A stretch of 64,000 nt of DNA from Candidatus Woesearchaeota archaeon. Lineage in GTDB: Archaea > Nanobdellota > Nanobdellia > SCGC-AAA011-G17 > GW2011-AR18. Of this stretch, positions 1 through 64,000 are shown piece by piece. Under the pieces are notes generated by a model. It was not told where the DNA came from, did no database searches, and saw only the letters and a list, made by a program, of their open reading frames with translations. Both the position numbers and the translations under genes were made by a program. Location of the stretch: positions 2,198 to 66,197 of the forward strand of contig JAGVZM010000002.1 in the NCBI GenBank assembly GCA_018302545.1, in the 5' to 3' direction. How positions within the stretch are numbered: the first letter of the stretch is position 1; each line of letters opens with the position of its first letter.

Positions 1-155
1 CTCTCAGCATCTAGTTCAGTATTATAAATAGAACTTCCTACATCATCCACTCTATAACTATCTAATACAAAACCAACATAAGCTCCTGCAAGAAAAATAA
101 AGATAGCTATTAAAAAAGCAGTTAGCAGCATAATTTTTCTAAATACTTTCACCAT
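1..155 (-). CDS. partial ORF (N-terminal part, runs off the window): hypothetical membrane/secreted protein
   Basis: ATG at 155..153, open to position 1; hydrophobic N-terminus MVKVFRKIMLLTAFLIAIFIFLAG. Confidence 0.3.
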   Translation of the reverse strand, partial: MVKVFRKIMLLTAFLIAIFIFLAGAYVGFVLDSYRVDDVGSSIYNTELDAE

Positions 156-1393
156 TTCTTTTCAGCTCCACTAAACTCTAAAATAAAAGCATGCAACCAT
201 TGCATACTTCTAAACAAGGGATATATAAAGATGTAAATAAGGGAAGGTATATAAAACTTCCATTTCTCGCCAACATATTTATGTGCTGCTAAGTATAGAT
301 ATAACCCTAAGAACAAAACAACTAAACTTGGAAAAAGTAAATTCCAGTTTAAATTTAAAATAAATTGAAGGAGTGTAGGAAAATCAAATTCAAGAAAAGC
401 AAGTTTCATTATATAAATCTTAAAAGCTAAATCAAGAAATAAAGTAACTATATGATAACCAAACAGACCAATAGAAAAGAATACACAAAGTAAAACAAAA
501 ACTTCTAAAGGAATTTGAAACATGCCTAATAGACCATAGTTTTTATTTAATATCATTTTTTTGTATTTTAAATTGTTATACATAAATCCTCTAAACCATC
601 TAACTCTCTGCATCCACATTGTTTTTATTTTAGTAGGCACTTGAGTTCTAAAATTGCCATGTTCACACATTACAATCCTATAATCATTATATCTTAGTCT
701 CATAGCAATCTCAAAGTCTTCAGTTAAATTGCCAACATCAAAGCCGCCAATCTTTTTTAAAATACTAGTTCTAAATAAACTAAGTGCATTAGTAATATGT
801 AGAGTATCTGCAGTTCCTAATAATTTCCTAACAAAAGCAGCCATTACATATTCCAAGTTTTGCATCCTAGCAATGAAATTTCCTTTATTCTTGATTAAAG
901 TAATAGCAACAACAGCCGCAACATCAGAATTATTTTTATCATAAAAATATTTAACCATATTTTTTAATAAATTTTTATCAGAAACAGAATCAGCATCATA
1001 AACCCAAAAATATTCTCCAGTTGCTTCCTTGAGAGCAGTATTCAATGCTCCGCCTTTGCCTAAATTTTGATTGTGTTTAATTAGTTTAATTTTAAACTTA
1101 GACTTAGAAATAAAATTATTAAGAACTTTAATAGTATTATCCTTACTTTTATCATCAACAACAATAACCTCTAAATTATTAGTAGGATAATCCTGAGAAA
1201 AAATGGATTTTAAAGTTTGAATAACAGCTTTTTCCTCATTCCAAACAGGAACAGCAACAGTAATATTAGGAAAGGTTTTGAGATCTGGGAGTTTCTTATC
1301 ATAATATTTAGTAGCAAAGTTAAGTATAATCCATAGTATAGCTACAAAAGTAGATATAAATGAGATAATCCAAATATAAATTTCAAATAGCAT
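149..1393 (-). CDS. membrane-bound family 2 glycosyltransferase (processive GT2, cellulose-synthase-like)
   Basis: N-terminal TM, GT2 motifs VAVPVWNEE...VVDDKSKDNT, DAD, QRVRWFRG; C-terminal TM helices. Confidence 0.75.
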   Translation of the reverse strand: MLFEIYIWIISFISTFVAILWIILNFATKYYDKKLPDLKTFPNITVAVPVWNEEKAVIQTLKSIFSQDYPTNNLEVIVVDDKSKDNTIKVLNNFISKSKFKIKLIKHNQNLGKGGALNTALKEATGEYFWVYDADSVSDKNLLKNMVKYFYDKNNSDVAAVVAITLIKNKGNFIARMQNLEYVMAAFVRKLLGTADTLHITNALSLFRTSILKKIGGFDVGNLTEDFEIAMRLRYNDYRIVMCEHGNFRTQVPTKIKTMWMQRVRWFRGFMYNNLKYKKMILNKNYGLLGMFQIPLEVFVLLCVFFSIGLFGYHIVTLFLDLAFKIYIMKLAFLEFDFPTLLQFILNLNWNLLFPSLVVLFLGLYLYLAAHKYVGEKWKFYIPSLIYIFIYPLFRSMQWLHAFILEFSGAEKKW

Positions 1394-2842
1394 TTATTGA
1401 ACGCTCCTATTAATACTCCACAATCCAACATCATCATTAACAACTAAGGGTATAAAGTAATTACCCCCATAAGTTAACAAAAACATAAATTTTTCATTAT
1501 TGTTATTAAAATATCTTATTTTAGTTTTTTTATCAAACAAAATATAAGTCACATTATAATTATTAAAATAACTTAAAGTTTTATTTAAATCAGTAGAGTT
1601 CATTATGACTTCAAAGTCATTAATTCTCTGGTCTATATCTGAAACATAAAGAGCATTTTCATCTAAAAAAGTTTTCTTGTTAGCATATTTTATAAAATCA
1701 GCATTACGATAGCTTGAAAAAACAACATCTTGATTGTCATGTGATTTCAAAAGCTTAATAGCTTGAAAATAGTTTTGATCAGGAGAAAAATTAGGAAGTT
1801 CATTATAATAAACTAAAAATGAAAATAAAATACCACAAATCAATACTAACAAAGTCATAAATTTAAATATGCCAGATTTCCAATTGTGTTTAAATAACAT
1901 GGAAAAAGCTAAAGCTGCAAAAAAAGCCATTAAAAAGGAGAGATAAAACAAGATATAATGATTATAAAAAGCAAATAACAACAAAAAGAACAAAACAAGA
2001 TAAATAAAAATAAATCTATAAAATCTATTATAGTAAAAATAAATTCCGATCAAAGCTAAAACAAAAATGAAAAGACTAAACCCATATTTTCCGCCAAATT
2101 CAAATATGATAAAAGAGATTAAGTTTACAAAGGAGAATTCTCTTAAACCCAACAAAAAGTCAGGAGGTAAACCAATAAATAAAAGTCTATAAAATTGTAG
2201 AATAAAAGAAATTAAAAAAAAAGTTAATAGTAAAGAAAATTCCTTATAACTCTTCTTTGTATAAGCATAAAAAAGAAAACTAAGTAAAACAAGGAATAAT
2301 CCAAATATAGAAAAGAAACCACTAAGTAAAAAAGATAAATAACTTAAAATTTTTTTGTCAGTTTTAAATAAATAAAAGCCTAAAATAATAAAAAAAACAG
2401 AAGCAAGATACTTAGTAGATACAGAAAAAAAATATAAAAAAGTAGGAGAGACAATTAAAATTAAAGATGCCATAAACTTTAATTCTGGCTTTACTTTATC
2501 TACTAAAAGATAAAATAAAACAAATGACAAAATACCTAAGAAAAAAGGTAAAATCCTGACTAAAAGTCCTGGACTAAAGCTAATTAGATAATACCAACCA
2601 AATTCTTCTAAGTTGACTCTGCCCCCATAACTAAGTTCATCAAAATTATTAATAGCATTTAAATTAGAGTAATCAGCCAGTCTTAAACTATTATAACTAT
2701 CCCCATCTAGAAGCAATCCATTTGTAGAGTAAAACCTAATATAATGAGATAAGCCTAGTAAAAATATACATAAAACAAGGAGGATCCAAAAATACTTCCT
2801 AGCAGTGAACAAAGTAATACCTCCCTTCTCTAAAAGATTCAA
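1394..2842 (-). CDS. polytopic membrane protein, GT-C fold glycosyltransferase-like (PMT/ArnT-type)
   Basis: more than 10 predicted TM helices, DGDSY acidic motif in first loop, soluble C-terminal domain. Confidence 0.45.
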   Translation of the reverse strand: MNLLEKGGITLFTARKYFWILLVLCIFLLGLSHYIRFYSTNGLLLDGDSYNSLRLADYSNLNAINNFDELSYGGRVNLEEFGWYYLISFSPGLLVRILPFFLGILSFVLFYLLVDKVKPELKFMASLILIVSPTFLYFFSVSTKYLASVFFIILGFYLFKTDKKILSYLSFLLSGFFSIFGLFLVLLSFLFYAYTKKSYKEFSLLLTFFLISFILQFYRLLFIGLPPDFLLGLREFSFVNLISFIIFEFGGKYGFSLFIFVLALIGIYFYYNRFYRFIFIYLVLFFLLLFAFYNHYILFYLSFLMAFFAALAFSMLFKHNWKSGIFKFMTLLVLICGILFSFLVYYNELPNFSPDQNYFQAIKLLKSHDNQDVVFSSYRNADFIKYANKKTFLDENALYVSDIDQRINDFEVIMNSTDLNKTLSYFNNYNVTYILFDKKTKIRYFNNNNEKFMFLLTYGGNYFIPLVVNDDVGLWSINRSVQ

Positions 2843-4307
2843 AACAGAGGTTATTCTTAGTATAACTCAAACCATTTATACCATAGAATTCTTTGGTTTC
2901 ATCAGAAACATAAATAAAATTAATATTATACTTCCTCAATAAATCTAAAGCTAATGCTTCACTAGGAGTAGTATAAATAAGTTCTATATCCCTATATCTA
3001 ACAACTGGATCAGGAGCAACTGCAAAATTAGTGTCTATCACATTTTTCCTCATGCCATAATAATTTATTAGATTACCCTCTTCAAAATTTCCCAAGATAA
3101 CATGCTCAGGTAGAGTATTAATACTTAACCACTTAATTTGCTTTACTTTATTATCTGTTAATTGTCGAGAATTATTAGCAGAATCATAAGAAGGAATAAA
3201 AGATAAAAAAATAAAAGAGAATATTAAAACAACTACGAATACTGTTCTCAATCTAATAAACTTAAAATTACTAAAATAGTCATAAACCAAAGTAAAAGTA
3301 GAAGAAGAAAACACACATAGAACTAAACCTAAAAAAATTAAACCAATAGATATTGATAAAAATCTAAAAAAAAGCAATATTAAAACTGAAAGACCAAAAG
3401 AAGCAAGTAAATAAGCAAGTTTCTTCTTTTCTCTTATAACACTAACATAAACCCCAAAAGCTCCCAAAACTAGAGGTAAAAGACCCAATCCAAAGATTAA
3501 ATCTGTAGAGGAAAATTGTCTAAAGAGATCATTAAAAATATTAGAAGGGATATTATTCCAGAGCAAGCCTAATCCATGTTGCAAAATCATTTTTTTATAT
3601 ATTAAAAGTTGTAATAATAAGATTAGAAAAGAAGAGAAGAAAATTGCTTCCTTTTTAATCCTAGTGGAAGATAAAGCTCCTCCAGATAATAAAAAAAGAT
3701 ACAAAAAACCCATAAAAACAAATAGTAGAGAAGAAGGATGTAATAAAGGCAACAAAAAGGAACCTAGAACAAAAAACCAAAGATATTTCTTATCATCCAA
3801 TCTAGTCAAACTATATACCATAAGTAATAAAAGTGGCAGAATAAATGTGTAAATAGAAAGATTATTTAGAGTTTCATAAAATATTAAAGGATAAAACCCA
3901 AAAAGCAAAGAAGAGAATAAAGCACCAAAAGAATTACCGCTTATATCTTTAGATACTAAATAAACCACAAAAACAGTTAAAGAAATTGCTAACTCAGGAA
4001 TCAACTTCAACATAAAAACAGAACCAAAACTAAATAACGCCATTAAAATATGAAATAAATGAGGATAGATTACATCAATACCACCATAACTCAAAGGATC
4101 ATAAATCATTACAGTTCCTTTTTCTAATATGTGTTCAATATACTTCAAGTGAAAATAAGCATCATCGGTATTGAAATATTCTACCTGAAAAGCAAAGTAC
4201 ATTCTAAATGCTAAAATAAATAAAAAGATAAGTAAAAGTAAAATATGTTCAACTTTTATCTTCTTCATTAGTTTTCTCCCCAGAGGATATATTTTCACTA
4301 TTAACAT
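2799..4307 (-). CDS. polytopic membrane protein, GT-C fold glycosyltransferase-like (dolichyl-phosphate-sugar dependent)
   Basis: about 12 TM helices, NTDDAYFHLKY DD motif in first extracytoplasmic loop, C-terminal soluble domain; real start may be the internal Met (MKKIKVEH). Confidence 0.45.
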   Translation of the reverse strand: MLIVKIYPLGRKLMKKIKVEHILLLLIFLFILAFRMYFAFQVEYFNTDDAYFHLKYIEHILEKGTVMIYDPLSYGGIDVIYPHLFHILMALFSFGSVFMLKLIPELAISLTVFVVYLVSKDISGNSFGALFSSLLFGFYPLIFYETLNNLSIYTFILPLLLLMVYSLTRLDDKKYLWFFVLGSFLLPLLHPSSLLFVFMGFLYLFLLSGGALSSTRIKKEAIFFSSFLILLLQLLIYKKMILQHGLGLLWNNIPSNIFNDLFRQFSSTDLIFGLGLLPLVLGAFGVYVSVIREKKKLAYLLASFGLSVLILLFFRFLSISIGLIFLGLVLCVFSSSTFTLVYDYFSNFKFIRLRTVFVVVLIFSFIFLSFIPSYDSANNSRQLTDNKVKQIKWLSINTLPEHVILGNFEEGNLINYYGMRKNVIDTNFAVAPDPVVRYRDIELIYTTPSEALALDLLRKYNINFIYVSDETKEFYGINGLSYTKNNLCFESFREGRYYFVHC

Positions 4308-4812
4308 TTTCTGTTTTTTCTTCCAATACTTTATCCATTTTAATTTTTAATTGATTTTCAACTATGTCAAAATAATCAAAAAATTTGCTAGTTAATTTAA
4401 TTATTTTAGATCTACCAAAAGGTTCAGAAACAATAAAGTCTAATTCTTTCAAAAGTTTTATATGATCATAAGCTCCATTTCCCCTTATTTTTATTATTTC
4501 GCTTTGTAATGCTGGATTCTTATATGCAATAACTGCTAAAGTCTCTTGTGTAGCCCCATCAAATTCAGCTTCTTGTAATAATGATTGAGTCAGGTGAAGA
4601 TATTCTTTTCTTATATTCAATTTCCATTTATCTACCTGTTGGGTTATCTCCAAGGAACAATTCTTATTTTTGTAATCTTTCACTAATTCAAACAAAACTT
4701 CTTTCAAATAACCAACACTAGCAATTCCAGTCATCTTACTAATCTCATCTAATCCTATAAATCTACCAGTAGTAAACAAGATAGCCTCTACTTTATTTTT
4801 ATCTTCCTGCAT
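4249..4812 (-). CDS. scpB: segregation and condensation protein B (ScpB)-like
   Basis: ILFTTGRFIGLDEI and ETLAVIAYKNPALQSEIIKIRGNGAYDHIKLLKELDFI match ScpB winged-helix repeats. Confidence 0.55.
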   Translation of the reverse strand: MQEDKNKVEAILFTTGRFIGLDEISKMTGIASVGYLKEVLFELVKDYKNKNCSLEITQQVDKWKLNIRKEYLHLTQSLLQEAEFDGATQETLAVIAYKNPALQSEIIKIRGNGAYDHIKLLKELDFIVSEPFGRSKIIKLTSKFFDYFDIVENQLKIKMDKVLEEKTENVNSENISSGEKTNEEDKS

Positions 4813-4859
4813 GAGAGAAATAAAAACAATTTAATTTAAAAGACTTACGTAAGGTAAAT

Positions 4860-5255
4860 CTACCTAAAAGAATTAGGAGAACAAACTCTAAAGACAACAC
4901 CCTCCTCTCCAACAGACCTAACAAAGATATTAATTCCATTAATATTTTCAACACTATTAACATCTATATTCCCTAAAACCCCATTAATACCAAATGTAAC
5001 AACATCTGAAGTAAAGTCCTGCAAAATTATTGTTCTACCAACATTAGGAGCATTTAATGCAGAATTTCTTAAATTAGATCTAAAATCAACCCCATCACAA
5101 AGTTCAAAATCACTAGAATTGTTTTCACTTCCAACATCCTTAACAACATTTCCTGTAATAAGATCTCCACTTAAAATTTTATTTCCATAGAACCCTATAC
5201 TAAAAACTAATAAAACAATTACAATTCCAAAAACAGACCAAACCACTTTTTGCAT
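4860..5255 (-). CDS. hypothetical secreted/membrane-anchored protein
   Basis: N-terminal TM/signal MQKVVWSVFGIVIVLLVFSIGF; no recognisable domain. Confidence 0.35.
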   Translation of the reverse strand: MQKVVWSVFGIVIVLLVFSIGFYGNKILSGDLITGNVVKDVGSENNSSDFELCDGVDFRSNLRNSALNAPNVGRTIILQDFTSDVVTFGINGVLGNIDVNSVENINGINIFVRSVGEEGVVFRVCSPNSFR

Positions 5256-5291
5256 ATTAAGAATAAACCTAATATAAATATATAAAATTAT

Positions 5292-6389
5292 CTAAAGTTC
5301 AACAGAATACCTTAGTATAGCTGCAACACCACCAAGTTCTTTTAATTGGGATCCTTCTTTAGTATCAAGACTAATAATAAATACATTAGTTCCCGTTTCA
5401 TTAGCTTTTTCTTCATATTCCTCAAGTTTAGAAAAACTCTCACTTAATAATAACTTATCAACTGCCCCATATTCTAAAGATTTTAAAACATCGGCAGGAC
5501 CATAAACCGCCTTATCTGAATTTTTAGATATTAGGGTAAAAAATTCATTAACAATCTTTTTTTCCTTTACAACTTCAGCTTCAGATAAAACATCCTGAGA
5601 TCTTTCAACTAATTCATTTAAACCTTCTTCATCAGTATAAGAGATATCCTTAATTGCTAAAACTTTCTTTCTTAATTCAGCATGAAGATGATTAGAATTA
5701 AAAAAAGTTTCTTTTGTTGGACCCGGACCACCTATTAATATACCCTTAAGATCCTTCCCTATTGCAGCAAATTCAATATTCGCAACATCAGAAACTCTCT
5801 TATAAAACTCATTAGCTGCCTCTTCTCTCAATCTTGCATACCTTTGTTGGGACCAGCCACCAACTTTCAATTTTCCAGGAACAGTAGAACTAAAATCTCT
5901 AATTACTTGTATGCTTTTCCCTTTTAATAAACCAAGTGTAGCTTCTCTATTATCCAAAACAAGCAATCCGTATATTTCATTTATTTGAATCATAGAATCC
6001 AAAGGATCTAAAATAAAAGTTTGATCACATCTATACATCCTAATGTTAACAGGAACAGGAGGCTCAACACTCCAGACTTGTATATCTTGTTTTCCTTCCT
6101 GCTCTGAAACATTACCAGAAAAAGCAGCCAATCCATTAGAAGGAGTAACCTTAAATAATCTCAAATGTCTTATCATCCTTTCTAAAGCATCTTGTACATT
6201 CTGTCTAGTAGTCTTGTCTTTTATATTAGAAGCAGTTCCTTGTTCCTGTGCCAAATGTTGAATTATTTTATTAAGATCATATCCTATAGGAATATAAACT
6301 GTAATAAGCTCAGTATGTCTAGCTCTATATTTTTTAAGTTCATTAACAAATTTCCTTAATTTAAATTGATTTTTTGTGTCCATATTCAA
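5292..6389 (-). CDS. prf1: peptide chain release factor aRF1 (eRF1 family), with GGW in place of GGQ and NIKD in place of NIKS
   Basis: strong colinear similarity to aRF1: ELITVYIP, TASNIKDKTTRQNV (NIKS region), EIYGLLVLDNREATLGLLKGK, VPGKLKVGGWSQQRYARLREEA (GGQ region). Confidence 0.8.
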   Translation of the reverse strand: MNMDTKNQFKLRKFVNELKKYRARHTELITVYIPIGYDLNKIIQHLAQEQGTASNIKDKTTRQNVQDALERMIRHLRLFKVTPSNGLAAFSGNVSEQEGKQDIQVWSVEPPVPVNIRMYRCDQTFILDPLDSMIQINEIYGLLVLDNREATLGLLKGKSIQVIRDFSSTVPGKLKVGGWSQQRYARLREEAANEFYKRVSDVANIEFAAIGKDLKGILIGGPGPTKETFFNSNHLHAELRKKVLAIKDISYTDEEGLNELVERSQDVLSEAEVVKEKKIVNEFFTLISKNSDKAVYGPADVLKSLEYGAVDKLLLSESFSKLEEYEEKANETGTNVFIISLDTKEGSQLKELGGVAAILRYSVEL

Positions 6390-6403
6390 ACCCGAATTAA
6401 TTG

Positions 6404-8785
6404 CTAAAACTCTATTTTAAGTTCCTTTCCATATTTTATTTCTTTGGCTTGCGTAACTGCCTTTAAGTCTTTATCTAATAATTTAAGACTTGTATAACAA
6501 TTCAAAAGTTTTAAAGGTTCCTTTAAAGATTTACCTTTAGAAGACTTCTCCTTCCTAACAAAACTAACTACTTCTACAAATTCATTCCCAATTTTCTCAG
6601 ATTTCTTATCAACTAAATTTTTATCAAAAATAGGCCAGGTACTAATATGCAAACTTTTATCCTTCTCTTTATCCTTAAATATGTCTTGATATAACTGTTC
6701 TGTAATGTAAGGCATAATAGGAGCAAATAATTTTAAGATATTAAGTAAGCAAGTATATAAAGTAAATAAAGAACTATCACGTTCTTTACTCTTACCTTCA
6801 CTATAAATCCTATATTTAACAAACTCTAAGTAATTATCACAAAAATCTTTCCAAAAGAATATATCAATCGCAGCTTTAGCTTTACTATATTCATAAACTT
6901 CAAATGCTTGAGTGCAAATTTGAATAGTATTATTCAATTTATTCAAGATCCATTTATCTATAATTTCTAACTCAACTTTTTTCAATTTGTAATTATCCAA
7001 ATGTTGTCTTGCAAAATTAAAAGAGTTCCATAATTTAGTAACTGTTCTTTGTCCAGTACTCAATTCCTTCTCCAAGTATCTCAAATCATCTCCTAATTTA
7101 GAACCTGCTGCCCAAAATCTTAAAGCATCTGCACCGTATTTATCTAAAACTTCTGCAGGTTCTATAGCATTACCTTTACTCTTGTGCATAGCTTGCCCTT
7201 TAGGATCCAAAACATGCCCAGAAATAACTATATCTTTCCAAGGAAGTTTGTTATGATGATATAAACCTTTAACAATTGTATAAAAAGCCCAGGTTCTTAT
7301 TATATCATGTGCCTGAGGTCTTAAACTACAAGGATACATTTTATCAAAATCAAAATCATAAACATTATCCTTTACCCAATTTAAAATAATTTGAGGAGTT
7401 ACACTAGATGTAGCCCAAGTATCCATTACATCCTTTTCTGCTTCAAATTCATTATTACCACATTTACATTTAGTCTTAGGCTTATCATTTAAAGGATCAA
7501 CAGGAAGTTGTTTTTCATCAGCAATAATAACTTCAGAACAGTTCTTACAATACCAAACCGGAAAAGGAACTCCAAAATGTCTCTGCCTAGATATACACCA
7601 GTCCCATTGCAAACCTTGAATCCAATGCTCATATCTTAACCTCATAAATTGGGGATACCAATTTATTTTTTTACCTTCATCAATAAACTTCTTTTTATTA
7701 TCCAAAACTTTAATGAACCATTGTTTTGTACTTAAGAATTCTATTTCTGTTCCGCATCTTTCATGTACATTAACAACTTGTTTAAGAGGTTCTTGTTTAA
7801 CTAAAACTCCTGCCTCTTTCCAATCTTCTAAAACTAGTTCTCTAGCCTCTTTTACACTCATACCTTTATACTTTCCTGCTTTATCATTCAATTTTCCATC
7901 TTTATCAAGGATATGTATAACCTCTAATTCTGGATGTTTCCTTACAAATTGAAGATCATGAATATCTCCATAAGGACACCAATATACTGCACCTGTTCCA
8001 AATTCAATTTTAGAGAAGTCATCAGCTATTATTGGAACCTGAATATTACTAATAGGAATTGTTGCTTTCTTACCAATTAAATTCTTATATCTTTTATCCT
8101 CTGGATGAACAGAAATAGCAATACAAGCCATCATAAGTTCAGGCCTTGTAGTAGCAAAAGTTATGTTGCTTCCCCCCTCAACTTCAACTTTTACATAATT
8201 TAATTTAGATTCTCTTTCTTTGTCTTCCAAATCAGCTTGAGCTATAGCTGTTTGACAATGAACACACCACATAGTAGCGTCCTCACTTTGATAAACTAAT
8301 TTTTTCTTGAATAGATCAATGAAAGATTTTTGAGAAGTCCTTATGCAATGCTCATCTATCGTAGAATAAGTTTTAGAAAAATCACAGCTCATACCCACTA
8401 ATTTCCAATCATTAATAAAATCAGGTTTAATTTCCTCAATAGTCTTTTCACATAATTCTACAAATTCATGTCTACTCATTTTTGTAGACCTAACGTTCTT
8501 TAATTTCTCAACTAATTTCTCTGTAGGTAAACCATTATCATCTGTACCAAAAGGAAAAAAAACATTATCTCCTTTCATTCTATGATATCTAACAACAATA
8601 TCTTGTTGTGTATAACTAAAAGCATGTCCTAAATGCATCTTACCAGATACAGTAGGAGGAGGAGTATCTACAACATAAGGTTTAGCTTTAGATTTTTTAT
8701 TAAATACATAAACCTTTTCTTTTTCCCAAAATTCTCTCCATTTCTTTTCTACATCCTTAAAAACATATTTATTGTTACTATTCAT
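6404..8785 (-). CDS. valS: valine--tRNA ligase (ValRS), class I
   Basis: VVDTPPPTVSGKMHLGHAFSYT (HIGH), KMSKSKGN-like MHKSKGN; start taken at MNSNNKYVF (longest ORF extends to 8866). Confidence 0.8.
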   Translation of the reverse strand: MNSNNKYVFKDVEKKWREFWEKEKVYVFNKKSKAKPYVVDTPPPTVSGKMHLGHAFSYTQQDIVVRYHRMKGDNVFFPFGTDDNGLPTEKLVEKLKNVRSTKMSRHEFVELCEKTIEEIKPDFINDWKLVGMSCDFSKTYSTIDEHCIRTSQKSFIDLFKKKLVYQSEDATMWCVHCQTAIAQADLEDKERESKLNYVKVEVEGGSNITFATTRPELMMACIAISVHPEDKRYKNLIGKKATIPISNIQVPIIADDFSKIEFGTGAVYWCPYGDIHDLQFVRKHPELEVIHILDKDGKLNDKAGKYKGMSVKEARELVLEDWKEAGVLVKQEPLKQVVNVHERCGTEIEFLSTKQWFIKVLDNKKKFIDEGKKINWYPQFMRLRYEHWIQGLQWDWCISRQRHFGVPFPVWYCKNCSEVIIADEKQLPVDPLNDKPKTKCKCGNNEFEAEKDVMDTWATSSVTPQIILNWVKDNVYDFDFDKMYPCSLRPQAHDIIRTWAFYTIVKGLYHHNKLPWKDIVISGHVLDPKGQAMHKSKGNAIEPAEVLDKYGADALRFWAAGSKLGDDLRYLEKELSTGQRTVTKLWNSFNFARQHLDNYKLKKVELEIIDKWILNKLNNTIQICTQAFEVYEYSKAKAAIDIFFWKDFCDNYLEFVKYRIYSEGKSKERDSSLFTLYTCLLNILKLFAPIMPYITEQLYQDIFKDKEKDKSLHISTWPIFDKNLVDKKSEKIGNEFVEVVSFVRKEKSSKGKSLKEPLKLLNCYTSLKLLDKDLKAVTQAKEIKYGKELKIEF

Positions 8786-9011
8786 TTTATCAACTCCAAA
8801 TAAGATGGTATATAAAATATAATGTAAATGCAATAGCCTAAAGGCTATGCCACCACTACAGAACAAACTAATAAAAACAATACAACACTGAAATTATTGT
8901 TTCTAATCATAAAAAAAAGATAATTAAAAGATATTAAAACCTTTCGATTGAAAACATTTTTAGATTTTAAATAAAAAAGACATAAAAAACTATAATGAAA
9001 AACAGCAAAAA

Positions 9012-9020
9012 CTTTAATAA
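9012..9020 (+). promoter_or_regulatory. TATA-like box upstream of tRNA-Phe
   Basis: CTTTAATAA about 26-34 nt upstream of tRNA 5' end. Confidence 0.3.
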
Positions 9021-9045
9021 GAGTAATTTAATCAAAAACAATATT

Positions 9046-9169
9046 GGGCCTGTAGCTTAACCTGGGAAAGTACACGACTGAAGCTCGTGTTATTGTGACT
9101 GATTAACAGGAATTGTTAGTTGGCAATAAGGTTCAAATGAGCTTGTCTCTGAAATTCCCACCGGGCCCA
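9046..9169 (+). tRNA. tRNA-Phe (anticodon GAA) with two predicted introns in the T-arm (9098..9129 at 51/52; about 9139..9156 at 60/61)
   Basis: acceptor GGGCCTG/CGGGCCC, D-arm GCTT-AACCTGGGA-AAGT, anticodon arm CACGA-CTGAAGC-TCGTG; splicing yields T-arm GTGGG-TTCAAAT-CCCAC; both inserts flanked by 4-bp central helices and 3-nt bulges (BHB). Confidence 0.55.
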
Positions 9170-9329
9170 GATTTTAATTTAAATCCAAAAATAAGATAAA
9201 ATACTTATATCCTACAAAAACATGAGGGTATCTCAACTTGCATTTAATTGTGAATATACTAGAAAGAATTCGGGAATATGGTGCAAATAAAAGAATAATC
9301 AAACTTAAAAAGAAATCAAAATCTAAAAA

Positions 9330-9890
9330 ATGATGAAACATATAACTAACTTTATCTATGAATTAGGACAATTAAAAAGAATAAAACATGAGGGTTGGAG
9401 ATTGATAGGTGTTGAAAACCCTGAATCTGTAGCAGACCATACAACAAGAGCAGCACAAATTGCATTCATATTAGCAAATTTAGAAAATTACAAAAATCCC
9501 TATGAAGTTTGTACTCTAGTAGTTTTTCATGATATTGGAGAAACAAGAGTTGGAGACATACATAAAGTAGCAAATAGTTATATTAAAGTTGAAGAAGAAA
9601 AAGCAGTTGAAGATCAAACAAGTAAATTAAATGAAATTGGAAAAGAAATTTTAAAGATTTGGAAGGAATCAGAAAATAGAAATACTCTAGCAGGAGAGAT
9701 AGCAAGGGACGCAGATTTATTAGAACAGGCATTTACAGCAAAAGAATTAATAGAAATAGGCCACGAAAAAGCACAAGATTGGATAAATAACGTCACAAAA
9801 GCACTAAAAACTGAATCAGCAAAAAGATTACTTAAAGAACTACAAGAAATTAATTCCACAGATTGGTTCGATGGATTAAAAAAATTATGA
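9330..9890 (+). CDS. HD-domain phosphohydrolase (YfbR-like 5'-deoxynucleotidase family)
   Basis: H..H...HD motifs: VADHTTRAAQIA, VVFHDIGETRVGD. Confidence 0.65.
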   Translation: MMKHITNFIYELGQLKRIKHEGWRLIGVENPESVADHTTRAAQIAFILANLENYKNPYEVCTLVVFHDIGETRVGDIHKVANSYIKVEEEKAVEDQTSKLNEIGKEILKIWKESENRNTLAGEIARDADLLEQAFTAKELIEIGHEKAQDWINNVTKALKTESAKRLLKELQEINSTDWFDGLKKL

Positions 9891-9929
9891 ATAAAAAACT
9901 TTAAATATAATTCAAAACTAAAATTAAGT

Positions 9930-10448
9930 ATGAATTCAAAAAAAGGTGCGATTGAACTTTCTATGACTACTATCATAGTTATTGTATTAGGAGTAACTTT
10001 ACTAATTTTAGGTTTGGTTTTTGTAAGAGGAATATTTGATAAGTTAGGAGGATTAACAGAAAAGTCCTTCTTGATAGCAGATAAAGAATTACAAGATAGA
10101 ATTGGAGCTTCAGATAGAATCTATGTCCCCGGAGTGGACTTTGAATTAGAACCGGGAGCATCAACAACAATCACAATTGGAATACAAAATCTTGCAACAA
10201 ACGACGAAGCAACACCATCAACTTTTAAATTAGAAGTGAAACCTGGAGATGAAGCAAGTAAAAGATTAAAAGTAACTCTACCTCCAGAACAAAGCCTAAG
10301 GATAGGACAAAGTAAAGGATTACCTCTAAAGGTGCAATTACCAGAAGGTTCAAATCCTGGAACAAGTTATTCTTTAACTATTAGAGTTCTAAAAAATAAA
10401 GAATTATATGATGAACAATCAATATTCATTTCTGTAAAAAAATCTTAA
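9930..10448 (+). CDS. type IV pilin-like protein with class III signal peptide
   Basis: MNSKKGAIELSMTTIIVIVLGVTLLILGLVFV: KG followed by a charged residue then a hydrophobic helix; Thr/Ser-rich beta-rich C-terminal region. Confidence 0.45.
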   Translation: MNSKKGAIELSMTTIIVIVLGVTLLILGLVFVRGIFDKLGGLTEKSFLIADKELQDRIGASDRIYVPGVDFELEPGASTTITIGIQNLATNDEATPSTFKLEVKPGDEASKRLKVTLPPEQSLRIGQSKGLPLKVQLPEGSNPGTSYSLTIRVLKNKELYDEQSIFISVKKS

Positions 10449-10681
10449 AAGTAAAGTCTAGGGACATCTTCTCGTAATTCATGATCTAAACTATCCCTTA
10501 AATCCATATAGGATCTAACAGCAGGACGATAAAACTGAGAAAGAGAGATCATACCACTAGAAGCATTAACTCTTTCAGCAAGATCCATTAGAATAAGCGC
10601 TAAATCTTCTCCACAAAGGTCTTCTTTCTGAATTCGATTAAGTTCATTAGAGAGATTTTCCGCAGTTATTGGTTTTGCCAT
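10445..10681 (-). CDS. hypothetical small protein
   Basis: ORF only. Confidence 0.3.
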   Translation of the reverse strand: MAKPITAENLSNELNRIQKEDLCGEDLALILMDLAERVNASSGMISLSQFYRPAVRSYMDLRDSLDHELREDVPRLYF

Positions 10682-10717
10682 AAAATAAAAAGAAAATAAA
10701 GAAATTAATAAAATTAT

Positions 10718-11257
10718 CTAAGCAGCTTCCGGAATATTATTTAACTCATTATAATTATCTAAACTCTCTTTAGCTCTCTTCAAATAATTAATAGAAGTAA
10801 TTAAATATCCACAAACTAATATCTTATTTTTAGGTATAGGAAACATTCTTCTTTCCATCTCAGGACCCCACATATCTTTATTTAGGGTTTTTAAAATTCC
10901 AGAATCTTCAGATTCAAGAGCTAAAATCCAATTGTTAATCATATCTCTAAGTTGATCTAAACTCTTTATAGTATTCATAGTATTTACAGTATTCTTCAGT
11001 TTCTCTTCAATAAAAATAATTCCATTTCTAATCTCTTTCCTAATATTAATTAATTTAGCTTTAACATCTGTGTTATACATCTCATAATGCCTATGGGCTG
11101 GCTCAAATCCTTTCAAACCATCTAAGAAATTACCCATAAACTCAAAACCGCTCCTTAAATTAGTCTTAGCCACATCCAAATAAGAATTCATTTCCTCATC
11201 CATAACCTTTTTTCTTGTAGAAGGTAAACCCCCTTTAAAAAAATCAATGATTCCCAT
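10718..11257 (-). CDS. hypothetical protein
   Basis: ORF with typical composition; same-strand cluster with neighbours. Confidence 0.35.
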   Translation of the reverse strand: MGIIDFFKGGLPSTRKKVMDEEMNSYLDVAKTNLRSGFEFMGNFLDGLKGFEPAHRHYEMYNTDVKAKLINIRKEIRNGIIFIEEKLKNTVNTMNTIKSLDQLRDMINNWILALESEDSGILKTLNKDMWGPEMERRMFPIPKNKILVCGYLITSINYLKRAKESLDNYNELNNIPEAA

Positions 11258-11298
11258 AATACTAGAATAACTATTTTTAATTTAAATAGATTTCCATA

Positions 11299-11568
11299 CT
11301 ATATTTCATCTAATCTAAAAGATTTAGAAAAACTCTCAATTCTTTTATTAATCCTAAATCCTCTAAGGTTTATACCATATATTGAAGGCTTACCTTTATC
11401 TACAAACTTAACCCCACATTCAAGGGAGCTTAGTTTATTCTTTCTAACTTCACAATATAAATCCCCCTTATGTTCTTGATATTTAGTAAATACATAGTCT
11501 AATATCCCAAAATTATAACTAAAAGCAATTAAAAAAGCACTATATTTAATAGTCTGCCCCAATGTCAT
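11299..11568 (-). CDS. hypothetical protein
   Basis: ORF, start overlaps upstream gene stop. Confidence 0.3.
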   Translation of the reverse strand: MTLGQTIKYSAFLIAFSYNFGILDYVFTKYQEHKGDLYCEVRKNKLSSLECGVKFVDKGKPSIYGINLRGFRINKRIESFSKSFRLDEI

Positions 11569-11957
11569 TTATATTTCCCTCCCTTAATACAACTATAAAA
11601 TTCAGACTCCAGTTCCATCCATCTAAAAACAAGCCTTCTCTTTTCTTCCTCAGTAAATTTTTCAAAAGTATAATCTGGATCACCAACCATGAGCCCATCT
11701 TCTCTTAAGTATATAGGAATTCTTCTCTGATAAAAGTTAAGGTATAGTTCATATCTAGAATTAAAATTAATTACTCCCAAAACTCCAATATTCCTCCCCT
11801 GTTCTTTTGTAGGAAAACCAGGTTCAGCTTCATAAGGAATAGATTTTACCCTATTTATTATGCTTTCAATATTTTCATGATAACTATAAGTCAAAGAGGA
11901 AATAGCTAAAGCACCAAAAACAAAACTTAAACTTCTTCTTGTATTATTTAACGCCAT
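11565..11957 (-). CDS. hypothetical secreted protein
   Basis: signal peptide MALNNTRRSLSFVFGALAISSLTYS. Confidence 0.35.
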   Translation of the reverse strand: MALNNTRRSLSFVFGALAISSLTYSYHENIESIINRVKSIPYEAEPGFPTKEQGRNIGVLGVINFNSRYELYLNFYQRRIPIYLREDGLMVGDPDYTFEKFTEEEKRRLVFRWMELESEFYSCIKGGKYK

Positions 11958-12024
11958 AAGAAAAAATTTAAAACTAGATTAATAAATTCTAATAAAGAAT
12001 TTCCGAAAGATTTTCAAAAAAGTT

Positions 12025-12333
12025 TTAATCATCACTCTTTATGCCTAATCTTTCCTCTAATTCTCTTATCCTTTCATTATTTTTAATTCCAGAAGCAATA
12101 CCCATAACAGCAGCACCACCTATAACTTGAAGAGAAGAAAATAACTGACGCTGTTCTTCTAGAAGAGCACCTAGTATAGGTCCCTTTGAGATTTCATAAA
12201 GTTGTGTAGCCTCACTAGGAGCAACATATTTCAATAAAGAAATCCCCGTATAAAGACCTTGAATAGCATCCAAAACTCCAAAACCAACGGTGCTAAGACC
12301 AGCATACCACAAGAAATCATAATATTTTGCCAT
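12025..12333 (-). CDS. hypothetical membrane protein (glycine-zipper-like)
   Basis: two hydrophobic segments, GxxxG-rich. Confidence 0.35.
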   Translation of the reverse strand: MAKYYDFLWYAGLSTVGFGVLDAIQGLYTGISLLKYVAPSEATQLYEISKGPILGALLEEQRQLFSSLQVIGGAAVMGIASGIKNNERIRELEERLGIKSDD

Positions 12334-12377
12334 GTATAAATGACAAAAAGAAAAATATATAAAGGATGTGTAGAAAC

Positions 12378-12388
12378 CTTTTTAAATA
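12378..12388 (+). promoter_or_regulatory. TATA-like box for S19e operon
   Basis: CTTTTTAAATA about 65 nt upstream of ATG; AAGGAGC Shine-Dalgarno at 12438..12444. Confidence 0.3.
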
Positions 12389-12453
12389 CCTTAAAAGTCA
12401 CAAATTAATCTTAAAGGGCTAAAACCCAATTACTCCGAAAGGAGCTCAAGAAA

Positions 12454-12879
12454 ATGGTAACAATATACGACGGAGATATACAAAAATCTATAGAAAAACT
12501 TAGTTCTAGTTTAAAATCTAGTATTAAAGTACCAGAATGGGCAAAATTTGTCAAAACAAGCTCAGGAAAACAAAGACTTCCTGAAAATCCAGATTGGTAT
12601 TATATAAGGGCAGCATCTATTCTAATAACAGTATATAAAAGAGGTCCTATTGGAGTCTCAAAATTAAGAATGAAATATGGAACAAAAAAAGATAGGGGCC
12701 ATAAACCAGAAAAGTTTGTAAGAGCTTCTGGAAAAATAATAAGGGATATCTTACAACAATTAGATAAAGCAGATTTAACTATTTACAAAAAAGACGGAAT
12801 TCACAAAGGAAGAATAATTGCTCCTAAAGGAAGATCATTAGTTGATAAAAATGCAGTTATTATAAAAAATGAAAACTGA
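12454..12879 (+). CDS. rps19e: 30S ribosomal protein S19e
   Basis: PEWAKFVKTSSGKQRLPENPDWYYIRAASILITVYKRGPIGVSKLRMKYG. Confidence 0.85.
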   Translation: MVTIYDGDIQKSIEKLSSSLKSSIKVPEWAKFVKTSSGKQRLPENPDWYYIRAASILITVYKRGPIGVSKLRMKYGTKKDRGHKPEKFVRASGKIIRDILQQLDKADLTIYKKDGIHKGRIIAPKGRSLVDKNAVIIKNEN

Positions 12880-13114
12880 AAATAATTTAGAAGAAATGAA
12901 AAAAATGCAAGAACAAATAGCAAAGCTAGAGTTAATTGCAAAAAATCAAATGACTAATTCAGCAGTATCCAGATATGGAACATTAAAATCTGCACATCCA
13001 AAAAAAGCATTGCAAGCTGCAACAATAATTGCCCAATTAGTCTCACAAAATCAAATTCAAGAAAAAATAACAGATGAACAATTCAAACAATTATTAATAA
13101 GTATGGAGCAATAG
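12869..13114 (+). CDS. PDCD5/TFAR19-like dsDNA-binding protein
   Basis: conserved archaeal neighbour of rps19e; helical small protein with matching length. Confidence 0.65.
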
Positions 13115-13289
13115 AATGGCAAGAAACAAACCAAAAGCAAAAAAACTAAGATTAGCAAAAGCAGCAAAACAAACAAAGTGGGCTCCCCTTTGGTTAGTTC
13201 CAAAAATAGAAAAAGGATTAAGAAAGGTTCATCCAGCAAGATATACAACTAAAAAAAGACACTGGAAAAAACATAAAATAAGTGCATAA
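13106..13289 (+). CDS. rpl39e: 50S ribosomal protein L39e
   Basis: [57 protein letters not shown]; not in the supplied ORF track (about 60 aa). Confidence 0.7.
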
Positions 13290-13824
13290 GAAAATGGCAG
13301 AAGAAAAAACATTCACAATAAATTTAAGAAGAGAATTCATAAAAAAGCCTAATTATAAGAGAAGTAAGAAGGCAATAACTGCAATAAAAGAATATACATT
13401 AAAACATTTAAAGACAAAGGAAGTAAAAATAGGGCCAAAATTAAACCTAAAAATATGGGAAAGAGGAAGAAAGAATCCTCCACCAAAAGTAAAAGTAAAG
13501 GCAATCGTCGAAGATAATATAGCTTATGTTGAACTTCCAGGTTTCGAATTCATTAAACAAAAGCCAAAAGAAGAAAAAAAGTCAGTAGCAGATAAATTAT
13601 TAGGTAAAAAAACACAATCAGAACAAAAACAAGAAGAAAAGAAAGCTGAAGAAAAAGAATTAGCAAAAGAAGCTGAAAAGGAAATAGAAGTTAAAGAAAA
13701 AAAAGAACATAAAAAGGGGATAACAGCCCAAAAAACAAAAACTCAAGAAGAAATGATTGAAAAAGTTAAAGACGAAGGTCAAAAAATAGGCAGAACAGGT
13801 AAAAAAGGTTCAAAGAGTCAATAA
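13282..13824 (+). CDS. rpl31e: 50S ribosomal protein L31e with about 90-aa K/E-rich C-terminal extension
   Basis: [64 protein letters not shown] then low-complexity KE tail. Confidence 0.8.
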
Positions 13825-13863
13825 AATCAAAATCCTTTAATATATTTCTAAAATACATTTTCC

Positions 13864-14064
13864 ATGGAAAAAAATCTAAGTTATGAAAAAGAATTAGAAT
13901 TAGCTGAAGATTATGCAAATGATGGCCCTTATGATTGGGATGAAGAACATATGGAAAGATGTCTCAGAAAGGCAATAGAGAAAGCTAAGAAAGAAGGTGT
14001 TGATATCTCAAAAGAAGTAGAGCGTATAAGAAAAATTTGGAAGGATCAAGAAAATGGAAAATAA
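13864..14064 (+). CDS. hypothetical small acidic protein
   Basis: ORF only. Confidence 0.25.
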   Translation: MEKNLSYEKELELAEDYANDGPYDWDEEHMERCLRKAIEKAKKEGVDISKEVERIRKIWKDQENGK

Positions 14065-14141
14065 ATTACCTTATGAAAATCTTTCGGAAATTCTTAGTAA
14101 ATCATTATAAGGGATAAAAGATTATATAAGTTAATTCTAAA

Positions 14142-15557
14142 ATGAAAGTAATAGCTAGAGAGATAATCCAAAATAAAATATTATATGATTTAATATACAA
14201 AGAAAAGTATGACTTTAAAACAAAATTAAAGATTTTTTTGGGTAATCGTCCTTTCATTACAATATTAAAAAAACAAAGAGAAAGAAATAAACTTTATGAA
14301 GGAGAATTAGTTGTAGTAAGGATTAATAAAGAAAATAGAATATACGAATTCATAACAAAAATTAGGGAATGGGGAAAAATAAATATCCCCATTAAAATAA
14401 TTAAAGATTTATCAATAAAAAACAAAGAAAAATTAAAGATAGAATTAATTAAAAATAAAGAATTTAAAAACATAAACAGAGAAAACACTATAAATCTAAC
14501 GAACATAATAAGGTTTAATAAGAAGTTAGAGATTATAAATAGAAATGAAAAGTATATAACAATTTACAAAACAAGTTGTATACCAATTACAATTCCTAGA
14601 ATAATAAAGATAAATGAAGATTTGATAGAAGCAATTTATTTACTGCATGGAGATGGACATTATCAAAAAAAATTATATTTTTCAAACAAGAATTATGATC
14701 TACATAAATTTATAATAAACACTTTCAATAAACAATTATTTATTCCTAAAAAACTATGGAGATATAGAATTAACCACAATAAAAGAGAATTAATAGATAA
14801 AGCAAAAAATTTTTGGATAGAAAATTTAAAGGCAAATAAAAAGAGATTTTATGAAACAAGAAAATTAAGCAGTTTTAATACAGTAAAATATGGAAACTTA
14901 AGATCAATAATAGATAATACAATAGTTTCAGAAATATTCAATTATTTAATTCATAAAATCAAAATAGATAAAGAAAGACTAAGTTTAATTGCTTTAAATG
15001 GAATACTCTCAGCAGAGGGGAATGCTCAAATAGATAAAAAAGGTTTGCACAAAATAACAATTGCATATAACGAAGACGAGAAACAAATGTTCATTAATTT
15101 ATTAATAAAATCAAACCTAAAGAATTTCAAAATAGAACAGAATAAAAGGTTTTGTATTAGAAAATGGGAGCACCAATACAAATTCATCAAAAAATTTCTT
15201 TCAAATAATCTTATACCCTTCAATAAACATAGTGAGAGAAGATTAAACCTTATAATAGGTTTTCTAAATCATTCATACACAAGATCTGCAATAAAATATC
15301 TAGAGATATTAAAACAAGGAAAGAGTTATGAAGAGATAGCAAAAACATTAAATCATAGAAAGGATTCAGTTTTAGAGTTACTCAAAAAAGATAGATATAA
15401 AAAGTTTACTAAGAAAACAATTTCAGGTAAGATTAAGATAAATAAGAGAGGTAAAGAGTTTATAGAAATAACAGAAAAATTAAAAAACATGTTAAAAGAA
15501 ACAGAAAAAGAATATTTAGAGTACATAAAACCAATAAACAAATTCAAGGAGGAGTAA
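14142..15557 (+). CDS. free-standing LAGLIDADG homing-endonuclease-like protein (two motifs)
   Basis: motif 1 IYLLHGDGHY, motif 2 LNGILSAEGNA about 120 aa apart, each followed by the typical helix/sheet pattern; K/N-rich; C-terminal HTH-like segment. Confidence 0.5.
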   Translation: MKVIAREIIQNKILYDLIYKEKYDFKTKLKIFLGNRPFITILKKQRERNKLYEGELVVVRINKENRIYEFITKIREWGKINIPIKIIKDLSIKNKEKLKIELIKNKEFKNINRENTINLTNIIRFNKKLEIINRNEKYITIYKTSCIPITIPRIIKINEDLIEAIYLLHGDGHYQKKLYFSNKNYDLHKFIINTFNKQLFIPKKLWRYRINHNKRELIDKAKNFWIENLKANKKRFYETRKLSSFNTVKYGNLRSIIDNTIVSEIFNYLIHKIKIDKERLSLIALNGILSAEGNAQIDKKGLHKITIAYNEDEKQMFINLLIKSNLKNFKIEQNKRFCIRKWEHQYKFIKKFLSNNLIPFNKHSERRLNLIIGFLNHSYTRSAIKYLEILKQGKSYEEIAKTLNHRKDSVLELLKKDRYKKFTKKTISGKIKINKRGKEFIEITEKLKNMLKETEKEYLEYIKPINKFKEE

Positions 15558-16562
15558 ATGAAATTACCGTTTGAAGAAGAAAATAGAAAAATTTTAGTGA
15601 AGAAAGAAGCTTCCACAGATCCCAAATTTGGGAAAAAACCAGAAGAACGAACAGTAAGAGAACTGTTAGAGTCTTCGGTAATATGTTTAAACAAAGTAGA
15701 AGGTCCTTCTTCACACCAAGTAGCAGACTATGCAAAAAAAGCTCTAGAAGTAGAAAAAATCGGTCACGGCGGGACACTTGGAATCTTTTAAGATTAGTGA
15801 AATCCTGCAGTAACTGGGGTTCTACCTATATCTATAGGAAAAGCTACAAGAATAATGGAGGCTCTTCTAAAATCAGGAAAAGAATATATTTGTTTAATGC
15901 ACATACATACTAAAGTTCAACAATCAAAGATACACAAAGTAGCTAAACAATTCTTAGGAAAAATAACCCAAATGCCTCCTGTAAAGTCTGCAATTAAAAG
16001 ACAATTAAGACAAAGAGAAATTTATTACTTAGAAATCCTAGAAATAAAAGATCAAGATGTACTTTTCAAAGTAGGATGTCAAGCAGGAACCTACATAAGA
16101 ACACTCTGTGTTGGATTTGGAAAAGAATTAGGAACCAATGCGCACATGCAGCAATTGATAAGAACAAAGGCAGGACCATTTAATGACAAAGAATGGTATT
16201 CTCTACAAGACATAAAAGACGCATATCAATTATACAGAGAAGAAAAAGAAGAACAATTAAAGAAAATTCTAAAACCAATAGAGTTTGCCATACAACATTT
16301 ACCTAAAGTATGGGTAAATGATAATACTATAGATTCAATATGCCATGGCGCATCATTAAAAGTCCCAGGAATAATAAAAGTCCATTCAAAGATAGAAAAA
16401 GAAGAATTAGTAGCTATAATGACTTTAAAAGAAGAATTAGTTGCTTTAGGAACATCAAAGATGAATTCAGAAGAAATGATAAAAAATCAAAAAGGATTAG
16501 CAATAAAAACAACAAAAGTCTTTATGGATCGAAATACATACCCTAATTTTAAAAAAGCTTAA
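15558..16562 (+). CDS. cbf5: H/ACA RNP pseudouridine synthase Cbf5 (TruB family), interrupted by a 21-nt BHB intron at 15781..15801; spliced product about 327 aa
   Basis: exon 1 ends ...EVEKIGHGGTL + G; exon 2 supplies AT-CCT-GCA... giving [35 protein letters not shown]; colinear with Cbf5 through the C-terminal PUA domain. Confidence 0.8.
15781..15801 (+). other. predicted archaeal BHB (bulge-helix-bulge) pre-mRNA intron in cbf5
   Basis: GAATCTTTTAAGATTAGTGAA holds TAA, TAG and TGA in frame; exon CACT pairs intron AGTG (4-bp central helix); 3-nt bulges TG|G and AA|A; 6-bp outer helices GCGGGA/TCCTGC and AATCTT/AAGATT. Confidence 0.75.
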
Positions 16563-16586
16563 AAATATTTCTGATAAACTTTTAAA

Positions 16587-16808
16587 ATGACAAAATGTAA
16601 ATATGAATATCAACAAATAGGATACATTAATTGCAATTATAATGGAGAATGTCCATATAAAAAATTAAATGAAGGAATTAGATGGGAATTAGATGAACTA
16701 GGTCCTACCTGTGAAAGACCTAAAGACCTAGAACCCCCAAAATTAGTAGATCTCCCAAATAAAAATAGAAGGCTAGAAACAATATTAGAATTTCTTCACC
16801 TAGTATAA
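16587..16808 (+). CDS. hypothetical small Cys-containing protein
   Basis: ORF with 4 Cys. Confidence 0.3.
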   Translation: MTKCKYEYQQIGYINCNYNGECPYKKLNEGIRWELDELGPTCERPKDLEPPKLVDLPNKNRRLETILEFLHLV

Positions 16809-18868
16809 ACAACATCATACTTAACTAGATTACATTCCTTATGACTCTTAACCTCAACGAAATTCTTCAAAATTTTCAAAACATCTTCAAGATTATATTT
16901 AATCTCCAATTTATCATCAAAACTAAAGGGAATAAATTCATTCTTTTCATAACAAACAAATTCATTCAATCTCAATAAGGTATTCAAATTATTATGAAAA
17001 ACAAACCCATTACCTTCCTGAACTAAAAACATTTTACTAACTAAACTAGTTAATAAACTCAAAGCTTTAGAAAATTGTATTCCTGTTTTAGCAAATACAT
17101 CTGCAGCAGTAAATTTTTTATTCATTTCTATACAAGTAGCTAAAACTTTTATCTCTTCTTTACTCAATTTATCAAAATCCAAGAAAAAATCAACACCAAC
17201 TCCCCTCTCAAGATCGTTAATTATCTGCCCATTATATAGATTAATTAAAAGATTAAACTCTTTATTATTTTTTATACAAGTAAACATATAACATGGGATC
17301 ATAATAGCTTTCAGACTCTCAATCTTCCTATTAACCAAACCTTTAATCTCTTCTTTAGTAACCTTAGGTCTTATCATACTAACAACTTCCTTACCAGTAT
17401 CATTCCATTGTCTTTTTTTAACTTCAACATCTTCAGAAATTAATTGTTTAGGTAATTCTTCATATTCAATATCCGCATCAACAAAAGTACCAACAACATC
17501 TATACTTTGACCACCATGCAAAGTCATTCTAGGTCTGACATCAATAAACAAAGGCATATCAGAAATACCCACAAGCATAGCAGTTCCTACATGCAAATTA
17601 ACAATTTCCTTCTCAGTCTCAGAAGTTATACCTTCAACAGAATTACTTATAGATTTAAGATCATTAGGATTAGTTATTTTTAATATAAATTGAGTACTAC
17701 ATTGTGAAAGAACAGTCTTGTCTAAACGTGCAGGTCTTTGTGTAACTAAAGCAACACCTAAACCGAACTTTCTACCTTCAGCTATTACTTGTCTTAAAAT
17801 AGGAGAGCTTTTAGCTTCTCCAAAATTTCTTTCAGGAGAATAATTATGAGCTTCCTCCACAACCAAAAAAAATGGTGGAATTTCCCCTCTTTTTCTAGCA
17901 CTAAATAAATCATTAACTAATTTATAAACAATAATCTCTTGCACTTCTTGGGGCACCCCTCTTAAATTAAGAATACTACATTTTCCAACTTTAACCAAAT
18001 CATTTGGAGTTGTACCATCAGATTCAGAAAATATATTTAAACTTTTCAAATAATCAATAACATTTATTAAAGTCCATTTAGCATTATTCTCTTCTGATTG
18101 TAAACTCAGCATTAATTGATCAAAATCATTTACTCTATTAATATTACTTAAAGCACCATACAATAAACCCATTTGACTGCCGCTTAATTTAGCAGGAAGC
18201 ATATGCATTAATTCACTTCCAGTCATGCCTTTTGTATTTAATTTTAAAAGTTTAGCTTCTGGATTTTTCTCAACATCAGGACTAAATTCTTGTATTTGTT
18301 TAAAATAACCTTTAGGTTCTAATCCGAATTTTTTTAACATCTCTCCATCTTTACTAGGATACTTTAAACTAGAATATTCTCCATGTGGATCAATAACAAC
18401 AATTGGAATTTTTCTTTCTAAAATTTCTTCTAAAAGAATAGAAACCAAATATGACTTTCCAGATCCAGACTTAGCTAATACTGCTAGATGTTTAGTAATT
18501 ATTTTATTTAAATCCAAATAAACTTTAATATTTTCTCTATCTTCTAACACCCCCACATAAGCACCCCTTTTACTTTCTTTTAAACCCAAAATATTCCTAA
18601 CTATCTCATCTTCAGCATATTCTATCTCTGCACCGGGTTCCAATGGTGTCCTTAAATTTCTTAAAATACCAAATTTATCTCTATAACCCATAATATTACA
18701 TTTAGCTTTAGTTTCTTCTTTCTCTTTTTGAACATCTACAATTTGAGCTAAAACAATATAATCTTCTTTATGTTTCGCTTTAACATACATAAATTTCTTA
18801 GCAGTATCCTCTACTAGAAAGTAAAATTCATTAGTACCACTTTTTCCAATTATATGTCCAAGGACCAT
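16796..18868 (-). CDS. herA: HerA-like (DUF87/FtsK-HerA superfamily) P-loop ATPase with about 200-aa C-terminal extension
   Basis: HAS-barrel-like N-terminus, Walker A AKSGSGKSYLVS, VIDPHGEY, Walker B VVEEAHNY, VALVTQRPARLDKTVLSQCSTQFILKITNPNDL. Confidence 0.7.
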   Translation of the reverse strand: MVLGHIIGKSGTNEFYFLVEDTAKKFMYVKAKHKEDYIVLAQIVDVQKEKEETKAKCNIMGYRDKFGILRNLRTPLEPGAEIEYAEDEIVRNILGLKESKRGAYVGVLEDRENIKVYLDLNKIITKHLAVLAKSGSGKSYLVSILLEEILERKIPIVVIDPHGEYSSLKYPSKDGEMLKKFGLEPKGYFKQIQEFSPDVEKNPEAKLLKLNTKGMTGSELMHMLPAKLSGSQMGLLYGALSNINRVNDFDQLMLSLQSEENNAKWTLINVIDYLKSLNIFSESDGTTPNDLVKVGKCSILNLRGVPQEVQEIIVYKLVNDLFSARKRGEIPPFFLVVEEAHNYSPERNFGEAKSSPILRQVIAEGRKFGLGVALVTQRPARLDKTVLSQCSTQFILKITNPNDLKSISNSVEGITSETEKEIVNLHVGTAMLVGISDMPLFIDVRPRMTLHGGQSIDVVGTFVDADIEYEELPKQLISEDVEVKKRQWNDTGKEVVSMIRPKVTKEEIKGLVNRKIESLKAIMIPCYMFTCIKNNKEFNLLINLYNGQIINDLERGVGVDFFLDFDKLSKEEIKVLATCIEMNKKFTAADVFAKTGIQFSKALSLLTSLVSKMFLVQEGNGFVFHNNLNTLLRLNEFVCYEKNEFIPFSFDDKLEIKYNLEDVLKILKNFVEVKSHKECNLVKYDVVYTR

Positions 18869-18970
18869 TACAAAACTTGATTTCTTAGCTTATTTATAAA
18901 ATTTTGTCATAAAAATAATAAAAAAGAAAAAATAAGTAAAATAAGATTAAAACCAATATAATTATTAGAA

Positions 18971-19156
18971 TTATTGCTCTTTCTTATTTCTATAGCAGTC
19001 TTTACAAAAAACCTCTCTTCCTTCAGATGGCTTGAATGGTACTTCACATTCCTGTCCGCATGAAGAACAAGTTGCTTTGTGCATCTCTCTAGGGCCTCTA
19101 TTAAAGTTGCCTCTACTACCGCCTCTGTGGCCTCTGTGCTCAAAACTATTTTCCAT
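18971..19156 (-). CDS. zinc-ribbon protein (CxxC...CxxC, zf-trcl-like)
   Basis: CSSCGQECEVPFKPSEGREVFCKDCYRNKK; preferred over the overlapping 104-aa ORF 18907..19221. Confidence 0.45.
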   Translation of the reverse strand: MENSFEHRGHRGGSRGNFNRGPREMHKATCSSCGQECEVPFKPSEGREVFCKDCYRNKKEQ

Positions 19157-19317
19157 TTATCTCTCCTAAATAATACAAAGAACGAAACCTTCATATCATT
19201 TAAAAAATGCAATAAAATCACTATTTATATAAGTTACGTTTCTAAAAATAGCTTAAAAAAAGGCAATTGATGAGAATAAATAGAATCTTTTATAATTCTT
19301 TCCAAATTTAATACATT

Positions 19318-20337
19318 ATGAAAACACTACCAATCCAAAAAGAAATCCCAAAATTTAAAGGCTTAATTAAAATAGATAGAGAATCCCAAATACCCCTTAT
19401 AGGAATAATTCAAATAGGCATAATTGATAGAGGTTCTTCATTATTGCAAATAAGAGCTTCAACTGCATGTAATATGAAATGCCAATTTTGCTCAACAGCC
19501 GCAAATTCTTATGATATTCACCCATATAACTACGAAGTAGAATTATTTTATTTAATAGATTGGGTTAAAGAAGTTATTAGATTAAAAGACAACCAAGTAA
19601 ATCAGATAAACATAGATTCCGTAGGAGAACCAACTGCATATAAAGATATAGTAAACTTAGTCAGAGAATGTAAGAAAATTCCAGAAATAAAATTAGTAAC
19701 GATGCAAAGCAATGGAACCTTATTAAACGAAGAATTGATAAAAAAACTAGAAAAGGCAGGCCTAGATAGAATAAACCTATCCGTACATTCTTTAGAAGAT
19801 CAACAATCAAAAGAACTATTTGGATCAAATAATTATAATCTAAAAAAAATATTAGAAAATGCTAAACTAATAAACAAATCAAAGATAGAGTTAAATCTAA
19901 CTCCAGTATATCTCCCAAATATAAACGATAAACAAATTTCAGACTTAATTGAATTCGCAAAAGAGATCAATTGCAGAATTTCCATTCAAAAATATGAAAT
20001 TTATAAATATTCAAGAAAGATGAAAAAAGTAAAAGAGCAGAATTGGTTTAAATTTTATAGAAAATTAGAAGAATTAGAAAAAAAACATGATTATAAGTTA
20101 AAAATTGGACCTACAGATTTCGAGATTTATAAATCAAAGAGAATACCTTTAGAATTTAAAAGAGGAGATATAATAACTGCAGAGGTAATAATGCCTGGAT
20201 GGATTAAACAGGAGAAGATTGCAAAAGCAAACAATAGAGTTATAACAATCGTAGATTCAGATGCAAAGATGGGAGATAAAATAAGAGTAAAAATTCTCGA
20301 ATCTAAAGATTCAATCTACATAACTAAAAAAGTTTAG
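19318..20337 (+). CDS. radical SAM protein with C-terminal TRAM domain (putative RNA-modification enzyme)
   Basis: CNMKCQFC (CxxxCxxC) radical SAM cluster motif; C-terminal DIITAEVIMPGW...IRVKILESKD TRAM-like. Confidence 0.7.
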   Translation: MKTLPIQKEIPKFKGLIKIDRESQIPLIGIIQIGIIDRGSSLLQIRASTACNMKCQFCSTAANSYDIHPYNYEVELFYLIDWVKEVIRLKDNQVNQINIDSVGEPTAYKDIVNLVRECKKIPEIKLVTMQSNGTLLNEELIKKLEKAGLDRINLSVHSLEDQQSKELFGSNNYNLKKILENAKLINKSKIELNLTPVYLPNINDKQISDLIEFAKEINCRISIQKYEIYKYSRKMKKVKEQNWFKFYRKLEELEKKHDYKLKIGPTDFEIYKSKRIPLEFKRGDIITAEVIMPGWIKQEKIAKANNRVITIVDSDAKMGDKIRVKILESKDSIYITKKV

Positions 20338-20492
20338 TGAATTCCAATTTCTCAAAACAATAAATACCCTATATAGATTATATATAACTACTAATAAGTA
20401 AACAACGAAAAAAATAACATTTAAATAGAAAAAATTACAAAAATCTAATTAAATAAAGATCAAAAATAAAAGATATAGGAGGTAGATAAAAA

Positions 20493-20861
20493 ATGGCCAA
20501 AAATAATTCAACATCCGAAATGATTGGCGGTTGGTCCTTTATAGTTGGTGCATTAATTGCATTAATTCTAGGAGTTATACCATCAACAGCAAATAAGCCA
20601 TGGGTAATTGGTTTATTATTAGTACTTGGTGTGATTGTTGGATTAATCAATATAACAGATAAAGAAATTGTTCCATTTTTAATAGCCTGTGTTGCATTTT
20701 TAGTTGCCGCCCCTACATTCGGAGCAGCAGTAGCAGCAGGAGGATTTGGAGCAACCTTTAGTTGGTTAACAAGAATATTAACACATATAGGTGTTTTCGT
20801 AGTTCCAGCAGCTGTTATAGCATCAATTAAAGCAATTATGGCTTTAGCAGGTTCAAAATAA
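20493..20861 (+). CDS. hypothetical integral membrane protein
   Basis: strong SD AGGAGG at 20478, 3-4 TM helices, Gly/Ala-rich. Confidence 0.45.
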   Translation: MAKNNSTSEMIGGWSFIVGALIALILGVIPSTANKPWVIGLLLVLGVIVGLINITDKEIVPFLIACVAFLVAAPTFGAAVAAGGFGATFSWLTRILTHIGVFVVPAAVIASIKAIMALAGSK

Positions 20862-20866
20862 ACCTG

Positions 20867-20880
20867 TTTTTTTCTTTTTT
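20867..20880 (+). terminator. T-tract putative archaeal terminator
   Basis: TTTTTTTCTTTTTT immediately after stop. Confidence 0.3.
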
Positions 20881-20925
20881 ATTATTTTAGAAAACCTTAA
20901 TTAATCAAACAAAAACAATTTCTTA

Positions 20926-21924
20926 ATGCAAATAATAGCACAGTGTATTCCAAACCTAGAAGAAATCTCAATAAAAGAGATTAAAGAGTTAATAAATCAA
21001 GAATCAAAAATAATAATTCCAGGAAGAATAAAATTTAATGCAACAAAAGAAGAAATAAAAAAATTAGCTAAGAAAACAAGGAGTATACTAAAAATTTATT
21101 TATTCATAGAAAAAATAGAATTCAAAGAGTTAGATGATTTAGAAGAACAAATAAAAAAGATAAAATTCCCAGAAATAAAAGAACCATTTGCTGCAAAATG
21201 TGAAAGAAAGGGAAATCACAATTTTACATCTAACGATATAGAAATAATAATAGGTGATTCTATAAAAAATAAGAAAGTAGATTTAAAAAATCCAGAAACT
21301 ATAATAATAGCAGATATACTAAAACAAGATTGTCTAATAGGCATAGAAATTTCAAATAATTTAAGTAAGAGAGATTATAGAATAAAGATATTGTCTAATT
21401 CTATAAATCCTTGTTTAGCTTATTGTATGTTAAGAATCTCAGAAGTTAAAGAAAAAGAAACAATTTTAGATCCTTCCTGTAAATCAGGAGAAATTATAAT
21501 AGAAGCATTTTTATCATTTAAGACCTTAAAAGGTTACGCAACAGATTCTTTACTTAATCACTTAAAAGCGCTTGAGATTAATTCTAAAATAGCGCAAGTA
21601 TATAAAAAAATAGAAATAAGTAGGCAAGACATAGAATGGTTAGATACTAAATTTAATGAAGAAGAAATAGATCATATAATAACATTTCCACCATATCCTT
21701 CCAAAATTTTTAAAGAAAAAAAAGCAGAGAGATTATACAAAGACCTATTTCATGCAGGTTCTTACATCTTAAAAGAAAAAGGAAACATAACAATATTAAC
21801 AAATTCCCCAAAGTTACTAGAAAAAACAGCAAATTCAGAAAATTTCAAACTCAAAAAACAATATAAATTAAATTATATGAATCAAGAATTTTATATCTTG
21901 GTATTCAGTAAATCTTTTAAATAA
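20926..21924 (+). CDS. THUMP-domain RNA (guanine-N2) methyltransferase, Trm14/RlmL-like
   Basis: THUMP motif KRDYRIK; SAM motif ILDPSCKSGEIIIEA; FPPY-type catalytic motif IITFPPYPS. Confidence 0.6.
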   Translation: MQIIAQCIPNLEEISIKEIKELINQESKIIIPGRIKFNATKEEIKKLAKKTRSILKIYLFIEKIEFKELDDLEEQIKKIKFPEIKEPFAAKCERKGNHNFTSNDIEIIIGDSIKNKKVDLKNPETIIIADILKQDCLIGIEISNNLSKRDYRIKILSNSINPCLAYCMLRISEVKEKETILDPSCKSGEIIIEAFLSFKTLKGYATDSLLNHLKALEINSKIAQVYKKIEISRQDIEWLDTKFNEEEIDHIITFPPYPSKIFKEKKAERLYKDLFHAGSYILKEKGNITILTNSPKLLEKTANSENFKLKKQYKLNYMNQEFYILVFSKSFK

Positions 21925-21942
21925 ATATAAAGTCGTAAAAAC

Positions 21943-23814
21943 ATGACAAATCCAGAAAATCAACTAATAGACCAAAGATTACAAAAATTAGAAGAAATAA
22001 GAAAGTTAGGAATAGAGCCATATCCCTATTCATACAAAACAAATACTACAGCAAAAGAAATTAAAGAAAAGTTCTCAAAATTAAAGAATGAAGAAAAAAC
22101 TAAAGCTAAAGTATCCCTCTCTGGAAGATTAATGACTATTAGGAGAATGGGTAAAGCATCTTTTGCTCACTTACAAGATCACACAGACAAGGTACAATTC
22201 TACATAAGAGAAGATGAAGTAGGAAACTCTGAATATGAAATATTTAAAAAATTAGATATGGGCGACATTATAGGAATAGAAGGAATAATATTCAAAACAA
22301 AGACAGGAGAAGTTTCTATATGGATAAAAAAATTAACTTTCTTATCTAAGTGCCTACGTCCCTTACCAGAAAAATGGCATGGATTAAAAGATGTAGAAGC
22401 AAGATACAGACAAAGATATCTAGACTTAATAGCAAATCCAGAAGTAAAGGAAATATTCATAAAAAGATCTAAAATAGTATCTGCTGTAAGAGAATTTTTA
22501 GAGATGAAAGGTTATATTGAAGTAGACATTCCAACTTTACAACCTCAATATGGGGGAGCAAATGCAAAACCATTCAAAACCCATATTAATGCTTGGAATA
22601 TAGATCTATATTTGAGTATTTCACCAGAGTTATATTTAAAAAAATTAATAGTTGGAGGATTTGATAAGGTCTTTACTATTTGTAAAAATTTTAGGAATGA
22701 AGGGGTTGACAAAACGCATAATCCAGAATTCACAATGATGGAGTGTTATGCAATAAATGAAGACTATAATTATTTATTAGAATTAATCGAAGATTTATAC
22801 ATATATGCAGCTGAAAAAGTTTTAGGAACAACAAAGATAACTTATCAAGGACAGAAAATTGATTTGAAAAAACCATGGAAAAGACTAACAATGTATGAAT
22901 CACTAAAACAATATGCTAATTTAGATGTCTCAAAAATGTCAGATAAAGAATTAATAAAACAAGCAAACTCACATGGGGTTCAAATAGAGAAAAATACACC
23001 AAGAGGATTAATAATTGAAGCATTATTTGGAGAACTAGTAGAAAAACATCTTATTCAGCCCACTCACCTAATAGATCATCCAAAAGAGACAACACCACTA
23101 TGCAAAGTAAAAAGGGGAGATGAATGTCTAATCGAAAGAGTCGAACCTTATATTAATGGATGGGAAATTGGAAATGGTTATTCTGAATTAAACGATCCAA
23201 AGATACAATATGAATTATTCAAAGAACAAGAAGAAAGAGGAAGAGCGGGAAATGAGGAATTCCATCCAATGGACGAAGATTATGTTAAAGCTTTAGAAAC
23301 AGGTTTACCTCCAACAGCAGGAGTTGGCTTAGGAATTGATAGAATGGTAATGTTACTAACAGATTCCACTACAATAAGAGATGTAATATTATTCCCTACA
23401 ATGCGTCCAGAAAATAAAGATGAGGAAAAAATAACAAAAGAAAATATTTTAGAACAAGAAGGAATAATAGTTGGCAAAGTAGTAAAAATAGAGAAACACC
23501 CAAATGCAGATAATTTAAAAATATGTACTATAAACATAGGAAATAAAGAGGTAATTTCTGTAACAAACTGTAAAAATGCAAGAGAAGGAATGATAATTCC
23601 AACAATATTAACAGGAACAAAATATTTTGATTGGAAAGGTTCAGGAAAAATATTAGTAGCAAAAAGATCAGAGTTAAGAGGAATAGAAAGCAACGCTATT
23701 ATGGGCGCTGGAGAAGAAATAGGATTGCCAACTCCAGAAGACAAAAGAGAATTAATATATGAACTAAAATCCGGAAAACCAGGAGACAAAGTAAAAGATC
23801 ATATACATAGATAA
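21943..23814 (+). CDS. lysS: lysine--tRNA ligase, class II, fused to C-terminal EMAP-II/Trbp111-like tRNA-binding domain
   Basis: N-terminal OB anticodon-binding domain; motif 2 FRNEGVDKTHNPEFTMMECY; motif 3 GLGIDRMVMLLTDSTTIRDVILFP; C-terminal VGKVVKIEKHPNADNLKICTINIG. Confidence 0.85.
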   Translation: MTNPENQLIDQRLQKLEEIRKLGIEPYPYSYKTNTTAKEIKEKFSKLKNEEKTKAKVSLSGRLMTIRRMGKASFAHLQDHTDKVQFYIREDEVGNSEYEIFKKLDMGDIIGIEGIIFKTKTGEVSIWIKKLTFLSKCLRPLPEKWHGLKDVEARYRQRYLDLIANPEVKEIFIKRSKIVSAVREFLEMKGYIEVDIPTLQPQYGGANAKPFKTHINAWNIDLYLSISPELYLKKLIVGGFDKVFTICKNFRNEGVDKTHNPEFTMMECYAINEDYNYLLELIEDLYIYAAEKVLGTTKITYQGQKIDLKKPWKRLTMYESLKQYANLDVSKMSDKELIKQANSHGVQIEKNTPRGLIIEALFGELVEKHLIQPTHLIDHPKETTPLCKVKRGDECLIERVEPYINGWEIGNGYSELNDPKIQYELFKEQEERGRAGNEEFHPMDEDYVKALETGLPPTAGVGLGIDRMVMLLTDSTTIRDVILFPTMRPENKDEEKITKENILEQEGIIVGKVVKIEKHPNADNLKICTINIGNKEVISVTNCKNAREGMIIPTILTGTKYFDWKGSGKILVAKRSELRGIESNAIMGAGEEIGLPTPEDKRELIYELKSGKPGDKVKDHIHR

Positions 23815-23937
23815 ATTAACTTCCGAATAGAAGCAAAGAAAACTTTATAAACACTCAAAAACGGTAATTTCAATGAAAAACGAGGTTTTAAGCTAATATT
23901 CTCGTTTTCAATAAAAATAATTGAGGAGGCAAACAAG

Positions 23938-24108
23938 ATGGGTGAACTGTTAGTTGTAAGAAGTAAAATAAAAGACGTTGCAAAGGGAATGAACGTTGCT
24001 GGTGATTTTGCAGACGCTTTAAGTGAAAAAGTAGAAATGTTAATTAAAGACGCTTGTAGAAGAGCTAAAGAAAACAAAAGAAGCACTATTCAACCTAGAG
24101 ACTTATAA
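23938..24108 (+). CDS. small histone-fold-like DNA-binding protein (DUF1931/HMf-like)
   Basis: strong SD GAGGAGG; 56 aa; RSKIKDVAKGMNVAGDFADALSEKVEMLIKDACRRAKENKRSTIQPRDL resembles archaeal histone helix2-3 (RKTIKAEDI); not in ORF track. Confidence 0.4.
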   Translation: MGELLVVRSKIKDVAKGMNVAGDFADALSEKVEMLIKDACRRAKENKRSTIQPRDL

Positions 24109-24119
24109 ATCTCTAGTAT

Positions 24120-24135
24120 ATTTTCTTTTTTTATT
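24120..24135 (+). terminator. T-tract putative terminator
   Basis: ATTTTCTTTTTTTATTT. Confidence 0.25.
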
Positions 24136-24182
24136 TAATTTTCATAAACTATTTATATTAATAAATTAAATTCTATCTATAA

Positions 24183-24599
24183 ATGACATCAAAAATTAAA
24201 GGTTCTAGAACTGAAAGAGAATTAGTTCAACTATTCCAAAATACAGGAAATTGGAGTGCAATTAGAGTAGCAGGCTCAGGTTTAACTAAAAATCCAAATC
24301 CAGATGTTTTAGCAGGAAACGGTAAAAGATATTTAGCACTAGAATGCAAAGCAACTAAAAAAACCTCCAAACACATATATGAAGAAGATGTAATACAAAT
24401 AATAACATTTTCAAACAAATTCGGAGCAGAACCCTGGTTTGCAATAAAATTCAATAGAAAACCATGGTTATTCCTAAAACCAGAGCAATTAAACAAAACA
24501 AAAAGTTCAAATTCAAGTATTAATTTAAGATTAGCAGAAGAAATAGGTTTAACATTTGAGAGATTAATAGAAGGAGGAGAATTATGCAAAACACAATAA
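24183..24599 (+). CDS. hjc: Holliday junction resolvase Hjc
   Basis: KGSRTERELVQLF, AIRVAGSG, PDVLAGNGKRYLALECKATKK. Confidence 0.8.
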   Translation: MTSKIKGSRTERELVQLFQNTGNWSAIRVAGSGLTKNPNPDVLAGNGKRYLALECKATKKTSKHIYEEDVIQIITFSNKFGAEPWFAIKFNRKPWLFLKPEQLNKTKSSNSSINLRLAEEIGLTFERLIEGGELCKTQ

Positions 24600-24964
24600 A
24601 ATATAGCGGTTTAAAAAATCTTAATCCTATAGAACAACAGATAATAAATCAGATATTAGAAAGAGAATATCCAAGAATTCAAAGAATGATAAAAAATGAA
24701 TCAGATTTGCATGTCCATATAAAAACAGTAAAGAAAGATACAAGAAAAAGATACATAATAAGTATACGTTTAGAAGCTGCTACAAAAATGTATTCTACAA
24801 AAACAAAAGACACAGAAGAAGCAGGCGACTGGGATATAAAAAAAGCAACACACAAAGCAATAGAACATTTAGAATCAGAAATAAAAAGAAGTATAAAACC
24901 AGATGAAGGAAAATGGAAAAAAAGCAAATTAAGAAAGATCTTAGAAAAAATCAGGGGAGAATAA
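24584..24964 (+). CDS. hypothetical protein, translationally coupled to hjc
   Basis: ATG overlaps hjc stop. Confidence 0.4.
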   Translation: MQNTIKYSGLKNLNPIEQQIINQILEREYPRIQRMIKNESDLHVHIKTVKKDTRKRYIISIRLEAATKMYSTKTKDTEEAGDWDIKKATHKAIEHLESEIKRSIKPDEGKWKKSKLRKILEKIRGE

Positions 24965-25049
24965 ACCTCCCAAAAATTTTTCAAGATTTTTGAAAATCTT
25001 TCAGAAATTTCTACTAAACCCTTTTTAACCAAAGAAGTTAATTAGTTTT

Positions 25050-26042
25050 ATGAAAAAAATAATATACATAATAATAACTTTAATTTTTTTGCCATTAGTA
25101 TATGCAGAATGTGATTGTACTTGTGAAGATCCAAAAGCAAATCTATCCTTACCAGAAGGCCATTGCAATATTTCATTAACATTAAAAACAGATAAAGATA
25201 GGTACAAAAATGAAGAGAAAATAACAATTTTCAATGAATTGACAGAAAAAAAACAAGACTTTACTATTGAATATTGGATAGAGGATATAAAAGGAGAGAT
25301 AATAAAAGAAAAAACTGAGACAAAAAATACAAATAAAAAACAATTCACACCAAAACTAACTGAGAATACAACTTTAGTAATAAAAAACAACTTAACTTAT
25401 TTAGATTGTAAAAATATAATAGTAGAGAACTATAATAAGGTAGAAGTATTCATAGAAGTCCAGCCAAAAAAAGAACCAGAATTAGAATTAATTAATTATT
25501 CAAAGAAATTAAATTTATCAGACGAATTAAACATCTCTTTAATGATATATTCAGGAGATAATATAAACTATTCAATAGCCTTTTGGATTGACAATATAAC
25601 AAAAACAGAAGATTATAAGATAGATCAAAGATACAAAAATGAAACAGTAAATCTAAGTATTAAGATCCCAAATAACTGTAGTATAGAATCAAAAAAGTAT
25701 GATTTAATAATAAAATCTCAAGAAAAAGAAATAAAGAAAAAAATAGATATAGAAAACAATTGCAAGGAAAAAGAGGAAGAACTAGAGGAAAATACAGAAA
25801 AATGCATTTTAAGCATACATTCAGAAGAAAATAACTCCGAAAACATTATAAATCAAAGTGCAAACCCAATCACAGGATTCACAATATATGAATCCACAAC
25901 AATAAAATCAAAGGAAATAGCTAAATACTTATTGATGATTATATTAGCATCAATTTTAGTATTTATAATCACAATAAACAAAGGAGTAGGAAAAGCAATA
26001 AAAGAATATTCACAAAAATGGTCTTCACAATTAGAGCACTGA
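25050..26042 (+). CDS. cell-surface protein (signal peptide, C-terminal TM anchor, many N-x-S/T sequons)
   Basis: MKKIIYIIITLIFLPLVYA signal; C-terminal KYLLMIILASILVFIITI anchor. Confidence 0.5.
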   Translation: MKKIIYIIITLIFLPLVYAECDCTCEDPKANLSLPEGHCNISLTLKTDKDRYKNEEKITIFNELTEKKQDFTIEYWIEDIKGEIIKEKTETKNTNKKQFTPKLTENTTLVIKNNLTYLDCKNIIVENYNKVEVFIEVQPKKEPELELINYSKKLNLSDELNISLMIYSGDNINYSIAFWIDNITKTEDYKIDQRYKNETVNLSIKIPNNCSIESKKYDLIIKSQEKEIKKKIDIENNCKEKEEELEENTEKCILSIHSEENNSENIINQSANPITGFTIYESTTIKSKEIAKYLLMIILASILVFIITINKGVGKAIKEYSQKWSSQLEH

Positions 26043-26407
26043 TTGAAGTTCTGGGTTTTCCTGAAGAACACATTAAAGAAATTGTAAAAAAAGTATTAGA
26101 AAAACTAGAAAAAGAAGACGGGATAGAAATAATAAATAAAGAGATACATGAAACCCAAAAAGTAAAGGAAACCTTCTTCTCGTGTTTTACAGAATTAGAA
26201 TTAAAGATACATGATTTAAGTATACTATTAAAGTTCTGTTATGATTATCTTCCCTCAAATATTGAGATATTAGATGCAGATAACATAACTATACCCTCAA
26301 GAGAGTTCAACTTAAGTATAAATGAAATGTTAGAGAGGTTGCACCAATATAATATAATAGTAAACAACCTATCAAACCAAGTCAAAAAATTAGAAAAGCC
26401 TCAGTAG
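26018..26407 (+). CDS. hypothetical protein
   Basis: ORF only. Confidence 0.3.
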   Translation: MVFTIRALIEVLGFPEEHIKEIVKKVLEKLEKEDGIEIINKEIHETQKVKETFFSCFTELELKIHDLSILLKFCYDYLPSNIEILDADNITIPSREFNLSINEMLERLHQYNIIVNNLSNQVKKLEKPQ

Positions 26408-27738
26408 TTCTTTCTCTTTTGAACGCTCTCAACAAAACCCTCAAATTTATCTTTTTTAGGTTTCATTTTTCTATAAACAATAAATATTATTAACAAAAAG
26501 ATTATCAAAAATATAAACAAAAGAATAAAACCATATCCTCCTTCATCTCCATTTTTAATTGTAGTCTTATTAAATTCAACAAAAGAGTTATTAACAGAAT
26601 TATTAATTTCATTATCAACTTGAACATTAATAGATTTATTAAGAACATTCAAACTAACAGGGATACTAACAAAAGCATTTTCTGCACTTCTAACTTTTAA
26701 GGTACCGTAATAATTTCCAGGTTTTAAATTACTACTATCCTTAAACCCAAAAGAAAATGAAATACTATTATTAGCACTTAAAAAGCTAATCTTAGAGGGT
26801 TCAATCTCAAAAAGATCATCATCAAAACCTTCAGTATAATAACTCAAATTATGCAAATCCACACTGGCATTATTAACAACGACAATTTGTCCTGGAGGAT
26901 AATAATCTCCTATGTTTGTATTTGGCAAACTTATATTTATTAATTTTATACCAGAACCTCTAGTTAAGTAAATTGCATCATTAATTCCAGTCAAATCAAT
27001 ATTTTTTTTAGCCAAGTCATCTGGTTTAACATTAGTATCATTATTATTTTCAGATTTTTCAACATAATTAGTATCAATAATAAAAGGAATGATATAATTA
27101 CCAGAACCATAATCAACAAGAATTCTTCCATTAAATCTAGAAGCCCTCTTATTAAATAAAGAAGTTCTGACTTGAACATTTTTAGATTTATCAGGAGCAA
27201 GATTAAAATTAGATTCATCTAAACTAAAAAAGCCGCCTTCTGCAACTAAAGAGATAGAAACAGAATTATTCATTTTATTACTAAAAACTAAAACAAAAGG
27301 CACTTCATCTCCAGAATTTACAGCCTGATAAAAATATCCAGGCCTTATACTAACACTAGATTTATTAACAATCTTAAGATTAGAAAAAAAATCCTGTCTC
27401 TTCAATATCCCCTTTTCAATATAATTTATATTTTTAAAGCCAATCATATATTCCCCAGAAACAACTTGAGGCAAATCAAAATAAAAAGCATAAAAAGTAT
27501 TGTTAATCTTAACCTTATTTTTAATAATATTCAAAGAATTATTATTCATGTCTAATAATACTATATCAGAAACAGAAAGATCCCTATTTAAAGACAAATT
27601 TGTAAAAACTTCAAATTGAACAGTTTCAAAAGAACCATAGTCATTTTTATAAAGATTAATTTCAAAATCAGAAGCATTAACAAAAGAGATAATTAATAAA
27701 AATGAAACAACAACCAAAAAAAGATTTCTAAAAAACAT
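26401..27738 (-). CDS. cell-surface protein (signal peptide, C-terminal TM anchor, N-glycosylation sequon-rich)
   Basis: MFFRNLFLVVVSFLLIISFVNA; C-terminal GFILLFIFLIIFLLIIFIVYRK. Confidence 0.5.
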   Translation of the reverse strand: MFFRNLFLVVVSFLLIISFVNASDFEINLYKNDYGSFETVQFEVFTNLSLNRDLSVSDIVLLDMNNNSLNIIKNKVKINNTFYAFYFDLPQVVSGEYMIGFKNINYIEKGILKRQDFFSNLKIVNKSSVSIRPGYFYQAVNSGDEVPFVLVFSNKMNNSVSISLVAEGGFFSLDESNFNLAPDKSKNVQVRTSLFNKRASRFNGRILVDYGSGNYIIPFIIDTNYVEKSENNNDTNVKPDDLAKKNIDLTGINDAIYLTRGSGIKLINISLPNTNIGDYYPPGQIVVVNNASVDLHNLSYYTEGFDDDLFEIEPSKISFLSANNSISFSFGFKDSSNLKPGNYYGTLKVRSAENAFVSIPVSLNVLNKSINVQVDNEINNSVNNSFVEFNKTTIKNGDEGGYGFILLFIFLIIFLLIIFIVYRKMKPKKDKFEGFVESVQKRKNY

Positions 27739-27739
27739 A

Positions 27740-29602
27740 TTAACCTTTAAGTAATTTTTGAGCTTCCTTTAAGGATTTATCTAAATCATCTTCCCCTTTA
27801 ACTCTAGGGCTAGGGCCTAAGGGTCTTAAAGGCCTTGTGGGAGTAAAAGGCTTTGTAGCAGGTTTAACAGGTTGTATAGTTGGTCTTTGAACAGGTTTAA
27901 ATTCTGCTTGTCTCCTAAAGTTTTCAAAATTGGGCCTATCAGATTTTTTCTTAAACAAACTTCCTAAATCTACTTTACCAGTTTTAACATATTTAAAGTA
28001 AAAGAAAGCTCCTCCTCCCCCTAAGATTACCAAGATAATTAACAACCATAACCACCATAAACTACTAGGCTCATCTTCAATAGGAGGTAATGTGGTGTCA
28101 TCTTCATCATCATCCTTAGGAACCTTAAATGGTTCCTCCTCTTTATCATCATCAGAATCTAAACAAGCAACTCTACATCTGCCGCCACAATCAACACCTT
28201 CCTCATCACCATCTTGTCTTCCATTATCGCAAACACATAAAGGATCCTCAACACATGCAGAATCACCACAATCAGTTAAACCATCTCTATCATTATCAAT
28301 ATCATCTCCACAAACCTCAACATCTAAACTAACTCCATCTGAAGGAGTACTGGGTAAAGAAACCCTAGATAATTCAGCACCATGTAAAGCAATTAAAGCC
28401 CAGGAAGTACTCTCTATACTATTCCCCCAATGACCTTCATCTTTATCAACCCTTTTTTGTAAAAAATCAATGCCTTTAGAGACTGCTTCACCTGCTCCTC
28501 CCAAATCAGTTCCAAGTAAACCAAAAATAGAAACACTTGTATCTTTAATACTTCCTCCCCAACTACCATCAACAGCTCTTTGTAATTTAACTAGATCATT
28601 GATAAAAGAAGGCAATACATTAGAAGCTTTAAATCTAATCCTATTCAAAAAACCCAATTTATCTGCTTGATTTCTTTTAGTTAGAGATTGACTCTCTAAA
28701 TAAATGTGTGTTCCTAAATTATCTAAACTTAACTCACTATTACTTCTAACAGAACCAACTTCAAGTAATGCCCAAGTAGCATATAATGTACTTTCATAAT
28801 CACATCTAGAATCTGTTTTAGTTCTACCAAAACAAGCATTAGCAATTTTTAGATTCGTATTAAAACCCGCATCACTCCTTTGAATAAAAAAAGTACTTGC
28901 ACTTGGTTTAAAAACTAAAGTAATAACTGGATCTCCTAAATCTTGATTACAAGATATTCCAATATTTGGCTGAACTTCTGTTCTAACTAAATTTCTACTA
29001 AGTTCATTTAGACTTATATAATACCCGCTTCTTCCACCTGTTGATTTTATTTTATCTCCCTCAATAGTATATGTTTTGGTCCTTGTACCTCCGTAATTAA
29101 CTTCACAAGTACCATTATTCCCTTTAACAACAATCCACCAATCTCCAGTTGGGGGCATAGCAACCCTAGAACTCCTTAACCAGTTTACTTCTTCACTAAC
29201 ATTCCTTCCAGCCAAAGCTAAAGTCAAAGTAGCTAAAGAAGTATCCTTAACATTACAATTACCTGCAGGCCAACAACCATCAGAATCCCTATTGCTTTCA
29301 ATTCTTTCAATCATACCTTGTACATTAATATCACCTTTTTGCATCAAAGCTATAGTTGATAAAGACATTTCATCCACACTTAAAGATGAAGTATTACTAA
29401 CTTTATCATAGAGCCATTTGTAAGATTTATCTTGACTAAATCCTGAAGATTGAACTCTAAACCTAGAACCAGTACTAGAATCTTGATCTGAACTAGAATC
29501 TTCTTCATCAGAAGAAGTATGGTTTTCTGCATAAGCAAAAGACAGACACATTAAAAAAACCAGAATAATGACTAAAGACTTAAAAAACACACCTCTTTCC
29601 AT
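27740..29602 (-). CDS. surface protein with prenyltransferase/terpene-cyclase-like alpha/alpha-toroid repeats, Cys-rich stalk, TM anchor and Pro-rich cytoplasmic tail
   Basis: signal peptide; repeats DGCWPAGNC..TSLATLTLALAG, DGSWGGSIKDTSVSIFGLLGT, EGHWGNSIESTSWALIALHG; CGDDIDNDRDGLTDCGDSAC; TM LWWLWLLIILVILGG. Confidence 0.5.
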   Translation of the reverse strand: MERGVFFKSLVIILVFLMCLSFAYAENHTSSDEEDSSSDQDSSTGSRFRVQSSGFSQDKSYKWLYDKVSNTSSLSVDEMSLSTIALMQKGDINVQGMIERIESNRDSDGCWPAGNCNVKDTSLATLTLALAGRNVSEEVNWLRSSRVAMPPTGDWWIVVKGNNGTCEVNYGGTRTKTYTIEGDKIKSTGGRSGYYISLNELSRNLVRTEVQPNIGISCNQDLGDPVITLVFKPSASTFFIQRSDAGFNTNLKIANACFGRTKTDSRCDYESTLYATWALLEVGSVRSNSELSLDNLGTHIYLESQSLTKRNQADKLGFLNRIRFKASNVLPSFINDLVKLQRAVDGSWGGSIKDTSVSIFGLLGTDLGGAGEAVSKGIDFLQKRVDKDEGHWGNSIESTSWALIALHGAELSRVSLPSTPSDGVSLDVEVCGDDIDNDRDGLTDCGDSACVEDPLCVCDNGRQDGDEEGVDCGGRCRVACLDSDDDKEEEPFKVPKDDDEDDTTLPPIEDEPSSLWWLWLLIILVILGGGGAFFYFKYVKTGKVDLGSLFKKKSDRPNFENFRRQAEFKPVQRPTIQPVKPATKPFTPTRPLRPLGPSPRVKGEDDLDKSLKEAQKLLKG

Positions 29603-29652
29603 CTTTCATATTCAGCGTAATATATTTATAAAAGTTTCTATAAAGATAAATA

Positions 29653-30156
29653 ATGATGCCTAAAAAATTTATTAAATATAATCCCGAATTATTTGCAAAA
29701 GGAAAGAGAGGTTTGATTTATGTATTTAAAAAAGATAATAAAAAGATAGCAATAAAAATAAAAAATCCAAAATCAGAGGCAAAAGATAGAATTCAAAATG
29801 AAGCAAAGTTTTTAAAAATTTTAAATAAATATAAAATAGGTCCAAAGATAATGACATCTGGTAAAGACTATTTTTGTTATGAGTTTATAGAAGGAAAATT
29901 ATTAAGAGATTATTTAAAAGAAAATAAAAATCCAGAAAAAGTATTAAAACAAATTATGCAACAATGTAAAATTTTAGATAAATTAAAGATAAACAAAAAA
30001 GAGATGCATAAACCTATAAAGAATATAATAATCAAAAAAGATAAAGTAATATTATTAGATTTTGAAAGATGTTATTATGCAAAAAAACCACACAATGTAA
30101 ATCAATTTAAAGAATTTCTAAGAAGATTTAACGAGCATAAGAAGTTTTCCCAGTAG
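29653..30156 (+). CDS. small Bud32/RIO-like atypical protein kinase (possibly inactive)
   Basis: Gly-loop-like AKGKRGLIYVF, K in AIKIK, LLDFERC (DFG-like); catalytic-loop Asp apparently replaced (HKPIKNIII). Confidence 0.4.
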   Translation: MMPKKFIKYNPELFAKGKRGLIYVFKKDNKKIAIKIKNPKSEAKDRIQNEAKFLKILNKYKIGPKIMTSGKDYFCYEFIEGKLLRDYLKENKNPEKVLKQIMQQCKILDKLKINKKEMHKPIKNIIIKKDKVILLDFERCYYAKKPHNVNQFKEFLRRFNEHKKFSQ

Positions 30157-30979
30157 AACTACTTCTTCTAGGAGGAACGCTACTTGCTCTTCTAAGGGGT
30201 TTTAGAGCAGCCCTCAAATCTCTTTGATAAGCCTCACTAGGAACATAACCAGGAACTACAGGCTCTATAATTCCATATTTTCCAGCTAACATTCTACTAA
30301 GCTCATCTCTTGAAAAGATTCCTAATCTATCATCTGGATCTTGATCACTAAAGCCTTTAATAATTTGTTCTGGATTGTATATCCCTGTTCTTTCAATTAA
30401 ACTAAGTAAAGACAAAATAGACCCTCCCCATTCTGGGTTTCTATTATCATTAACTCTAGGATTTTCTATTAAACCTAAATTCCTTTTAATCATAACCAAA
30501 GGATCTTCAACTGTAAATTCAATTCCAAATAATCCATTAGTTTGAGTTCTAGAATAACGATCTTCATAACTTGCATAAGTATCAAAATGATAACTACCTC
30601 TTGAAGGGTCTTCCTCTATCAAAAAATTTGAGGAAGAAGCTATACCTATAGTTTCCTCCCTTTTAGCAGCAAGACCATAAGAACGATGTAATTGAATTAA
30701 GGAATCTGAAGAACCTAATAAAACAACATGATCATTACCTTTCCAATGAGTTAAAACCTCAGTTCCAAATTTATCAACTAAATGCATCAAAGCACCATAA
30801 GCACCAACAAAAGTAAGATTTGATAAAAGTCCAGAACGAATATAAGCATTCAAATCTAAAGCAGATAAAAAAGTTCTTCTTGGAGCAGAATTATCCAAAG
30901 CATCTTGTAAAGCTAAAAATTCTTCAAGTGTTTTTTCACCACTCTTAAAAACAGCTTCTTCTAAATGCCCCAAAACCAT
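30128..30979 (-). CDS. hypothetical protein in Fic island, Arg/Ser-rich disordered C-terminus
   Basis: ORF with higher GC and different codon usage than surrounding genome; same strand and downstream of fic. Confidence 0.4.
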   Translation of the reverse strand: MVLGHLEEAVFKSGEKTLEEFLALQDALDNSAPRRTFLSALDLNAYIRSGLLSNLTFVGAYGALMHLVDKFGTEVLTHWKGNDHVVLLGSSDSLIQLHRSYGLAAKREETIGIASSSNFLIEEDPSRGSYHFDTYASYEDRYSRTQTNGLFGIEFTVEDPLVMIKRNLGLIENPRVNDNRNPEWGGSILSLLSLIERTGIYNPEQIIKGFSDQDPDDRLGIFSRDELSRMLAGKYGIIEPVVPGYVPSEAYQRDLRAALKPLRRASSVPPRRSSSTGKTSYAR

Positions 30980-31046
30980 TCAAAAATAAAAAAATTAATC
31001 ATTTATAAATTTTTATATTGACAAAAAAATAGATCCAAAAGAAGAA

Positions 31047-32024
31047 TTATTCAGATTTAGAATGAACACTAGTTTTAAAACCATAATCAAGTGCACATTT
31101 AGTAACAATCCCATTAACTTGTTTATAACCTATATCTCCTGTGACATCCAATACTTTATCCTTTCTACCAGAACATTCAATATCTAAAATTCTAACTTTT
31201 ACTCCCTGTCCTCCAATATGATGGCCATAACTTCTAATCCTTTGTGCAGTAGAAATAACAATTGCCCTATCAGGAACATCTACTAAAGTAACAACATATT
31301 TCCTCTGAGCCCTTAGATCCTCTTCTAATCTCCTAGCAGAACCCAAAACCTTTGTAGCTACAAATGTTCTAAACAAATTTTCACCATCACTTGGTTTTTC
31401 AAAAGAACTAGTTTTTGCATATCGATCTTTTAAAGCAATATTCAACAGAGCTATGTAATGTTCTCTATCAGAGGGAACTATAATTCCTGGAGTGTATCCT
31501 GATTTTTTCAAGCAATAACCTTGTACTAATCTAGCAGATCTACCATTACCATCTACAAAAGGATGAACTTGAACAATTTCTAAATGTGCTTCTATCGCTT
31601 TTAAAACAGGATGAGCTTGACTGTGTTCCATCAATTCTACTAAACTTTTCATTCTGCCAGCAATTTGATCATAATCATGTGGAGGATTAAAACTCCCAAA
31701 TTGAACTTCAGTAATTCTAAAATTTCTTGTTTTATTTTTATCTGGTTCTATTAAATAACCTAAAGCAGCTAAAGTCCCTAAACTTAAACCATACATATCT
31801 AAATGACTTGAAGCAGAATCTAAATTTTGGAGGGCTACTCTCTCCCTCTTTCTCAAAGCAGATTTTTTTAGATTTTCTTCCTCTAACTCTAAGGACAATG
31901 AATGTTTGGCTGCCTCAGCAAGCAAAGTGTTAAACTCTCTAGTTCTTAATGAACTAGAATATTCTGGATGAACATTAATTCTCTCTACTACTTCATCTAT
32001 TTTAGCAAGTAACTTTTTCATCAT
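31047..32024 (-). CDS. fic: Fic/Doc family protein (adenylyltransferase-type)
   Basis: canonical Fic motif HPFVDGNGRSARLV. Confidence 0.8.
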   Translation of the reverse strand: MMKKLLAKIDEVVERINVHPEYSSSLRTREFNTLLAEAAKHSLSLELEEENLKKSALRKRERVALQNLDSASSHLDMYGLSLGTLAALGYLIEPDKNKTRNFRITEVQFGSFNPPHDYDQIAGRMKSLVELMEHSQAHPVLKAIEAHLEIVQVHPFVDGNGRSARLVQGYCLKKSGYTPGIIVPSDREHYIALLNIALKDRYAKTSSFEKPSDGENLFRTFVATKVLGSARRLEEDLRAQRKYVVTLVDVPDRAIVISTAQRIRSYGHHIGGQGVKVRILDIECSGRKDKVLDVTGDIGYKQVNGIVTKCALDYGFKTSVHSKSE

Positions 32025-32089
32025 TCAGAAAAAATAATAGTCAATTTATAAATCTTTCTATTAGATTACCACCATTAAATAGTAAAAAA

Positions 32090-33397
32090 TTAATGACGGT
32101 TTGATTTCTTCTTAACATTACTAGAAGCCATTTTAAGCATTTTTAAAGCATAATTAACAGGATTCTTGCATTTACTACAAATACCGTCATCACATTTAAT
32201 GCTCATAGTTTTATAATAACTAGGGTTATCACAATTAGGAGGCAAAACCAATTTCTTCTGCCTTTTAAACCAACTTATCTGAGCCTTAACATAACCTTCT
32301 CTTAAAGGTTCAGCATTTCTTTTATTCCACTCAAGCATAAACTTCTCTATATCTTCTAGATTCCAACCAACATTTTGTAAAAAGTTAACTAAAATAAAAA
32401 TGCCTCTCTTCCTTCCATCTTCCTCTACGCCTTGCATTAATTTTAAAATACAAGGAGGAAAATAATCAACCTTTATTGGAACCTTAGGAGCCTCAAACTT
32501 TCTAGTAATTGTTATTTGTTTCTCTTCAATATAATTAGTTTTTCTAGCCCAATCAAAAGCTTGTATCAACAAATTTTTAGCTTCATCCTTTTCAACATTC
32601 TCTGAATCTAAAAATTTCAATCCAAATTTGACATTATCTATCTTTGCCTGTCTAATGTCAAAATCCTTAATAGTCTTCAAAGGTATACTAACTAACCCAG
32701 ATTTTTCATTTATACTATAAGCACATCTAAACAAATGTCTACTAGATATTAAAACACTATCGATATCTACTAACTTAAAAGGATCCAATTTATTCTCTTT
32801 AATAACATCTTCAACTTTTTTTCCAACACTCTTAGCAGCATCTTCTACTGTATGAGTCTCTAAAATCTTAGCACTTAAATGTTCTTTAATCATATTCTTA
32901 AGATATTCAGAAATAACTCTCACACCATCAGGAAAATAATCTTTTATATTAACATTATTAACATTAGAAGGGAAAGCTTCAAAAGGAATACCAATATGGA
33001 ATCCACGATTACCTGAATATTTTATAGAAAAATTCTTAACATCATTAAACCTTAAAGCATCTTCTAAAAATTCAGCGCACATAATACTAAAGTTTAAATT
33101 TTTACTATCCAAATCCAAGATACAACTCCAACCAATCCTTAAGTTATCTAATTCTTTCTTACTCAAACCACTTTCAAGCATCATAGGATCTTTCCAAATT
33201 TCCTCACTAACATGAAAAGAAGTCATACCTTGTTTAACTAAATCATTAATATCTCCCTGAAAATTAACAATCTCTGGTCTTTTTCCCCTAATATCTCCAA
33301 ACCAAGCCTGAACCTCTCTATTTTGAGATAGTCTCATCAATTCTTTTTGAACTTCGTTTTGAGAATAATACTCTTTTATTTTTTTAAGATCAGACAT
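32090..33397 (-). CDS. priS: archaeo-eukaryotic DNA primase small-subunit (PriS)-like protein with C-terminal Cys-cluster extension
   Basis: AEP motifs ILDLDSKN (DxD) and YSGNRGFHIGIPF (SGxRGxH); C-terminal CDNPSYYKTMSIKCDDGICSKC. Confidence 0.55.
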   Translation of the reverse strand: MSDLKKIKEYYSQNEVQKELMRLSQNREVQAWFGDIRGKRPEIVNFQGDINDLVKQGMTSFHVSEEIWKDPMMLESGLSKKELDNLRIGWSCILDLDSKNLNFSIMCAEFLEDALRFNDVKNFSIKYSGNRGFHIGIPFEAFPSNVNNVNIKDYFPDGVRVISEYLKNMIKEHLSAKILETHTVEDAAKSVGKKVEDVIKENKLDPFKLVDIDSVLISSRHLFRCAYSINEKSGLVSIPLKTIKDFDIRQAKIDNVKFGLKFLDSENVEKDEAKNLLIQAFDWARKTNYIEEKQITITRKFEAPKVPIKVDYFPPCILKLMQGVEEDGRKRGIFILVNFLQNVGWNLEDIEKFMLEWNKRNAEPLREGYVKAQISWFKRQKKLVLPPNCDNPSYYKTMSIKCDDGICSKCKNPVNYALKMLKMASSNVKKKSNRH

Positions 33398-33465
33398 AAA
33401 ATAAATAGATTTACAATATTTATAAAAACTTCCAAGAAAAAGATATGATATCTACAAAATATATT

Positions 33466-34005
33466 TCATCTTCTATTATAAATACTAACCCCTGCATTAG
33501 TCAATCTAAATTTAACAAAATATTTTCTTAAATCTAAATTTCTAACTACGCATTCAAAGACTCCTAAAGCCCCTTGATGACTAACAATTAAAATAGTTCC
33601 AGAATTATGTTTCTGTAATATGTAACTATAAAATTTCTTAATCCTCTTTTGGACGTCCAACCAATTCTCACCACTAAAAGATTTCTGATGAAATTTATCT
33701 CCTTTCAAATCAGCATGTTCATATTCTTCCTTGCTTTTACCTTCAAAGATACCATATCTTTTTTCTCTTAATAACCTGTTCTTAATAATCTTAACATTAT
33801 GATATTTAGCGATAATTTTAGCAGTATCAAGACATCTTTTCAAATCACTTGTATAAATAATCTCAATTTTATTATTTTTTAAAGATTTAGCAGTCTTCTC
33901 AACTTGATCCTTTCCTTTCTGAGTTAAATGCCCAGGTAACCAACCTTGAATTATATGTTTTCTATTTTCTCTAGTTTGACCATGCCTGACAAAAATTAAT
34001 TTCAT
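33466..34005 (-). CDS. histidine phosphatase family protein (phosphoglycerate-mutase-like)
   Basis: LIFVRHGQTRENR (RHG motif), YTSDLKRCLDTAKII. Confidence 0.7.
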   Translation of the reverse strand: MKLIFVRHGQTRENRKHIIQGWLPGHLTQKGKDQVEKTAKSLKNNKIEIIYTSDLKRCLDTAKIIAKYHNVKIIKNRLLREKRYGIFEGKSKEEYEHADLKGDKFHQKSFSGENWLDVQKRIKKFYSYILQKHNSGTILIVSHQGALGVFECVVRNLDLRKYFVKFRLTNAGVSIYNRR

Positions 34006-34036
34006 AATAATAAAAAGAAGAGGATTACTTATAAAT

Positions 34037-34441
34037 CTAATTCATACCTTGTATTTCTTTTTGTAATTGCATTAATTTATTTCTAGTATTATTAATCTCA
34101 GTTTTTAATTGAATCATAAAATCACTAACTTCTTGCATTTGGATATTGACTGTCTGTTTAGCTTCATGCAAACTCTTTTCAACACAAAGATTACTACCAA
34201 CATTCATTACAACACTTTGATTATCATTTAAAGAACCTTTCAAAAAAATCCCATTACCTAAGGGAATTAAAGATTCAGTATCTTTTTTAGTATTAGAAAT
34301 AACATCTAAATTCTCATTTAATTTCATAAGATCATTTATGTGTTTTTCTATGTTTTCAGAATTTTGCTCTAATTGTTGTAATTGCTGCATTAACATCTGA
34401 AATTCCATATACTTATGTTGCATTTGATTATTTTCAGACAT
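34037..34441 (-). CDS. pfdA: prefoldin alpha subunit
   Basis: coiled-coil, hairpin, coiled-coil: IPLGNGIFLKGSL...VVMNVGSNLCVEKSLHEA; conserved position after rpl14e. Confidence 0.55.
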   Translation of the reverse strand: MSENNQMQHKYMEFQMLMQQLQQLEQNSENIEKHINDLMKLNENLDVISNTKKDTESLIPLGNGIFLKGSLNDNQSVVMNVGSNLCVEKSLHEAKQTVNIQMQEVSDFMIQLKTEINNTRNKLMQLQKEIQGMN

Positions 34442-34836
34442 TATTCTTTTTTAGAAGAAGTTTTCTTCTTAACTACTTTTTTAATTTTAGACTCTTTTTT
34501 ATTGTCAAGTTTAGATTCCTCAGGCTTATCCAAATGTTTTTGTAAAGATTTTCTAATCTTAACAGGCTTTTGTTTTTTATCTCTAGCCTCTCCTTCCTTA
34601 GGTTCTTTAAAATCGAAACCTGCTTCTTTCAAAGCTTTTCTAACTTCTTCTGTTTTGGCTCCTTTTTTAATCTTAGCTTGGCTACCTAAAAATTCCAAAT
34701 GAATTAAATTACATTTTTTTCTTCTTGTTAATCCATCCACTAAAACAAATTTATCATCAACAACATCAACAACTGCGCACAATTGCCCAGCATCTCTTCC
34801 AGCAATCTTCAAAGCAATTTCCCCAACTTTAACCAT
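34441..34836 (-). CDS. rpl14e: 50S ribosomal protein L14e (KOW) with K-rich C-terminal extension
   Basis: VKVGEIALKIAGRDAGQLCAVVDVVDDKFVLVDG. Confidence 0.8.
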   Translation of the reverse strand: MVKVGEIALKIAGRDAGQLCAVVDVVDDKFVLVDGLTRRKKCNLIHLEFLGSQAKIKKGAKTEEVRKALKEAGFDFKEPKEGEARDKKQKPVKIRKSLQKHLDKPEESKLDNKKESKIKKVVKKKTSSKKE

Positions 34837-35119
34837 CTTGTTTCACCATGCCTTTTGCTTTTTGAACCATAACCTTCCTCATGCAACCACTACAAAGAAC
34901 CCCTCCATAAGGTCTCTCTGGTCTTTTTTGAGTCTTACTTAATTTTTTAATTTGAGCAACTATTCCTCTAGCAACCCCAATTAAATATTTGCCACAATCT
35001 CTACATTGAGGTTTACCTGGTTTTCTTCTCTCATAATGAATGACATTATCCCCAGTAGGAGTTCTTCTATGAACTCTTCTCAAACTTCTTGATCTAAATC
35101 TTGGTTGTACCATTTTCAA
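34829..35119 (-). CDS. rpl34e: 50S ribosomal protein L34e
   Basis: RFRSRSLRRVHRRTPTGDNVIHYERRKPGKPQCRDCGK...YGGVLCSGC. Confidence 0.8.
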   Translation of the reverse strand: MKMVQPRFRSRSLRRVHRRTPTGDNVIHYERRKPGKPQCRDCGKYLIGVARGIVAQIKKLSKTQKRPERPYGGVLCSGCMRKVMVQKAKGMVKQDG

Positions 35120-35571
35120 TGCACCTTCAAAATCTTTCTTAATATTAAACTAAATATAAGGGAAAAGACAATATAATTACCTATTCCCCCCATACCTAAA
35201 AAGACAGTACCAAAAGGTTCATAAATGTTTCTTATCCAAGTAAATATCAATATAAAAGGAATAAGAGTAACTAACATAGGTTTTAAGCTCTGTTTAAATT
35301 GTTGAATTATTAAATCCATTTGCTCTGCTTGTACTTTCTTATTAACTTCCATCATTTTCTTAGGATCATTCTTATGCTTCTTAATTTCATTCTGCATTTC
35401 TTTAGACCTTTCCTTAAAAGATTTCATCAGTTCTTGATCTGTCAAATATTTAAAAGCCAATAAAGAAACTAAAGATAAAATAAAAGAGATTACAATTATC
35501 CCAAATAATGGGCTTATATTTATAGCCCAACCAAACAAAAATCCTAAAATCTGATCTACAAAACTAACCAT
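35116..35571 (-). CDS. DUF106 family membrane protein (archaeal Oxa1/YidC/EMC3-like insertase homologue)
   Basis: 3 TM plus coiled-coil topology; conserved position between secY and rpl34e. Confidence 0.6.
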   Translation of the reverse strand: MVSFVDQILGFLFGWAINISPLFGIIVISFILSLVSLLAFKYLTDQELMKSFKERSKEMQNEIKKHKNDPKKMMEVNKKVQAEQMDLIIQQFKQSLKPMLVTLIPFILIFTWIRNIYEPFGTVFLGMGGIGNYIVFSLIFSLILRKILKVH

Positions 35572-35572
35572 T

Positions 35573-36946
35573 TTAACTATCCCCCCCCATCATCTTTCTC
35601 AAAGAAGGATGCATATCCATCATATGTTGTTTAGCTATATCCTCATATAATTTATATATAATCATAACAGCTAATAAGATACCTGTACCTCTTGACAAAG
35701 CTCCAAGCAAATCTGCTCCTGCAGCAATCAAACCAATAGATAAACCACCCATAACAGTCAAAGGAAAAATATATCTCTCTAGTATTCTCTCTAAAATTCT
35801 TTGATCAGTCCTAAATCCAGCTACATGCAATCCAGCAGCCCTAATCTGTTTAGCTTGACTTTGTGCATTCATACCTGCACTTTGCACCCAAAAAATAGAG
35901 AACACAACAGAACCCAAAGCTAAAACAACCATATAAACCATTGCCTTGAAAACATCACTTGCCACTAAACTTCCGGAGATAGCATTAAGTACTATAGGAC
36001 TACCACTAACCCAAGATGCAATTGAAGTAGCAGTAGCAGAACTAACTATTTCCCTTGTTTGTAAAAAAGTAACTGCTAGTTGTATATTAGCCAACAAAGC
36101 AGCTATTAATATAACTGGAATATTACTTGTGTATAAAAAATTCAGAGGCCATCTAACCCCATACCCTCTCACTCTTCCAAAACTTAAAGGAATTTCTACT
36201 TTCATAGCTTGTCCATAGACACTTATAACAAATACAATAATAGTCGCAATTATTGCAAAAGCAGCTGTAAAAGCCTCACTAGTAGAACCATTAATCAAAC
36301 TTAAAATAAAAACAAAGAATGCGCCAATAGGAGCACCATCAGAACCAACTCCAAAAGCAAAAGTGCCACTACTAGTCAAAGGACTAAAAGCCCTAATAAA
36401 GATCTCAGCAGCAACACCTGAAGCTATAAACAGACTAACACCTGAACCAAAACCCCATTTGTTAGTAACTTCATCCATATAAAATATTAAAATACCTCCA
36501 ATAATCAACTGAGTTATTAAAATATATTCCATACCAGGTTGTGCTCTTAAACCATTTAACATAACATAGACAATTGCTTCAAAAATAATAAAAAACCAAG
36601 TAGTTAATTTTTGTAAACTCTGAAAAAAAGTCCTACCATCATGTGTAGTTGTATCTATCTTTAAGATACCAGAACCAACAAGTAACTGTAAAACAATAGA
36701 TCCGGTAACAATAGGACCTATTCCTAAACTTAAAATAGAACCAAAGCTAGCACCAAGGATAATAGATAATTCTCTAAATTGTGAAAGTGCATTACTTTCT
36801 AAACCATATAAAGGAATCACTCCTAAAATAAAAAAAGAAACTAAAATCATTAAAGTCCATTTTAACTTAACTTTAAAATCCAACTTTTTCTCTGGTTTTC
36901 TTACCTCTGGTATAAAAGAAACTACCTTAGTTACTAGATCCTTCAT
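35573..36946 (-). CDS. secY: preprotein translocase subunit SecY
   Basis: 10 TM, SecY signature regions; downstream of rpl15. Confidence 0.9.
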   Translation of the reverse strand: MKDLVTKVVSFIPEVRKPEKKLDFKVKLKWTLMILVSFFILGVIPLYGLESNALSQFRELSIILGASFGSILSLGIGPIVTGSIVLQLLVGSGILKIDTTTHDGRTFFQSLQKLTTWFFIIFEAIVYVMLNGLRAQPGMEYILITQLIIGGILIFYMDEVTNKWGFGSGVSLFIASGVAAEIFIRAFSPLTSSGTFAFGVGSDGAPIGAFFVFILSLINGSTSEAFTAAFAIIATIIVFVISVYGQAMKVEIPLSFGRVRGYGVRWPLNFLYTSNIPVILIAALLANIQLAVTFLQTREIVSSATATSIASWVSGSPIVLNAISGSLVASDVFKAMVYMVVLALGSVVFSIFWVQSAGMNAQSQAKQIRAAGLHVAGFRTDQRILERILERYIFPLTVMGGLSIGLIAAGADLLGALSRGTGILLAVMIIYKLYEDIAKQHMMDMHPSLRKMMGGDS

Positions 36947-37397
36947 CTTTATTTATGATAACACCACCCTTTTCTTGAATTTTCTTACTTGCACTATTTG
37001 AAATATGCTCAGCATCTAATTTTAATTTAACACTCAATTCTCCTGTTCCTAACAATTTTTGATAACCTAACTTACTCAAATTCACAATATACATATCTTT
37101 CTCTTTGCTAATCAGCTTACTTTCCAAATAAAAGTTTAATTTCTTTTGTAAATCTTTTATATTAATAGCTTTAACTTTTTTAATCATCTTCTGAGGTCTA
37201 TGAAATCCTCTTTTACCAAAATATTCATTACCATATAATTTTAAAATAGTAGGCTTTTTTTGATCAGCCCTCTTTCCAGTTCCAGCCATGCCCTTACCGC
37301 CCCTATTACCTGCACCTCTTCTCTTCTTTTTACTGCCACAACCATGTGTATGACTTCCTCTGTACCTTGAAAGCTTTCCTCTCTTATTTACTGTCAT
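36927..37397 (-). CDS. rpl15: 50S ribosomal protein L15 (uL15)
   Basis: RYRGSHTHGCGSKKKRRGAGNRGGKGMAGTGKR. Confidence 0.85.
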   Translation of the reverse strand: MTVNKRGKLSRYRGSHTHGCGSKKKRRGAGNRGGKGMAGTGKRADQKKPTILKLYGNEYFGKRGFHRPQKMIKKVKAINIKDLQKKLNFYLESKLISKEKDMYIVNLSKLGYQKLLGTGELSVKLKLDAEHISNSASKKIQEKGGVIINKDEGSSN

Positions 37398-37861
37398 AGC
37401 ATTTTCCTCACAAGATTATTTATTTCTTTACCCCTATATCCTAAAGAACCACCTAAACTAAAAGGTTTTTTTATACCTTCTCTCTCAAAGCCCCCGCGAG
37501 GTGGAGTCAATCTAAAAAAAGGTTTTAAACCTGGAACTTCTTTTAGTTTAACTTTTCCTTCAATAAAATTATTAATAAATTCATCAAATCCTGCTTTAGC
37601 ATTATCTTTTAAATATTTTTCAGTTAGAGGATGGTTGCCTACTATCTTGCCTCTTTTCTCAAATAATAATTTAACAGTCTCTTTATCTGCCTCTCCCCAA
37701 GTAATATAATCCTTAAGTCTCGCCAACATACCTATTCTTTCAGGAGTATTATCAACAAGCACACAACTATTTTTCTTTATTAGTTTAAGAGATTTCAAAG
37801 TATCTTTAAAATTTCTATTAATATTTAAAACTCCTCTAACTTGAACAACAGCTAATTTCAT
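37394..37861 (-). CDS. rpl30: 50S ribosomal protein L30 (uL30)
   Basis: MKLAVVQVRGVLNINRNFKDTLKSLKL. Confidence 0.85.
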   Translation of the reverse strand: MKLAVVQVRGVLNINRNFKDTLKSLKLIKKNSCVLVDNTPERIGMLARLKDYITWGEADKETVKLLFEKRGKIVGNHPLTEKYLKDNAKAGFDEFINNFIEGKVKLKEVPGLKPFFRLTPPRGGFEREGIKKPFSLGGSLGYRGKEINNLVRKML

Positions 37862-38586
37862 AATTCACTCCTAACAAAAGCACCATCAACAACTCCAGAT
37901 TGAGCACAAAAATCATCATTAACCTTAACTTTATTCAATTCTCTCAAAGCTTCGAAAGTAGCCATGAAAAAATTCAGTTTTGTTGAAGTATTCCCTAAAC
38001 TCTTAGAATAAACATCTTTAATACCCGCTAATTCTAGAATCTTTCTACACTTTCTTTCTGCATTCAAACCAGTTCCCCTAGGTGCAGGTTTAAATGTTAC
38101 TTCTACACTACCATGTTTTCCATAAACTCTAAAAGGAATTGAATGATGGGTTTTACAACCACAGTCCCAAGATCCACAACCTCTTCTAATCTTAATAAGA
38201 TTTAATTTAGCATTTCTAATAGCCTTCTCTCTTGCAGGTACAGTTTCTTTACTACTTCCAAAACCAACACCAACAAAACCATTTTTGTTACCCACAACAG
38301 CAAATGCAGAAAACTTCATTCTAGATCCCTCTGAAGTTATTTTTTGAGTTTGTTTCCAAATACTCCCTTTACCACCACCAAACTTACCCTTACTTTGACC
38401 AACTTCTAAAAGTTGTGTCTCTAAATCAGGCAATAAAGCATCTACTAACTCAGCCTCAAGAATTCTATAACCACTATCAAGGATGTAAGCAATATCTGTT
38501 ATCTCTCCAGATTTCACTCTTCTACCTAACTCAGTCTTAGGATTCCACTCCTCCAAATTAAATGTTTTACCTTTTAACATTTGCAA
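37858..38586 (-). CDS. rps5: 30S ribosomal protein S5 (uS5)
   Basis: dsRBD plus S5 C-terminal domain: RMKFSAFAVVGNKNGFVGVGFGSSKE. Confidence 0.9.
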   Translation of the reverse strand: MQMLKGKTFNLEEWNPKTELGRRVKSGEITDIAYILDSGYRILEAELVDALLPDLETQLLEVGQSKGKFGGGKGSIWKQTQKITSEGSRMKFSAFAVVGNKNGFVGVGFGSSKETVPAREKAIRNAKLNLIKIRRGCGSWDCGCKTHHSIPFRVYGKHGSVEVTFKPAPRGTGLNAERKCRKILELAGIKDVYSKSLGNTSTKLNFFMATFEALRELNKVKVNDDFCAQSGVVDGAFVRSEL

Positions 38587-39154
38587 TCATCTTCTCCTTA
38601 GCTTGATCAAAATATTTGCTTAAATCTTCTGGTTTAAATCCATTTTTAAGATAAACAGAAAACTGCTTCTTATAAACTTCACTATCTTTAACCTTTTTAG
38701 CATAATCCTCTATATGTTTACCAGAAACTCTATCTTCACTTGGTAAAAAAGATTCATTAACCTTAACTTTAAATCCTGAATCAATCAATCCTTTAGAAAC
38801 ACCAAATAAAGAAGAGCCCTTAACAACCCTATTAAATCCAAAATCAATAATTCCAGTATCAATACCTTTTTGTAAAGCTTTAAGACCACATAAAAAACCA
38901 ACAAGATAAGAAGAAGGTAAATTTCCTCTATGAGCTTTCCAACCATATTTAATAAGTTCTCTCGAATGGCTAGAAACCAAAACTTTGTCACCTTTTAAAT
39001 CAAAACCTACAATCTGAACAAGTATATTATTCAAAGAAATCCTAACAATCACTCTAAACATATTAGAAGATATAAGTTTCAACCTAGTCCTATAATCTGT
39101 TTTCCCTTCTCTCTTTCTTCTATAAGCCAAAGTATATGCATTTCCTTTTTTCAT
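38567..39154 (-). CDS. rpl18: 50S ribosomal protein L18 (uL18)
   Basis: position and RRKREGKTDYRTRLKL. Confidence 0.85.
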   Translation of the reverse strand: MKKGNAYTLAYRRKREGKTDYRTRLKLISSNMFRVIVRISLNNILVQIVGFDLKGDKVLVSSHSRELIKYGWKAHRGNLPSSYLVGFLCGLKALQKGIDTGIIDFGFNRVVKGSSLFGVSKGLIDSGFKVKVNESFLPSEDRVSGKHIEDYAKKVKDSEVYKKQFSVYLKNGFKPEDLSKYFDQAKEKMIANVKR

Positions 39155-39612
39155 TTTTTATCCTTCTTTAACCATAATTCATGTTCTGTTAAGTAAAGTT
39201 TTATATGTCTTCTGCTTCTGAAAAATCCCCCTCTAGATTTAACTCTCAAGTGCCTATAAGTTTCTCTAGAGATTTTTTGATCAGTAACCAATGAAGAAAC
39301 TAAGTCTCTCTGAGCTCTAATAGAATTCATCCAATTTTGTTTTCTAGACAATCTTGCAGTTTCTTTTCCTTTCTTATTACCTGGACCATTTCTTCTACCC
39401 TTACGTTTTTGGATTATTCTCTTTCTTATTCTAGATCTTGATATTCCTCTTTTAGGTTTAACTAAAATTACTCCATTAGAGATTAAACCTCTTAAATCTT
39501 CTTTAGTCACAGCTTCTTTAATTTCATTAGACTTCTCAGGATTAAACCAAACTCTACCCAAACCAATATCTAGTAACCTAGCAACCATTTCTTTTTTACT
39601 TCTTAGGTTCAT
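39151..39612 (-). CDS. rpl19e: 50S ribosomal protein L19e
   Basis: MNLRSKKEMVARLLDIGLGRVWFNPEK. Confidence 0.85.
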   Translation of the reverse strand: MNLRSKKEMVARLLDIGLGRVWFNPEKSNEIKEAVTKEDLRGLISNGVILVKPKRGISRSRIRKRIIQKRKGRRNGPGNKKGKETARLSRKQNWMNSIRAQRDLVSSLVTDQKISRETYRHLRVKSRGGFFRSRRHIKLYLTEHELWLKKDKK

Positions 39613-40270
39613 TCTTCTTCACTCCTTTCTTCTTTGGCTTAGATTCTTTAGTTGATTCCGTATTTTCTGCATAAGGATCTATCCTATGATCATCTTTATC
39701 TAATCCTTTAGAATTGCTAGTATCTTCTTTCGAATCTTTATGATGTGAATGATCATGATCTTTATGTTCATGAGATTCTTCTTTCTTTTTTTCTTTTGCT
39801 TCACTTAATTTTTTCTTTTTCTGCTCTTTTCTAGATGCAGAACCTTGTTTTTTAGAAATCAAAATATCTTTAACACTAACAACATAAGCTTCTATATCTT
39901 TAACACCCAAGACTTTAAGGCCTAAAGATTTAGCCTTATCTAAAATTAATAATCTCTTTTTAATGCCTACTCCAGAAGAGATAATCACACAACAATTTTC
40001 TACTACTTTACTGAGATCATTAATATTAGAAACAAGAATAGGCATTAATCCATGTTTGGTTAAACCTTTAACTAAATTAGGACCCGCATAACCTATTGAA
40101 GGAATATTCCTATGCCCTCTAAAACCTCTTCTTAATTTACTTTGAATACCTTTAGGTTTTCTCCACTTTCCTCTAAATTGTTTAATCTTATTAGCTTCTT
40201 GTCTCTCAAAAGGAGGAGTTTTATCTTTAATTTTCTTTCTCAAATCCAATAAAGGTTTTATTTTATTCAT
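39596..40270 (-). CDS. rpl32e: 50S ribosomal protein L32e with about 90-aa His/Lys/Glu/Asp-rich C-terminal extension
   Basis: FRGKWRKPKGIQSKLRRGFRGHRNIPSIGYAGP core; tail HEHKDHDHSHHKD. Confidence 0.8.
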   Translation of the reverse strand: MNKIKPLLDLRKKIKDKTPPFERQEANKIKQFRGKWRKPKGIQSKLRRGFRGHRNIPSIGYAGPNLVKGLTKHGLMPILVSNINDLSKVVENCCVIISSGVGIKKRLLILDKAKSLGLKVLGVKDIEAYVVSVKDILISKKQGSASRKEQKKKKLSEAKEKKKEESHEHKDHDHSHHKDSKEDTSNSKGLDKDDHRIDPYAENTESTKESKPKKKGVKKNEPKK

Positions 40271-40818
40271 TCTTCATCTCCTGGTTTTAAAATAATAAAA
40301 CAACCATCTTGGAATATTCTTCTATCCCTATTTGTAATTCTAGTGTTTTGCTCTATCTTAGCAGCAGTCTGACCTACCTTCTCTTTATCTAATCCATCGA
40401 CTAAAATAAGGTCACCTTGAACCTTTACAGATACCCCATCAACAAAGCTTGTCTTTCTAGGAACTTTTTCACCTAAAAAATTCTTAATAACAAGAGAATT
40501 ACCTTCAACAGTAACAGTCATAGGGAAATATCCTGAACATATCTTCAACTTAGCTTTATATCCTTCTTGAACTCCTATAAACATATTTCTTACATGTGCT
40601 TTATAAGTATTCATAAACATTTTATCAGAATTAGAAAATCTAACACCATTCTTATTCTTAAAAATAACTACCCCATTTTCAACAACCATAACAATTCTTG
40701 GGTTCAAAAAAGTTCTTTCTAAACTACCTTTAGTTCCCTTAACAAAGATAGTATTATTCTCTACTTTAACTTCCACTCCTTGTGGAATACTAAGTTGAGC
40801 AACGTAAATTTTCTTCAT
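40267..40818 (-). CDS. rpl6: 50S ribosomal protein L6 (uL6)
   Basis: two L6 alpha/beta domains; position in cluster. Confidence 0.85.
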   Translation of the reverse strand: MKKIYVAQLSIPQGVEVKVENNTIFVKGTKGSLERTFLNPRIVMVVENGVVIFKNKNGVRFSNSDKMFMNTYKAHVRNMFIGVQEGYKAKLKICSGYFPMTVTVEGNSLVIKNFLGEKVPRKTSFVDGVSVKVQGDLILVDGLDKEKVGQTAAKIEQNTRITNRDRRIFQDGCFIILKPGDEE

Positions 40819-40819
40819 T

Positions 40820-41212
40820 TTAATAACAATAAGCTATAAGCTTGCCTCCAATGCCTTTATCTAAAGCCTCTTTATGAGTCATAATTCCTTTTGAAGTAGT
40901 CACAATAAATAAACCAAAATTTTTAGAAGGTAAATATCTTTTTTCAAAAGTTTCATAATTATCCTTTGTAAAAGAAAATCTAGGTTTGACAACTCCACAT
41001 TTATTTATATTACCTATTAAATTAATTTTTATCCATCCCCCTCTAGACTCATCAACAACAGAAAAGTCACCAATATAATTACTATCCTTAAGTAATGTTA
41101 ACACTGAAACCAAAATTTTAGATTTAGGTCCAACTAAACATTCATTCTTACCCTGTTTCTCACTGTTTAAAATATGACTTAAACAATTTGCTAATGGATC
41201 ATTCAAACTCAT
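40820..41212 (-). CDS. rps8: 30S ribosomal protein S8 (uS8)
   Basis: MSLNDPLANCLSHILNSEKQGK. Confidence 0.85.
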   Translation of the reverse strand: MSLNDPLANCLSHILNSEKQGKNECLVGPKSKILVSVLTLLKDSNYIGDFSVVDESRGGWIKINLIGNINKCGVVKPRFSFTKDNYETFEKRYLPSKNFGLFIVTTSKGIMTHKEALDKGIGGKLIAYCY

Positions 41213-41220
41213 TTTTCCTC

Positions 41221-41451
41221 CTAGCTAAATTTCTTAAAACCAATTTTCTTAGCATCCTCCCTAAAACACATTCTACACATCTGAATTCCATAACATCTTA
41301 TATGAGCACCAAATCTACCACATCTTCTACACCTTCTCAAACCAATTCCAGTAGTCCTAATTTTAGGTGAATTATGCTTCAAAAATTTCTTCTTTTTAGA
41401 TTTTTTCGCATCTAGTTGTTTAAAAACCTTAGTAAATTCTTTAATAGTCAT
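41221..41451 (-). CDS. rps14: 30S ribosomal protein S14 (uS14, zinc-binding type Z)
   Basis: [27 protein letters not shown]. Confidence 0.8.
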
Positions 41452-41963
41452 TATTCATCCTCCAACACCAAACTAAATTCTTTTTTCATGAAATCCATAG
41501 CTTGAACATCACTAATATTGTGCCTGCTAGGAATCTTTCTTTTTAATTTGGATCTTCTCTTAATTCTAAATCCTTTTCTGCTTAAAGTAACAGCCGCTTC
41601 TAAACCTATAACTCCTATACTCGCTTCATAAGGAACTTCAGGAATATCTATATACTCTTTAATACCAAATGAAAAATTACCAAACTTATCAAACTTTCTC
41701 ATAGAAATACTATTATCCATTGCACTCAACAATCTTTTCAGGAGTTTAGAAGCTTCCTTTCCTCTAACCGTAACTTTACATGCAATAGGTAATTTAGGTC
41801 TAACCCCCCAAGTAGGAATTCTCTTATCACTACTTGTTTGAACAGGTTTCCTTCCAGAGATATTTTTAAGTAATCTCATAGCCTTATCTAATTTATCTCC
41901 AGGACTACCAACCCCAATGTTAAGGGTAACTTTTTCAACATGTATTTCTCTCATTAGATTCAT
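41451..41963 (-). CDS. rpl5: 50S ribosomal protein L5 (uL5)
   Basis: [18 protein letters not shown]. Confidence 0.9.
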
Positions 41964-42676
41964 GATTTAGCCTCCAAGCCAACTTCAACTTTTCCATTAC
42001 CAACAACAAAAACATAATTCCTCAAAGTAATATAATCTTTATCACCAATCTCAAGAACAAGTTTAGCAGCCTTCATATCTTTAGAAGGAACTAATTCTTT
42101 GACCTTTGCAATAACCCCAACATAACTGCCATCTACCAAATAAACAAAAGATCCTTTGTCTAGAGAAAATAATTTATTTATCTTCTTATTTTTTAGATCA
42201 TATAATACACTATCTCCGATTTTTGCATCAGATTTATCCAATAAAATATTTCTGCCATCATGGAAAGTTATCTGTAATTTCCCATTTTTAACAATAGACT
42301 TTTTAATAACTTTCAAGAGTTTAGTATTTTGTTCATCTTTATCTAAAGGAATTAAAACAAAATTTCCTTTTTTATTAAACACTATTTTATAAGACTCTTT
42401 CAATTTAGGAAGTTCTATAATATCCATTATACCTATTGGAAACTTATAATCTTTTCTAACAACACCATCAATTAAAAGACCACCAGAATTAATTATATTT
42501 TTAACTTCTTTAGCAGTCTTTGCATAATTTAATAAATTTTTAAGTAAAAAATTCACAGTCAAGCATCTTGACAGAGGGTGCGGTCCCGCTAAAGGTCTTG
42601 TTATATATTTGTTTTCCTTTCTAGCTAATTTCCAATTTTTTGGCGATGCCAACCTAGATAAATGATTTTGTCCCAT
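41960..42676 (-). CDS. rps4e: 30S ribosomal protein S4e
   Basis: MGQNHLSRLASPKNWKLARKENKYITRPLAGPH. Confidence 0.9.
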   Translation of the reverse strand: MGQNHLSRLASPKNWKLARKENKYITRPLAGPHPLSRCLTVNFLLKNLLNYAKTAKEVKNIINSGGLLIDGVVRKDYKFPIGIMDIIELPKLKESYKIVFNKKGNFVLIPLDKDEQNTKLLKVIKKSIVKNGKLQITFHDGRNILLDKSDAKIGDSVLYDLKNKKINKLFSLDKGSFVYLVDGSYVGVIAKVKELVPSKDMKAAKLVLEIGDKDYITLRNYVFVVGNGKVEVGLEAKS

Positions 42677-42677
42677 T

Positions 42678-43055
42678 TTATTTCCTCTCTAATATTTTCT
42701 TTCTATATTTATCCTCCATATTTAACTCAGTTATAAGTAAATTAGAAGGATCTATAGGTCTGGTTAACTTAGTTCCATCTCTTTTAACATTAACAACCCC
42801 CTCAACATAAACAGAGTGGTTTACTAAACTAACCCTAGTAACTTTAGCAACTCTCCCTTTAAACTCTCCAACAATAACTTTAACAAGATCTCCCTTTCTA
42901 ACAGGAAGATTTCTCTTTCCATATTTTTGTTTTAAATCTTTACTTAACCTAACACTCATAAATTTTCTAATTATGTGTAAAGGAGCATTATATCTATACT
43001 TCCTTTGTTTTCTAGGATTTTTACTCCCAACCCATTTTCTACTCCACAATTTCAT
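42678..43055 (-). CDS. rpl24: 50S ribosomal protein L24 (uL24, KOW)
   Basis: NPRKQRKYRYNAPLHIIRKFMSVRLSKDLKQKYG; start chosen at internal Met overlapping rpl14 stop (longest ORF to 43067). Confidence 0.8.
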   Translation of the reverse strand: MKLWSRKWVGSKNPRKQRKYRYNAPLHIIRKFMSVRLSKDLKQKYGKRNLPVRKGDLVKVIVGEFKGRVAKVTRVSLVNHSVYVEGVVNVKRDGTKLTRPIDPSNLLITELNMEDKYRKKILERK

Positions 43056-43056
43056 T

Positions 43057-43458
43057 TTACACCACAAGTTTAGCTATTTTAGTAACAGCAGGCCACCTTT
43101 GTGATACCTCCTTAGCAATTGGACCTTTAATTAATGTTCCTTTTGGATTTCCTTTATCATCCTTTAAAACGACTGCAGCATTATCTTCAAATTTAACCCT
43201 AGTACCATCAGATCTTCTATATTCTTTTTTTTGTCTAACTATAATTGCACTAACAACCTTCTTTCTCATTTCAGGATTCCCTTTTCTAACAGACGCAACA
43301 ATATGATCGCCAACGCCCCCACTTAAGTTTCTTCCCTTAACAGTTTTAGCTCTTTTAAAAGACATAACAAATAAAATCTTAGCTCCTGAATTATCACACG
43401 CGAGTACATAAGATCCTTTTTGTATTCCTTTTGTTATATTTGCTTTTAATGCTTTCAT
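43057..43458 (-). CDS. rpl14: 50S ribosomal protein L14 (uL14)
   Basis: LACDNSGAKILFVMSF... Confidence 0.9.
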   Translation of the reverse strand: MKALKANITKGIQKGSYVLACDNSGAKILFVMSFKRAKTVKGRNLSGGVGDHIVASVRKGNPEMRKKVVSAIIVRQKKEYRRSDGTRVKFEDNAAVVLKDDKGNPKGTLIKGPIAKEVSQRWPAVTKIAKLVV

Positions 43459-43772
43459 TATAATTTCTCCACAATTACAAAGTTTTTAGTTTTACTTATA
43501 GGCCTAGTCTCAACTATCCTTACTTTATCTCCTACTTGTGCATTTATGCATATAGGATTATGAACTTGTATCTTACTTCTCCTTTTTTCATATCTTTGAT
43601 ATTTGGGCAAGTAAACAATTCTACTCCACTGTACTACTGCAGATTTTTGAGCACCAGATTTAACAACTTGAGCAATAAACTCTCTACCTCTAAGTTTCAA
43701 ACCAGTCTCCTCTACTACCATCTGCACAGAGCCCTTTTCAACTTCCATTATTTTTTGTTTTTTCTTAACCAT
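43458..43772 (-). CDS. rps17: 30S ribosomal protein S17 (uS17)
   Basis: OB-fold; KTKNFVIVEKL. Confidence 0.85.
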   Translation of the reverse strand: MVKKKQKIMEVEKGSVQMVVEETGLKLRGREFIAQVVKSGAQKSAVVQWSRIVYLPKYQRYEKRRSKIQVHNPICINAQVGDKVRIVETRPISKTKNFVIVEKL

Positions 43773-44091
43773 TTTTACCTTGACTTTCTTTGATTATTAT
43801 TGAATCAGCGTTGAATCCTAATTTCTGCAACTCTGCTTTGACCTTTTCAACATGATTACCTTGTAACTCTATAACACCATTCTTAGATGTTCCGCCACAA
43901 GCAAGTTTAGTCTTAAGTTTTTTACTAAGATCCTTAAGATCAATAGTCTTTTCATCAAAGCCTTCCACTACAGTTGCTAATTTACCATATCTTTTTTTAA
44001 CAACTTTAATAGTTATCTTTTGACCTTCCCTGGCAATAGTTTGACAAACACAAAGGTCTTTAGGTAAACTACAAACACTGCATATTTCCAT
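43765..44091 (-). CDS. translation initiation factor SUI1/eIF1 homologue
   Basis: IKVVKKRYGKLATVVEGF...LACGGTSKNGVIELQGNHVEKVKAELQKLGF. Confidence 0.75.
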   Translation of the reverse strand: MEICSVCSLPKDLCVCQTIAREGQKITIKVVKKRYGKLATVVEGFDEKTIDLKDLSKKLKTKLACGGTSKNGVIELQGNHVEKVKAELQKLGFNADSIIIKESQGKNG

Positions 44092-44316
44092 TTATTTTGT
44101 CGTTACCTCCTTCTTATTTTTCATATTCAAAATTGTCTTCATTCTAGCAATATTTTTTCTAATTACTTTAACTTTTCCTGGATTCTCAGGAGGAGTACCT
44201 CTTGAGATTTGAGATCTATATTTAATTAGTTCCATATTTAGTTCTTGCATATTTTTTCTAATTTCTTCTTCTCCCATATTTTTTAATTCATTCTTCTTTA
44301 GTTTCGCCATTTTCAA
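44092..44316 (-). CDS. rpl29: 50S ribosomal protein L29 (uL29)
   Basis: MKMAKLKKNELKNMGEEEIRKNMQELNMELIKYRSQ. Confidence 0.8.
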   Translation of the reverse strand: MKMAKLKKNELKNMGEEEIRKNMQELNMELIKYRSQISRGTPPENPGKVKVIRKNIARMKTILNMKNKKEVTTK

Positions 44317-45121
44317 CTTCCTGTTTTACTTCTTTTGTTTTTTTCTTTGTTCTCTTTTTAGGTTTTTCCCCAGTTTCAACTTCAGTAGTCTTAATTTCCT
44401 CTTTGACATCAACTGATTTTTCTTCAACAACTGGTTTAGGTTGATCTAAAACCTCAGAAGATTTTTTAGCTTGTACAATTATATCTTGTTCACTAACTGG
44501 AGTGCTAACAACTTTAATTTGATCTTCTCTAATTTTTATATCATCAGGCAAAACAACCTCTGAATGCAATATACTAACCTTTATTCCAATAGTACCACTT
44601 CTTAAGTTACAAGACTCATAAGACCTATCCATATAATTTTCTGAAACATCACCTGATTTTTTCAAATAGCCTGCTGAAAATCTCCAAGTTTTAGCTCTTT
44701 CACCAGGAACTCCCCTTCCAGATATAACAATTTCTATTCCTTTTGCTCCTGCCCTCATAGCATCCTCTAAGGCTTTGTAAGCCATAGCCTTAAATCTCTT
44801 AGGACCAAACCTATCAAATCCAGTAATCAAAGATCTAGATACAGATGAAGCATCAACTAAAGGATTAGGAATTTCTAAAACTTCTAGCTGAGGATTTTCC
44901 ATATTAAACTTAGTTTTCAAAATATCTGTTAATTTCTTAATGTTAGCTCCTTTTCTACCAACTATTAAACCAGGTCTAGAGGTATAAACACTAATCTTCT
45001 CTCCTAAAGGAGTTCTCTGCATAGCAATATAACTACAGCTAGTTGCACCTAAGAAACTAAATACAAAATCTTGTATTTGTTTTTCCTTCACTTTTTCAGC
45101 AATAATCTGTCTTTCAATCAT
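44288..45121 (-). CDS. rps3: 30S ribosomal protein S3 (uS3) with K/E-rich C-terminal tail
   Basis: KH domain RPGLIVGRKGANIKKLTDIL. Confidence 0.9.
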   Translation of the reverse strand: MIERQIIAEKVKEKQIQDFVFSFLGATSCSYIAMQRTPLGEKISVYTSRPGLIVGRKGANIKKLTDILKTKFNMENPQLEVLEIPNPLVDASSVSRSLITGFDRFGPKRFKAMAYKALEDAMRAGAKGIEIVISGRGVPGERAKTWRFSAGYLKKSGDVSENYMDRSYESCNLRSGTIGIKVSILHSEVVLPDDIKIREDQIKVVSTPVSEQDIIVQAKKSSEVLDQPKPVVEEKSVDVKEEIKTTEVETGEKPKKRTKKKTKEVKQEVENGETKEE

Positions 45122-45558
45122 TTTTTACCTTCCTTTTTATCTTCCACATTTCTCTCTTCAACAATCAATTCAACATGAGTATTTTTCATTTTAGTTCTAC
45201 CCTTCCTAGTAGAATGCCATCTAGCCTCAGCCTTATCAGCTTTAGCATGAACTAAATATAAACTATTAACATTCAATCCCTTATTTTCAGCATTAGCCTC
45301 TAATGAATTAAACAAATTCAAAAATTCAGTACCTGCTTTAACTGGATATTTACCAGGACCAACACCTTTCCTATGGCCTCTATTCCAACTATATCTCCTA
45401 ACAGGAACAGCCCTCTCCTGATCAACAGTATATTGAATCATTTGTTTAGCTTGTTTTAGAGATTTACCTCTAATATAATTACAAATCTCAACAGACATTT
45501 TAGTAGAGATATTTAAAGATCTTCCACTAACCTTTGCAGTATTATTCTTATCAACCAT
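45118..45558 (-). CDS. rpl22: 50S ribosomal protein L22 (uL22)
   Basis: position and conserved core. Confidence 0.85.
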   Translation of the reverse strand: MVDKNNTAKVSGRSLNISTKMSVEICNYIRGKSLKQAKQMIQYTVDQERAVPVRRYSWNRGHRKGVGPGKYPVKAGTEFLNLFNSLEANAENKGLNVNSLYLVHAKADKAEARWHSTRKGRTKMKNTHVELIVEERNVEDKKEGKK

Positions 45559-45559
45559 T

Positions 45560-45958
45560 TTACTTCACACTAACTGATGAACTTGATTTAGTTGCACCAA
45601 TACCTGGAGCATTATGTCCAACTTTCTTTCTTGTTAAGGCAAATTCACCTAAATACATACCTAACATATCAATTGTGATTTCAATAGGAACAAACTCCTT
45701 TCCATTATAAATATGAATAGTAGTTCCTAAAAATTCAGGAAGTATAATCATGTTTCTACAGTGAGTTCTTACAGGTTTCTTTAATTTTCCTTCTTTACCT
45801 TTCTTGACTTTTAACAAAAGTCTTTTTTGAGCATCAGTCAATCCTCTTTTCAAAGTTCTTCTAGCTCTTGCAGGAACGTATTTCGCAAAATCAACTAAAC
45901 TCATATTCGCCAGTTCCTCTACAGTCTTTCCTTTAAAATTTACTTCTTTCCTTGCCAT
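45560..45958 (-). CDS. rps19: 30S ribosomal protein S19 (uS19)
   Basis: HCRNMIILPEFLGTTIHIYNGKEFVPIEI. Confidence 0.9.
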   Translation of the reverse strand: MARKEVNFKGKTVEELANMSLVDFAKYVPARARRTLKRGLTDAQKRLLLKVKKGKEGKLKKPVRTHCRNMIILPEFLGTTIHIYNGKEFVPIEITIDMLGMYLGEFALTRKKVGHNAPGIGATKSSSSVSVK

Positions 45959-45960
45959 AT

Positions 45961-46674
45961 TTACTTCTTCCTACCTGTTCTTCTCGGTGCTACTTTTCCT
46001 ACCTTTCTTCCTGGTGGAGCATGTCTAGGCGCAATACTTGATTTACCTTTATGCCTACCTCTTCCTGAACCAAAAGGATGTTCAACTGCATTCATCGCTA
46101 CAGCAGAAGTAACAGGATATAATTTACCTCTAGCTCTCATAGCATGCCATTTTTTTCCAGCTTTGACAAATGGTTTTTCAAGTCTACCACCGCCAGCTAC
46201 TTGTCCAACAGTTGCCCTACACTTAGCATTAAATTCTTTTTCTTTTTTACTAGGCATTAATAATTTAACCTTACCCTCTGTTCTCGCCAAAATTTTTGCA
46301 AAAACTCCAGAAGATCTAACAAACTTACCACCGTCTCCTGGTTTAGATTCTATATTATAAACAAAAGTTCCTTCTGGGATCTCAGATAATGAAAGTGTAT
46401 TCCCATTATTGATACTAGACTTATTTCCTGTAAACACTTGATCACCAACAGCCAATCCTTCTGGAGCAATCATATAACAAATTTCTCCATCTTCATATTG
46501 AACAACTGCTAAAGGAGCACTATGACTAACACTATGCATTAACTCAACAATTACTCCAAAACAACCTTCACTATTAAAAGATTTATTCTTAGCTCTAGCA
46601 AAATATCTATGACTAAGTGCTACATATCTCCTAGTTCCTCTTCCTCTCTTCTGTGAAGTTATTCTTTTTCCCAT
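45961..46674 (-). CDS. rpl2: 50S ribosomal protein L2 (uL2)
   Basis: MNAVEHPFGSGRGRHKGKSSIAPR. Confidence 0.9.
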   Translation of the reverse strand: MGKRITSQKRGRGTRRYVALSHRYFARAKNKSFNSEGCFGVIVELMHSVSHSAPLAVVQYEDGEICYMIAPEGLAVGDQVFTGNKSSINNGNTLSLSEIPEGTFVYNIESKPGDGGKFVRSSGVFAKILARTEGKVKLLMPSKKEKEFNAKCRATVGQVAGGGRLEKPFVKAGKKWHAMRARGKLYPVTSAVAMNAVEHPFGSGRGRHKGKSSIAPRHAPPGRKVGKVAPRRTGRKK

Positions 46675-46935
46675 TTACATTAACCCCAATTTAGTCATTA
46701 TATCAATTGCTGGATTAGCCTCATTTAATTTGACATATGCTCTTTTTTTTCCATCAACATTCAAAAAAGTATTTACTTTATCAACTTTAACATCAAATAA
46801 TTTTTCAACAGCCTGTTTAATCTCTTCTTTTTTAGACTTCAAATCTACAACAAATAATAATTTATTTTCCCTATCCATAAGTCTAATCGCTTTTTCTGTA
46901 GCCAGAGGATATTTTATAACTTGATCTTTTTTCAT
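46675..46935 (-). CDS. rpl23: 50S ribosomal protein L23 (uL23)
   Basis: IKYPLATEKAIRLMDRENKLLFVVD. Confidence 0.85.
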   Translation of the reverse strand: MKKDQVIKYPLATEKAIRLMDRENKLLFVVDLKSKKEEIKQAVEKLFDVKVDKVNTFLNVDGKKRAYVKLNEANPAIDIMTKLGLM

Positions 46936-47702
46936 TTCTTCACTCCAATAAACAACTTCTCTTTATCCATAGTTTCCAAAGCATTTTTAGTAAATATGCA
47001 GGCTCTAGGTAAGTTGTAATTCAAAGACAATAAATGCGCATTCAAACTCTTAACGTCAATAGTATCATAACCAGGAAGATTATTCAGAGCTTTAACAACA
47101 TCACAATTCTTTGTAACGACAACTAAAGGATTCTTCTTATATCTAACAGCCCTTCCTCTAGATTTACCCCTTCCAGCTTTAAAAATTTTTTTTCCATCAA
47201 CATCAAAACCTAAAGTCTCCAAAACTTTCTTAACATCTTTAGTAACTTTAATACTTTCAAACTTAGAATCAATAATAGTCAATTTATTTTGTTGCTGAAT
47301 ACCACTTAAAGCACTTCTAATAGCCTTTCTTCTTTCCTTAACATTAATCTTTAATTCCCAATTTTTACTAGCTTTAGGAGGATGCGCCCTTCTACCTCCA
47401 ACAGTACTTGATATTAAAGCACCAACCCATCCAAACTGCATACCTCTTCTCCACATTGTTTTTCTTGGAACTCTAGATATTCCCTTACCATAAGAACCTT
47501 TATAATTCCTTCTTCTTCTAGATAATTTAGCAGAATAATTCTTTCCAGCCCTAGGCATAGTTCCATAAGGCTGTCTTAAATGACTAAATATAGCTAATTT
47601 AGCTCTATTGACCAAACCAGGCTCATATTCTTCAGTAAATTGAATAGGCAATTCTATACTACTTAGTTTTTTCCCATCCAATCCTAAAACATCAACTTTC
47701 AT
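46932..47702 (-). CDS. rpl4: 50S ribosomal protein L4 (uL4)
   Basis: position and length. Confidence 0.85.
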   Translation of the reverse strand: MKVDVLGLDGKKLSSIELPIQFTEEYEPGLVNRAKLAIFSHLRQPYGTMPRAGKNYSAKLSRRRRNYKGSYGKGISRVPRKTMWRRGMQFGWVGALISSTVGGRRAHPPKASKNWELKINVKERRKAIRSALSGIQQQNKLTIIDSKFESIKVTKDVKKVLETLGFDVDGKKIFKAGRGKSRGRAVRYKKNPLVVVTKNCDVVKALNNLPGYDTIDVKSLNAHLLSLNYNLPRACIFTKNALETMDKEKLFIGVKK

Positions 47703-48703
47703 TGCTTACTCTCCTTACTAATATAATCTACATTTATTCCAGCGCCAAATCCCTTTGTTTGCCTTATAGGACTAGTAAAAGTAATTAATCTTTTAACATG
47801 ACCTGGCAAGCTTCCTTTTATTAATAAATAATCATTCTTAACTAAACCATAATGTAAAAATCCACCTTTAGGATTAACTTTTTCAGGATCAGAACTAACA
47901 AATAAAATATCTTTATTATATTCTGTTCTCAAATGTATACCCATTCCACCAGGCATTTTAACTCCCCACCAAACACGTCCAGGACTCTCAGGACCAAGAA
48001 TATTACCTCTTCTTTTCTTCTCTGTTTTATGGTTTCTTAAATTAATTCCAAATCTCTTAACTGTACCTTGAAATCCTTTACCTATAGTAACAGCATGAGC
48101 ATCAACTTTAATACCTTCTTTTAAAATATCACTAACTTTAATCTCTCTATCAAACAATGTTTTAGCATAATCAAGTTTATCTTTTACATTATTTCCACCC
48201 ACACCTAATTCAAGAACTTCAGGCTTTTTCTTGCCAATTCCTGTTTTTTTAGGCTGTGTGTATATTTTAACTCTTAAATCATAAAACTCTCCAATTTTAG
48301 ACTCTAACTCCTTTATTTTAGAGTCATAATCCTGCTTTTTTGGAAGTTTAATCTTCTTAGCAAGCTCTTTGTCTAATTTTGGATTCATAATTTCAGAAAC
48401 TAAAACTAAATGATTAAATGAATTTTTTTTATAAAATTTTAAAGAAAGAACCTTAATAGAAGGACATTCAACAACAGTAACAGGCCAAATAAGACTCTCA
48501 TTTTTTGTCATTGAATTTGATCTTGTATCCTTAACATTAACATGGGTCATACCAACTTTATAACCAACAAATCCTTGTAAACCAACATCTTTACTTTTAA
48601 CCCAAGATCTAACTCTAGCAACCATTTTCTTAGCCCTCTTTCTAGGCCAAAATTGCTTACTTCCATGTTTAGGATTATTTCTCCTATTTTTTGTGTGTCC
48701 CAT
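47699..48703 (-). CDS. rpl3: 50S ribosomal protein L3 (uL3)
   Basis: HGSKQFWPRKRAKKMVARVRSW...GYKVGMTHV. Confidence 0.9.
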   Translation of the reverse strand: MGHTKNRRNNPKHGSKQFWPRKRAKKMVARVRSWVKSKDVGLQGFVGYKVGMTHVNVKDTRSNSMTKNESLIWPVTVVECPSIKVLSLKFYKKNSFNHLVLVSEIMNPKLDKELAKKIKLPKKQDYDSKIKELESKIGEFYDLRVKIYTQPKKTGIGKKKPEVLELGVGGNNVKDKLDYAKTLFDREIKVSDILKEGIKVDAHAVTIGKGFQGTVKRFGINLRNHKTEKKRRGNILGPESPGRVWWGVKMPGGMGIHLRTEYNKDILFVSSDPEKVNPKGGFLHYGLVKNDYLLIKGSLPGHVKRLITFTSPIRQTKGFGAGINVDYISKESKQ

Positions 48704-48723
48704 TGTTCTTCTCGACCTTTATC

Positions 48724-48737
48724 GGTTTTATAAATCT
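48724..48737 (-). promoter_or_regulatory. TATA box/BRE of the ribosomal-protein operon (minus strand reads ATTTATAAAA)
   Basis: about 25-30 nt upstream of rpl3 ATG; short or no leader. Confidence 0.35.
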
Positions 48738-49027
48738 TTTGCTAAATCCTAGCCTCAAAATCGATAATACACTCTAGAATCAGCGACTAATTACAATCAG
48801 TAGGGTAATAATAAAGACCCAAGAACTTATTTATAAATTTATTGGTAAAAAATAAGTATATACTGTATATGATAAAGTCCTATATTTAAAAATTCTAAGT
48901 AAATATTGGGACAACCTCAAAAAATAAAGTCACCCTTAAGAATTTCAAGAAATAACAAGTACAACAAATTTAGATTCAAAAGACGAGGTTGCCACCCCCA
49001 TAAAAATAAATTTAATAGTAAACAAAA

Positions 49028-49477
49028 ATGAAAGATTGCCTAAGAATGTTATTACCACTAGTTGCAATGGCTAGTTGTTTAGAATCAGGTTGTATAAATC
49101 CAAGAGGAACATATCAAGAAGTAACTAGAACAAAAGGCCCAAGTTCGATAAATTCAAAAACAATTAATTATGGTTTTGCTAGTTCAAAAAATAATGAAGG
49201 ACGAATACAAGTAGCAACCTTATCTTATGGAATAACAAGAGATAAAACTTTCAGAAATTTAAATGATAAATTAGCACAAGCAAAATATGATCCAAAAAAA
49301 TGTTCAGAATTGCCAATATATATAGAAATAACAAGCCATTCTCTAGGAAGATTAGAAAGCAATTTAGAGAGAGGGATAAAAGGCCTAGAAAACTCAAGAG
49401 ATTATCAAGAACTAAAATTGGCAACAAGATTAGAAATGAAAGTTTATAAAGATGAAGCAAGAAAAATATGTAACTAA
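49028..49477 (+). CDS. hypothetical secreted/lipoprotein-like protein
   Basis: MLLPLVAMASCLESGC signal with lipobox-like Cys. Confidence 0.35.
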   Translation: MKDCLRMLLPLVAMASCLESGCINPRGTYQEVTRTKGPSSINSKTINYGFASSKNNEGRIQVATLSYGITRDKTFRNLNDKLAQAKYDPKKCSELPIYIEITSHSLGRLESNLERGIKGLENSRDYQELKLATRLEMKVYKDEARKICN

Positions 49478-50223
49478 GCCTCAAAATCAAATTCATTAAT
49501 TATCTCTTTTCCATCTAGATCTAACTTTCTAACTATCTTACCCTTTTTCTTTGCATGGATTCTAGCCAAAGCAAAATCATTTTGATATTCTTTAGGAACT
49601 ATTATCTCATTAATTATAAAAGTATGATTTATTTTACAAGATTTGAAAGAATCATGAACATCAAAAACAAAGTCTCTAAGAAGGTTCTTATCTGAAGTAG
49701 TAAAAGTACAATAATCTGCCTTAGCATCTTCATCTCCTTTCCCAGGTTTAGCAGACTTAGGACTCTTAACTTTTGTTTTCAAAGAACCATAATCATTAGT
49801 AAAAGTTAAACAATAAACAGCATCTGAAAACTTATTCATCGCATTCAAAATATCATCTTTAGATAAATCCGTATTAATCATATAAGTTCTAACACCTTGA
49901 AATTGTTTAGTCTTATCAATAGGAATTCCTGTAACTTGTTCAAAATCTTTAGCTGTTGTTATAATACCCCCTGTAACATTAACTTTAGTTGTTATTTTTT
50001 CAGCCAATAATCTAACAAATCCTTCTGCGTATTCAAAGCTGGTCTTAATCTTAATTTTAGAACCAACAGTAATTTCCATTATGGCCCTATCTTTAAATTC
50101 GCCTTTACTAAATCTCTTAAATTGTCTATGCTCAAAATCCCCAACAGTTCCCTCAAAAATATTTTTAATAAAATTCATCTTCCAAACATTTCCTTGTATT
50201 TTTTTTCTCCAAATAAAATCCAA
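49474..50223 (-). CDS. hypothetical protein
   Basis: ORF with normal composition. Confidence 0.4.
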   Translation of the reverse strand: MDFIWRKKIQGNVWKMNFIKNIFEGTVGDFEHRQFKRFSKGEFKDRAIMEITVGSKIKIKTSFEYAEGFVRLLAEKITTKVNVTGGIITTAKDFEQVTGIPIDKTKQFQGVRTYMINTDLSKDDILNAMNKFSDAVYCLTFTNDYGSLKTKVKSPKSAKPGKGDEDAKADYCTFTTSDKNLLRDFVFDVHDSFKSCKINHTFIINEIIVPKEYQNDFALARIHAKKKGKIVRKLDLDGKEIINEFDFEA

Positions 50224-50289
50224 TATATAGTTAATATAAAAGTAACAAAGATTAAACTTAATAAAAATAAATTAACCATAAAAAATAAA

Positions 50290-53200
50290 TTATTTACTCT
50301 TTTTTAAATCTTTTCTATTCCTAACATTAAAAATAGAGTAGTAAACAATCAATAAAACTAAAGCAAAAACTAAAGCCCCTATGCCCCAACCAGGAATATT
50401 GTTGGATTCAAAACCAGTAGCACAAACCCCTACAACTCTAAGCGGACTACTCAAACCCATTGCTGTAGCTTCTGCTTGAGTTATTTGATTGGTATTACAA
50501 ACATCAAAACCTAAAGCTGCAAAATTCTGACCACAAGTAACCTCAACATCATCCAACTCTCCATCATTATCTAAATCAATACAACTCTTAAGATTAACAA
50601 AGGACGTCCCAGGAATACCTCTTGTACAAGATTGGCAACAATTAGGTTCATTTATATTACCAGATAAAGAAAGATTACCATTACAAGCTTCACCAACACC
50701 GCATAAATATCCTCTAACACTACCGCAACTAACTGATCCTCCACCAGGACCTCTACCTATTATACTTCCACAATCGTTTCTACAAACACCATCACCACAA
50801 CAAGTCATTCCTCCAAGACAGTCATTATTATTAAGACACTGCCCTCCTATATTAGTAATTCCAGTATACAAAAGACAACTAGGACAAAAACTAGAATTAA
50901 ATCCTCCTAAAGCATTTTCTAGATCAGAAACAGGACCATAATGAATCCAACCTAAGTAAAGATAAGTAGCATTCATAGGAGCAACATAATTAAAATTTAT
51001 TATACCATTCAAAACAGGTATAGCTGTTAGAGTATCTAAAACTACAAGAGAATTAGTATCATTAAATCCAACAACAAAGCTAGTTGCATATCCTGAGAAT
51101 ATTGAAGAACCTCCTCCAAAAGTTGGATCTTCTCTTACACAACTACACTGCAAACTAACTGTTTGACCAACAACAGCTGTAACCATCATTCCTCTATTAG
51201 TTATTGCAGTTCCATTGTTCCAGACACATTCAGTTTGACAAGTATTAGAACAAATAGGATCAGGAAGAACTCTACAAATACCAGAATTCGCACCTTGTTG
51301 AAGAGCGCTACTTCCACTATTAAGATCACAATAAAATCCAGTGCCTAAGGAAGAACAATCATTATTACTACTACAAGTAACAACCTCACATAAACTAGTT
51401 GAAGGATTACAAACCTCAGTTAACCCACAGTCATTATTGGTATTACAAATTGAACAAGTTCCAGTTTGACAAATCAGACATTGCCCAACTAAAGGATTGC
51501 TAGTTCTTAAACATCTTGCATCAGGATAATTCTGACAAGTTCTACCAATCCTACAACCAGAAACACACTGACATCCATCACAAACTTCCCCAATACTACA
51601 ATCACTATCAAAAACACAACTAGCATTAACAATATGAAGTAATTGATCATTTCTATTTCCAGAATCACAAATTAAATTATTATTTGTAGAATTTAGAAAA
51701 TTAAAAGCATATCTTCCCTCATCTAAAAAAGCAGAAGATAAGAAACCAGTACTACCAAAACGAATTGGTGAATAATTACCATATGAAAAAGAGTTATTAT
51801 CTAAATCTCTTAAAGTAAAATTCAAAGATCCACTATTCAAAACATTTCCTTGTGAATCTAACAAACAAGAAAGATAACCTATAGCAGAGTCTCCCTCTTC
51901 AATCGTTAAATTATATCCATTACCGCTATGTAAAATACGGCCGTCAGTCCAATTACAAGAAGGATTACAATTTAAACCTAAATTAGGATCTCTAACTTGT
52001 AAAACCCCTCTAAAGTTATCTACAGAATTACAATTAGGATTAGGAGCACCACCAACTGTAAATATATAAACCCCAGGAGTAGAAGGAACAAAAGATCTAA
52101 TAGCATTACCATTAGTAACACCAATATTAGTATCCACTAAAACAGGGGCAGTTAAACTATTAAAGATATTATAAATCACCAAATTTGTATTTGTGCTATC
52201 TAACAAAGCACCAGAAGAATCTTGTAAACATGAAGCATTTATCATAACATTATCTCCTGTGTTTACACTAACAACATTAGGACCTGAAAGATAATTCCCT
52301 CCTTCCCACTGACAACCAAGATTACATGATACACTAGAAGCTGCCCTAAGAAGACAACTAACTTTATTTCCATCATTATTACAAGAGTAATTAGGATCAC
52401 AAAAATATTGTCCTAATTGATAAACATTTTTACAAGAAGCAAAATCACCAGAACAACTCCATCCATCAGAGACATAACCACAAAGACCTTGATGAGTACC
52501 ACCACCAATTTGAGGACTAACACAAATATTAGTAGAAATATCACAAGTTTCTCCAAGATTACAATCAGAGTTACTCAAACATCCAGGTCTACAAAGACCA
52601 CTAGAAAAATCACAAAAATTACCACTAGGACAAGTAAAACTTTGAGAAGAACAAGTAAAAGTACAAATACCAGGGCTAGCAACTCTTAAATCACAAGTTT
52701 CTCCAAGATTACAATTATTGTTGCTCAAACATCCAGGTCTACAAATTCCAGAAATAGTATCACAATAATTTCCCGAAGTACAAGGAGCATTTTGTCCACA
52801 ATTGTTAGGTGATTGAATTCCACAAATTCTAGTATTAGGATCACAATAATTAGAGCTACACTCTATGTTATTATTACATGAAAGTCCATCAGTTTTTTTA
52901 GGATCACACGAAACACCACTTCCTATATTACTGCAATAATAATTAGTATTACAAAAATATTCTGATGCAGTTAGACCCGAAACTTGTTTACAAGAAGTAA
53001 AATCCCCTGAACAATACCATCCATTTATAGTATCCCCACAATATCCAATATAATTAGTTATAGTAGTTCCACCACTTTGTTGTCCAATAACACAAGTATT
53101 AGTAGTAAAGTCACAAGTCTCACCAGTATCACAAAATTGATTTATTTGTCCACAAGGAGCTCCAGGTATAGCAAAAACAAGTTCAATAGAAAATAAACTA

Positions 53201-53304
53201 ATTAAAACAGCAATAAGTAAAAATAATCCCCTCTTTAACATATAAAATAGAACATCAAAATAGCTATTTAAAATTATTCTTTTAATCAGACCAGATAGAA
53301 ACAA
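50290..53304 (-). CDS. giant (1004 aa) cysteine-rich cell-surface protein with tandem Cys modules and C-terminal TM anchor
   Basis: N-terminal TM/signal; repeated CxSGNxCDxxSGxCRPGCLSNxxCNLGETCD modules; C-terminal GIGALVFALVLLIVYYSIF then basic tail. Confidence 0.55.
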   Translation of the reverse strand: MFLSGLIKRIILNSYFDVLFYMLKRGLFLLIAVLISLFSIELVFAIPGAPCGQINQFCDTGETCDFTTNTCVIGQQSGGTTITNYIGYCGDTINGWYCSGDFTSCKQVSGLTASEYFCNTNYYCSNIGSGVSCDPKKTDGLSCNNNIECSSNYCDPNTRICGIQSPNNCGQNAPCTSGNYCDTISGICRPGCLSNNNCNLGETCDLRVASPGICTFTCSSQSFTCPSGNFCDFSSGLCRPGCLSNSDCNLGETCDISTNICVSPQIGGGTHQGLCGYVSDGWSCSGDFASCKNVYQLGQYFCDPNYSCNNDGNKVSCLLRAASSVSCNLGCQWEGGNYLSGPNVVSVNTGDNVMINASCLQDSSGALLDSTNTNLVIYNIFNSLTAPVLVDTNIGVTNGNAIRSFVPSTPGVYIFTVGGAPNPNCNSVDNFRGVLQVRDPNLGLNCNPSCNWTDGRILHSGNGYNLTIEEGDSAIGYLSCLLDSQGNVLNSGSLNFTLRDLDNNSFSYGNYSPIRFGSTGFLSSAFLDEGRYAFNFLNSTNNNLICDSGNRNDQLLHIVNASCVFDSDCSIGEVCDGCQCVSGCRIGRTCQNYPDARCLRTSNPLVGQCLICQTGTCSICNTNNDCGLTEVCNPSTSLCEVVTCSSNNDCSSLGTGFYCDLNSGSSALQQGANSGICRVLPDPICSNTCQTECVWNNGTAITNRGMMVTAVVGQTVSLQCSCVREDPTFGGGSSIFSGYATSFVVGFNDTNSLVVLDTLTAIPVLNGIINFNYVAPMNATYLYLGWIHYGPVSDLENALGGFNSSFCPSCLLYTGITNIGGQCLNNNDCLGGMTCCGDGVCRNDCGSIIGRGPGGGSVSCGSVRGYLCGVGEACNGNLSLSGNINEPNCCQSCTRGIPGTSFVNLKSCIDLDNDGELDDVEVTCGQNFAALGFDVCNTNQITQAEATAMGLSSPLRVVGVCATGFESNNIPGWGIGALVFALVLLIVYYSIFNVRNRKDLKKSK
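52541..52745. repeat. intragenic direct repeat (two about 55-nt copies, about 90% identical, 52541..52595 and 52691..52745)
   Basis: TCACAAGTTTCTCCAAGATTACAAT...CTCAAACATCCAGGTCTACAAA occurs twice; encodes repeated Cys module. Confidence 0.5.
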
Positions 53305-53689
53305 ACATTAAGATAGTAACTAAAGGAAATAAATTTGTTATAAATGCATATTGTGGGAAAAACCAAACACCCACCATTATTTCAACAACAGCAATAATTG
53401 CAAAAATTTTGCTCATGTGATGTCCCCTTCTAGCAAATACCCAAAATAAAACAAAAGCACCTATCGCACCAGCAAGATCAAATAAACCATTATCAAAACT
53501 TAATAGATCTATAGCATCAACAGCAATTGCAAAAGGTAGTTTCCACAAATCCAAAGCAATATCTAAAAAGTGTTTTAAAGAAAACAAAACAGCAAAAGCC
53601 AGAACAATACCAAAAATAACCCAACCATAATCAAAAGGTTTACTAACAGAATTAACAACAAAACCTGTTAAATCATCTAAACCGAACAT
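53282..53689 (-). CDS. hypothetical integral membrane protein
   Basis: 4 TM helices. Confidence 0.35.
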   Translation of the reverse strand: MFGLDDLTGFVVNSVSKPFDYGWVIFGIVLAFAVLFSLKHFLDIALDLWKLPFAIAVDAIDLLSFDNGLFDLAGAIGAFVLFWVFARRGHHMSKIFAIIAVVEIMVGVWFFPQYAFITNLFPLVTILMFVSIWSD

Positions 53690-53798
53690 GAATTAATTCT
53701 GAATTAATTAATATTTAATACTTTTTAATTAAAGAAAAAGGAGAAGTAAGAAAAATTAAAATAGTGAATGAAAACATTTTATTCATTCATAGAAAAAA

Positions 53799-54212
53799 TT
53801 AATCTTTAGAAATTATTGCATAAATAGCTTTTCCAGGCAACCTCTTTCTAAACCCAGACTTAGCATATTTAATATAACTATTTTTCAAATTAAAATTTAA
53901 CCAAGAATCCATCCAACCTTGAGCAGTATAAACTAAATAATGCCCAGAAGGATATTTTTTAGATCTCTGGATAAAAACAATAGTATTTTCTTTATATCTA
54001 ATTCTTTTATTTCCAATGTATCTATAAAAATATTCTCTTCCAGAAATTCTTAAAGCATTAACAAGGTCTTTACAAATAAATCCCCTAATTCTAGCTAGTG
54101 TAGAATATCTAAAATAATTCTTTTTGGAATAATTATAAGAGTTACCGCAAATGAAAGAAACACATGCAATACCACAACCTAAAGGATCCTTTTGGACAAC
54201 AGCATTTTTCAT
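53799..54212 (-). CDS. papain-like cysteine peptidase domain protein (peptidase C39-like)
   Basis: putative catalytic Cys in DPLGCGIACVSFICG and His in SGHYLVYTAQG. Confidence 0.4.
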   Translation of the reverse strand: MKNAVVQKDPLGCGIACVSFICGNSYNYSKKNYFRYSTLARIRGFICKDLVNALRISGREYFYRYIGNKRIRYKENTIVFIQRSKKYPSGHYLVYTAQGWMDSWLNFNLKNSYIKYAKSGFRKRLPGKAIYAIISKD

Positions 54213-54263
54213 ACAATAAAAGAGTTAGTAAAGTTTATAACAATTAGGATCAATTAGTTAACA

Positions 54264-55061
54264 ATGAAAAAGTTCATACTAATTCTAGTGATGTTAATTC
54301 TAATAATAAGTTGTACTAACAAAGATAAACCTACAAAAGAGGATAAAAGAACAGAGATATACCTCCCATCCCCAGGAACAACTTGGCAATGGCAATTATC
54401 AGGAAAAATAAATACCAATTATAATGTAGAATTATATGATGTTGACCTATTTGAGACATCAATAGAAACAATTAATGAATTACATAATAGAAATATAAAA
54501 GTAATCTGCTATTTCTCAGCAGGTACATTAGAAGAATACAGAGAAGATTATGAAAATTTTCCCAAGGAGATAATAGGTAAAAGCTTATTAGAATGGCCAG
54601 ATGAAAAATGGTTAGATATATCTAATTATAAAAAGTTTTCAGATATCATGGCAAAGCGTATGGATTTAGCTGTAGAAAAAAATTGTGATGGTATTGAACC
54701 AGATAATGTAGATGCATATACTCAGGATAGTGGCTTCAATTTAAGCTACGATAATCAATTAGAATATAATAAGTGGTTAGCAGAAGAAGCACACAAAAGA
54801 AATTTATCTATTGCGTTAAAAAATGACCTAAATCAAGTTAAGGATTTGGTAAATTATTTTGATTTTGCAATAAATGAACAATGCTTTTTATATAATGAAT
54901 GTGAATTACTCCTTCCCTTTATTAAACAAAATAAAGCAGTTTTAGGAGTAGAATACGAATTAGATTTACACCAATTTTGTAAAGAAGCAAATTCATTAAA
55001 TTTTAGTTGGTTGAAAATGGATTTAGAATTAGACGGCAGTAGAGAATCTTGCAACAATTAA
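54264..55061 (+). CDS. glycoside hydrolase family 114-like (endo-alpha-1,4-polygalactosaminidase/PelA-hydrolase-like) lipoprotein
   Basis: lipobox LIISC; TTWQWQLSG, VICYFSAGT, KWLDISN, CDGIEPDNVDAY characteristic of GH114. Confidence 0.6.
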   Translation: MKKFILILVMLILIISCTNKDKPTKEDKRTEIYLPSPGTTWQWQLSGKINTNYNVELYDVDLFETSIETINELHNRNIKVICYFSAGTLEEYREDYENFPKEIIGKSLLEWPDEKWLDISNYKKFSDIMAKRMDLAVEKNCDGIEPDNVDAYTQDSGFNLSYDNQLEYNKWLAEEAHKRNLSIALKNDLNQVKDLVNYFDFAINEQCFLYNECELLLPFIKQNKAVLGVEYELDLHQFCKEANSLNFSWLKMDLELDGSRESCNN

Positions 55062-55093
55062 GTATTTAAAGTTTCATAAAATTTTGAAATCAT

Positions 55094-55202
55094 AGTCCCG
55101 TCGTCTAGATTAGTTTAAAAACTAAAGACAACGGCCCAGGATCGAGGACTCTGGATCAATAGGAGAAATCCTTGGACGGCAGTTCGAATCTGCCCGGGAC
55201 TA
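55094..55202 (+). tRNA. tRNA-Gln (anticodon CTG) with two predicted introns: D-loop (55109..55131, 23 nt) and canonical 37/38 (55155..55167, 13 nt)
   Basis: acceptor AGTCCCG/CGGGACT + A; T-arm GGCAG-TTCGAAT-CTGCC; anticodon arm GAGGA-CTCTGGA-TCCTT after splicing; D-stem strand GTCT pairs intronic AGAC mimic (central BHB helix) with 7-bp intron hairpin. Confidence 0.6.
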
Positions 55203-55337
55203 TTTTTCCAATAAATTTAAATAACTTTAGTCTTAATCTATTTTCATGAAAACATCAAAGCTAATACAAAATAAGTATTTTTTCTTAGCCATGCTTATGA
55301 TGTTCTAATAGCCTAAAATATTTAGGAGGCCATTGCA

Positions 55338-57527
55338 ATGATAAAAAACAACAAACAGATAGAAGAAGGAACTTTTAAATATCTAGAACTATCAAAGAAA
55401 AAAATGAAGAAAAAGTTTTATATCACAACACCAATTTACTATGTAAATGATAAACCTCATGTTGGTCATGCATATACTACAATAATAGCAGATATTCTAG
55501 CAAGGTGGCATAGATTAAAACAAGAAGATGTATTTTTCCTAACTGGATTAGATGAAAACGGACAAAAAACAGTCGAAGCTTCTATAAAGTTCGGATTTAA
55601 AAGTCCACAAGCATGGTGTGATTATATAGCAGAAGAATATCTAAAAACATGGAAAAATCTAAACATAAGCAATGATGATTTTATAAGAACAACAGAAGAA
55701 AGACACCATAAACTTTCTATAGAGTTCACAAAAAAAGTTCAAAAAAAAGGAGACATCTATAAAGGAAACTATATAGGATTATATTGTGAAGGTTGTGAAG
55801 CATACATAACAGAATCAGAATTAACAAAAGAAGGTTTTTGTCCAAATCACAATAAAAAACCAAAGGAGTTACATGAAGAAAATTACTTTTTCAAATTAAG
55901 TAAATATGATAAACAATTACTAGAACATATAGAGAATAATCCAAGTTTCATACAACCCGAGTTCAGGAAAAAAGAAATTATTAATTTCATAAAGCAAGGA
56001 TTAAAAGATATAAGTATCTCTAGGCAGAGTTTAACATGGGGAATTCCTTTTCCTGGAGATGAATCTCAAAGAATTTATGTTTGGTTTGATGCATTATTAA
56101 ATTATTTGCACCCAAAGGAATATTGGCCTGCAAATATACAAATGATGGGTAAAGAAATAATAAAATTTCATTGTATAATCTGGCCGGCAATGCTTCTCTC
56201 AGCCGGATATAAACTTCCAAAAAAAGTATTTGCTCATGGATGGTTAACAATAAATGGAGAAAAGATGTCTAAATCTTTAGGCAATGCTATAGACCCAAAT
56301 CACCTTACTAAAACATTTGGAACAGATGCATTAAGATACTATTATGCAAGAGAAGTACCTTTAGGAAATGATGGAGATTTTTCAGAAAAACAATTAGTAG
56401 CTAGATTAAACAATGAGCTAGCAAATGAACTAGGCAACTTAATTTCAAGAACCTTAACTTTAATAGAAAAAAAATTAAATTCAGAAATAAAAAAAGATAA
56501 GGTAGATAAAACATTATTCAAAGATTTAAAGGTTAAACAAATCGACAAGTTCATCCAAGATATAGAACCCCATAATGCAATTGCATTAATTTTTCATTTT
56601 ATACATTCATGTAATCAATATATTAGCGAAAAAGAGCCATGGAACATCAATAAAGAAAATGAATTAAATAAAATACTCTATAATTTAACAGATGCTATTA
56701 GAATAATATCAATATTGCTCTATTCATTTCTACCAGAAACATGTGAAAAGATTCATAAACAATTATCTTTAGACACTAAAAAATTAAGTTTAGCTCAGGC
56801 TATTCCTGGAATATTAACAACAACAAAAATAAACAAAGGAGAAATTTTATTCCAAAAAGTAATTTTCAAAGAAACAAAAGATGTTTTCAAAAATCCTAAA
56901 TGTTATGTAACTCCAGAAGTGCAAAGATTAGGAATTAAAGTTAAATTTGCAGAATTAATCAACCTAAATATAAAAAAGAAACATATGGGTTTAGAAAAAT
57001 TAAAATCTGAAATAAAGAAAAGTTTCAAACCGAACATAAGAGTACTAAAAGGATATGATAATTACTCTAGATTATTAAACATAGAAGAAGGACAATGCTC
57101 AGTCTACAATTTAATGGATTTAGTTGAAGAAAACGGAAAACTTCCAACAATAAATACAGCTGTAGATAGTTATAATATTATATCTCTTGCTAAAAGCCTT
57201 GTTGTAGGTGCTCATGATAGAGAACATGTAAAGGGACCAGTGAGGTTTGATATTTTTAAAGGAAATGAATTATACATCCCATTATTCACAAATGAAAAAA
57301 AATCAGTTAATAAAGGAGAATTTGGTTGTATTGATGATGAAAAAGTTCTTTGTAGACTAGATATTAAACAAGGCGATCAAACAAAGGTGACAGAAAAAAC
57401 AAAGAATATTATTCTTTATGTACAAGGAAATGAATATACTTCAGAAGAATATTTGCAGGAAGCAATAGAAGAAATTTGTAAGTTAATGATTAGATTTTGT
57501 GATGGAGAATATAAAATATTAAATTAA
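55338..57527 (+). CDS. metG: methionine--tRNA ligase (MetRS) with C-terminal B3/B4-like domain
   Basis: HVGHAYTT (HIGH), EKMSKSLGN (KMSKS), anticodon-binding helical domain; C-terminal about 200 aa with INTAVDSYNIISLAKSLVVGAHDREHVKGPVRFD resembling the PheT B3/4 domain. Confidence 0.85.
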   Translation: MIKNNKQIEEGTFKYLELSKKKMKKKFYITTPIYYVNDKPHVGHAYTTIIADILARWHRLKQEDVFFLTGLDENGQKTVEASIKFGFKSPQAWCDYIAEEYLKTWKNLNISNDDFIRTTEERHHKLSIEFTKKVQKKGDIYKGNYIGLYCEGCEAYITESELTKEGFCPNHNKKPKELHEENYFFKLSKYDKQLLEHIENNPSFIQPEFRKKEIINFIKQGLKDISISRQSLTWGIPFPGDESQRIYVWFDALLNYLHPKEYWPANIQMMGKEIIKFHCIIWPAMLLSAGYKLPKKVFAHGWLTINGEKMSKSLGNAIDPNHLTKTFGTDALRYYYAREVPLGNDGDFSEKQLVARLNNELANELGNLISRTLTLIEKKLNSEIKKDKVDKTLFKDLKVKQIDKFIQDIEPHNAIALIFHFIHSCNQYISEKEPWNINKENELNKILYNLTDAIRIISILLYSFLPETCEKIHKQLSLDTKKLSLAQAIPGILTTTKINKGEILFQKVIFKETKDVFKNPKCYVTPEVQRLGIKVKFAELINLNIKKKHMGLEKLKSEIKKSFKPNIRVLKGYDNYSRLLNIEEGQCSVYNLMDLVEENGKLPTINTAVDSYNIISLAKSLVVGAHDREHVKGPVRFDIFKGNELYIPLFTNEKKSVNKGEFGCIDDEKVLCRLDIKQGDQTKVTEKTKNIILYVQGNEYTSEEYLQEAIEEICKLMIRFCDGEYKILN

Positions 57528-57529
57528 AG

Positions 57530-57727
57530 TCAATCTTTCTTTAAACCAATTCTAATTAATTCAAACCCGATAATTGAAAATATGGAAGACAAAATAACTG
57601 AAATAAAAACAGCATTTCCTAAACTACTTCTTTGGCCGCCAAATAAAGGTTGTGTCATGTAAAAAACACTAATATAAAATAGGAGTAATATAAAAACCCC
57701 AAAAATCAAAGAAATAATTTTTTTCAT
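57530..57727 (-). CDS. hypothetical small membrane protein
   Basis: 2 TM helices. Confidence 0.25.
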   Translation of the reverse strand: MKKIISLIFGVFILLLFYISVFYMTQPLFGGQRSSLGNAVFISVILSSIFSIIGFELIRIGLKKD

Positions 57728-57765
57728 GTTAAATAATATTTAAATATTAAAAAAATAAAGAAAAT

Positions 57766-58011
57766 TTAAGCAGAGCCTTTAAAGCCCCACCATAACATTT
57801 TCAAACCCCATAAAAATACTAACAATCCCAAAGATCTTTCAAATGTAAACCATCCAACTGGAAACATCATTAATAACCCTAGAACAGCAGTTAACAAAGC
57901 ACATAAAACCATACACCAGCTGCCACTCATACACTTACAAGGACTACAATTACACATAGAACACATGTTCTTATTCATTGATTTCATTTCTTTTTTAGCC
58001 ATAAATATCAC
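57766..58011 (-). CDS. hypothetical Cys-rich small membrane protein
   Basis: CSMCNCSPCKCMSGSWC followed by 2 TM. Confidence 0.3.
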   Translation of the reverse strand: MIFMAKKEMKSMNKNMCSMCNCSPCKCMSGSWCMVLCALLTAVLGLLMMFPVGWFTFERSLGLLVFLWGLKMLWWGFKGSA

Positions 58012-58086
58012 ACTCCCTTTAATAGATTATTGATAAAAATTAGATTTAAAATACTTTCCAAAAATAGCTATAAGTTCATATTAAAA

Positions 58087-59409
58087 TTATTTTAAGATCT
58101 TTTGACAAATTATTAAAGTAAATAAAGAAACTGGCAATGAAATTACTGCTGTTTCCGGATTAATTAAATTTGTAATAAACAAAATTAAAACTGTAATTAT
58201 ACCCATCATAAGACTATAAAAAACTGCCTTTTCTTTAAGTTTCCAATAAAAAGATCCAAATACCACTGGAAAAAGAACAAGAGATAAACTGCCTAATGAA
58301 AAACCTATTCTAATAATATCCTGATAAAACGAAGCAATTAAAACTGCTAAAGAAACAAAAATAACCATAAAGACTCTTGTTAATTTTATCATTGAATATT
58401 CACTACATCTTATTGAGTAATTTTTTAAATCCCTAGTTACAATAGAAGATACTACAAAAGTAATCGTATCTGAAGAAGATAAACTAACAGCATAAAGTAA
58501 AATAATTCCAAATTCTTTTAATCCTAAAGGTAATAAGTTTGAAAAACCAGTAAGAAGAGCATCTTCTGGAACTATATTTGGAAAGAACTGCTTAGTTACA
58601 AGTCCAACAACACTTATAATAACTGCTAGAAAAGGAAGTATAAATGCAGAATAGCTTAACCCTTTTTTTACACTTTTCTCATCTTTAGCAGCAAAAATTC
58701 TCTGCCATAAGTCTGGGGCAACAACAATACTAAAGGCACCAATAAGAACAAAACCTAAGATATTTCCAAATCCTAAATTTGTTAAATTTATGTCCAAACT
58801 AGGAACGTCTGCCTTTCCAAAAAGAAATAACCCAACAGTCAAGCTCATTAAAATCATAATCATAAATTGAAAATAATCTGTTCTTAAGACAGCTTTAAAG
58901 CCTGCTAAAAACAAGTAAGTAAGAACAACAAGCCCCCCAATACTAACTGCAATATACAGAGGCAAAGAAAAAATACTTGAAAGAATTTTACCACTAATAA
59001 TAAGATTTACTATTAAGATTCCAAAAAATTGAATGATGAGAATAATGGAAAAAAGAAGGCCATTAGACTTACCAAAAATATTATAAAAGAATTCAGGCAT
59101 AGAATAAGAGTTTGTTAAATCTGCCTTAGTTTTGATATTTATAGCATATTTTCTTAATAATATAAACCCAAAAGCTAAACCTATAAAGAGCCAAATTGCA
59201 GAGAATCCAAATTGATAAATATAAGCCACAAATATAGCTAAGGTTGCACCATCAAAAAAACCTGCACTCATTGTTGCAGCTAATTGCACCCCTTTAACTT
59301 TTCTTTCAGCAATCATAAAACTGTCTTCAGTTTTGCTTCTAGAAGAAATAATACCTATTAAAAAAACTACTAAAAAGTACAATAAGAAAAATACAATCGC
59401 CCAATTCAT
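58087..59409 (-). CDS. sodium:solute symporter family (SSS) transporter
   Basis: about 12 TM; N-terminal SSS signature region SFMIAERKVKGVQLAATMSAGFFDGATLAIFVA. Confidence 0.7.
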   Translation of the reverse strand: MNWAIVFFLLYFLVVFLIGIISSRSKTEDSFMIAERKVKGVQLAATMSAGFFDGATLAIFVAYIYQFGFSAIWLFIGLAFGFILLRKYAINIKTKADLTNSYSMPEFFYNIFGKSNGLLFSIILIIQFFGILIVNLIISGKILSSIFSLPLYIAVSIGGLVVLTYLFLAGFKAVLRTDYFQFMIMILMSLTVGLFLFGKADVPSLDINLTNLGFGNILGFVLIGAFSIVVAPDLWQRIFAAKDEKSVKKGLSYSAFILPFLAVIISVVGLVTKQFFPNIVPEDALLTGFSNLLPLGLKEFGIILLYAVSLSSSDTITFVVSSIVTRDLKNYSIRCSEYSMIKLTRVFMVIFVSLAVLIASFYQDIIRIGFSLGSLSLVLFPVVFGSFYWKLKEKAVFYSLMMGIITVLILFITNLINPETAVISLPVSLFTLIICQKILK

Positions 59410-59494
59410 AAAATAAAAATCTAAAATTTACTTATAAATAATAGTTGTTTTTAAAAAACAACATATTTAAATAAACCAAAAATAAACATAACTT

Positions 59495-60214
59495 ATGGAA
59501 TATCAAAGCTTAAACTATTTAGGATTAAATGAAAAAGAAAAAGAAGTTTATATTTTACTTTTAAAACTAGGAACTAGTAGAGCAAGTAATTTATTACAAA
59601 AAATAAATATCAATAGAAGTGTTCTTTACTCTATATTAAATTCCTTAGAAAATAAAGGATTTATAACAAAAATAATAAAACAAAATCTAACTTATTTTAA
59701 TCCAATAAATCCAAATTTATTATTAAAAAAATACAAAGAAAATGAAAAAATTTTAGAAAAAGAAATAAAAAAATTAACTGAAATTTCTAGTATAAAAATA
59801 GAAAAACCAAAAATACAAATTTTATCTGGACATAATGGAATATTAACTCTTATGCAAGATATTATAGATTCAAAAGAAGAAAATTTAGTAATAGGAGAAG
59901 AAAAGCATTATCATCAAATAGTAGAAATCTATTCAAAACAATTTTTAACAACAATAGAAGAATTAGATTTAAAAGAAAGAGTACTTGTAACTCATGGTCT
60001 TAAAACTTCTCCAAATACTAAAAATTCTGAGAAAAGATATTTACCAAAAGGATATGAATTTTCTTCTTCAGTAGGGATTTATGGAAATAAAGTAGTAATT
60101 GCTTTTTGGAAAGATCCTTTAACATTTCTTTGGATTGAAGATAAAGATTTAGCAGAGAGTTATAAAAATATTTTTGAGATTCTTTGGAAAATAAGAAAAA
60201 AAAGAATTAATTAA
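59495..60214 (+). CDS. TrmB-family transcriptional regulator
   Basis: N-terminal wHTH LGLNEKEKEVYILLLKLGTSRASNLLQKININRSVLYSILNSLENKGFI. Confidence 0.6.
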   Translation: MEYQSLNYLGLNEKEKEVYILLLKLGTSRASNLLQKININRSVLYSILNSLENKGFITKIIKQNLTYFNPINPNLLLKKYKENEKILEKEIKKLTEISSIKIEKPKIQILSGHNGILTLMQDIIDSKEENLVIGEEKHYHQIVEIYSKQFLTTIEELDLKERVLVTHGLKTSPNTKNSEKRYLPKGYEFSSSVGIYGNKVVIAFWKDPLTFLWIEDKDLAESYKNIFEILWKIRKKRIN

Positions 60215-60235
60215 ATGGTAGGCTATGTTAGATTT

Positions 60236-60290
60236 CCTCTGCCTCTAAAAAGGGCTTTTCCGTAAAGGAAGAACTTTGGAGGCAGACAAT
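60236..60290 (+). ncRNA. structured hairpin; candidate H/ACA-like guide sRNA or bidirectional terminator
   Basis: 8-bp lower stem TCTGCCTC/GAGGCAGA, asymmetric internal loop, 6-bp upper stem CTTTTCC/GGAAGA, then ACA triplet immediately 3' of stem; lies between convergent genes. Confidence 0.25.
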
Positions 60291-60337
60291 GCTTAATATT
60301 TTGATTACGTTCTCAAATAGGAAAAATCTTCATACAA

Positions 60338-61321
60338 TCAAGACTTTAAAGAAATATCTACATAATTAAAATATAACTTATGTAATCTAAAAAATTCTCC
60401 TAGGATTATTCTATTATTTTTTTCATAATTATCAAAAATAAGCCTCGCTTCATAAAAGAATAATCTTAAAATTTGTTGATTCGTATTTAAGGCCACTTTA
60501 TAATCATTTTTAAAATTTTTAAGTTCTTTCAAGTATAAATTCCGTACTTCTTTAATTATAAAACTAAATTTCCTTTTCTTGATTCTAAGTTCATGAGAAT
60601 CTAAGAGTACTTTATTTAGTTCTCTCTCATTAAGCAAAGTAAATGAAGTCGATACAAGTTCTAAATAACCAATCATTAAAGATTGGAAATTCTTTCTTTT
60701 TATGAGTGAAAGTTTCTTTGCAAGTAGATCAATGAGTTTTTTCTCTTCTTTAAATGAAAAAAATTCCAAAAAATCTTTAATAATATCCTTATTTTTTCCC
60801 CGAATAAGACTTATAAAAGGAGGTTGATTTTCTAAGGAAGTACTCCATAAAATTGCTGGAAATTCTTCAAGAATTGAAGTAACTTCAGATCCTTTAACTT
60901 TTAAAAATGTTGGAGTTGTTGTTGATTTATTCTTTCTATTTTTTTTAATATTATTTAATATTGATGAGAAAAAAATATGAATAAGGTCGTGTGCAGCAAG
61001 TAGGGAAAGTTCTTTTTTTAATTTTTCTAAAGCTTGTTTTCGGTCAACACCTTCCTGTCTCCATTTTTTGAAAGCCGCGACTAACAATTTTTTTCCTGCA
61101 TACTTAACATAGGATTTAAGAAATAATACTTCTTTTTTAGAGAGCTGATTTTTTGTTACTCCCAGGCCTTTCAAAAACAAATCAAAACATTTTCCCTTAA
61201 TGTAAATATTTTCTATCGATTCTCTAATCTCTTTCTGAGAAAGCAAATAATCAACTCTTGATTTAAAAGTTCTCATGTCAAAAACTAAATATAAAAAGTA
61301 TTTAAAGAATTGTTTTCTCAT
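60338..61321 (-). CDS. hypothetical protein
   Basis: ORF only. Confidence 0.4.
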   Translation of the reverse strand: MRKQFFKYFLYLVFDMRTFKSRVDYLLSQKEIRESIENIYIKGKCFDLFLKGLGVTKNQLSKKEVLFLKSYVKYAGKKLLVAAFKKWRQEGVDRKQALEKLKKELSLLAAHDLIHIFFSSILNNIKKNRKNKSTTTPTFLKVKGSEVTSILEEFPAILWSTSLENQPPFISLIRGKNKDIIKDFLEFFSFKEEKKLIDLLAKKLSLIKRKNFQSLMIGYLELVSTSFTLLNERELNKVLLDSHELRIKKRKFSFIIKEVRNLYLKELKNFKNDYKVALNTNQQILRLFFYEARLIFDNYEKNNRIILGEFFRLHKLYFNYVDISLKS

Positions 61322-61456
61322 CGCAAGTTCAAATCACAAGAGTTTCGCAATATTTAAGTAATACAAGCCATAAGTACAATATAACTAGGAGAAAACAAAA
61401 CAAGAGGGTGAAGCGTTATTCGTCAAAACCCACTCTCGAAAGTTCAGATCATAAAG

Positions 61457-61530
61457 TGGGCCCGATGTGATTTGAACACACGACCCCTACCTTATCAGAG
61501 TAGTGCTCCACCAAGCTGAGCTACGGGCCC
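61457..61530 (-). tRNA. tRNA-Ile (anticodon GAT), intron-less
   Basis: reverse complement GGGCCCG-TA-GCTC-AGCTTGGTG-GAGC-A-CTACT-CTGATAA-GGTAG-GGGTC-GTGTG-TTCAAAT-CACAT-CGGGCCC-A. Confidence 0.85.
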
Positions 61531-61557
61531 TTTAGTTAAAAAAGCTCTAAAGAAGAT

Positions 61558-62373
61558 TTATAAAGATTTTGGGAAGCTTTTATAGAAAGAATAAGGGTCT
61601 AAATCTCCTTTAAGAATTAATTCTCTTTGTGGCAAATTAGTATGAGTAGGACAAAAACCAAATTTTTTCCAAACTAAATATTTAGTTAAATGCTTTCGAG
61701 AATTAAAACTAATAGTTTTCATCCATTTTTCTAACATATATTCACCAGAAATTTCTAATTGATTAGAGATATGGGTCTTTTCATATCTTTTCTTTGGAAA
61801 ATTAAATAAAGTAGATGTTTTGAAATTTAATTCTAATAATTTTTCATTAATTTGAGAAACTAAAGAAAATGAGCTAGAATTAAAACTAATAACTGGATAA
61901 GAATGATAAGTATTTTTTCGTTCCTTAAATGTTAAACAAAAATCAGAATCAGCCAAACCTCTAATAAAATCATTAAGAAATCTAGGTTCGAGTATAATAG
62001 AAGATATAAGATGATTAACTTTTGGACCAACTGGAAAATTAAGGGAAGTACTAAGAAAAGTAAAAATACCTTTGGATTGAGTAGACAATTTAAGGAAATC
62101 TCCTGAGTCCCTATAAATTTCATAGATCCTCAAGTTTTTATTAAATAATTTTTTAAACAATTTTACAAAAAAAATTCTATAAAAAATAGATTCATCTATC
62201 AAATGTCCGGCATATTCTAAAGAATAATAATATTTTTTAGGGTTTCCAAGATGGCCGTCACCCCAATGAATCCCTGAAAAATAACTTAATTCTCTAGTTA
62301 ATTTTGTGGGAATATTGATCTTATGAGAGAGGTCATAATTACTATATTGCACATTAGAAACGTCTAAATTCAT
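61558..62373 (-). CDS. free-standing LAGLIDADG endonuclease-like protein (two motifs)
   Basis: motif 1 FSGIHWGDGHLG, motif 2 FIRGLADSDFCLTF about 105 aa apart. Confidence 0.5.
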   Translation of the reverse strand: MNLDVSNVQYSNYDLSHKINIPTKLTRELSYFSGIHWGDGHLGNPKKYYYSLEYAGHLIDESIFYRIFFVKLFKKLFNKNLRIYEIYRDSGDFLKLSTQSKGIFTFLSTSLNFPVGPKVNHLISSIILEPRFLNDFIRGLADSDFCLTFKERKNTYHSYPVISFNSSSFSLVSQINEKLLELNFKTSTLFNFPKKRYEKTHISNQLEISGEYMLEKWMKTISFNSRKHLTKYLVWKKFGFCPTHTNLPQRELILKGDLDPYSFYKSFPKSL

Positions 62374-62455
62374 TTAACTAATTAAAGAAAAAAGATTTAA
62401 AAGCTATATTTGAATTTTTCCGAAAATATTTCAGAAAAGTTGTGAAGAACATAAA

Positions 62456-62580
62456 CGCCCTAGGCGGGACTCGAACCTGCGACCCCTTGATCTCTGCTCA
62501 GTAAGTAACAGTTTCACAGTCGTTATGTAGAACACAAGTGCTCTACCTGTTGCTCCCTAATAGGTCTGAGCTACTAGGGC
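62456..62580 (-). tRNA. 125-nt tRNA with two predicted introns (D-loop 62550..62565, 16 nt; anticodon region about 62492..62527, 36 nt); anticodon probably TCT (Arg), identity uncertain
   Basis: acceptor GCCCTAG/CTAGGGC + G, T-arm GCAGG-TTCGAGT-CCCGC (one A-C mismatch), D-stem GCTC/GAGC; D-loop intron has intronic GAGC mimic pairing GCTC plus 3-nt bulges; mature anticodon arm CTTGT-GTTCTAA-TCAAG. Confidence 0.55.
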
Positions 62581-62666
62581 GTCTAAGAATTAGGCAACTA
62601 AAATTCTTTAAAAGCTTTTCTAAGATAAAAAATAGAATAAAAAAGAGTAAAATTATAAATTAGAGT

Positions 62667-62736
62667 GTAGCCCTGCTGATTACGCTTATTTTCATAAAAA
62701 GCCAAAGCTTCAATCAACAAGCTTAAGTACAGGGCC
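62667..62736 (+). other. intergenic nested hairpin (GCCCTG...CAGGGC enclosing AAGCTT...AAGCTT)
   Basis: inverted repeats seen directly; function unknown. Confidence 0.2.
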
Positions 62737-62779
62737 TTAAAAAAGAAACCTTTTTTTAATATAAAGTTTTCTAAAAAAT

Positions 62780-63337
62780 ATGATAGAAGCAAGATGGAAA
62801 ATAGAGTCTTATGAAGATACAAGAAATAAAATTCTAGAACTAAAAGCAAAACAAAAAGGAAAATACTCAGCAACAGATATAATTTTTATTCCTAAGAATA
62901 ATAAAAGCCTAAATAAAGAATTTATAAGAGTAAGATCCTACATTGTAAACAATTGGAATACCAAAAATGTTGTGCTAACACATAAAGAAACAAGATGGAT
63001 TAATAATTTTAAAGAGGATATAATTGCAATTAAAAGAGAATTTGACAAAGAACAAGAAGCTATAAAATTTATAGAAGAACAATATAAAAATAGCTTAAAA
63101 GAGTTAGTAAGATTCAAAAGGGAAGGAGAAGATTTTGAAATAAATAATAACAAATTATTTTTAGAAACATTAGAATATTTAGGACCAACAATAGAAATAG
63201 AAACAGATTCAAAAGAATTATTAATAGATTTAGAAAAACAACTAGCTTTAAAAGAAAGAATAACACAGTCTATACCAGAAACAATAAGGTTATTGAAAAA
63301 CAATGAAAGTTTATCACGGTTCTCCAAAAAAGATTGA
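62780..63337 (+). CDS. hypothetical protein, possibly CYTH-like (triphosphate tunnel) domain
   Basis: alternating E/K pattern near N-terminus (IEARWKIE) and later IEIETD; weak. Confidence 0.3.
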   Translation: MIEARWKIESYEDTRNKILELKAKQKGKYSATDIIFIPKNNKSLNKEFIRVRSYIVNNWNTKNVVLTHKETRWINNFKEDIIAIKREFDKEQEAIKFIEEQYKNSLKELVRFKREGEDFEINNNKLFLETLEYLGPTIEIETDSKELLIDLEKQLALKERITQSIPETIRLLKNNESLSRFSKKD

Positions 63338-63713
63338 AGTTTTAATTCCAAAACAAGCAAAAGGTCATAATGGTTTTCAGAATTTAGAAGCAGTATTCCT
63401 AACAGATAATTTCTTAGAAGCTAGTTTATATGCAATAGGAAAATCACTCAAGGGAAAAGCGCATTTTGGAATACAAAAAGGTAAATTAGTAATTATAGGA
63501 AACGCCTCAACTGCTTCAGAGGGGTATGTATATGAGTTTGATCTTCCAGAAAGTGAATTGATTAAAGGAGAACAGAAAGAAGATTTGGGAGTTTATGCAT
63601 ATCAAAATACTCTAATCTGCCAAGATCCAAAAATTGTCAAAATTGAAGAAATTCAAAGTTACATAATTTATGTAAAAAATAAAAATGAATTAATGCAAGT
63701 TCTCTACAGTTAA
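63303..63713 (+). CDS. hypothetical protein
   Basis: ORF only. Confidence 0.35.
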   Translation: MKVYHGSPKKIEVLIPKQAKGHNGFQNLEAVFLTDNFLEASLYAIGKSLKGKAHFGIQKGKLVIIGNASTASEGYVYEFDLPESELIKGEQKEDLGVYAYQNTLICQDPKIVKIEEIQSYIIYVKNKNELMQVLYS

Positions 63714-63958
63714 TCTAAAAATTCTCTCTTCTTTATTTTTTCTGGCAAGTAAGTTTCAGAAATAAAACTAATACCTTTAGAGCTTAAAGACTGTATTTCA
63801 ACTTTAGCTTTATATTCCTTCATTTTCTTAAATTGTCTCTGCCATTCCTTATTGTCTTTAAACCATTCATATTCACTAACTTGTTTTATTCTAGCATAAT
63901 CTGCTTCTTTTAATTTAATAAAATGTTTTTGTAATTGATATTTTTCAACATCATCCAT
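63710..63958 (-). CDS. hypothetical small protein
   Basis: ORF only. Confidence 0.3.
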   Translation of the reverse strand: MDDVEKYQLQKHFIKLKEADYARIKQVSEYEWFKDNKEWQRQFKKMKEYKAKVEIQSLSSKGISFISETYLPEKIKKREFLD

Positions 63959-64000
63959 TGTTATTCCAACATACCTGACACTAGGAATTGTTAACCGCTC

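Follow-up and report, generated by a model that had tools for sequence, protein, structure and literature searches.

A probable bulge-helix-bulge intron within the catalytic aspartate codon of cbf5 in a Woesearchaeota-like archaeon

The DNA analysed here is a single stretch of 64,000 nucleotides, which we call the window. On its forward strand, the open reading frames 15558..15791 (77 aa) and 15855..16562 (235 aa) lie in a common reading frame, and both are parts of the pseudouridine synthase Cbf5. A first-pass annotation of the window had identified them as the N- and C-terminal parts of this protein, separated inside the motif GHGGTL|DP, and domain matches together with alignment bear this out. 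A Shine-Dalgarno-like GGAGGAG is found at 15548..15554 (+), 3 nt 5' of the cbf5 ATG at 15558; reading the sequence 5' of the ATG at 15855, with which the second ORF begins, we find no comparable motif.

Directly upstream of cbf5 lies an ORF of 471 aa (14142-15557, +), whose stop codon TAA (15555-15557) adjoins the cbf5 start codon, giving TAAATG, and which precedes cbf5 in all three of the other assemblies described below. GDG and AEG stretches give this ORF a LAGLIDADG-like look to the eye, but Pfam returns only a marginal PilZNR match and does not confirm the resemblance. The ORF has no confident Pfam family, and we claim no tie between it and the features of cbf5 discussed in this paper.

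The reading frame of cbf5 is interrupted between the first and second bases of the codon for its catalytic Asp by 21 nucleotides, GAATCTTTTAAGATTAGTGAA, at positions 15781..15801 (+). Read in frame, this insert gives G-I-F-TAA-D-TAG-TGA, and so the uninterrupted reading of the locus is ...GHGGTL-G-I-F-stop-D-stop-stop-N-P-A-V-T-G..., with three stops. When exactly these 21 bases are removed, as the first-pass annotation had proposed, G15780 is joined to A15802-T15803 to form GAT (Asp75), the motif GHGGTLDP is rebuilt, and the frame encodes a protein of 327 aa. A deletion moved by one base in either direction leaves Asn or Gly in place of Asp, so that the boundaries of the insert are unambiguous. 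We denote as exon 1 positions 15558..15780 (+), which hold codons 1-74 and the first base (G) of Asp75, covering DKCLD and the start of TruB_N in the alignment to the Cbf5 of known structure in the PDB; exon 2, positions 15802..16562 (+), runs from bases 2-3 of Asp75 to the stop codon and holds, by domain match and alignment, the rest of TruB_N, TruB_C_2 and PUA. The predicted spliced junction reads ...GGGACACUUG|AUCCUGCAGU... (that is, CACUUG|AUCCUG). The 327-aa protein that results carries the complete Cbf5 domain set (DKCLD, TruB_N, TruB_C_2 and PUA), and when it is aligned to homologues, a check suggested along with the original proposal, it matches Cbf5 of P. furiosus (3lwo) with E 2.6e-104 and without a gap over the junction.

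Archaeal introns of the bulge-helix-bulge (BHB) type are cleaved between the second and third nucleotides of each bulge (PMC2738675). Folding positions 15760-15820 with RNAfold, in the absence of any constraint, yields an hBHBh' motif as both the minimum free energy (MFE) structure and the centroid structure, at -19.5 kcal/mol (z = -3.35; none of 200 shuffles is as stable). The whole motif occupies 15769..15808 (+), and two of its helices, H and h, also covary over the 53 homologous junctions introduced below. In the MFE fold, the outer exon-exon helix h pairs 15769-15774 with 15803-15808 over 6 bp, one of them G-U; the central helix H pairs exonic CACU (15775-15778) with intronic AGUG (15796-15799) over 4 bp; the 5' bulge, UG|G, is formed by 15779-15781 and the 3' bulge, AA|A, by 15800-15802, each of 3 nt; and the inner helix h' pairs 15782-15786 with 15791-15795 over 5 bp, closing a loop of 4 nt (15787-15790). 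All of these elements lie on the forward strand. The fold, the central helix and the two bulges that carry the splice sites agree with what had been proposed from inspection of the sequence. The earlier description of two outer helices of 6 bp each is correct for the exon-exon helix and needs correction for the inner one, because a sixth pair there would leave a loop of only 2 nt. On both strands of the motif the deduced splice sites separate the second nucleotide of the bulge from the third, and no pair of cuts other than UG|G and AA|A restores both GAU (Asp) and GHGGTLDP. With its helices of 6, 4 and 5 bp and its bulges UGG and AAA, the fold has the architecture of an archaeal BHB intron.

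The fold by itself is weak evidence, since BHB-like motifs arise fairly commonly by chance in an AT-rich window. Over both strands we count 37 strict BHB-like motifs, versus 14-29 in block shuffles, an enrichment of roughly 1.5-2x. By comparison, a strict BHB motif would have a probability of only about 5e-6 of arising by chance with the one position and length from which the Asp codon is rebuilt, and the agreement between the fold and the boundaries that restore the frame counts as strong evidence. The case for an intron is therefore built upon position, frame restoration and covariation, rather than on the fold alone.

The 235-aa product is recorded on four contigs, of which we examined three (Logan SRR2090155, ENA ERZ27254754 and ENA ERZ27254845). 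In each of these three assemblies, which come from two pipelines, the 101 nt around the insert are identical to those of the window. One of them differs from the window by one SNP over 4156 bases, outside the region of the insert, and thus represents an independent sample of the population. An assembly or sequencing artefact, for which one can cite only the generic concern that attends any metagenomic contig and nothing specific to this site, is hard to reconcile with an insert that recurs identically in three assemblies, or with the homologous inserts found in unrelated metagenomes; we assign it a negligible probability.

The best protein matches to the spliced product are uninterrupted, full-length Cbf5 proteins of about 328 aa with 70-73% identity, and those with names belong to Candidatus Woesearchaeota or Nanoarchaeota. 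Combined with a G+C content of 29.2% across the window, these matches support the view, already put forward in the first-pass annotation, that the DNA derives from an AT-rich, DPANN-like genome. Because these closest relatives are uninterrupted, the intron is not universal in the window's group. More distant relatives do possess it: L126/L127, at 63% protein identity, carry the intron AAATCTAATTAGGTTAGTGAA, which like the window's is 21 nt long, is identical to it at 16 of 21 positions, and includes an A-to-G change that keeps a hairpin pair as U-G. L153, with 68% identity over exon 2, has an intron end that equals the last 14 bases of the window's intron (...TTAAGATTAGTGAA), and L063 and L169 have in common a 29-nt form that is different from the window's. 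The junctions of these relatives likewise fold as BHB motifs. In a rough neighbour-joining (NJ) tree of Cbf5, the intron-bearing members of the window's clade (the window itself, L126/L127, L169, L063, L181 and L130) are interleaved with the intron-less members L124, L136, L147, L125 and L129. The simplest reading of this crude tree suggests that the intron was ancestral to the clade and was then removed precisely on several occasions; the presence of a homologous intron in relatives at 63-68% identity, and its absence from the closest ones at 70-73%, likewise suggests recurrent precise loss. This pattern mirrors the loss that has been proposed for Desulfurococcales.

It is important to ask whether the gene is instead a pseudogene, with cbf5 inactivated by the insertion of 21 nt and the likeness to a BHB fold due to chance. 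In favour of this reading, the gene without splicing has three stops in frame and no catalytic Asp, folds resembling a BHB are not rare in the window, and cbf5 is uninterrupted in most of the closest relatives. Both exons, however, are otherwise intact and match Cbf5 from end to end, and a homologous intron has been kept between genes whose proteins are only about 63% identical, which points to long-term retention under selection. Furthermore, inserts occur at this one inter-nucleotide position in at least 64 other genes, whose central helix is kept by compensatory changes and in which the removal of every insert rebuilds GAY, as we describe in the following paragraphs. We consider inactivation very unlikely, and we retain the reading of the insert as an intron.

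The distribution of such inserts was surveyed with a DNA pattern consisting of conserved exon-1 codons, a gap of 13-43 nt, and ATCC, which recovers the window's own site. Scanned over species-representative genomes, the pattern produced at least 120 matches; these counts give no frequencies, and GC-rich lineages are under-sampled because the pattern demands a GAT Asp codon. Among the 120 matches listed, translation sorted out 67 as uninterrupted truB or cbf5 genes, many of them bacterial, which matched because the 3' exon was anchored by ATCC alone and a chance ATCC lay downstream. At least 53 of the matches listed are cbf5 genes with an insert of 13-37 nt at the G|AY junction of the Asp codon. 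Separately, among the 80 closest metagenomic relatives of the window's gene, 67 are intact and an intron occupies the site in 11; of the remaining two, L153 lies on a contig that begins inside the intron, and L149, which the motif filter had passed over, turned out to be intact when inspected. In total, the genome scan and the 80 relatives provide at least 64 further cbf5 genes with an intron of 13-37 nt at the Asp-codon site.

The taxon names of the intron-bearing loci are record labels, and all those that follow refer to the matches listed. By label, the intron is found in many Bathyarchaeia; in the known hosts Desulfurococcales, Sulfolobales and Caldisphaera; in Brockarchaeota, Nitrososphaera/Nitrososphaerota, Caldarchaeum, Pelearchaeum and Culexmicrobium; in six Woesearchaeota (L025, L042, L056, L063, L076 and L092); and in one record each of Nanoarchaeota (L079), Aenigmatarchaeota (L107), Jordarchaeum (L065) and 'Methanosarcinales' (L090). 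The last of these is a 5-kb contig (CAZIEE010000087.1) whose Cbf5 groups with the Woesearchaeota locus L025 in the NJ tree; it is probably mis-binned, and an occurrence of the intron in euryarchaea should therefore not be claimed from it. In the literature searched, which spanned DPANN, Woesearchaeota, Bathyarchaeota, Thaumarchaeota, Aigarchaeota and Asgard and left subscription journals mostly uncovered, there is no report of a cbf5 intron outside Crenarchaeota. Judging from the loci recovered here, the cbf5 intron is present in many more archaeal lineages than that literature describes, and this wide distribution is a more novel result than the single intron in the window.

Since the exonic halves of the BHB helices consist of conserved codons (GGN-GGN-ACN-YUN on one side and GAY-CCN on the other), it is their synonymous sites that are co-opted for structure. 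With the register fixed by the boundaries deduced from the protein, all four pairs of the central helix are formed in 51 of the 53 junctions among the matches listed, and when the junction elements are aligned without gaps, 99% of the central-helix cells are paired. The third base of the Thr73 codon and its partner in the intron appear as C-G in 33 junctions, U-A in 11, A-U in 2, G-C in 1 and U-G in 2; for the first base of Leu74 and its partner, the combinations are C-G (39) and U-A (9). Thus two of the four pairs have changed on both sides. The covariation score is 0.270, as compared with 0.158 ± 0.009 in shuffles (none of 500 reaches 0.270), and no slid register exceeds 0.136. These substitutions indicate that the central helix is conserved by compensatory change in the homologues.

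A similar preference is seen in the outer helix. The Gly72 codon, at 15771-15773 in the window, is GGG in 41 of the 53 intron-bearing genes among the matches listed, a choice that lengthens the helix and that is made in the window despite a genome of 29% GC. Within the window's clade, all intron-bearing members have GGG at Gly72; among the five intron-less members, four have GGT or GGA, and one (L124) has GGG. The synonymous site of Gly72 thus appears, from these comparisons of codons, to be under selection for the outer BHB helix. Together, the third base of Thr73, the first base of Leu74 and the third base of Gly72 offer a clean natural example of selection for RNA structure at synonymous sites.

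Regardless of lineage, the inserts block translation. Read-through is prevented in all 65 of them, the window's included: 43 shift the frame, 22 introduce in-frame stops, and none is open. Every insert is placed so that its removal rebuilds GAY, and once the insert is taken out, 60 of the 65 genes become ORFs of at least 300 codons. Three others are cut by the ends of their loci, while L042 and L170 stop early (at 216 and 277 codons) even after the Asp-codon intron has been removed; these two may contain a second interruption or may be decaying copies.

These results bear on a further possibility, namely that nothing is removed from the RNA and that Cbf5 is instead made as two assembling polypeptides of 77 aa and 235 aa, or by ribosomal bypass or read-through of the 21 nt. 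Split genes are known in Nanoarchaeota, and the second ORF does possess an ATG, at 15855. A protein begun there, however, would have Met93 as its first residue; residues 75-92, and with them the catalytic Asp and the DPxVTGVLP motif, would be missing, and its start codon lacks the Shine-Dalgarno-like sequence that precedes 15558. Read-through of the three stops, for its part, would insert seven extra residues and place Asn where Asp is required. Against this possibility there also stand the 43 of 65 inserts (again counting the window's) that shift the frame, and the covariation, which is indicative of an RNA structure and not of a protein or a ribosomal signal. We regard translation in two pieces, or across the insert, as extremely unlikely.

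The boundaries of the insert, its fold, its compensatory conservation, the barrier to read-through and the intact protein encoded once the insert is removed are matters of observation, and with these in hand we put at roughly 90% the probability that positions 15781-15801 are an archaeal BHB intron in the cbf5 pre-mRNA, spliced by the endonuclease pathway. According to this model, the transcript would fold locally, as the in silico structure and the covariation show, such that the outer helix forms between the codons of Gly71-Gly72-Thr73 and the third base of Asp75 with the codons of Pro76 and Ala77, the central helix joins the CACU of Thr73/Leu74 to the AGUG of the intron, and the intron closes upon itself as a hairpin of 5 bp. 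By crenarchaeal precedent, the splicing endonuclease EndA would recognise two 3-nt bulges placed 4 bp apart and would cut after G15780 and A15801. A ligase of the RtcB type would presumably then join the exons, remaking GAU (Asp75), and the 21-nt intron would be released, as in the crenarchaeal case and the general pathway. Translation of the spliced mRNA would give a protein of 327 aa, the catalytic subunit of the H/ACA pseudouridylation complex; from the unspliced mRNA only a fragment of 77 aa could be made, and it would lack the catalytic Asp. A strict hBHBh' such as this one should be acceptable even to an alpha4 endonuclease of narrow specificity. The intron itself would have been inherited within Woesearchaeales and precisely lost in several close relatives, at the same site that it occupies in Sulfolobales and Desulfurococcales.

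Introns in the pre-mRNA of cbf5 have been described in Aeropyrum pernix, Sulfolobus spp., and most Desulfurococcales and Sulfolobales (Watanabe 2002; Yoshinari 2006; Yokobori 2009 = PMC2738675), as the first-pass annotation had noted for some Crenarchaeota, and the published ones occupy the same codon position. Yokobori et al. reported BHB-dependent cleavage by the splicing endonuclease, confirmation by cDNA in several species, and lineage-specific loss (PMC2738675). The window's intron resembles them in gene, in its exact point between bases 1 and 2 of the catalytic Asp codon, in its BHB type with cleavage after the second nucleotide of each bulge, in being short and non-coding, and in a patchy distribution from which secondary losses are deduced. 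It differs in its host, a Woesearchaeota-like DPANN archaeon as opposed to a crenarchaeote, and in its strict hBHBh' form, whereas most crenarchaeal cbf5 introns have unconventional or relaxed BHB motifs that need a heteromeric (alpha-beta)2 endonuclease (PMC2738675). Moreover, splicing has been demonstrated experimentally for the crenarchaeal intron, while that of the window's is predicted. As regards common descent, site and phase are identical; the sequence that the window's intron has in common with the crenarchaeal ones is largely dictated by pairing with conserved exon bases, and clear homology of intron sequence is confined to Woesearchaeales (the window with L126 and L153; L063 with L169). 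On the basis of these likenesses, we assign the predicted intron to the known class of cbf5 Asp-codon BHB introns, in which a DPANN host is new.

Among spliced protein-coding genes of Archaea, the literature searched holds only cbf5 in Crenarchaeota and one haloarchaeal UTR. The latter is that of the Haloferax volcanii HVO_1309 mRNA, whose BHB intron is a substrate of EndA (PMC7714728); this intron lies in the 5' UTR and rebuilds no active-site residue, whereas that of cbf5 lies inside a codon. The BHB introns of archaeal tRNA and rRNA resemble the cbf5 intron in having two 3-nt bulges with a 4-bp helix between them, and presumably use the same enzymes (EndA, RtcB); in the canonical tRNA 37/38 intron, as in cbf5, bases of the 5' exon pair with the 3' part of the intron. 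Unlike these, the cbf5 substrate is an mRNA, and its junction must keep the reading frame. In the splicing of HAC1 and XBP1, which is regulatory and stress-induced, the cuts are made by Ire1, and ligation is performed by Trl1 for yeast HAC1 and by RtcB for metazoan XBP1. The parallel with cbf5 is one of functional analogy only, in that a protein enzyme cuts at paired structured sites in an mRNA and ligation changes the frame or product; the endonuclease (Ire1) and the RNA motif are different, and no homology is implied.

We also looked elsewhere in the window for signs of BHB splicing. Default ARAGORN and Rfam at its gathering score find one tRNA in the window. Intron-tolerant ARAGORN and systematic deletion add further tRNA candidates, whose anticodon identities are unreliable. 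One, at 62455-62581 (-), is called by intron-tolerant ARAGORN as Ser(tga) with a 28-nt intron, and is missed by both default ARAGORN and Rfam at the gathering score; its length of 127 nt suggests more than one intron. Another, at about 55094-55205 (+), lies in a GC-rich island and has a perfect acceptor stem (AGTCCCG...CGGGACT), a T-arm, and a weak match to the Rfam tRNA clan at 55127-55195. For ARAGORN to call a tRNA here, some 24 nt near 55102-55130 have to be taken out and an intron of 13 nt permitted in the anticodon loop; this candidate, whose anticodon identity is unreliable, probably contains two introns. At about 9046-9200 (+), a tRNA-Phe-like gene can be recognised only once 12 nt or about 30 nt have been removed, and this too may be an interrupted tRNA. 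The multi-intron tRNAs mentioned in the first-pass annotation are thus plausible as candidates for intron-containing tRNAs, and they lead us to expect BHB splicing machinery in the window's organism. The EndA gene itself is absent from the 64-kb window (phmmer, best score 7.6 bits, with a query validated on PDB 1A79 at E = 8e-111).

A strict BHB scan of both strands and a relaxed scan that merges frames turned up no convincing second mRNA intron in the window. None of the strict motifs other than that of cbf5 is tied to a disrupted gene, and the relaxed scan, in which two open frames are merged, was uninformative: nearly all of its approximately 150 matches are ordinary gene-gene junctions within operons. 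The suggestion that the window represents a lineage in which BHB splicing has expanded so as to act on mRNA is accordingly unneeded, as the cbf5 intron is common to many lineages and no second mRNA intron accompanies it. Apart from these questions, a 435-aa ORF at 32090-33397 (-) matches the Pfam families of both the small and the large primase subunit, and appears to encode a fused PriS-PriL primase.

One practical consequence concerns annotation. In the window, gene callers split the essential cbf5 gene into ORFs of 77 aa and 235 aa, and the same is to be expected wherever the intron occurs; for this reason, cbf5 may be counted as missing or broken in many metagenome-assembled genomes. The dozens of natural intron variants, in turn, provide material for the study of endonuclease specificity.

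The finding of a DPANN host at the identical codon phase, together with a dozen other lineages identified by label, reopens the questions of the age, gain and loss of archaeal mRNA introns. At its broadest, the evidence would admit a reading whose odds we judge to be about even: that the BHB intron in the Asp codon of cbf5, far from being peculiar to Sulfolobales and Desulfurococcales, is an mRNA intron found across the archaeal domain, which is under selection, both in the intron and at synonymous bases of the exons, and which has been precisely lost many times. By label, such a reading would encompass Bathyarchaeia, Nitrososphaeria/Caldarchaeales, Brockarchaeota, Methanomethylicia/Culexarchaeia, DPANN (Woesearchaeales, other Nanoarchaeota and Aenigmatarchaeota) and, on the strength of the contig labelled Jordarchaeum, possibly Asgard. 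Two histories are then raised. The intron may be very ancient and repeatedly lost, or it may be able to spread repeatedly to the same site, in which case the self-complementary codons of the GGTLDP motif (GGN-GGN-A...U-CCN) may have favoured its gain. If the domain-wide reading is true, no protein-coding intron known in prokaryotes would be more widespread.

Follow-up and report, generated by a model that had tools for sequence, protein, structure and literature searches.

Fic enzymes in archaea are, to our knowledge, rare and unstudied. Among bacterial Fic proteins, the secreted effectors VopS and IbpA are without the Fic inhibitory motif. Nucleotidyltransferase-like antitoxin domains and type VII systems (HEPN-MNT; TakA-TglT) are also known, and we know of none that involves Fic. 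The inhibitory (S/T)xxxE(G/N) helix of Fic enzymes is located in the upstream antitoxin in class I, before alpha1 in class II and after alpha7 in class III (PMC3667792). Class I antitoxins, which bear this motif, are small proteins whose genes lie immediately upstream (PMC3667792). For the nucleotidyltransferase toxin MenT3, residues D80, K189 and D211 are essential (PMC7450476). Here we analysed a Fic gene and its neighbour in a stretch of 64,000 nucleotides from a Candidatus Woesearchaeota archaeon (the window). The reading we favour, with somewhat better than even confidence, is that the two are accessory genes with separate transcription, standing side by side by chance in a hypervariable slot of this Woesearchaeota (DPANN) genome.

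The features of the locus are collected in the table. The Fic gene and the partner gene are adjacent and co-directional with a spacer of 67 nt, and the partner overlaps the convergent kinase gene tail to tail, over its last 9–10 codons. In three further metagenome assemblies of the same species, Fic and partner are again intact and vary hardly at all; the differences in the partner between strains all fall within its Arg/Ser-rich C-terminal tail. An Rfam scan of the region gave no match. The sequence-only reading had described the two ORFs, one with a canonical Fic motif and the other of 283 aa with an Arg/Ser-rich C-terminus, and both descriptions were borne out by profile matching and translation.

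Features of the Fic locus, with positions in the window
Feature	Position	Strand	Basis
Fic-domain protein gene, 325 aa	31047..32024	-	ORF, Pfam PF02661, human FICD match
Fic signature HPFVDGNGRSAR, residues 154-165, predicted catalytic His154	31530..31565	-	translation
Fic core and flap region, residues 89-197	31434..31760	-	alignments to FICD and class II Fic profile
C-terminal orphan domain of Fic, residues 241-322; predicted beta-alpha-beta-beta-alpha-beta	31059..31304	-	
TATA-like box TTTATAAA, 28 nt upstream of Fic ATG	32045..32052	-	consensus match
T7 run, 17 nt past Fic stop codon	31023..31029	-	sequence
TATA-like box TTTATAAA, 30 nt upstream of partner ATG	31002..31009	-	consensus match
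Partner gene, 283 aa, putative catalytically degenerate MenT/AbiEii-like nucleotidyltransferase-fold protein	30128..30979	-	
His84-Val85-Val86 of partner, where the family has catalytic Asp-x-Asp	30722..30730	-	motif table (19 members) and alignment A2
Arg/Ser-rich C-terminal tail of partner, residues 255-283	30131..30217	-	translation
Variable slot, conserved kinase gene to primase gene	30157..32089	.	content varies across nine syntenic genomes
Small Bud32/RIO-like kinase gene, 167 aa, conserved flank	29653..30156	+	weak kinase-family matches and orthologues
Fused PriS-PriL primase gene, 435 aa, conserved flank	32090..33397	-	PF01896 and PF04104

The 325-aa protein is, judged by its sequence, a genuine Fic enzyme. 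It matched Pfam Fic (PF02661) with 48.8 bits (cut-off 24; E=1.4e-12), and HPFVDGNGRSAR is the complete HxFx(D/E)GNGRxxR signature, the columns of which are invariant in alignment A1. Its closest solved relative is human FICD (phmmer, E=6e-14, residues 88–197); a bacterial class II Fic profile gave 42% identity with only residues 110–197 aligned (hhalign), and an NCBI protein 100% identical to it is named 'Fic family protein [Candidatus Woesearchaeota archaeon]'. Because the motif is complete and the flap is FICD-like, the enzyme is predicted from its family to modify a Ser/Thr/Tyr hydroxyl on a target protein with AMP, or another NMP, taken from a nucleotide triphosphate, and His154 would be the catalytic base. 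Only the core and flap could be aligned to known Fic proteins. The N-terminal 109 and C-terminal ~85 residues matched nothing known, and as separate queries they returned nothing credible; the best match, to Mx1 (E=0.07), was taken as noise. A word-indexed homology search with the Fic protein returned self matches and Fic-core matches only.

The (S/T)xxxE(G/N) motif was searched in both proteins and in the surrounding DNA, since the sequence-only reading had proposed to look for it in Fic or in the partner. The strict motif is absent from both proteins, and in six frames of 29600..32400 it occurred only in ORFs of 11–22 aa. Two near-misses were found in Fic (TLLAEA at 33–38 and TSSFEK at 205–210), and the relaxed pattern [ST]xxxE gave 4 matches, which is about the frequency estimated for chance. 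All the bacterial matches carry TSNAIEGN, and the window Fic is about 40 residues shorter at that point. The structure model of Fic is poor (pLDDT 50.9), and a divergent but structurally equivalent inhibitory Glu, such as E37 (T33LLAEA) or E209 (T205SSFEK), may exist. As it has no canonical inhibitory Glu helix, the enzyme would have to be either constitutively active or under different control, perhaps through its orphan C-terminal alpha/beta domain. Its perfect catalytic motif, together with two orphan domains and the lack of any recognisable brake, makes this protein of a reduced DPANN genome a reasonable candidate for biochemistry.

An uninhibited Fic enzyme could also be exported by an episymbiotic DPANN archaeon as an effector that modifies proteins of its host cell, like those of bacterial pathogens. 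The missing inhibitory motif, as in VopS and IbpA, the restriction of Fic to this lineage and the presence nearby of two large secreted or surface-protein genes (26401..29602) would suit such a role. However, the Fic N-terminus shows neither a signal peptide nor a recognisable secretion signal, relatives without Fic also keep the surface-protein genes, and we know of no protein injection by Woesearchaeota. We therefore regard the effector role as highly improbable.

The partner is a member of an undescribed archaeal family and has the nucleotidyltransferase fold of the Pol-beta-fold MenT/AbiEii-like (DUF1814) group. None of 17 family members matched Pfam at E<=1, AbiEii/DUF1814 included, and the family profile had no sequence match in PDB. 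According to the motif table, 16 of the 19 members retain GG, DxD, D, K and HxxD. The other three, namely the partner, its nearest relative P0018 and the slot gene of the related genome L016, do not have those signature residues and group together in an NJ tree, where long-branch attraction is possible. Motif I of the partner reads GA and H84-V-V86, against GG and D-[ILV]-D in the 16 relatives. The third carboxylate, in motif II, is kept as D133 (YHFDT in the partner versus CKIDF in the family), and the family-conserved K (LIKSKL) and HxxD, which may correspond to K189 and D211 of MenT3, are replaced by N and WxxS. Since the GG, DxD, Lys and HxxD residues are lost, the partner is a predicted pseudo-enzyme that most likely serves in binding or regulation rather than as a transferase.

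The C-terminus of the partner ends with LRRASSVPPRRSSSTGKTSYAR, and an RS-rich, Tyr-containing tail is common to the partner and P0018. A word-indexed search with the partner returned self matches only, a profile search with alignment A2 returned 3 proteins, and no match was found in viral contigs, plasmids, phages or PHROGs, nor in JGI metagenome contigs scanned with P0018. The other family members whose neighbouring genes were read are not located next to a Fic gene. For two family members the next gene downstream is GatB/GatE. A connection via His_Phos genes in the vicinity of family members was dismissed as coincidence, the two proteins being only 29% identical. The partner thus exposes an unannotated archaeal family of which most members look catalytically intact and a small sub-clade appears to have become pseudo-enzymes; this by-product is possibly of more use than the Fic protein itself.

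GC content and codon usage of the two genes are ordinary for the window. The sequence-only reading had placed them in an island of about 40% GC, with CGN/AGR codons in the 283-aa ORF. The ORFs have 32.9% and 33.6% GC, compared with 29.6 ± 3.4% for the 69 ORFs of the window, and the whole region has 32.5% compared with a window mean of 29.3%; 8.3% of equal-sized segments have GC as high or higher, and the top local 300-nt value is 0.36. GC3 is 15.6% for Fic and 13.0% for the partner, both below the window mean of 18.1%, and by deviation in synonymous codon usage the two ORFs rank 62nd and 49th of 69, among the lowest. The sliding-window and codon-usage checks hence revealed no island, and an estimate of GC by eye may err by 7–8 points. 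As for arginine, AGA/AGG are used as elsewhere in the window, and the partner contains 4 CGT codons in addition. The small GC excess sits in GC1 and GC2 (codon positions 1 and 2) and therefore reflects amino-acid composition: the two proteins have the 3rd and 2nd lowest FYMINK content of 69, and their R/(R+K) is high. The lowest FYMINK content belongs to a syntenically conserved neighbour (27740..29602), and the partner homologue in L016 shows the same pattern (33.1% GC, GC3 10.6%), so this composition is no mark of recent transfer. These results indicate that the mildly raised GC is a matter of amino-acid composition and not of foreign DNA. In very AT-rich genomes, the signal of acquisition is carried by synteny rather than composition.

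The gene order L34e-L14e-prefoldin-primase-[slot]-kinase-two surface-protein genes is kept in nine genomes. In 8 related loci the kinase position is held by an orthologue (44–67% identity), and primase orthologues (38–77% identity) were found in 11 loci. Fic occupies the primase-kinase slot only in this lineage; none of the nine related genomes has one there or less than about 10 kb away. The slot of L016, the closest relative, holds a partner homologue alone (blastp 6e-10), which is only 27% identical to the partner, compared with 65–77% for the flanks, and the partner hence evolves much faster. The slots of L018 and L021 are empty, and other relatives have solo Cas4-like nucleases, a methyltransferase matching MADS mad2 or an APH-type kinase in this place. 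Scans of viral contigs with Fic gave no close relative, and scans of JGI metagenome contigs gave nothing.

Because Fic is present here and absent from relatives, horizontal or lineage-specific gain of Fic is plausible, and to this extent the proposed horizontal acquisition stands. The claim that Fic and partner arrived together does not, as the homologue of the partner holds the same slot without Fic in L016. For the same reason the partner was most likely already resident, and Fic would have been gained only in this lineage, beside the pseudo-enzyme. A recently acquired GC-rich island carrying a Fic toxin and its partner as one unit would also account for the missing Fic at the syntenic site in relatives and for the atypical amino-acid composition of both proteins. 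However, GC is no outlier, GC3 and synonymous codon usage are native, and L016 has the partner without Fic. Neither an integrase nor terminal repeats nor a tRNA target was found (the sole tRNA is at 61456), and a mobile-element origin was rejected on these grounds; the only repeat flanking Fic is D1, a 32-nt, 75%-identical promoter-like pair formed by the promoter regions of Fic and the partner. The island is largely refuted on composition, and of all the readings we consider it the least probable.

The content of the slot also bears on whether Fic is a stand-alone SoFic-type anti-virus gene in a small defence or accessory islet, with the partner irrelevant. The PADLOC models SoFic and PDC-S04 were matched, Fic is lineage-specific, and the nucleases, methyltransferase and kinase in the slots of relatives could belong to such an islet. 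The PADLOC match, however, is limited to the Fic core (residues 69–178 versus 102–218 of a 361-position model), and the NCBIfam SoFic equivalog NF046030 reached 20.5 bits versus a cut-off of 550. SoFic is a class II protein with the inhibitory Glu that is missing here (PMC3667792), and the slot genes of relatives are an unrelated mix without recognisable systems. Such a defence role is very doubtful.

Our favoured reading, two separately transcribed accessory genes, draws on the promoters as well. By consensus match, each gene appears to have its own TATA box, TTTATAAA, at leaderless distance (about -30), at -28 for Fic and -30 for the partner; this motif was found at -27..-32 in 14 of 70 genes versus about 1.3 expected. 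The T7 run after Fic is possibly an archaeal oligo-T terminator, weak evidence in so AT-rich a genome. Fic and partner would thus be transcribed separately. Against independence, the adjacency, shared strand and 67-nt spacer are also expected of a functional pair, a Fic enzyme without inhibitory helix would be expected to need restraint, and P0018, the only other close relative of the partner, has the same layout on a 1.4-kb contig (w0EyyI2J of ENA assembly ERZ27296333, 1387 bp), where an upstream gene, present as a 113-aa fragment, stops 66 nt before it.

Fic and the pseudo-nucleotidyltransferase could instead work together as a two-gene module, either a toxin-antitoxin or a defence pair of a kind new for Fic. 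Fic would be restrained by, or act through, the dead nucleotidyltransferase-fold protein, which would serve as a stoichiometric inhibitor, comparable to the nucleotidyltransferase-like antitoxin domains in AbiE/MenAT systems, or as an AMPylated substrate through its Ser/Thr/Tyr-rich tail. The arrangement of the genes, the lack of a cis inhibitory motif in Fic, the tail shared with P0018, the fast evolution of the partner, typical of conflict genes, and the match of the Fic core to the PADLOC SoFic defence model (E=3.5e-14) are consistent with a module. In contrast, the homologue stands alone in L016, each gene has its putative TATA box with a T-run behind Fic, the partner tail differs between strains, and the partner is downstream and without (S/T)xxxE(G/N), not as class I antitoxins are (PMC3667792). 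Searches of about 5.8 billion clustered proteins and of JGI metagenome and viral contigs gave no second pairing. L016 is no proof of independence, since a lost toxin gene can leave an orphan antitoxin. We consider a module unlikely, and the specific case of a working pair, in which the partner restrains Fic or is its AMPylation substrate, distinctly less probable. If true, such a pair would be a fourth way to control Fic enzymes, with no (S/T)xxxE(G/N) helix needed, and the first Fic/pseudo-nucleotidyltransferase module described in DPANN archaea. The toxin with a partner that had been suggested from the sequence gained no positive support, given the missing motif, the downstream position and large size of the partner and the separate putative TATA boxes.

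Compared with known systems, the locus resembles the class I FicTA pairs (VbhT/VbhA, EcFicT/FicA) in having a Fic without cis inhibitory helix next to a gene of unknown function. However, the upstream gene here is the primase, and the neighbour is downstream, has 283 aa and no motif, and probably has its own promoter. The DUF1814 toxins (AbiEii, MenT1-4) differ from the partner, which has no sequence-level match to Pfam AbiEii/DUF1814 and appears to have lost the class of residues essential in MenT3, D80/K189/D211 (PMC7450476). In AbiE/MenAT operons the antitoxin (AbiEi/COG5340, MenA) is encoded immediately upstream of the nucleotidyltransferase, whereas none is upstream of the partner; this position is taken by Fic in the window, by the primase in L016 and by unrelated neighbours in other relatives. 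The nucleotidyltransferase-like antitoxin domains (AbiEi C-terminal domain; Rv2827c/MenA4) differ in that the partner has no wHTH domain. In type VII systems (HEPN-MNT; TakA-TglT) the enzyme modifies its partner, and for Fic and its neighbour no evidence of interaction was found. FICD/HYPE and the bacterial class II Fic proteins (SoFic; Fic fused to MerR/HTH) share with the window Fic the HPFxDGNGRxxR motif, and their flap region and alpha-helical core resemble its own. The window Fic differs from class II in the missing TxxxEGN inhibitory helix and in its N-terminal 109 residues, which do not align to the class II profile; and where known Fic proteins have HTH or TPR, its C-terminus is an orphan alpha/beta domain instead.

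The sequence-only reading had placed a Fic gene next to a gene for an unknown partner, and both ORFs are present with the positions and lengths it gave, separated by 67 nt. Its Fic assignment by a canonical motif is confirmed: the protein matches Pfam PF02661 (48.8 bits, cut-off 24), contains the Fic signature HPFVDGNGRSAR at residues 154–165 and is 100% identical to an NCBI protein named 'Fic family protein [Candidatus Woesearchaeota archaeon]'. The same locus was found in three other assemblies at 99.7–100% nucleotide identity. Over 4.3 kb, this genome and a second assembly of its species differ by eight substitutions and one 3-nt deletion, all in one short segment. The majority lie where the last 29 nt of the partner ORF overlap the 3' end of the convergent 167-aa kinase ORF, altering both C-termini, and none lies in Fic or the partner body. 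Both genes have been maintained intact.

Features of the Fic–partner region and of compared loci
Feature	Coordinates	Strand	Length	TTTAWAWA position relative to ATG
Fic ORF	31047..32024	-	325 aa	-28
Partner ORF	30128..30979	-	283 aa	-30
Kinase gene	29653..30156	+	167 aa	-28
Primase gene	32090..33397	-		-29
Surface protein gene	27740..29602	-	620 aa	-30
TATA-like boxes (examples)	32045..32052, 31002..31009, 29625..29632			
Strain differences	29956..30153			
His_Phos_1 phosphatase gene	33466..34005	-		
983-aa ORF	50290..53241	-	983 aa	
L023 slot	L023:11269-13736			
L024 slot	L024:11232-11882			
L025 primase ORF	L025:331-1854			
P0025 locus (also in L005–L009)	L004:5633-6723			
P0020, P0021 loci	L028:174-1695; L029:62-1559			

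The proposed island of about 40% GC was not reproduced. Sliding windows gave 32.5% for the region, a value reached by 8.3% of equal-sized windows, and no 300-nt sub-window in it was above 0.36. The Fic and partner ORFs have 32.9% and 33.6% GC (mean of 69 window ORFs, 29.6 ± 3.4%). Their GC3 (15.6% and 13.0%) is below the mean of 18.1%, in synonymous codon usage they rank with the least deviant window ORFs (62nd and 49th of 69), and their Arg codons are AGA/AGG, as elsewhere in the window. The compositional island is an error of reading by eye. The slight GC surplus is located at codon positions 1 and 2, and both proteins are low in F/Y/M/I/N/K (Fic rank 3, partner rank 2, of 69) and high in Arg relative to Lys. 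The lowest FYMINK content (rank 1) belongs to the 620-aa surface protein, which is yet conserved in all relatives, and the partner homologue in L016, a related locus, has the same pattern as the partner (33.1% GC and GC3 10.6% within a 28.0% GC locus). Because this conserved gene and the L016 homologue share the pattern, composition is uninformative on recent transfer. Acquisition of a GC-rich island as a unit lacks support. Elsewhere in the window, the 983-aa ORF stands out from this genome by a very odd composition (Lys 1.1%, GC2 0.49, GC3 0.12) and probably encodes a surface or S-layer-type protein.

Of 70 genes, 14 have TTTAWAWA starting 27–32 nt before the ATG, versus about 1.3 expected from motif density. 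The motif is missing inside the ribosomal-protein operon (~35–48 kb), where GGAGG-like sites precede the genes. This placement fits leaderless archaeal transcripts. With TATA-like sites of their own and a T7 run downstream of the Fic stop codon, Fic and partner are most likely separate transcription units, as judged from consensus matches. Separate promoters argue against the main rival explanation, that the two form a functional pair, which we consider unlikely.

The neighbouring primase was used as the anchor to compare eleven related loci from Woesearchaeota/Nanoarchaeia MAGs (primase identity 38–77%). In all related genomes it is one fused PriS+PriL polypeptide (PF01896 and PF04104); that of L025 has an N-terminal insertion ending in ...THNC, which looks like an intein. 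Gene order is conserved in nine of the eleven loci: L34e, L14e, prefoldin, primase, slot, kinase (reverse strand), the genes for the 620-aa and 445-aa surface proteins, then two more ORFs. In the secreted 620-aa protein, a C-terminal membrane anchor accompanies an acidic repeat rich in Cys (NCBIfam acid_disulf_rpt, E=2.3e-6, under the cut-off). The slot contents vary: L018 and L021 are empty (~150 nt or less), L017 holds a 346-aa unknown protein, L019 a HEAT-repeat protein and a 219-aa ORF, and L025 a wHTH protein. Among the more distant relatives, L024 has a solo Cas4-like PD-(D/E)xK nuclease, and L023 has such a nuclease with a SAM methyltransferase (PADLOC mad2-like, E=1.4e-22) and an APH-type kinase. 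In the closest relative, L016 (primase 77%, kinase 65%), the slot contains solely a 253-aa partner homologue (27% identical, blastp E=6e-10, HMM E=1.7e-15). The suggested acquisition is plausible for Fic, which was found in none of the related primase loci, but would not include the partner, whose homologue occurs alone. A single Fic gain in the window lineage would be the most parsimonious history, with the pseudo-enzyme described below resident in the slot before it. The solitary homologue also speaks against a functional pair, although toxin loss could account for it. For the His_Phos_1 gene, which lies between prefoldin and primase, none of the 11 related loci has an orthologue within ~10 kb of the primase; it is a second lineage-specific insertion adjoining the Fic slot.

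The partner has no match in Pfam, NCBIfam, PADLOC or PHROGs. An exhaustive HMMER search recovered 16 remote relatives (237–265 aa, 24–35% identity) aligning over FGGYAVLxHL ... WRGSxDIDMxG ... CKIDF ... LIxxKL ... HxxD(I/V)xxLLGVLExR, which by sequence is a Pol-beta-type nucleotidyltransferase signature. No family member has a Pfam match, and the family profile has none among PDB sequences. MenT3 depends on the Pol-beta-motif Asp D80 and on two toxin-specific residues, K189 and D211 (PMC7450476). Of 19 family members, 16 retain GG, DxD, D, K and HxxD, and three have lost them: the window protein (GA, HxV, third D kept as D133, N, WxxS), P0018 (GE, GxK, Q, E, AxxC) and the L016 slot gene (GY, VxD, I, H, AxxS). 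An NJ tree places the three in one cluster, possibly through long-branch attraction. We conclude that the partner is a putative pseudo-enzyme from an uncharacterised MenT/AbiEii-like family.

None of the intact members elsewhere adjoins Fic. The stop of P0025 overlaps the start of a conserved 125-aa ORF that belongs to no family, and NUDIX and His_Phos genes come next; this may be a small operon. P0034 is flanked by an ABC ATPase and a SpoU-like methyltransferase. The catalytically intact P0020 and P0021 lie 30–40 nt upstream of a GatB/GatE amidotransferase gene, an adjacency which hints that intact members may act on tRNA. On the 1.4-kb contig of P0018, a 66-nt gap separates it from a co-directional gene upstream, and its downstream end is overlapped by a convergent gene, the same layout as Fic, partner and kinase in the window. 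No second instance of the Fic–partner pairing was found among about 5.8 billion clustered proteins, JGI metagenome contigs or viral contigs, which weighs against a functional pair. That pair would draw on the use of NTase-like folds as antitoxins in AbiE/MenAT systems and on the RS-rich, Tyr-containing tail common to partner and P0018, a possible substrate, but the partner tail varies between strains.

The best-supported reading, with a modest preference, takes the two as accessory genes independent of each other. Fic would be a lineage-specific enzyme, catalytically competent by motif and lacking the canonical brake, and the partner a resident, fast-evolving pseudo-nucleotidyltransferase. The Fic gene in the variable slot is real, and the putative pseudo-enzyme next to it is newly recognised; that they represent a new mode of Fic control is quite improbable.

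PMC3667792 defines the (S/T)xxxE(G/N) motif and three classes of inhibition, and assigns 90% of canonical Fic proteins to one or other of the three; by sequence, the window Fic would fall in the remaining tenth, outside them. The strict motif is absent from Fic and partner, and a six-frame scan of 29600..32400 found it only in ORFs of 11–22 aa. An uninhibited Fic should require restraint, as a functional pair would supply, but the partner lacks the inhibitory motif for it. Near-misses at plausible sites are T33LLAE37A ahead of the Fic core and T205SSFE209K behind it; relaxed matches are estimated to occur at about chance frequency, and the AF2 model (pLDDT 50.9) is too poor to judge their geometry. 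Residues 241–322, predicted as beta-alpha-beta-beta-alpha-beta, gave only generic ferredoxin-like matches and none by sequence search. Full-length relatives were only self copies from other samples (5.8-billion-cluster proteins, JGI metagenome contigs, viral contigs). Likeness to known Fic proteins is confined to residues ~88–197. Lesser alternatives are a host-directed effector and a single-gene defence role like that of SoFic, to which the match is limited to the Fic core. The bacterial class II profile aligns to residues 110–197 only; the bacterial proteins in that profile all carry the inhibitory TSNAIEGN, whereas the window Fic lacks it and is ~40 residues shorter there. The best solved relative is human FICD (E=6e-14), and this alignment takes in the flap segment, RNFRITEVQFGSFNPPH in the window Fic versus GRFRTTQVLVGHHIPPH.

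Follow-up and report, generated by a model that had tools for sequence, protein, structure and literature searches.

[quoted passage not shown] In Aeropyrum pernix, the pre-tRNA-Thr2(UGU) carries a BHB intron in its D-loop, which is spliced both in vivo and in vitro and which EndA removes without a guide RNA or a modification (Hirata et al., 2011, PMC3241643). For the broad-specificity EndA of A. pernix, this D-loop intron is a slower substrate than one in the anticodon loop, and the A. fulgidus enzyme, which is of narrow specificity, hardly cuts it (PMC3241643). A tRNA gene that we analysed within a 64,000-nt stretch of DNA (referred to as the window) likewise has a BHB intron in the D-loop, whereas the A. 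pernix case belongs to a crenarchaeon with an (alpha-beta)2 EndA bearing a Crenarchaea-specific loop, concerns another tRNA, and involves a single intron.

Non-canonical and multiple BHB introns are already an established class, best known from Thermoproteales and also described in Nanoarchaeota, Thaumarchaeota, Korarchaeota, and ARMAN (PMC4090602, PMC4033280, PMC3239211). Similar to the gene in the window, the multi-intron tRNA genes of Thermoproteales/Crenarchaeota (Sugahara et al., 2007, 2008, as described in PMC4090602 and PMC4033280) combine an intron at 37/38 with at least one non-canonical BHB intron, the intron mimics a stem strand to form the central helix, and standard finders miss the genes. 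The gene in the window differs from this class in belonging to DPANN rather than TACK, in its setting of 29% GC, and in its strict 3-4-3 BHB motifs in place of relaxed hBH/HBh' forms. Site 15/16, where its D-loop intron lies, was absent from the positions named in the available text of the review (20/21, 22/23, 25/26, and others), in which slash-separated numbers defeat a text search.

Within DPANN, tRNA introns have been linked to EndA variants, namely epsilon2 with an L2 loop and alpha4 with an L3 loop (PMC3239211, PMC5829648). In most DPANN lineages EndA is of the alpha4 type and has the additional L3 loop, a feature that goes along with a larger number of disrupted tRNA genes (PMC5829648). 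Disrupted DPANN tRNA genes such as those of ARMAN-2 (PMC3239211, PMC5829648) come from the same superphylum as the gene in the window and also have non-canonical and multiple introns, but the ARMAN-2 introns described there are T-loop introns (53/54 and 59/60), unlike the D-loop intron considered here (PMC3239211). We found no description of D-loop introns in tRNA-Gln in the available sections of PMC3239211 and PMC5829648. This literature flags incomplete tRNA sets as a sign of hidden disrupted genes, and the survey in PMC5829648, which included one Woesearchaeota genome, states that such sets call for manual searches. According to a 2026 preprint that covers 208 complete Nanobdellota genomes, tRNAs for every standard amino acid other than Trp and Val were detected in each genome, so that Gln is included; non-canonical introns are not discussed in it (10.64898/2026.05.13.725050).

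Structure of the gene and of its two BHB motifs

The gene occupies part of the 276-nt spacer that separates a GH114 glycosidase gene (54264-55061) from a methionyl-tRNA synthetase (MetRS) gene (55338-57527). This MetRS is 100% identical to a Candidatus Woesearchaeota archaeon protein, with DPANN archaea as its next relatives, and the window further encodes aRF1, S19e, L31e, a Cbf5-like protein, Hjc, a fused primase, and a ribosomal-protein cluster. Given this archaeal gene content, we assign the window to an archaeal chromosome. In our reading, which takes the splicing from the sequence, the 109 nt very probably constitute a tRNA-Gln(CUG) gene that is functional and doubly spliced, in a tiny, uncultivated archaeon of the Woesearchaeota (DPANN), with the parts listed below.

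55094-55202, + strand: complete tRNA-Gln(CUG) gene, 109 nt; three exons and two predicted introns; CCA not encoded
55094-55108, + strand: exon 1, tRNA positions 1-15; acceptor 5' strand AGTCCCG, U8 and C9, D-stem 5' strand GTCT (55103-55106), A14 and G15
55109-55131, + strand: predicted intron 1, 23 nt, ATTAGTTTAAAAACTAAAGACAA; non-canonical site 15/16 in the D-loop; A, hairpin UUAGUU-UAAA-AACUAA (55110-55125), D-stem mimic AGAC (55126-55129), AA
55132-55154, + strand: exon 2, positions 16-37; D-loop remainder CGGCCCA, D-stem 3' strand GGAT (55139-55142), C26, anticodon stem 5' strand GAGGA, CUCUGG with anticodon CUG (55151-55153)
55155-55167, + strand: predicted intron 2, 13 nt, ATCAATAGGAGAA; canonical site 37/38
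55168-55202, + strand: exon 3, positions 38-73; A38, anticodon stem 3' strand TCCTT, variable loop GGAC, T-arm GGCAG-TTCGAAT-CTGCC, acceptor 3' strand CGGGACT, discriminator A
55063-55070, + strand: TATA-box-like TATTTAAA, 24-31 nt upstream of the gene; putative archaeal promoter
55203-55207, + strand: TTTTT immediately following the discriminator base; putative archaeal oligo-T terminator

The first-pass annotation had described a 109-nt gene in which GTCT is followed by AG and a 23-nt insert, and the sequence reads exactly so. The second insert splits the anticodon loop as CTCTGG↓A (the arrow marking the splice site) above the stem GAGGA/TCCTT. The exons have a GC content of 61.6%, compared to 17% in intron 1, 31% in intron 2, and 29% in the window and genome, as is commonly seen where structural-RNA exons adjoin AT-rich filler in a genome that is itself AT-rich. 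The placement of TATTTAAA fits an archaeal TATA box at about -26, and this element may serve as a promoter. A sigma-70 promoter scan was set aside as irrelevant to an archaeon.

In archaeal pre-tRNAs, positions 32-35 form the central helix of the BHB, and each 3-nt bulge lies 3' of its 4-bp strand; in the canonical motif, the 5' bulge comprises positions 36 and 37 and the first intron nucleotide, and the 3' bulge the last two intron nucleotides and position 38. The whole gene was searched for sites that follow this strict 3-4-3 rule. For the 15/16 intron (gene nt 16-38), the central helix is GUCU/AGAC and the bulges are AG↓A and AA↓C, flanked on the inner side by a helix of 6 bp and on the outer side by one of 3 bp (C9-G, U8-G, and G7-C), of which G7-C competes with the acceptor stem, leaving 2 non-competing bp. 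For the intron at 37/38 (gene nt 62-74), the central helix CUCU(32-35)/GGAG comes with the bulges GG↓A and AA↓A; the anticodon stem and its extension supply an outer helix of 7 bp, and the inner helix, of only 1 bp, is the weak side of this motif. Both introns therefore have 3-nt bulges, a 4-bp helix, splice sites inside the bulges, and flanking helices. An exhaustive search, in which one or two strict-BHB deletions were combined with an ARAGORN call over the full product, returned three solutions, each with the intron 16-38, and only the combination of 16-38 and 62-74 flanks both motifs with helices. Such ARAGORN-based enumeration is permissive and gave many poor alternatives for the relatives discussed below, so that solutions were ranked by flanking-helix support.

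In the unconstrained minimum free energy (MFE) fold of the precursor (-35.8 kcal/mol, z = -2.3), the acceptor stem and T-arm form unaided, together with the GUCU/AGAC helix, the AGA bulge, and the intron hairpin UUAGUU/AACUAA. When the 23-nt insert was shuffled, a 4-bp central helix arose in 1.4% of trials and a central helix together with an inner helix of at least 6 bp in 0 of 200,000; chance is excluded as the origin of the structure of this insert. For the 13-nt intron, shuffling gave a central helix with at least one inner pair in 0.7%.

These results correct the first-pass annotation in one structural detail. It had identified AGAC, in the 3' part of the insert, as the D-stem mimic and central BHB helix, which holds; AGAC occupies intron nt 18-21 and is followed by AA, so that the very 3' end lies beyond it. 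The 7-bp hairpin it had drawn (TTAGTTT/AAACTAA) is in fact one of 6 bp with a 4-nt UAAA loop in the MFE fold, since a seventh U-A pair would leave an impossible 2-nt loop. Its 13-nt insert at 37/38 of the CTCTGGA loop is present and sits in a strict BHB. It had also called intron mimicry of a stem strand typical of non-canonical archaeal introns, and the strict BHB found here agrees with this, as do the multi-intron crenarchaeal genes. As an interpretation, it is supported in all its elements.

Several other genes in the window deserve a brief mention. MetRS (+ strand, 729 aa) ends not in the usual C-terminal tRNA-binding domain but in a B3/4 domain (PF03483, aa 581-711), which is familiar from the beta subunit of PheRS; this ending is common to many DPANN homologues, and one of them (P0092, 987 aa) adds AlaRS-type domains. 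A class II Asp/Asn/Lys-type aminoacyl-tRNA synthetase of 623 aa (21943-23814, + strand) has a tRNA_bind domain (PF01588) appended at its C-terminus, and one 435-aa ORF (32090-33397, - strand) with the domains of both the small (PF01896) and the large (PF04104) primase subunit represents a fused PriS-PriL. The Cbf5/TruB-like pseudouridine synthase (15855-16562, + strand, 235 aa) matches only the C-terminal part of TruB_N (profile 69-149), in addition to TruB_C_2 and PUA; its catalytic N-terminal part may be missing, separately encoded, or hidden by a mis-set start. A 1004-aa ORF (50290-53304, - strand) is without a Pfam match, as are its neighbours 53282-53689, 53799-54212, and 49474-50223. A Pfam search of 38 window ORFs, a set outside which most of the ribosomal-protein cluster falls, yielded neither EndA nor RtcB.

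The predicted spliced product and its exon junctions

ARAGORN with default settings made no call on the unspliced gene, and its sole call in the whole window was a tRNA-Ile(GAT) at 61456-61530. Likewise, the Rfam tRNA model RF00005 did not match the unspliced gene at the gathering score nor at E<=10, as is expected given the two introns, and the tRNA-Ile was the single match in the window at the gathering score. In E-value mode, Rfam offered no other RNA family for the region, every match being far below its gathering score. A structural scan of the window for a T-arm with acceptor closure over 68-174 nt returned only this gene and the tRNA-Ile, and the full structural pattern had one match in the window and none in 100 shuffles; exact T-loop matches elsewhere, at 10348 and 61327, do not belong to tRNAs.

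Deleting both inserts (55109-55131 and 55155-55167) gave a 73-nt product that ARAGORN called as tRNA-Gln(ctg) with all four stems intact, which confirms the tRNA-Gln(CUG) identity assigned earlier. The spliced cloverleaf has a 7-bp acceptor stem, a 4-bp D-stem, a 5-bp anticodon stem, a 5-bp T-stem, a 7-nt anticodon loop with U33, and a T-loop of the form TTCRAAT. ARAGORN made no call when the anticodon-loop insert alone was deleted. With only the D-loop insert deleted, its intron mode called a tRNA with the second intron at 36/37, 'Pyl(cta)', which we rejected as a placement without a BHB. On the unspliced gene, intron mode made no call, or, at lowered stringency, called a tRNA-Ser(aga) with a 40-nt intron, which is spurious and has poor stems.

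A comparison with intron-free orthologues provides a test of the junctions. A search of the genome collection with a structural tRNA-Gln pattern yielded 78 genes, nearly all of them from DPANN, and the intron-free 73-mers (73 of 78-79 genes, 50 distinct sequences) share the D-region GTCT-AG-YGGYCAA-GGAY. Once spliced, the gene in the window reads GTCT-AG-CGGCCCA-GGAT, one base off this consensus, and the exon junction reproduces the D-loop of the orthologues. Over its 15 nt, exon 1 agrees fully with the start of most of the intron-free DPANN tRNA-Gln genes; in a minority of these genes, position 9 is A or G. The acceptor strands AGTCCCG/CGGGACTA are the same as in these genes, and the resemblance to tRNA-Gln includes the A1-U72 pair.

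From the 50 distinct intron-free DPANN sequences we built a weight matrix and used it, with no recourse to the BHB rules, to score the 50,498 distinct 73-nt products of one or two deletions from the gene. The proposed product ranked first of the 50,498 at 100.2 bits, within the range of real genes (88.9-120.8 bits) and compared to a mean of -44 for all products. An ATC repeat makes the deletions 62-74, 63-75, 64-76, and 65-77 yield one and the same product, and a BHB exists at 62-74 (37/38) only.

Introns at the same site and elsewhere in the D-arm

A metagenome scan, limited to enlarged D-loops, found 14 further genes, two of which have a 15/16 intron. The first (L081), a Gln-CUG gene, combines a 21-nt intron at 15/16, ATCGAATTAAATCGAGGACAA, with a 14-nt intron at 37/38; the second (L088), a Gln-UUG gene, has a 22-nt intron at 15/16, ATTGTCCCAAAGACAAGGACCA, and is without a second intron. 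The three 15/16 introns follow a common plan, consisting of A, a hairpin, RGAC, and two bulge nucleotides, in the same register and with different hairpin sequences. In the three-gene alignment, 97.9% of the pair cells hold standard pairs, compared to 38-56% when the partners are slid, and double changes occur in ten pairs, including four of the six hairpin (inner-helix) pairs. None of 500 shuffles matched the values observed for these three sequences, and at this depth of alignment the covariation is indicative of a conserved intron structure. Homologous 37/38 introns occur in L018, L027, and L081.

The gene in the window, L081, and L088 sit in unrelated gene contexts. Tblastn searches with the window's flanking proteins gave no match to L081, L088, L018, L035, or L053, and no tRNA-Gln was present upstream at the loci of two MetRS homologues with 62-69% identity (P0005 and P0016). 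Since these synteny searches came back empty, orthology is judged from the tRNA sequence alone.

The possibility that the locus is a tRNA pseudogene or decaying duplicate, whose 23-nt D-loop insertion is never removed, would account for its being missed by standard finders, and the genome outside the window may hold another tRNA-Gln(CUG). However, the insert has exact BHB geometry with boundaries that restore the orthologous D-loop, every stem of the spliced product is intact, TATA-like and oligo-T signals flank the gene, and the compensatory changes in the 15/16 introns of two other genomes indicate selection on structure; we therefore regard a pseudogene as highly improbable.

We give an equally small chance to a real gene whose D-loop intron is shifted by one nucleotide to 16/17, leaving A16 instead of C16. 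The corresponding deletion, 17-39, was the runner-up in the matrix test at 97.9 bits, and A16 is seen in some intron-free orthologues. Nevertheless, 17-39 has no strict BHB, as the central helix and bulges fit 16-38 only, and both L081 and L088 are in the 15/16 register.

tRNA genes are common targets of integration. A third alternative takes the two inserts for remnants left by a mobile element that integrated with duplication of an att site in the tRNA gene, and not for spliced introns, in line with a proposal mentioned in PMC3239211 that integration disrupts tRNA genes. It is the least probable of these alternatives and can be practically dismissed, because no integrase or mobile-element gene adjoins the locus between GH114 and MetRS, inserts of 23 and 13 nt contain no duplicated tRNA segment beyond the 4-nt stem mimic, and they show BHB geometry and covariation.

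Besides the genes with an intron at 15/16, other DPANN tRNA-Gln genes contain strict-BHB introns at other sites, as follows.

Strict-BHB intron at 20a/20b: L093, L094
Strict-BHB intron at 21/22: L018, L035, L085, L087, L090, L091
Strict-BHB intron at 22/23: L053, L082, L084
Introns at about 30/31 together with 37/38: L083 (301-411), L086 (326-436), L089 (1980-2090), L092 (325-435)

The genes with introns at 20a/20b, 21/22, or 22/23 resemble the gene in the window in being tRNA-Gln with near-identical exons, and in their strict-BHB introns of 16-35 nt with A...AA-type ends. They differ from it in the site used, and in that their central helix is drawn from D-loop nucleotides (GGCC/GGCU and similar), whereas that of the gene in the window involves a D-stem strand. 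The use of four neighbouring D-arm sites in different genomes, with most relatives intron-free, suggests repeated intron gain or sliding.

The four genes in the last line are near-identical 111-nt metagenomic tRNA-Gln(UUG) genes, each with a 21-nt intron in the anticodon stem (at about 30/31) and a 16-nt intron at 37/38, which lie 8 nt apart and are both in strict BHB.

Predicted processing and implications

For the doubly spliced tRNA-Gln(CUG) gene, we propose the following course of events. Transcription would yield a 109-nt precursor, in addition to a leader and a trailer, with two introns that are spliced by proteins. In this precursor, GUCU (10-13) is predicted to pair with AGAC of the intron instead of its mature partner GGAU, and this helix, the 6-bp intron hairpin, and the short outer helix (C9-G and U8-G) would together form a 3-4-3 BHB that holds the splice sites at 15/16 in the bulges AG↓A and AA↓C. 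We infer that this conformer is favoured until excision, because GUCU/AGAC consists of four Watson-Crick pairs, compared to GUCU/GGAU with two G-U pairs. A second BHB would form at the canonical 37/38 site, where CUCU (32-35) is expected to pair with GGAG of the intron. In whichever order the introns are removed, EndA would cut inside each 3-nt bulge and an RtcB-type ligase would join the three exons, after which the D-stem could refold as GUCU/GGAU, with CCA added later. As the EndA of A. fulgidus barely cuts a D-loop BHB, cleavage here needs a suitable enzyme, which by analogy is probably a DPANN alpha4-type EndA with an L3 loop (PMC5829648).

Judged at the sequence level, the gene shows every feature by which the class of non-canonical and multiple BHB introns is recognised. 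The understanding of tRNA splicing is unchanged by it, and its main value lies in annotation and as a data point for an apparent D-arm hot-spot. With regard to annotation, neither ARAGORN nor the Rfam tRNA model detects the gene, so that without a BHB-aware search such genomes seem to lack tRNA-Gln(CUG), and missing tRNAs in DPANN genomes are sometimes taken for gene loss or split genes. It also adds to the DPANN catalogue, in a group whose splicing endonucleases are only partly characterised, a clean strict-BHB D-loop intron at 15/16 that is conserved with covariation.

The relatives offer a case of one tRNA family with introns at several neighbouring D-arm sites. That the D-arm of tRNA-Gln is a DPANN hot-spot of recent intron gain, sliding, or transposition is a tentative suggestion, which we think somewhat unlikely. 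If true, it would imply that DPANN endonucleases of the alpha4/L3 type efficiently cut BHB motifs buried in the D-loop, and that tRNA introns turn over fast in reduced genomes, which would make these genes a tractable system for studying intron movement.

What the first reader, a model, noticed from the sequence alone, without database searches (positions are those of the whole stretch)
55338..57527. MetRS fused to a C-terminal B3/4-like domain instead of the usual EMAP-II-like tRNA-binding domain
Residues after the anticodon-binding domain (about 530..729) resemble the B3/4 domain of PheRS beta subunit (INTAVDSYNIISLAKSLVVGAHDREHVKGPVRFD...), which in PheT carries editing activity. The EMAP-II/Trbp111-like appendage usually found on MetRS is instead attached to class-II LysRS in this window (21943..23814, C-terminal VGKVVKIEKHPNADNLKICTINIG). 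This is an unusual redistribution of accessory tRNA-binding and editing-like modules.
Basis: inference. Interest (0 to 1): 0.5.

Follow-up and report, generated by a model that had tools for sequence, protein, structure and literature searches.

The report
MetRS carrying a CtdA-like tRNA-editing module
This archaeal methionyl-tRNA synthetase ends in a domain built like a known enzyme that strips wrong amino acids off tRNA, a recurrent but apparently undescribed fusion suggesting that some microbes proofread methionine tRNA in a way textbook MetRS does not.

Summary
ORF 55338..57527 (+) encodes a canonical MetRS (residues 23-507) joined by a short flexible linker to a 209-residue B3/4 module (521-729; PF03483, 58-62 bits). 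LysRS (21943..23814) carries a C-terminal PF01588 tRNA-binding domain.

The module is closer to CtdA, the free-standing canavanyl-tRNA deacylase, than to PheT. AF2 gives pLDDT 95, and Foldseek gives TM 0.86-0.89 to CtdA against about 0.6 to PheRS-beta. CtdA residues Y104, N105, G116, C166 and Q173 are kept. E118 and E191 are replaced by an invariant His and Gln.

The fusion is not unique. Of the 80 best species-level loci, 59 are in-frame MetRS fusions, mainly in DPANN, Bathyarchaeia and Methanosarcinales. Two MetRS lineages are involved, at the same junction. In 28 of these loci the Trbp111-like domain is retained downstream, so this is not a simple swap. Twenty loci are free-standing. One relative is fused to a YbaK-like editing domain.

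Best reading (about 0.5, inferred): a tethered hydrolytic module that clears a methionine analogue from tRNAMet; the substrate is unknown. Main rival: a non-catalytic binder of the tRNA 3' end. No paper describing the fusion was found. The LysRS fusion looks much rarer.

The parts
55338..57527 (+). Whole gene: MetRS fused to a CtdA-like B3/4 module (729 aa plus stop). It is identical to GenBank MBS3167858.1, annotated only as 'methionine--tRNA ligase', from a Candidatus Woesearchaeota archaeon.
55404..56858 (+). MetRS proper (residues 23-507): Rossmann catalytic core plus anticodon-binding domain. Motifs: HVGH 41-44, Zn knuckle CEGC 150-153 and CPNH 168-171, Met-pocket motifs YVWFDALLNY 247-256 and FHCIIWPAML 277-286, KMSKS 309-313. 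The alignment to the Aquifex aeolicus MetRS chain (2csx, 497 aa) runs to its residue 494, at window residue 507 (EILFQK).
   Evidence: NCBIfam PRK12267, 618 bits; phmmer against 2csx, 479 bits, residues 23-507; motif coordinates
56859..56897 (+). Linker (residues 508-520), predicted to be disordered and flexible.
   Evidence: Two-domain AF2 model: pLDDT below 50 at residues 507-514, coil over residues 495-521, pTM 0.63
56898..57524 (+). CtdA-like B3/4 module (residues 521-729), equivalent to a complete free-standing protein of about 217 aa.
   Evidence: PF03483, 58-62 bits; AF2 pLDDT 95; Foldseek CtdA 9mkl/9f7e E 1.6e-16, TMq 0.86-0.89; aligns end to end with standalone homologues
57144..57218 (+). 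Pocket segment 1 (residues 603-627, PTINTAVDSYN...VVGAHD). P603, N606, T607, D610, Y612, N613, G624, H626 and D627 are invariant across the 80 related loci and the window. Y612, N613 and G624 correspond to CtdA Y104, N105 and G116. H626 replaces CtdA E118.
   Evidence: residue roles from PMC12449066 and PMC12268091
57333..57371 (+). Pocket segment 2 (residues 666-678, DDEKVLCRLDIKQ). D666, C672 and Q678 are invariant; D675 and K677 are nearly so. C672 and Q678 correspond to CtdA C166 and Q173.
57417..57431 (+). YVQGN motif (residues 694-698): Y694, G697 and N698 invariant, Q696 conserved in all but one sequence. Q696 aligns with CtdA E191.
   Evidence: PMC12268091
21943..23814 (+). Class II LysRS (residues 6-490) with a C-terminal Trbp111/EMAPII-type OB domain (residues 508-615, nt 23464-23787).

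Best explanation
The gene encodes a fully canonical MetRS. The usual C-terminal appendage, a Trbp111-like OB domain that binds the tRNA 3' end, is replaced by a complete CtdA-type B3/4 aminoacyl-tRNA deacylase module on a short flexible tether.

The module most likely acts as a post-transfer proofreading site. After MetRS charges tRNAMet, the aminoacylated CCA end samples the module's pocket. There a methionine look-alike is hydrolysed and Met-tRNAMet is spared.

What is shown: the domain identity, the fold, the retention of the CtdA functional residues, the family-wide invariance of the pocket, and the recurrent, MetRS-specific fusion.

What is inferred: hydrolytic activity, tRNAMet as the tRNA substrate, and whether sampling occurs in cis or by rebinding of released tRNA.

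What is unknown: the amino acid that is removed. Candidates from general knowledge are norleucine, ethionine, O-methylhomoserine, hydroxylated methionine and homocysteine-derived species.
For: (1) Fold and sequence. The best PDB sequence hits are CtdA, the canavanyl-tRNA deacylase (9f7e, E 4.9e-5), and 9mkl. The AF2 model (pLDDT 95) superposes on whole CtdA chains at TMq 0.86-0.89 and rmsd 2.5-2.8 A. PheRS-beta gives about 0.6.

(2) Functional residues. CtdA positions whose mutation inactivates it (N105A, G116H/W, C166G, Q173G in PMC12449066), together with Y104, reported as relevant for catalysis in PMC12268091, correspond to N613, G624, C672, Q678 and Y612. All five are invariant in the 80 related loci and the window, across fused and free-standing forms.

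(3) The same invariant polar pocket occurs in free-standing proteins of about 217 aa, which must work on their own. This argues for an enzyme rather than a passive spacer.

(4) Rosetta-stone argument. The module is fused in frame to MetRS in 59 of the 80 best species-level loci. It is fused to two different MetRS lineages, PRK12267 and PRK00133, at the same junction. Among the ten long or atypical-length representatives checked, eight carried MetRS domains and one (P0139) is a MetRS-type C-terminal fragment by its sequence; the tenth (P0266) showed only B3_4.

(5) The one different partner found is a YbaK/INS-type aminoacyl-tRNA editing domain (P0145).

(6) The junction is one from which the tRNA 3' end can be reached. 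The OB domain normally attached there binds the terminal CA of the CCA tail (PMC11286949).

(7) Trans-editing of tRNAMet charged with a methionine analogue has a precedent: the AlaX-family protein AlfB removes 3-hydroxymethionine (PMC13149037).

(8) There is no sign of decay or recent acquisition. GC is 27.0% in the module, 27.9% in the core and 29.2% in the window.
Against: No activity data exist for any member of this subfamily.

Two residues reported as catalytically relevant in P. canavaninivorans CtdA, E118 and E191, are His and Gln here. Chemistry and specificity may therefore differ.

B3/4-like folds also serve as plain RNA binders; LRRC47 and the TilS C-terminal domain appear in the Foldseek list.

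AF2 gives no defined orientation of the module relative to the anticodon-binding domain (pTM 0.63). Reach to the CCA end of a tRNA bound on the same enzyme is unproven.

The MetRS methionine pocket looks canonical, with no obvious relaxation that would call for extra editing.

MetRS is known to reject homocysteine before transfer, so the need for post-transfer editing depends on an unidentified analogue.

Gene neighbourhoods of the free-standing forms give no hint.
Confidence: 0.5

Rival explanations
1. The module is a non-catalytic tRNA-binding appendage. It holds the tRNA, probably its acceptor or 3' end, and lowers Km for tRNAMet. In this MetRS it simply substitutes for the missing Trbp111-like OB domain.
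For: It occupies exactly the junction where the OB domain sits in canonical MetRS. That OB domain is a 3'-end binder and aminoacylation cofactor (PMC11286949). B3/4-like folds act as RNA binders in LRRC47 and the TilS C-terminal domain. CtdA E118 and E191 are not conserved.
Against: In 28 of the 80 loci the module coexists with a retained OB domain, so it is not merely a substitute. About 18 polar pocket residues are invariant or nearly so, including every CtdA position whose mutation inactivates the enzyme; this is more than RNA-backbone binding would need. Free-standing homologues and a fusion with a YbaK-like deacylase domain point to editing.
Confidence: 0.25
2. The module hydrolyses methionine itself from the wrong tRNAs, correcting mis-methionylation of non-Met tRNAs. 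Alternatively it acts as a regulated brake on Met-tRNAMet supply. In either case the target is not a methionine analogue.
For: MetRS mis-methionylates non-cognate tRNAs in archaea and bacteria (titles and abstracts of PMC4705672 and PMC5137444, listed). The fusion to MetRS would place such an activity at the source.
Against: Known B3/4 and CtdA editing sites select by the aminoacyl side chain, not by tRNA identity (PMC12449066). A Met-specific hydrolase tethered to MetRS would create a futile cycle unless it were tightly gated. No regulatory element was seen.
Confidence: 0.1
3. The module is an orthologue of CtdA, or of the PheRS editing domain, with the same specificity (canavanyl-tRNAArg, or Tyr/m-Tyr-tRNAPhe). 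It acts in trans and is only physically parked on MetRS.
For: It has the same fold and several shared residues.
Against: CtdA E118, N170, W171, R172 and E191 are replaced by family-specific invariant residues H, D, I/V, K and Q. PheT editing residues are not kept, by a transitive alignment through CtdA. Identity to CtdA is only 18-19%. The repeated, exclusive fusion to MetRS, never seen with ArgRS or PheRS among the long proteins checked, is hard to explain under this reading. The NAR 2025 authors themselves suspect a different specificity for the divergent Chloroflexi/archaeal clade.
Confidence: 0.05

Closest known systems
CtdA, the free-standing canavanyl-tRNAArg deacylase (PDB 9mkl, S. enterica by residue numbering; 9f7e, P. 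canavaninivorans)
   Same: It has the same complete B3/B4-plus-indel fold over the whole chain (TMq 0.86-0.89). Y104, N105, G116, C166 and Q173 are conserved. The size is the same, about 210-230 aa.
   Different: Identity is only 18-19%. E118 becomes His, E191 becomes Gln, N170 becomes Asp, W171 becomes Ile/Val and R172 becomes Lys, all fixed within this subfamily. Here the module is covalently fused to MetRS rather than free-standing. The substrate is therefore unlikely to be canavanyl-tRNAArg. The subfamily may overlap the uncharacterised 'CtdA-2' clade of PMC12449066 (Chloroflexi, Bacillota, archaea), but that paper reports C166 as not conserved in CtdA-2, whereas it is invariant here. Equivalence could not be established.
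B3/B4 editing domain of the PheRS beta subunit (PF03483 founder; E. coli, T. thermophilus, P. horikoshii 2cxi)
   Same: The Pfam family and core fold are shared, along with a hydrolytic post-transfer editing role and a conserved Asn next to the scissile ester.
   Different: The structural match is weaker (TMq about 0.6). The PheT editing residues are not kept. There are no flanking PheT domains (B1, B2, B5-B8). The partner is a class I synthetase, not class II PheRS.
Canonical MetRS with a C-terminal Trbp111/EMAPII-like OB domain (for example E. coli, P. abyssi 1rqg, T. thermophilus)
   Same: The catalytic core, anticodon-binding domain and junction position for the appendage are the same. Both appendages plausibly handle the tRNA 3' end.
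   Different: The OB domain is absent from the window's enzyme. In architecture (b) relatives it is pushed downstream of the inserted B3/4 module.
AlfB ('MetX'), an AlaX-family trans-editing factor that removes (2S,3R)-3-hydroxymethionine from tRNAMet (PMC13149037)
   Same: It shows that post-transfer clearance of methionine analogues from tRNAMet exists in nature.
   Different: The fold is unrelated (AlaX). AlfB is free-standing and encoded in a biosynthetic gene cluster. No such cluster is present here.
CP1 editing domains of class Ia LeuRS, IleRS and ValRS
   Same: They are functional analogues: a hydrolytic site on a class Ia synthetase to which the CCA end translocates.
   Different: CP1 is an insertion in the Rossmann fold and is vestigial in MetRS. 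Here the putative editing site is a C-terminal add-on of class II (PheRS) ancestry.
Entamoeba histolytica LysRS with a C-terminal EMAPII-like domain (PMC3226552)
   Same: This is a precedent for the window's second fusion: class II LysRS plus an EMAPII/Trbp111-type OB domain.
   Different: It is eukaryotic and has a cytokine-like role. The window's domain is of the PheT-N-terminal/YtpR flavour in an archaeal MAG.

Membership tests
Pfam PF03483 B3_4 domain superfamily | Profile match above the gathering score | tested here: met
   58.4 bits on the whole protein and 61.9 bits on the C-terminal fragment, against a gathering score of 29.3. The same holds in 10 of 10 relatives tested.
Pfam PF03483 B3_4 domain superfamily | B3/B4 alpha/beta fold | tested here: met
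   AF2 pLDDT 95, pTM 0.91. Foldseek gives 35 PDB hits at E<=1e-3, all CtdA, PheRS-beta or ribosome-complex entries that include LRRC47.
CtdA family (canavanyl-tRNAArg deacylase) | Whole-chain structural equivalence, including the CtdA-specific long indel | tested here: met
   222-226 aligned columns of chains 226-231 residues long, TMt 0.79-0.82, rmsd 2.5-2.8 A.
CtdA family (canavanyl-tRNAArg deacylase) | Functionally required residues Y104, N105, G116, C166, Q173 | tested here: met
   They align with Y612, N613, G624, C672 and Q678, all invariant in the 80 related loci and the window.
CtdA family (canavanyl-tRNAArg deacylase) | Acidic pocket residues E118 and E191, and the N170-W171-R172 segment | tested here: not met
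   H626, Q696 and D675-I676-K677 instead, fixed across the subfamily.
CtdA family (canavanyl-tRNAArg deacylase) | Free-standing monomeric protein | tested here: not met
   The module is fused in frame to MetRS, although 20 of the 80 related loci are free-standing.
CtdA family (canavanyl-tRNAArg deacylase) | Hydrolysis of Can-tRNAArg with discrimination against Arg-tRNAArg | not testable with these tools
   This needs deacylation assays.
PheRS beta-subunit editing domain | E. coli editing-site residues R244, N254, Y255, H265, F267, A312, G318, E334 | tested here: not met
   The test is transitive, through the CtdA structural alignment reported in PMC12449066. Only the Asn is shared. The H265 position is Gly624, the G318 position is Gln678 and the R244 position is Pro603.
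PheRS beta-subunit editing domain | Embedded in PheT, with B1/B2/B5 and further domains | tested here: not met
   No other PheT domains are present. TIGR00472 scores only 27 bits against a cut-off of 402.
Methionine--tRNA ligase, NCBIfam NF008900 (PRK12267 type) | Equivalog score above the cut-off, plus class I signature motifs | tested here: met
   618.4 bits against a cut-off of 598. HVGH 41-44, KMSKS 309-313 and a CxxC...CxxH knuckle. 479 bits to A. aeolicus MetRS 2csx.
Methionine--tRNA ligase, NCBIfam NF008900 (PRK12267 type) | C-terminal Trbp111-like tRNA_bind domain (profile positions about 522-648) | tested here: not met
   The profile is matched only over positions 2-522. There is no PF01588 hit at E<=1.
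Class II lysine--tRNA ligase (NF001756 / TIGR00499) with a PF01588 appendage | LysRS score above the cut-off, plus tRNA_bind above the gathering score | tested here: met
   679 bits against a cut-off of 468, and 596 against 428. PF01588 scores 38.7 bits against 27 at residues 508-615.

The most novel reading that the evidence does not exclude
This B3/4 subfamily, in its free-standing form (Chloroflexia, Myxococcota, some archaea) and its MetRS-fused form (DPANN, Bathyarchaeia, Methanosarcinales, at least one bacterium), constitutes an unrecognised post-transfer proofreading system for tRNAMet. These would be the first natural MetRS enzymes with a dedicated hydrolytic editing domain. The domain would have been recruited from the class II PheRS/CtdA lineage at least twice, and would remove an environmentally relevant methionine analogue that the synthetic site cannot exclude.
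Probability: 0.45. Interest if true: 0.75.

Novelty: new variant of a known kind. Interest (0 to 1): 0.6.

Why it matters
MetRS is the textbook class Ia synthetase without a post-transfer editing site. It is thought to rely on pre-transfer cyclisation of homocysteine, and it lets analogues such as norleucine or ethionine through.

A natural MetRS carrying a CtdA-type deacylase module would show that evolution added proofreading to MetRS by borrowing a class II (PheRS-lineage) domain. If the fusion signal holds, it would also give a specific, testable substrate class (X-tRNAMet) for a divergent and currently uncharacterised CtdA-like clade. It would further indicate which methionine mimics matter in anoxic groundwater and sediment communities.

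On the practical side, these enzymes or modules could improve the fidelity of methionine incorporation. Deleting them could relax fidelity for residue-specific incorporation of non-canonical amino acids.

The finding also shows that current annotation hides the extra domain. The fused genes are named plain 'methionine--tRNA ligase', and JGI even names some free-standing 217-aa modules 'methionyl-tRNA synthetase'.

Tried and rejected
(1) Gene neighbourhood of the 20 free-standing homologues. An all-against-all BLAST of flanking ORFs found no neighbour conserved beyond three closely related Chloroflexi, so there is no substrate hint.

(2) Two-domain AF2 model (residues 375-729), run to see whether the module docks on the anticodon-binding domain. 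The result was pTM 0.63 with a disordered linker. This is uninformative about cis geometry. A full-length model was not attempted because only the window and the search for homologous proteins sequences may be used, and those gave no MSA for the core.

(3) Foldseek against afdb50, to find named UniProt entries with this architecture. The library was unavailable.

(4) Supplementary tables of the NAR 2025 CtdA paper, to test identity with 'CtdA-2'. They are not held.

(5) Literature searches for a MetRS-B3/4 fusion found nothing. 'B3/B4' cannot be searched literally, so a description in a subscription journal or under another name cannot be excluded.

(6) The idea that the LysRS OB domain was 'moved' from MetRS is rejected. 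Its best matches are PheT-N-terminal and YtpR-type domains. None of its 22 metagenomic relatives is attached to LysRS.

(7) Recent horizontal acquisition of the module is not supported. GC is 27.0% in the module and 27.9% in the core.

(8) A relaxed MetRS amino-acid pocket as the reason for editing is not supported. The pocket motifs are those of A. aeolicus MetRS.

(9) I considered a metal-binding site formed by H626, C664 and C672. It was dropped.
Full report
OBSERVATION

The ORF at 55338..57527 (+) is real and 729 aa long. Pfam finds the MetRS catalytic domain (PF09334, 345 bits), MetRS anticodon-binding domains, and PF03483 B3_4 at residues 581-711. The B3_4 hit scores E 9e-16 and 58.4 bits against a gathering score of 29.3. 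The last 229 residues alone score 61.9 bits.

NCBIfam assigns residues 23-520 to methionine--tRNA ligase PRK12267, at 618 bits against a cut-off of 598. The profile's C-terminal tRNA-binding part (positions about 522-648) is unmatched. There is no PF01588 hit on the MetRS.

LysRS at 21943..23814 is a class II LysRS (679 bits) with PF01588 tRNA_bind at residues 508-615, scoring 38.7 bits against a gathering score of 27.

The exact proteins are GenBank MBS3167858.1 'methionine--tRNA ligase' and MBS3167811.1 'lysine--tRNA ligase', from a Candidatus Woesearchaeota archaeon MAG.

ANATOMY OF THE MetRS

Residues 23-507 align end to end with Aquifex aeolicus MetRS (PDB 2csx/2ct8, 479 bits), whose chain ends three residues beyond the aligned region, at window residue 507. 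The class I signatures are intact:
- HVGH at residues 41-44
- KMSKS at 309-313
- a CEGC...CPNH zinc knuckle
- the methionine-pocket motifs YVWFDALLNY and FHCIIWPAML

The synthetase itself therefore looks ordinary. The first 22 residues of the ORF have no counterpart in homologues, so the true start may be Met23 (nt 55404).

Residues 508-520 are a linker. Residues 521-729 align from first to last residue with free-standing proteins of about 217 aa.

An AF2 model of residues 521-729, built on 115 homologues, has pLDDT 95 and pTM 0.91. A two-domain model (residues 375-729) has pTM 0.63, with pLDDT below 50 at residues 507-514 and coil over 495-521. The module is therefore a flexibly tethered unit with no predicted fixed orientation.

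WHAT THE MODULE IS

By sequence, the best solved relatives are not PheRS. They are CtdA, the stand-alone canavanyl-tRNAArg deacylase (9f7e, E 4.9e-5), and 9mkl. By structure:

| Target | Foldseek E | TM (query) | rmsd |
|---|---|---|---|
| CtdA (9mkl, 9f7e), whole chain | 1.6e-16 | 0.86-0.89 | 2.5-2.8 A |
| PheRS-beta chains | 1e-10 to 5e-6 | about 0.6 | not comparable |

LRRC47 and the TilS C-terminal domain appear further down the list.

Two recent papers define the functional residues of CtdA. In S. enterica CtdA, the substitutions N105A, G116H/W, C166G and Q173G inactivate the enzyme, and only the Asn is shared with the PheRS editing site (PMC12449066). [quoted passage not shown]

I mapped these through the HMMER alignment (9mkl numbering is native+2) and through a MAFFT alignment of the module from the 80 related loci and the window.

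| CtdA residue | Residue here | Status in this subfamily |
|---|---|---|
| Y104 | Y612 | kept, invariant |
| N105 | N613 | kept, invariant |
| G116 | G624 | kept, invariant |
| C166 | C672 | kept, invariant |
| Q173 | Q678 | kept, invariant |
| E118 | H626 | changed, invariant |
| N119 | D627 | changed, near-invariant |
| N170 | D675 | changed, near-invariant |
| R172 | K677 | changed, near-invariant |
| E191 | Q696 | changed, near-invariant |

About 18 mostly polar positions are invariant or nearly so in fused and free-standing forms alike: P603, N606, T607, D610, Y612, N613, G624, H626, D627, D666, C672, D675, K677, Q678, Y694, Q696, G697 and N698.

The positions of E. coli H265 and G318 are Gly and Gln here, as in CtdA.

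The module is therefore a distinct subfamily of the CtdA/B3-B4 fold. It keeps the CtdA scaffold residues and has its own fixed specificity residues.

HOW COMMON IT IS

A scan of one genome per GTDB species found 288 genomes encoding a relative. I examined the best 80 loci by tblastn plus stop-to-stop ORFs, with Pfam on ten of them. One search gives the tallies.

| Architecture | Loci (of 80) | Size | Lineages |
|---|---|---|---|
| (a) MetRS + B3/4, like the window | 31 | about 705-820 aa | Woesearchaeota, Iainarchaeota/Diapherotrites (including the complete AR10 genome and Ca. Iainarchaeum andersonii), Aenigmatarchaeota |
| (b) MetRS + B3/4 + tRNA_bind (PF01588, 88-101 bits) | 28 | about 900-950 aa | Bathyarchaeia, Methanosarcinales, some Woesearchaeota/Nanoarchaeia, one Krumholzibacteriaceae bacterium |
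| (c) free-standing | 20 | about 215-235 aa | Chloroflexia, Myxococcales, some Nanoarchaeota and other archaea |
| fragment, not classified | 1 | - | - |

NCBIfam shows that two different MetRS lineages carry the module at the same junction: PRK12267 (window, AR10) and PRK00133 (L039, L016, L072).

An exhaustive HMM search of 1.84 billion cluster representatives gave 2448 hits at E<=1e-3 and 170 at E<=1e-30. About a sixth of the top 150 are longer than 500 aa. Of the ten long or atypical-length ones I checked, eight carried MetRS domains and P0139 is a MetRS-type C-terminal fragment by its sequence; P0266 showed only B3_4. The informative exception is P0145, a complete 387-aa protein that joins a YbaK/INS-type aminoacyl-tRNA editing domain (PF04073, 90.6 bits) to this B3/4 module.

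JGI names several free-standing 217-aa members 'methionyl-tRNA synthetase'. This shows that annotation pipelines have met the fusion without flagging it.

The fusion is recurrent, not a curiosity of this window.

MECHANISM (INFERENCE)

Four lines of evidence converge on tRNAMet editing.
- The module shares its fold and required residues with a proven aminoacyl-tRNA deacylase.
- The same pocket is under strict conservation in free-standing proteins, which must be self-sufficient.
- The fusion partners found are confined to MetRS (two lineages), a tRNA 3'-end-binding OB domain, and a YbaK-like deacylase domain.
- The attachment point is where MetRS normally carries the Trbp111-like OB fold. That fold binds the terminal CA of the tRNA 3' end, and the N. 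equitans MetRS C-terminal OB requires the NCCA tail (PMC11286949). A domain at this junction can therefore plausibly meet the aminoacylated 3' end.

Proofreading of a methionine analogue on tRNAMet in trans has just been shown for an unrelated AlaX-family protein, AlfB, which removes 3-hydroxymethionine (PMC13149037).

I therefore propose a tethered post-transfer editing module that hydrolyses X-tRNAMet, where X is a methionine mimic. My confidence is about 0.5.

Not shown:
- hydrolytic activity
- the identity of X; norleucine, ethionine, O-methylhomoserine, hydroxymethionine and homocysteine-derived species are candidates from general knowledge only
- whether the CCA end is passed in cis or the released tRNA is recaptured

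RIVALS

The main rival (0.25) is a non-catalytic tRNA or 3'-end binder that replaces the OB domain. B3/4-like folds do this in LRRC47 and TilS, and E118 and E191 are changed. Against it, 28 loci keep the OB domain as well, and conservation is concentrated on the CtdA pocket positions.

Minor rivals:
- removal of Met from wrong tRNAs, or regulated deacylation (0.1)
- unchanged CtdA or PheRS specificity acting in trans (0.05), which is contradicted by the remodelled pocket and the exclusive MetRS partnership

RELATION TO KNOWN WORK

PMC12449066 describes an uncharacterised 'CtdA-2' clade in Chloroflexi, Bacillota and archaea, and suspects a different specificity for it. That paper never mentions a fusion or MetRS.

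The free-standing relatives found here are largely Chloroflexia, so the subfamily may overlap CtdA-2. However, that paper reports C166 as not conserved in CtdA-2, whereas the aligned Cys is invariant here. Its supplementary data were not available. I cannot tell whether the two clades are the same.

Six literature searches found no description of a MetRS-B3/4 fusion. The search tool cannot query 'B3/B4' literally and covers open-access papers only.

No NCBIfam model exists for the subfamily. The only hit is PheT at 27 bits.

THE LysRS HALF OF THE FINDING

The C-terminal OB domain on LysRS is real, but it is of the PheT-N-terminal/YtpR flavour (TIGR00472, 65 bits; YtpR, 54 bits).

In a word-indexed search of 5.8 billion proteins, only two other fragments combine PF00152 with PF01588: P0270 at 57% identity and P0272 at 36%. 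None of the 22 metagenomic relatives of the domain is attached to LysRS. Most are N-termini of ORFs of about 800 aa, the size of bacterial PheT, and one is a MetRS.

This fusion therefore looks much rarer than the MetRS one. It has a eukaryotic precedent in Entamoeba LysRS (PMC3226552). Nothing links it causally to the loss of the OB domain from MetRS.

VERDICT

The feature is a new variant of known kinds: an aminoacyl-tRNA synthetase plus an appended editing domain of the CtdA/B3-B4 family. It is widespread in uncultured archaea. It is generically annotated in public databases and, as far as I could search, undescribed.

Interest is 0.6. It would surprise specialists on synthetases, and it makes the function of a divergent CtdA-like clade directly testable. 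Everything beyond domain identity and distribution is still inference.

Noticed in passing
window 21943..23814 (+), domain at nt 23464-23787: Class II (bacterial-type) LysRS in an archaeal MAG, with a C-terminal PF01588 OB domain of the PheT-N-terminal/YtpR flavour. Only two other fragments with PF00152+PF01588 were found (P0270, P0272). None of 22 metagenomic relatives of the domain is on a LysRS. The fusion seems much rarer than the MetRS one. Its only precedent found is eukaryotic (Entamoeba).
   Followed up: partly
P0145 (387 aa, from the representative search): A complete protein joining a YbaK/INS-type aminoacyl-tRNA editing domain (PF04073, residues 35-154) to this B3/4 subfamily (residues 173-383), i.e. 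a double editing-domain protein. In it, G624 is Ser and D675 is Asn. Its genomic context could not be fetched.
   Followed up: partly
L016, L020, L027, L033, L035, L038-L042, L048, L077, L080, L065 and others: MetRS of the PRK00133 type with the B3/4 module inserted between the anticodon-binding domain and a retained Trbp111-like domain (about 900-950 aa). This includes one bacterial genome (Krumholzibacteriaceae, L065). L072 has the PRK00133 core plus B3/4 without the OB domain.
   Followed up: partly
window 55338..55403: The first 22 codons of the annotated MetRS ORF have no counterpart in PDB homologues. The closest relatives (tblastn matches in L001, L002 and L004) begin at query residues 22-25. 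The true start may be Met23 at nt 55404.
   Followed up: no
proteins P0008, P0011, P0025, P0079, P0083, P0094: JGI annotates free-standing B3/4 proteins of about 217 aa as 'methionyl-tRNA synthetase'. Presumably the name was transferred from fused MetRS sequences; this is an annotation artefact.
   Followed up: no
window 54264..55061 (+): Immediately upstream of metG lies a lipoprotein-like GH114 glycoside hydrolase (PF03537, 279 bits). There is no evident functional link to MetRS.
   Followed up: partly
window 57766..58011 (-): An 81-aa ORF with a Cys-rich stretch (CSMCNCSPCKC) followed by hydrophobic segments, just downstream of metG. It was not examined.
   Followed up: no
window 50290..53304 (-), 60338..61321 (-), 53799..54212 (-): ORFs of 1004, 327 and 137 aa with no Pfam family at E<=1e-4.
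   Followed up: no
window 20926..21924 (+) and 24183..24599 (+): A THUMP + RMKL-like methyltransferase, probably a tRNA/rRNA methyltransferase, ends 18 nt upstream of lysS. An archaeal Hjc Holliday-junction resolvase (93 bits) lies downstream, which supports an archaeal origin for the window.
   Followed up: partly
window 33466..48703 (-): A long co-directional run of about 25 short, tightly packed ORFs on the minus strand. This layout is typical of a ribosomal-protein or other conserved operon. It was not examined.
   Followed up: no
window 61456..61530 (-): Only one tRNA gene was detected in 64 kb, tRNA-Ile(GAT). No tRNAMet gene lies near metG.
   Followed up: no
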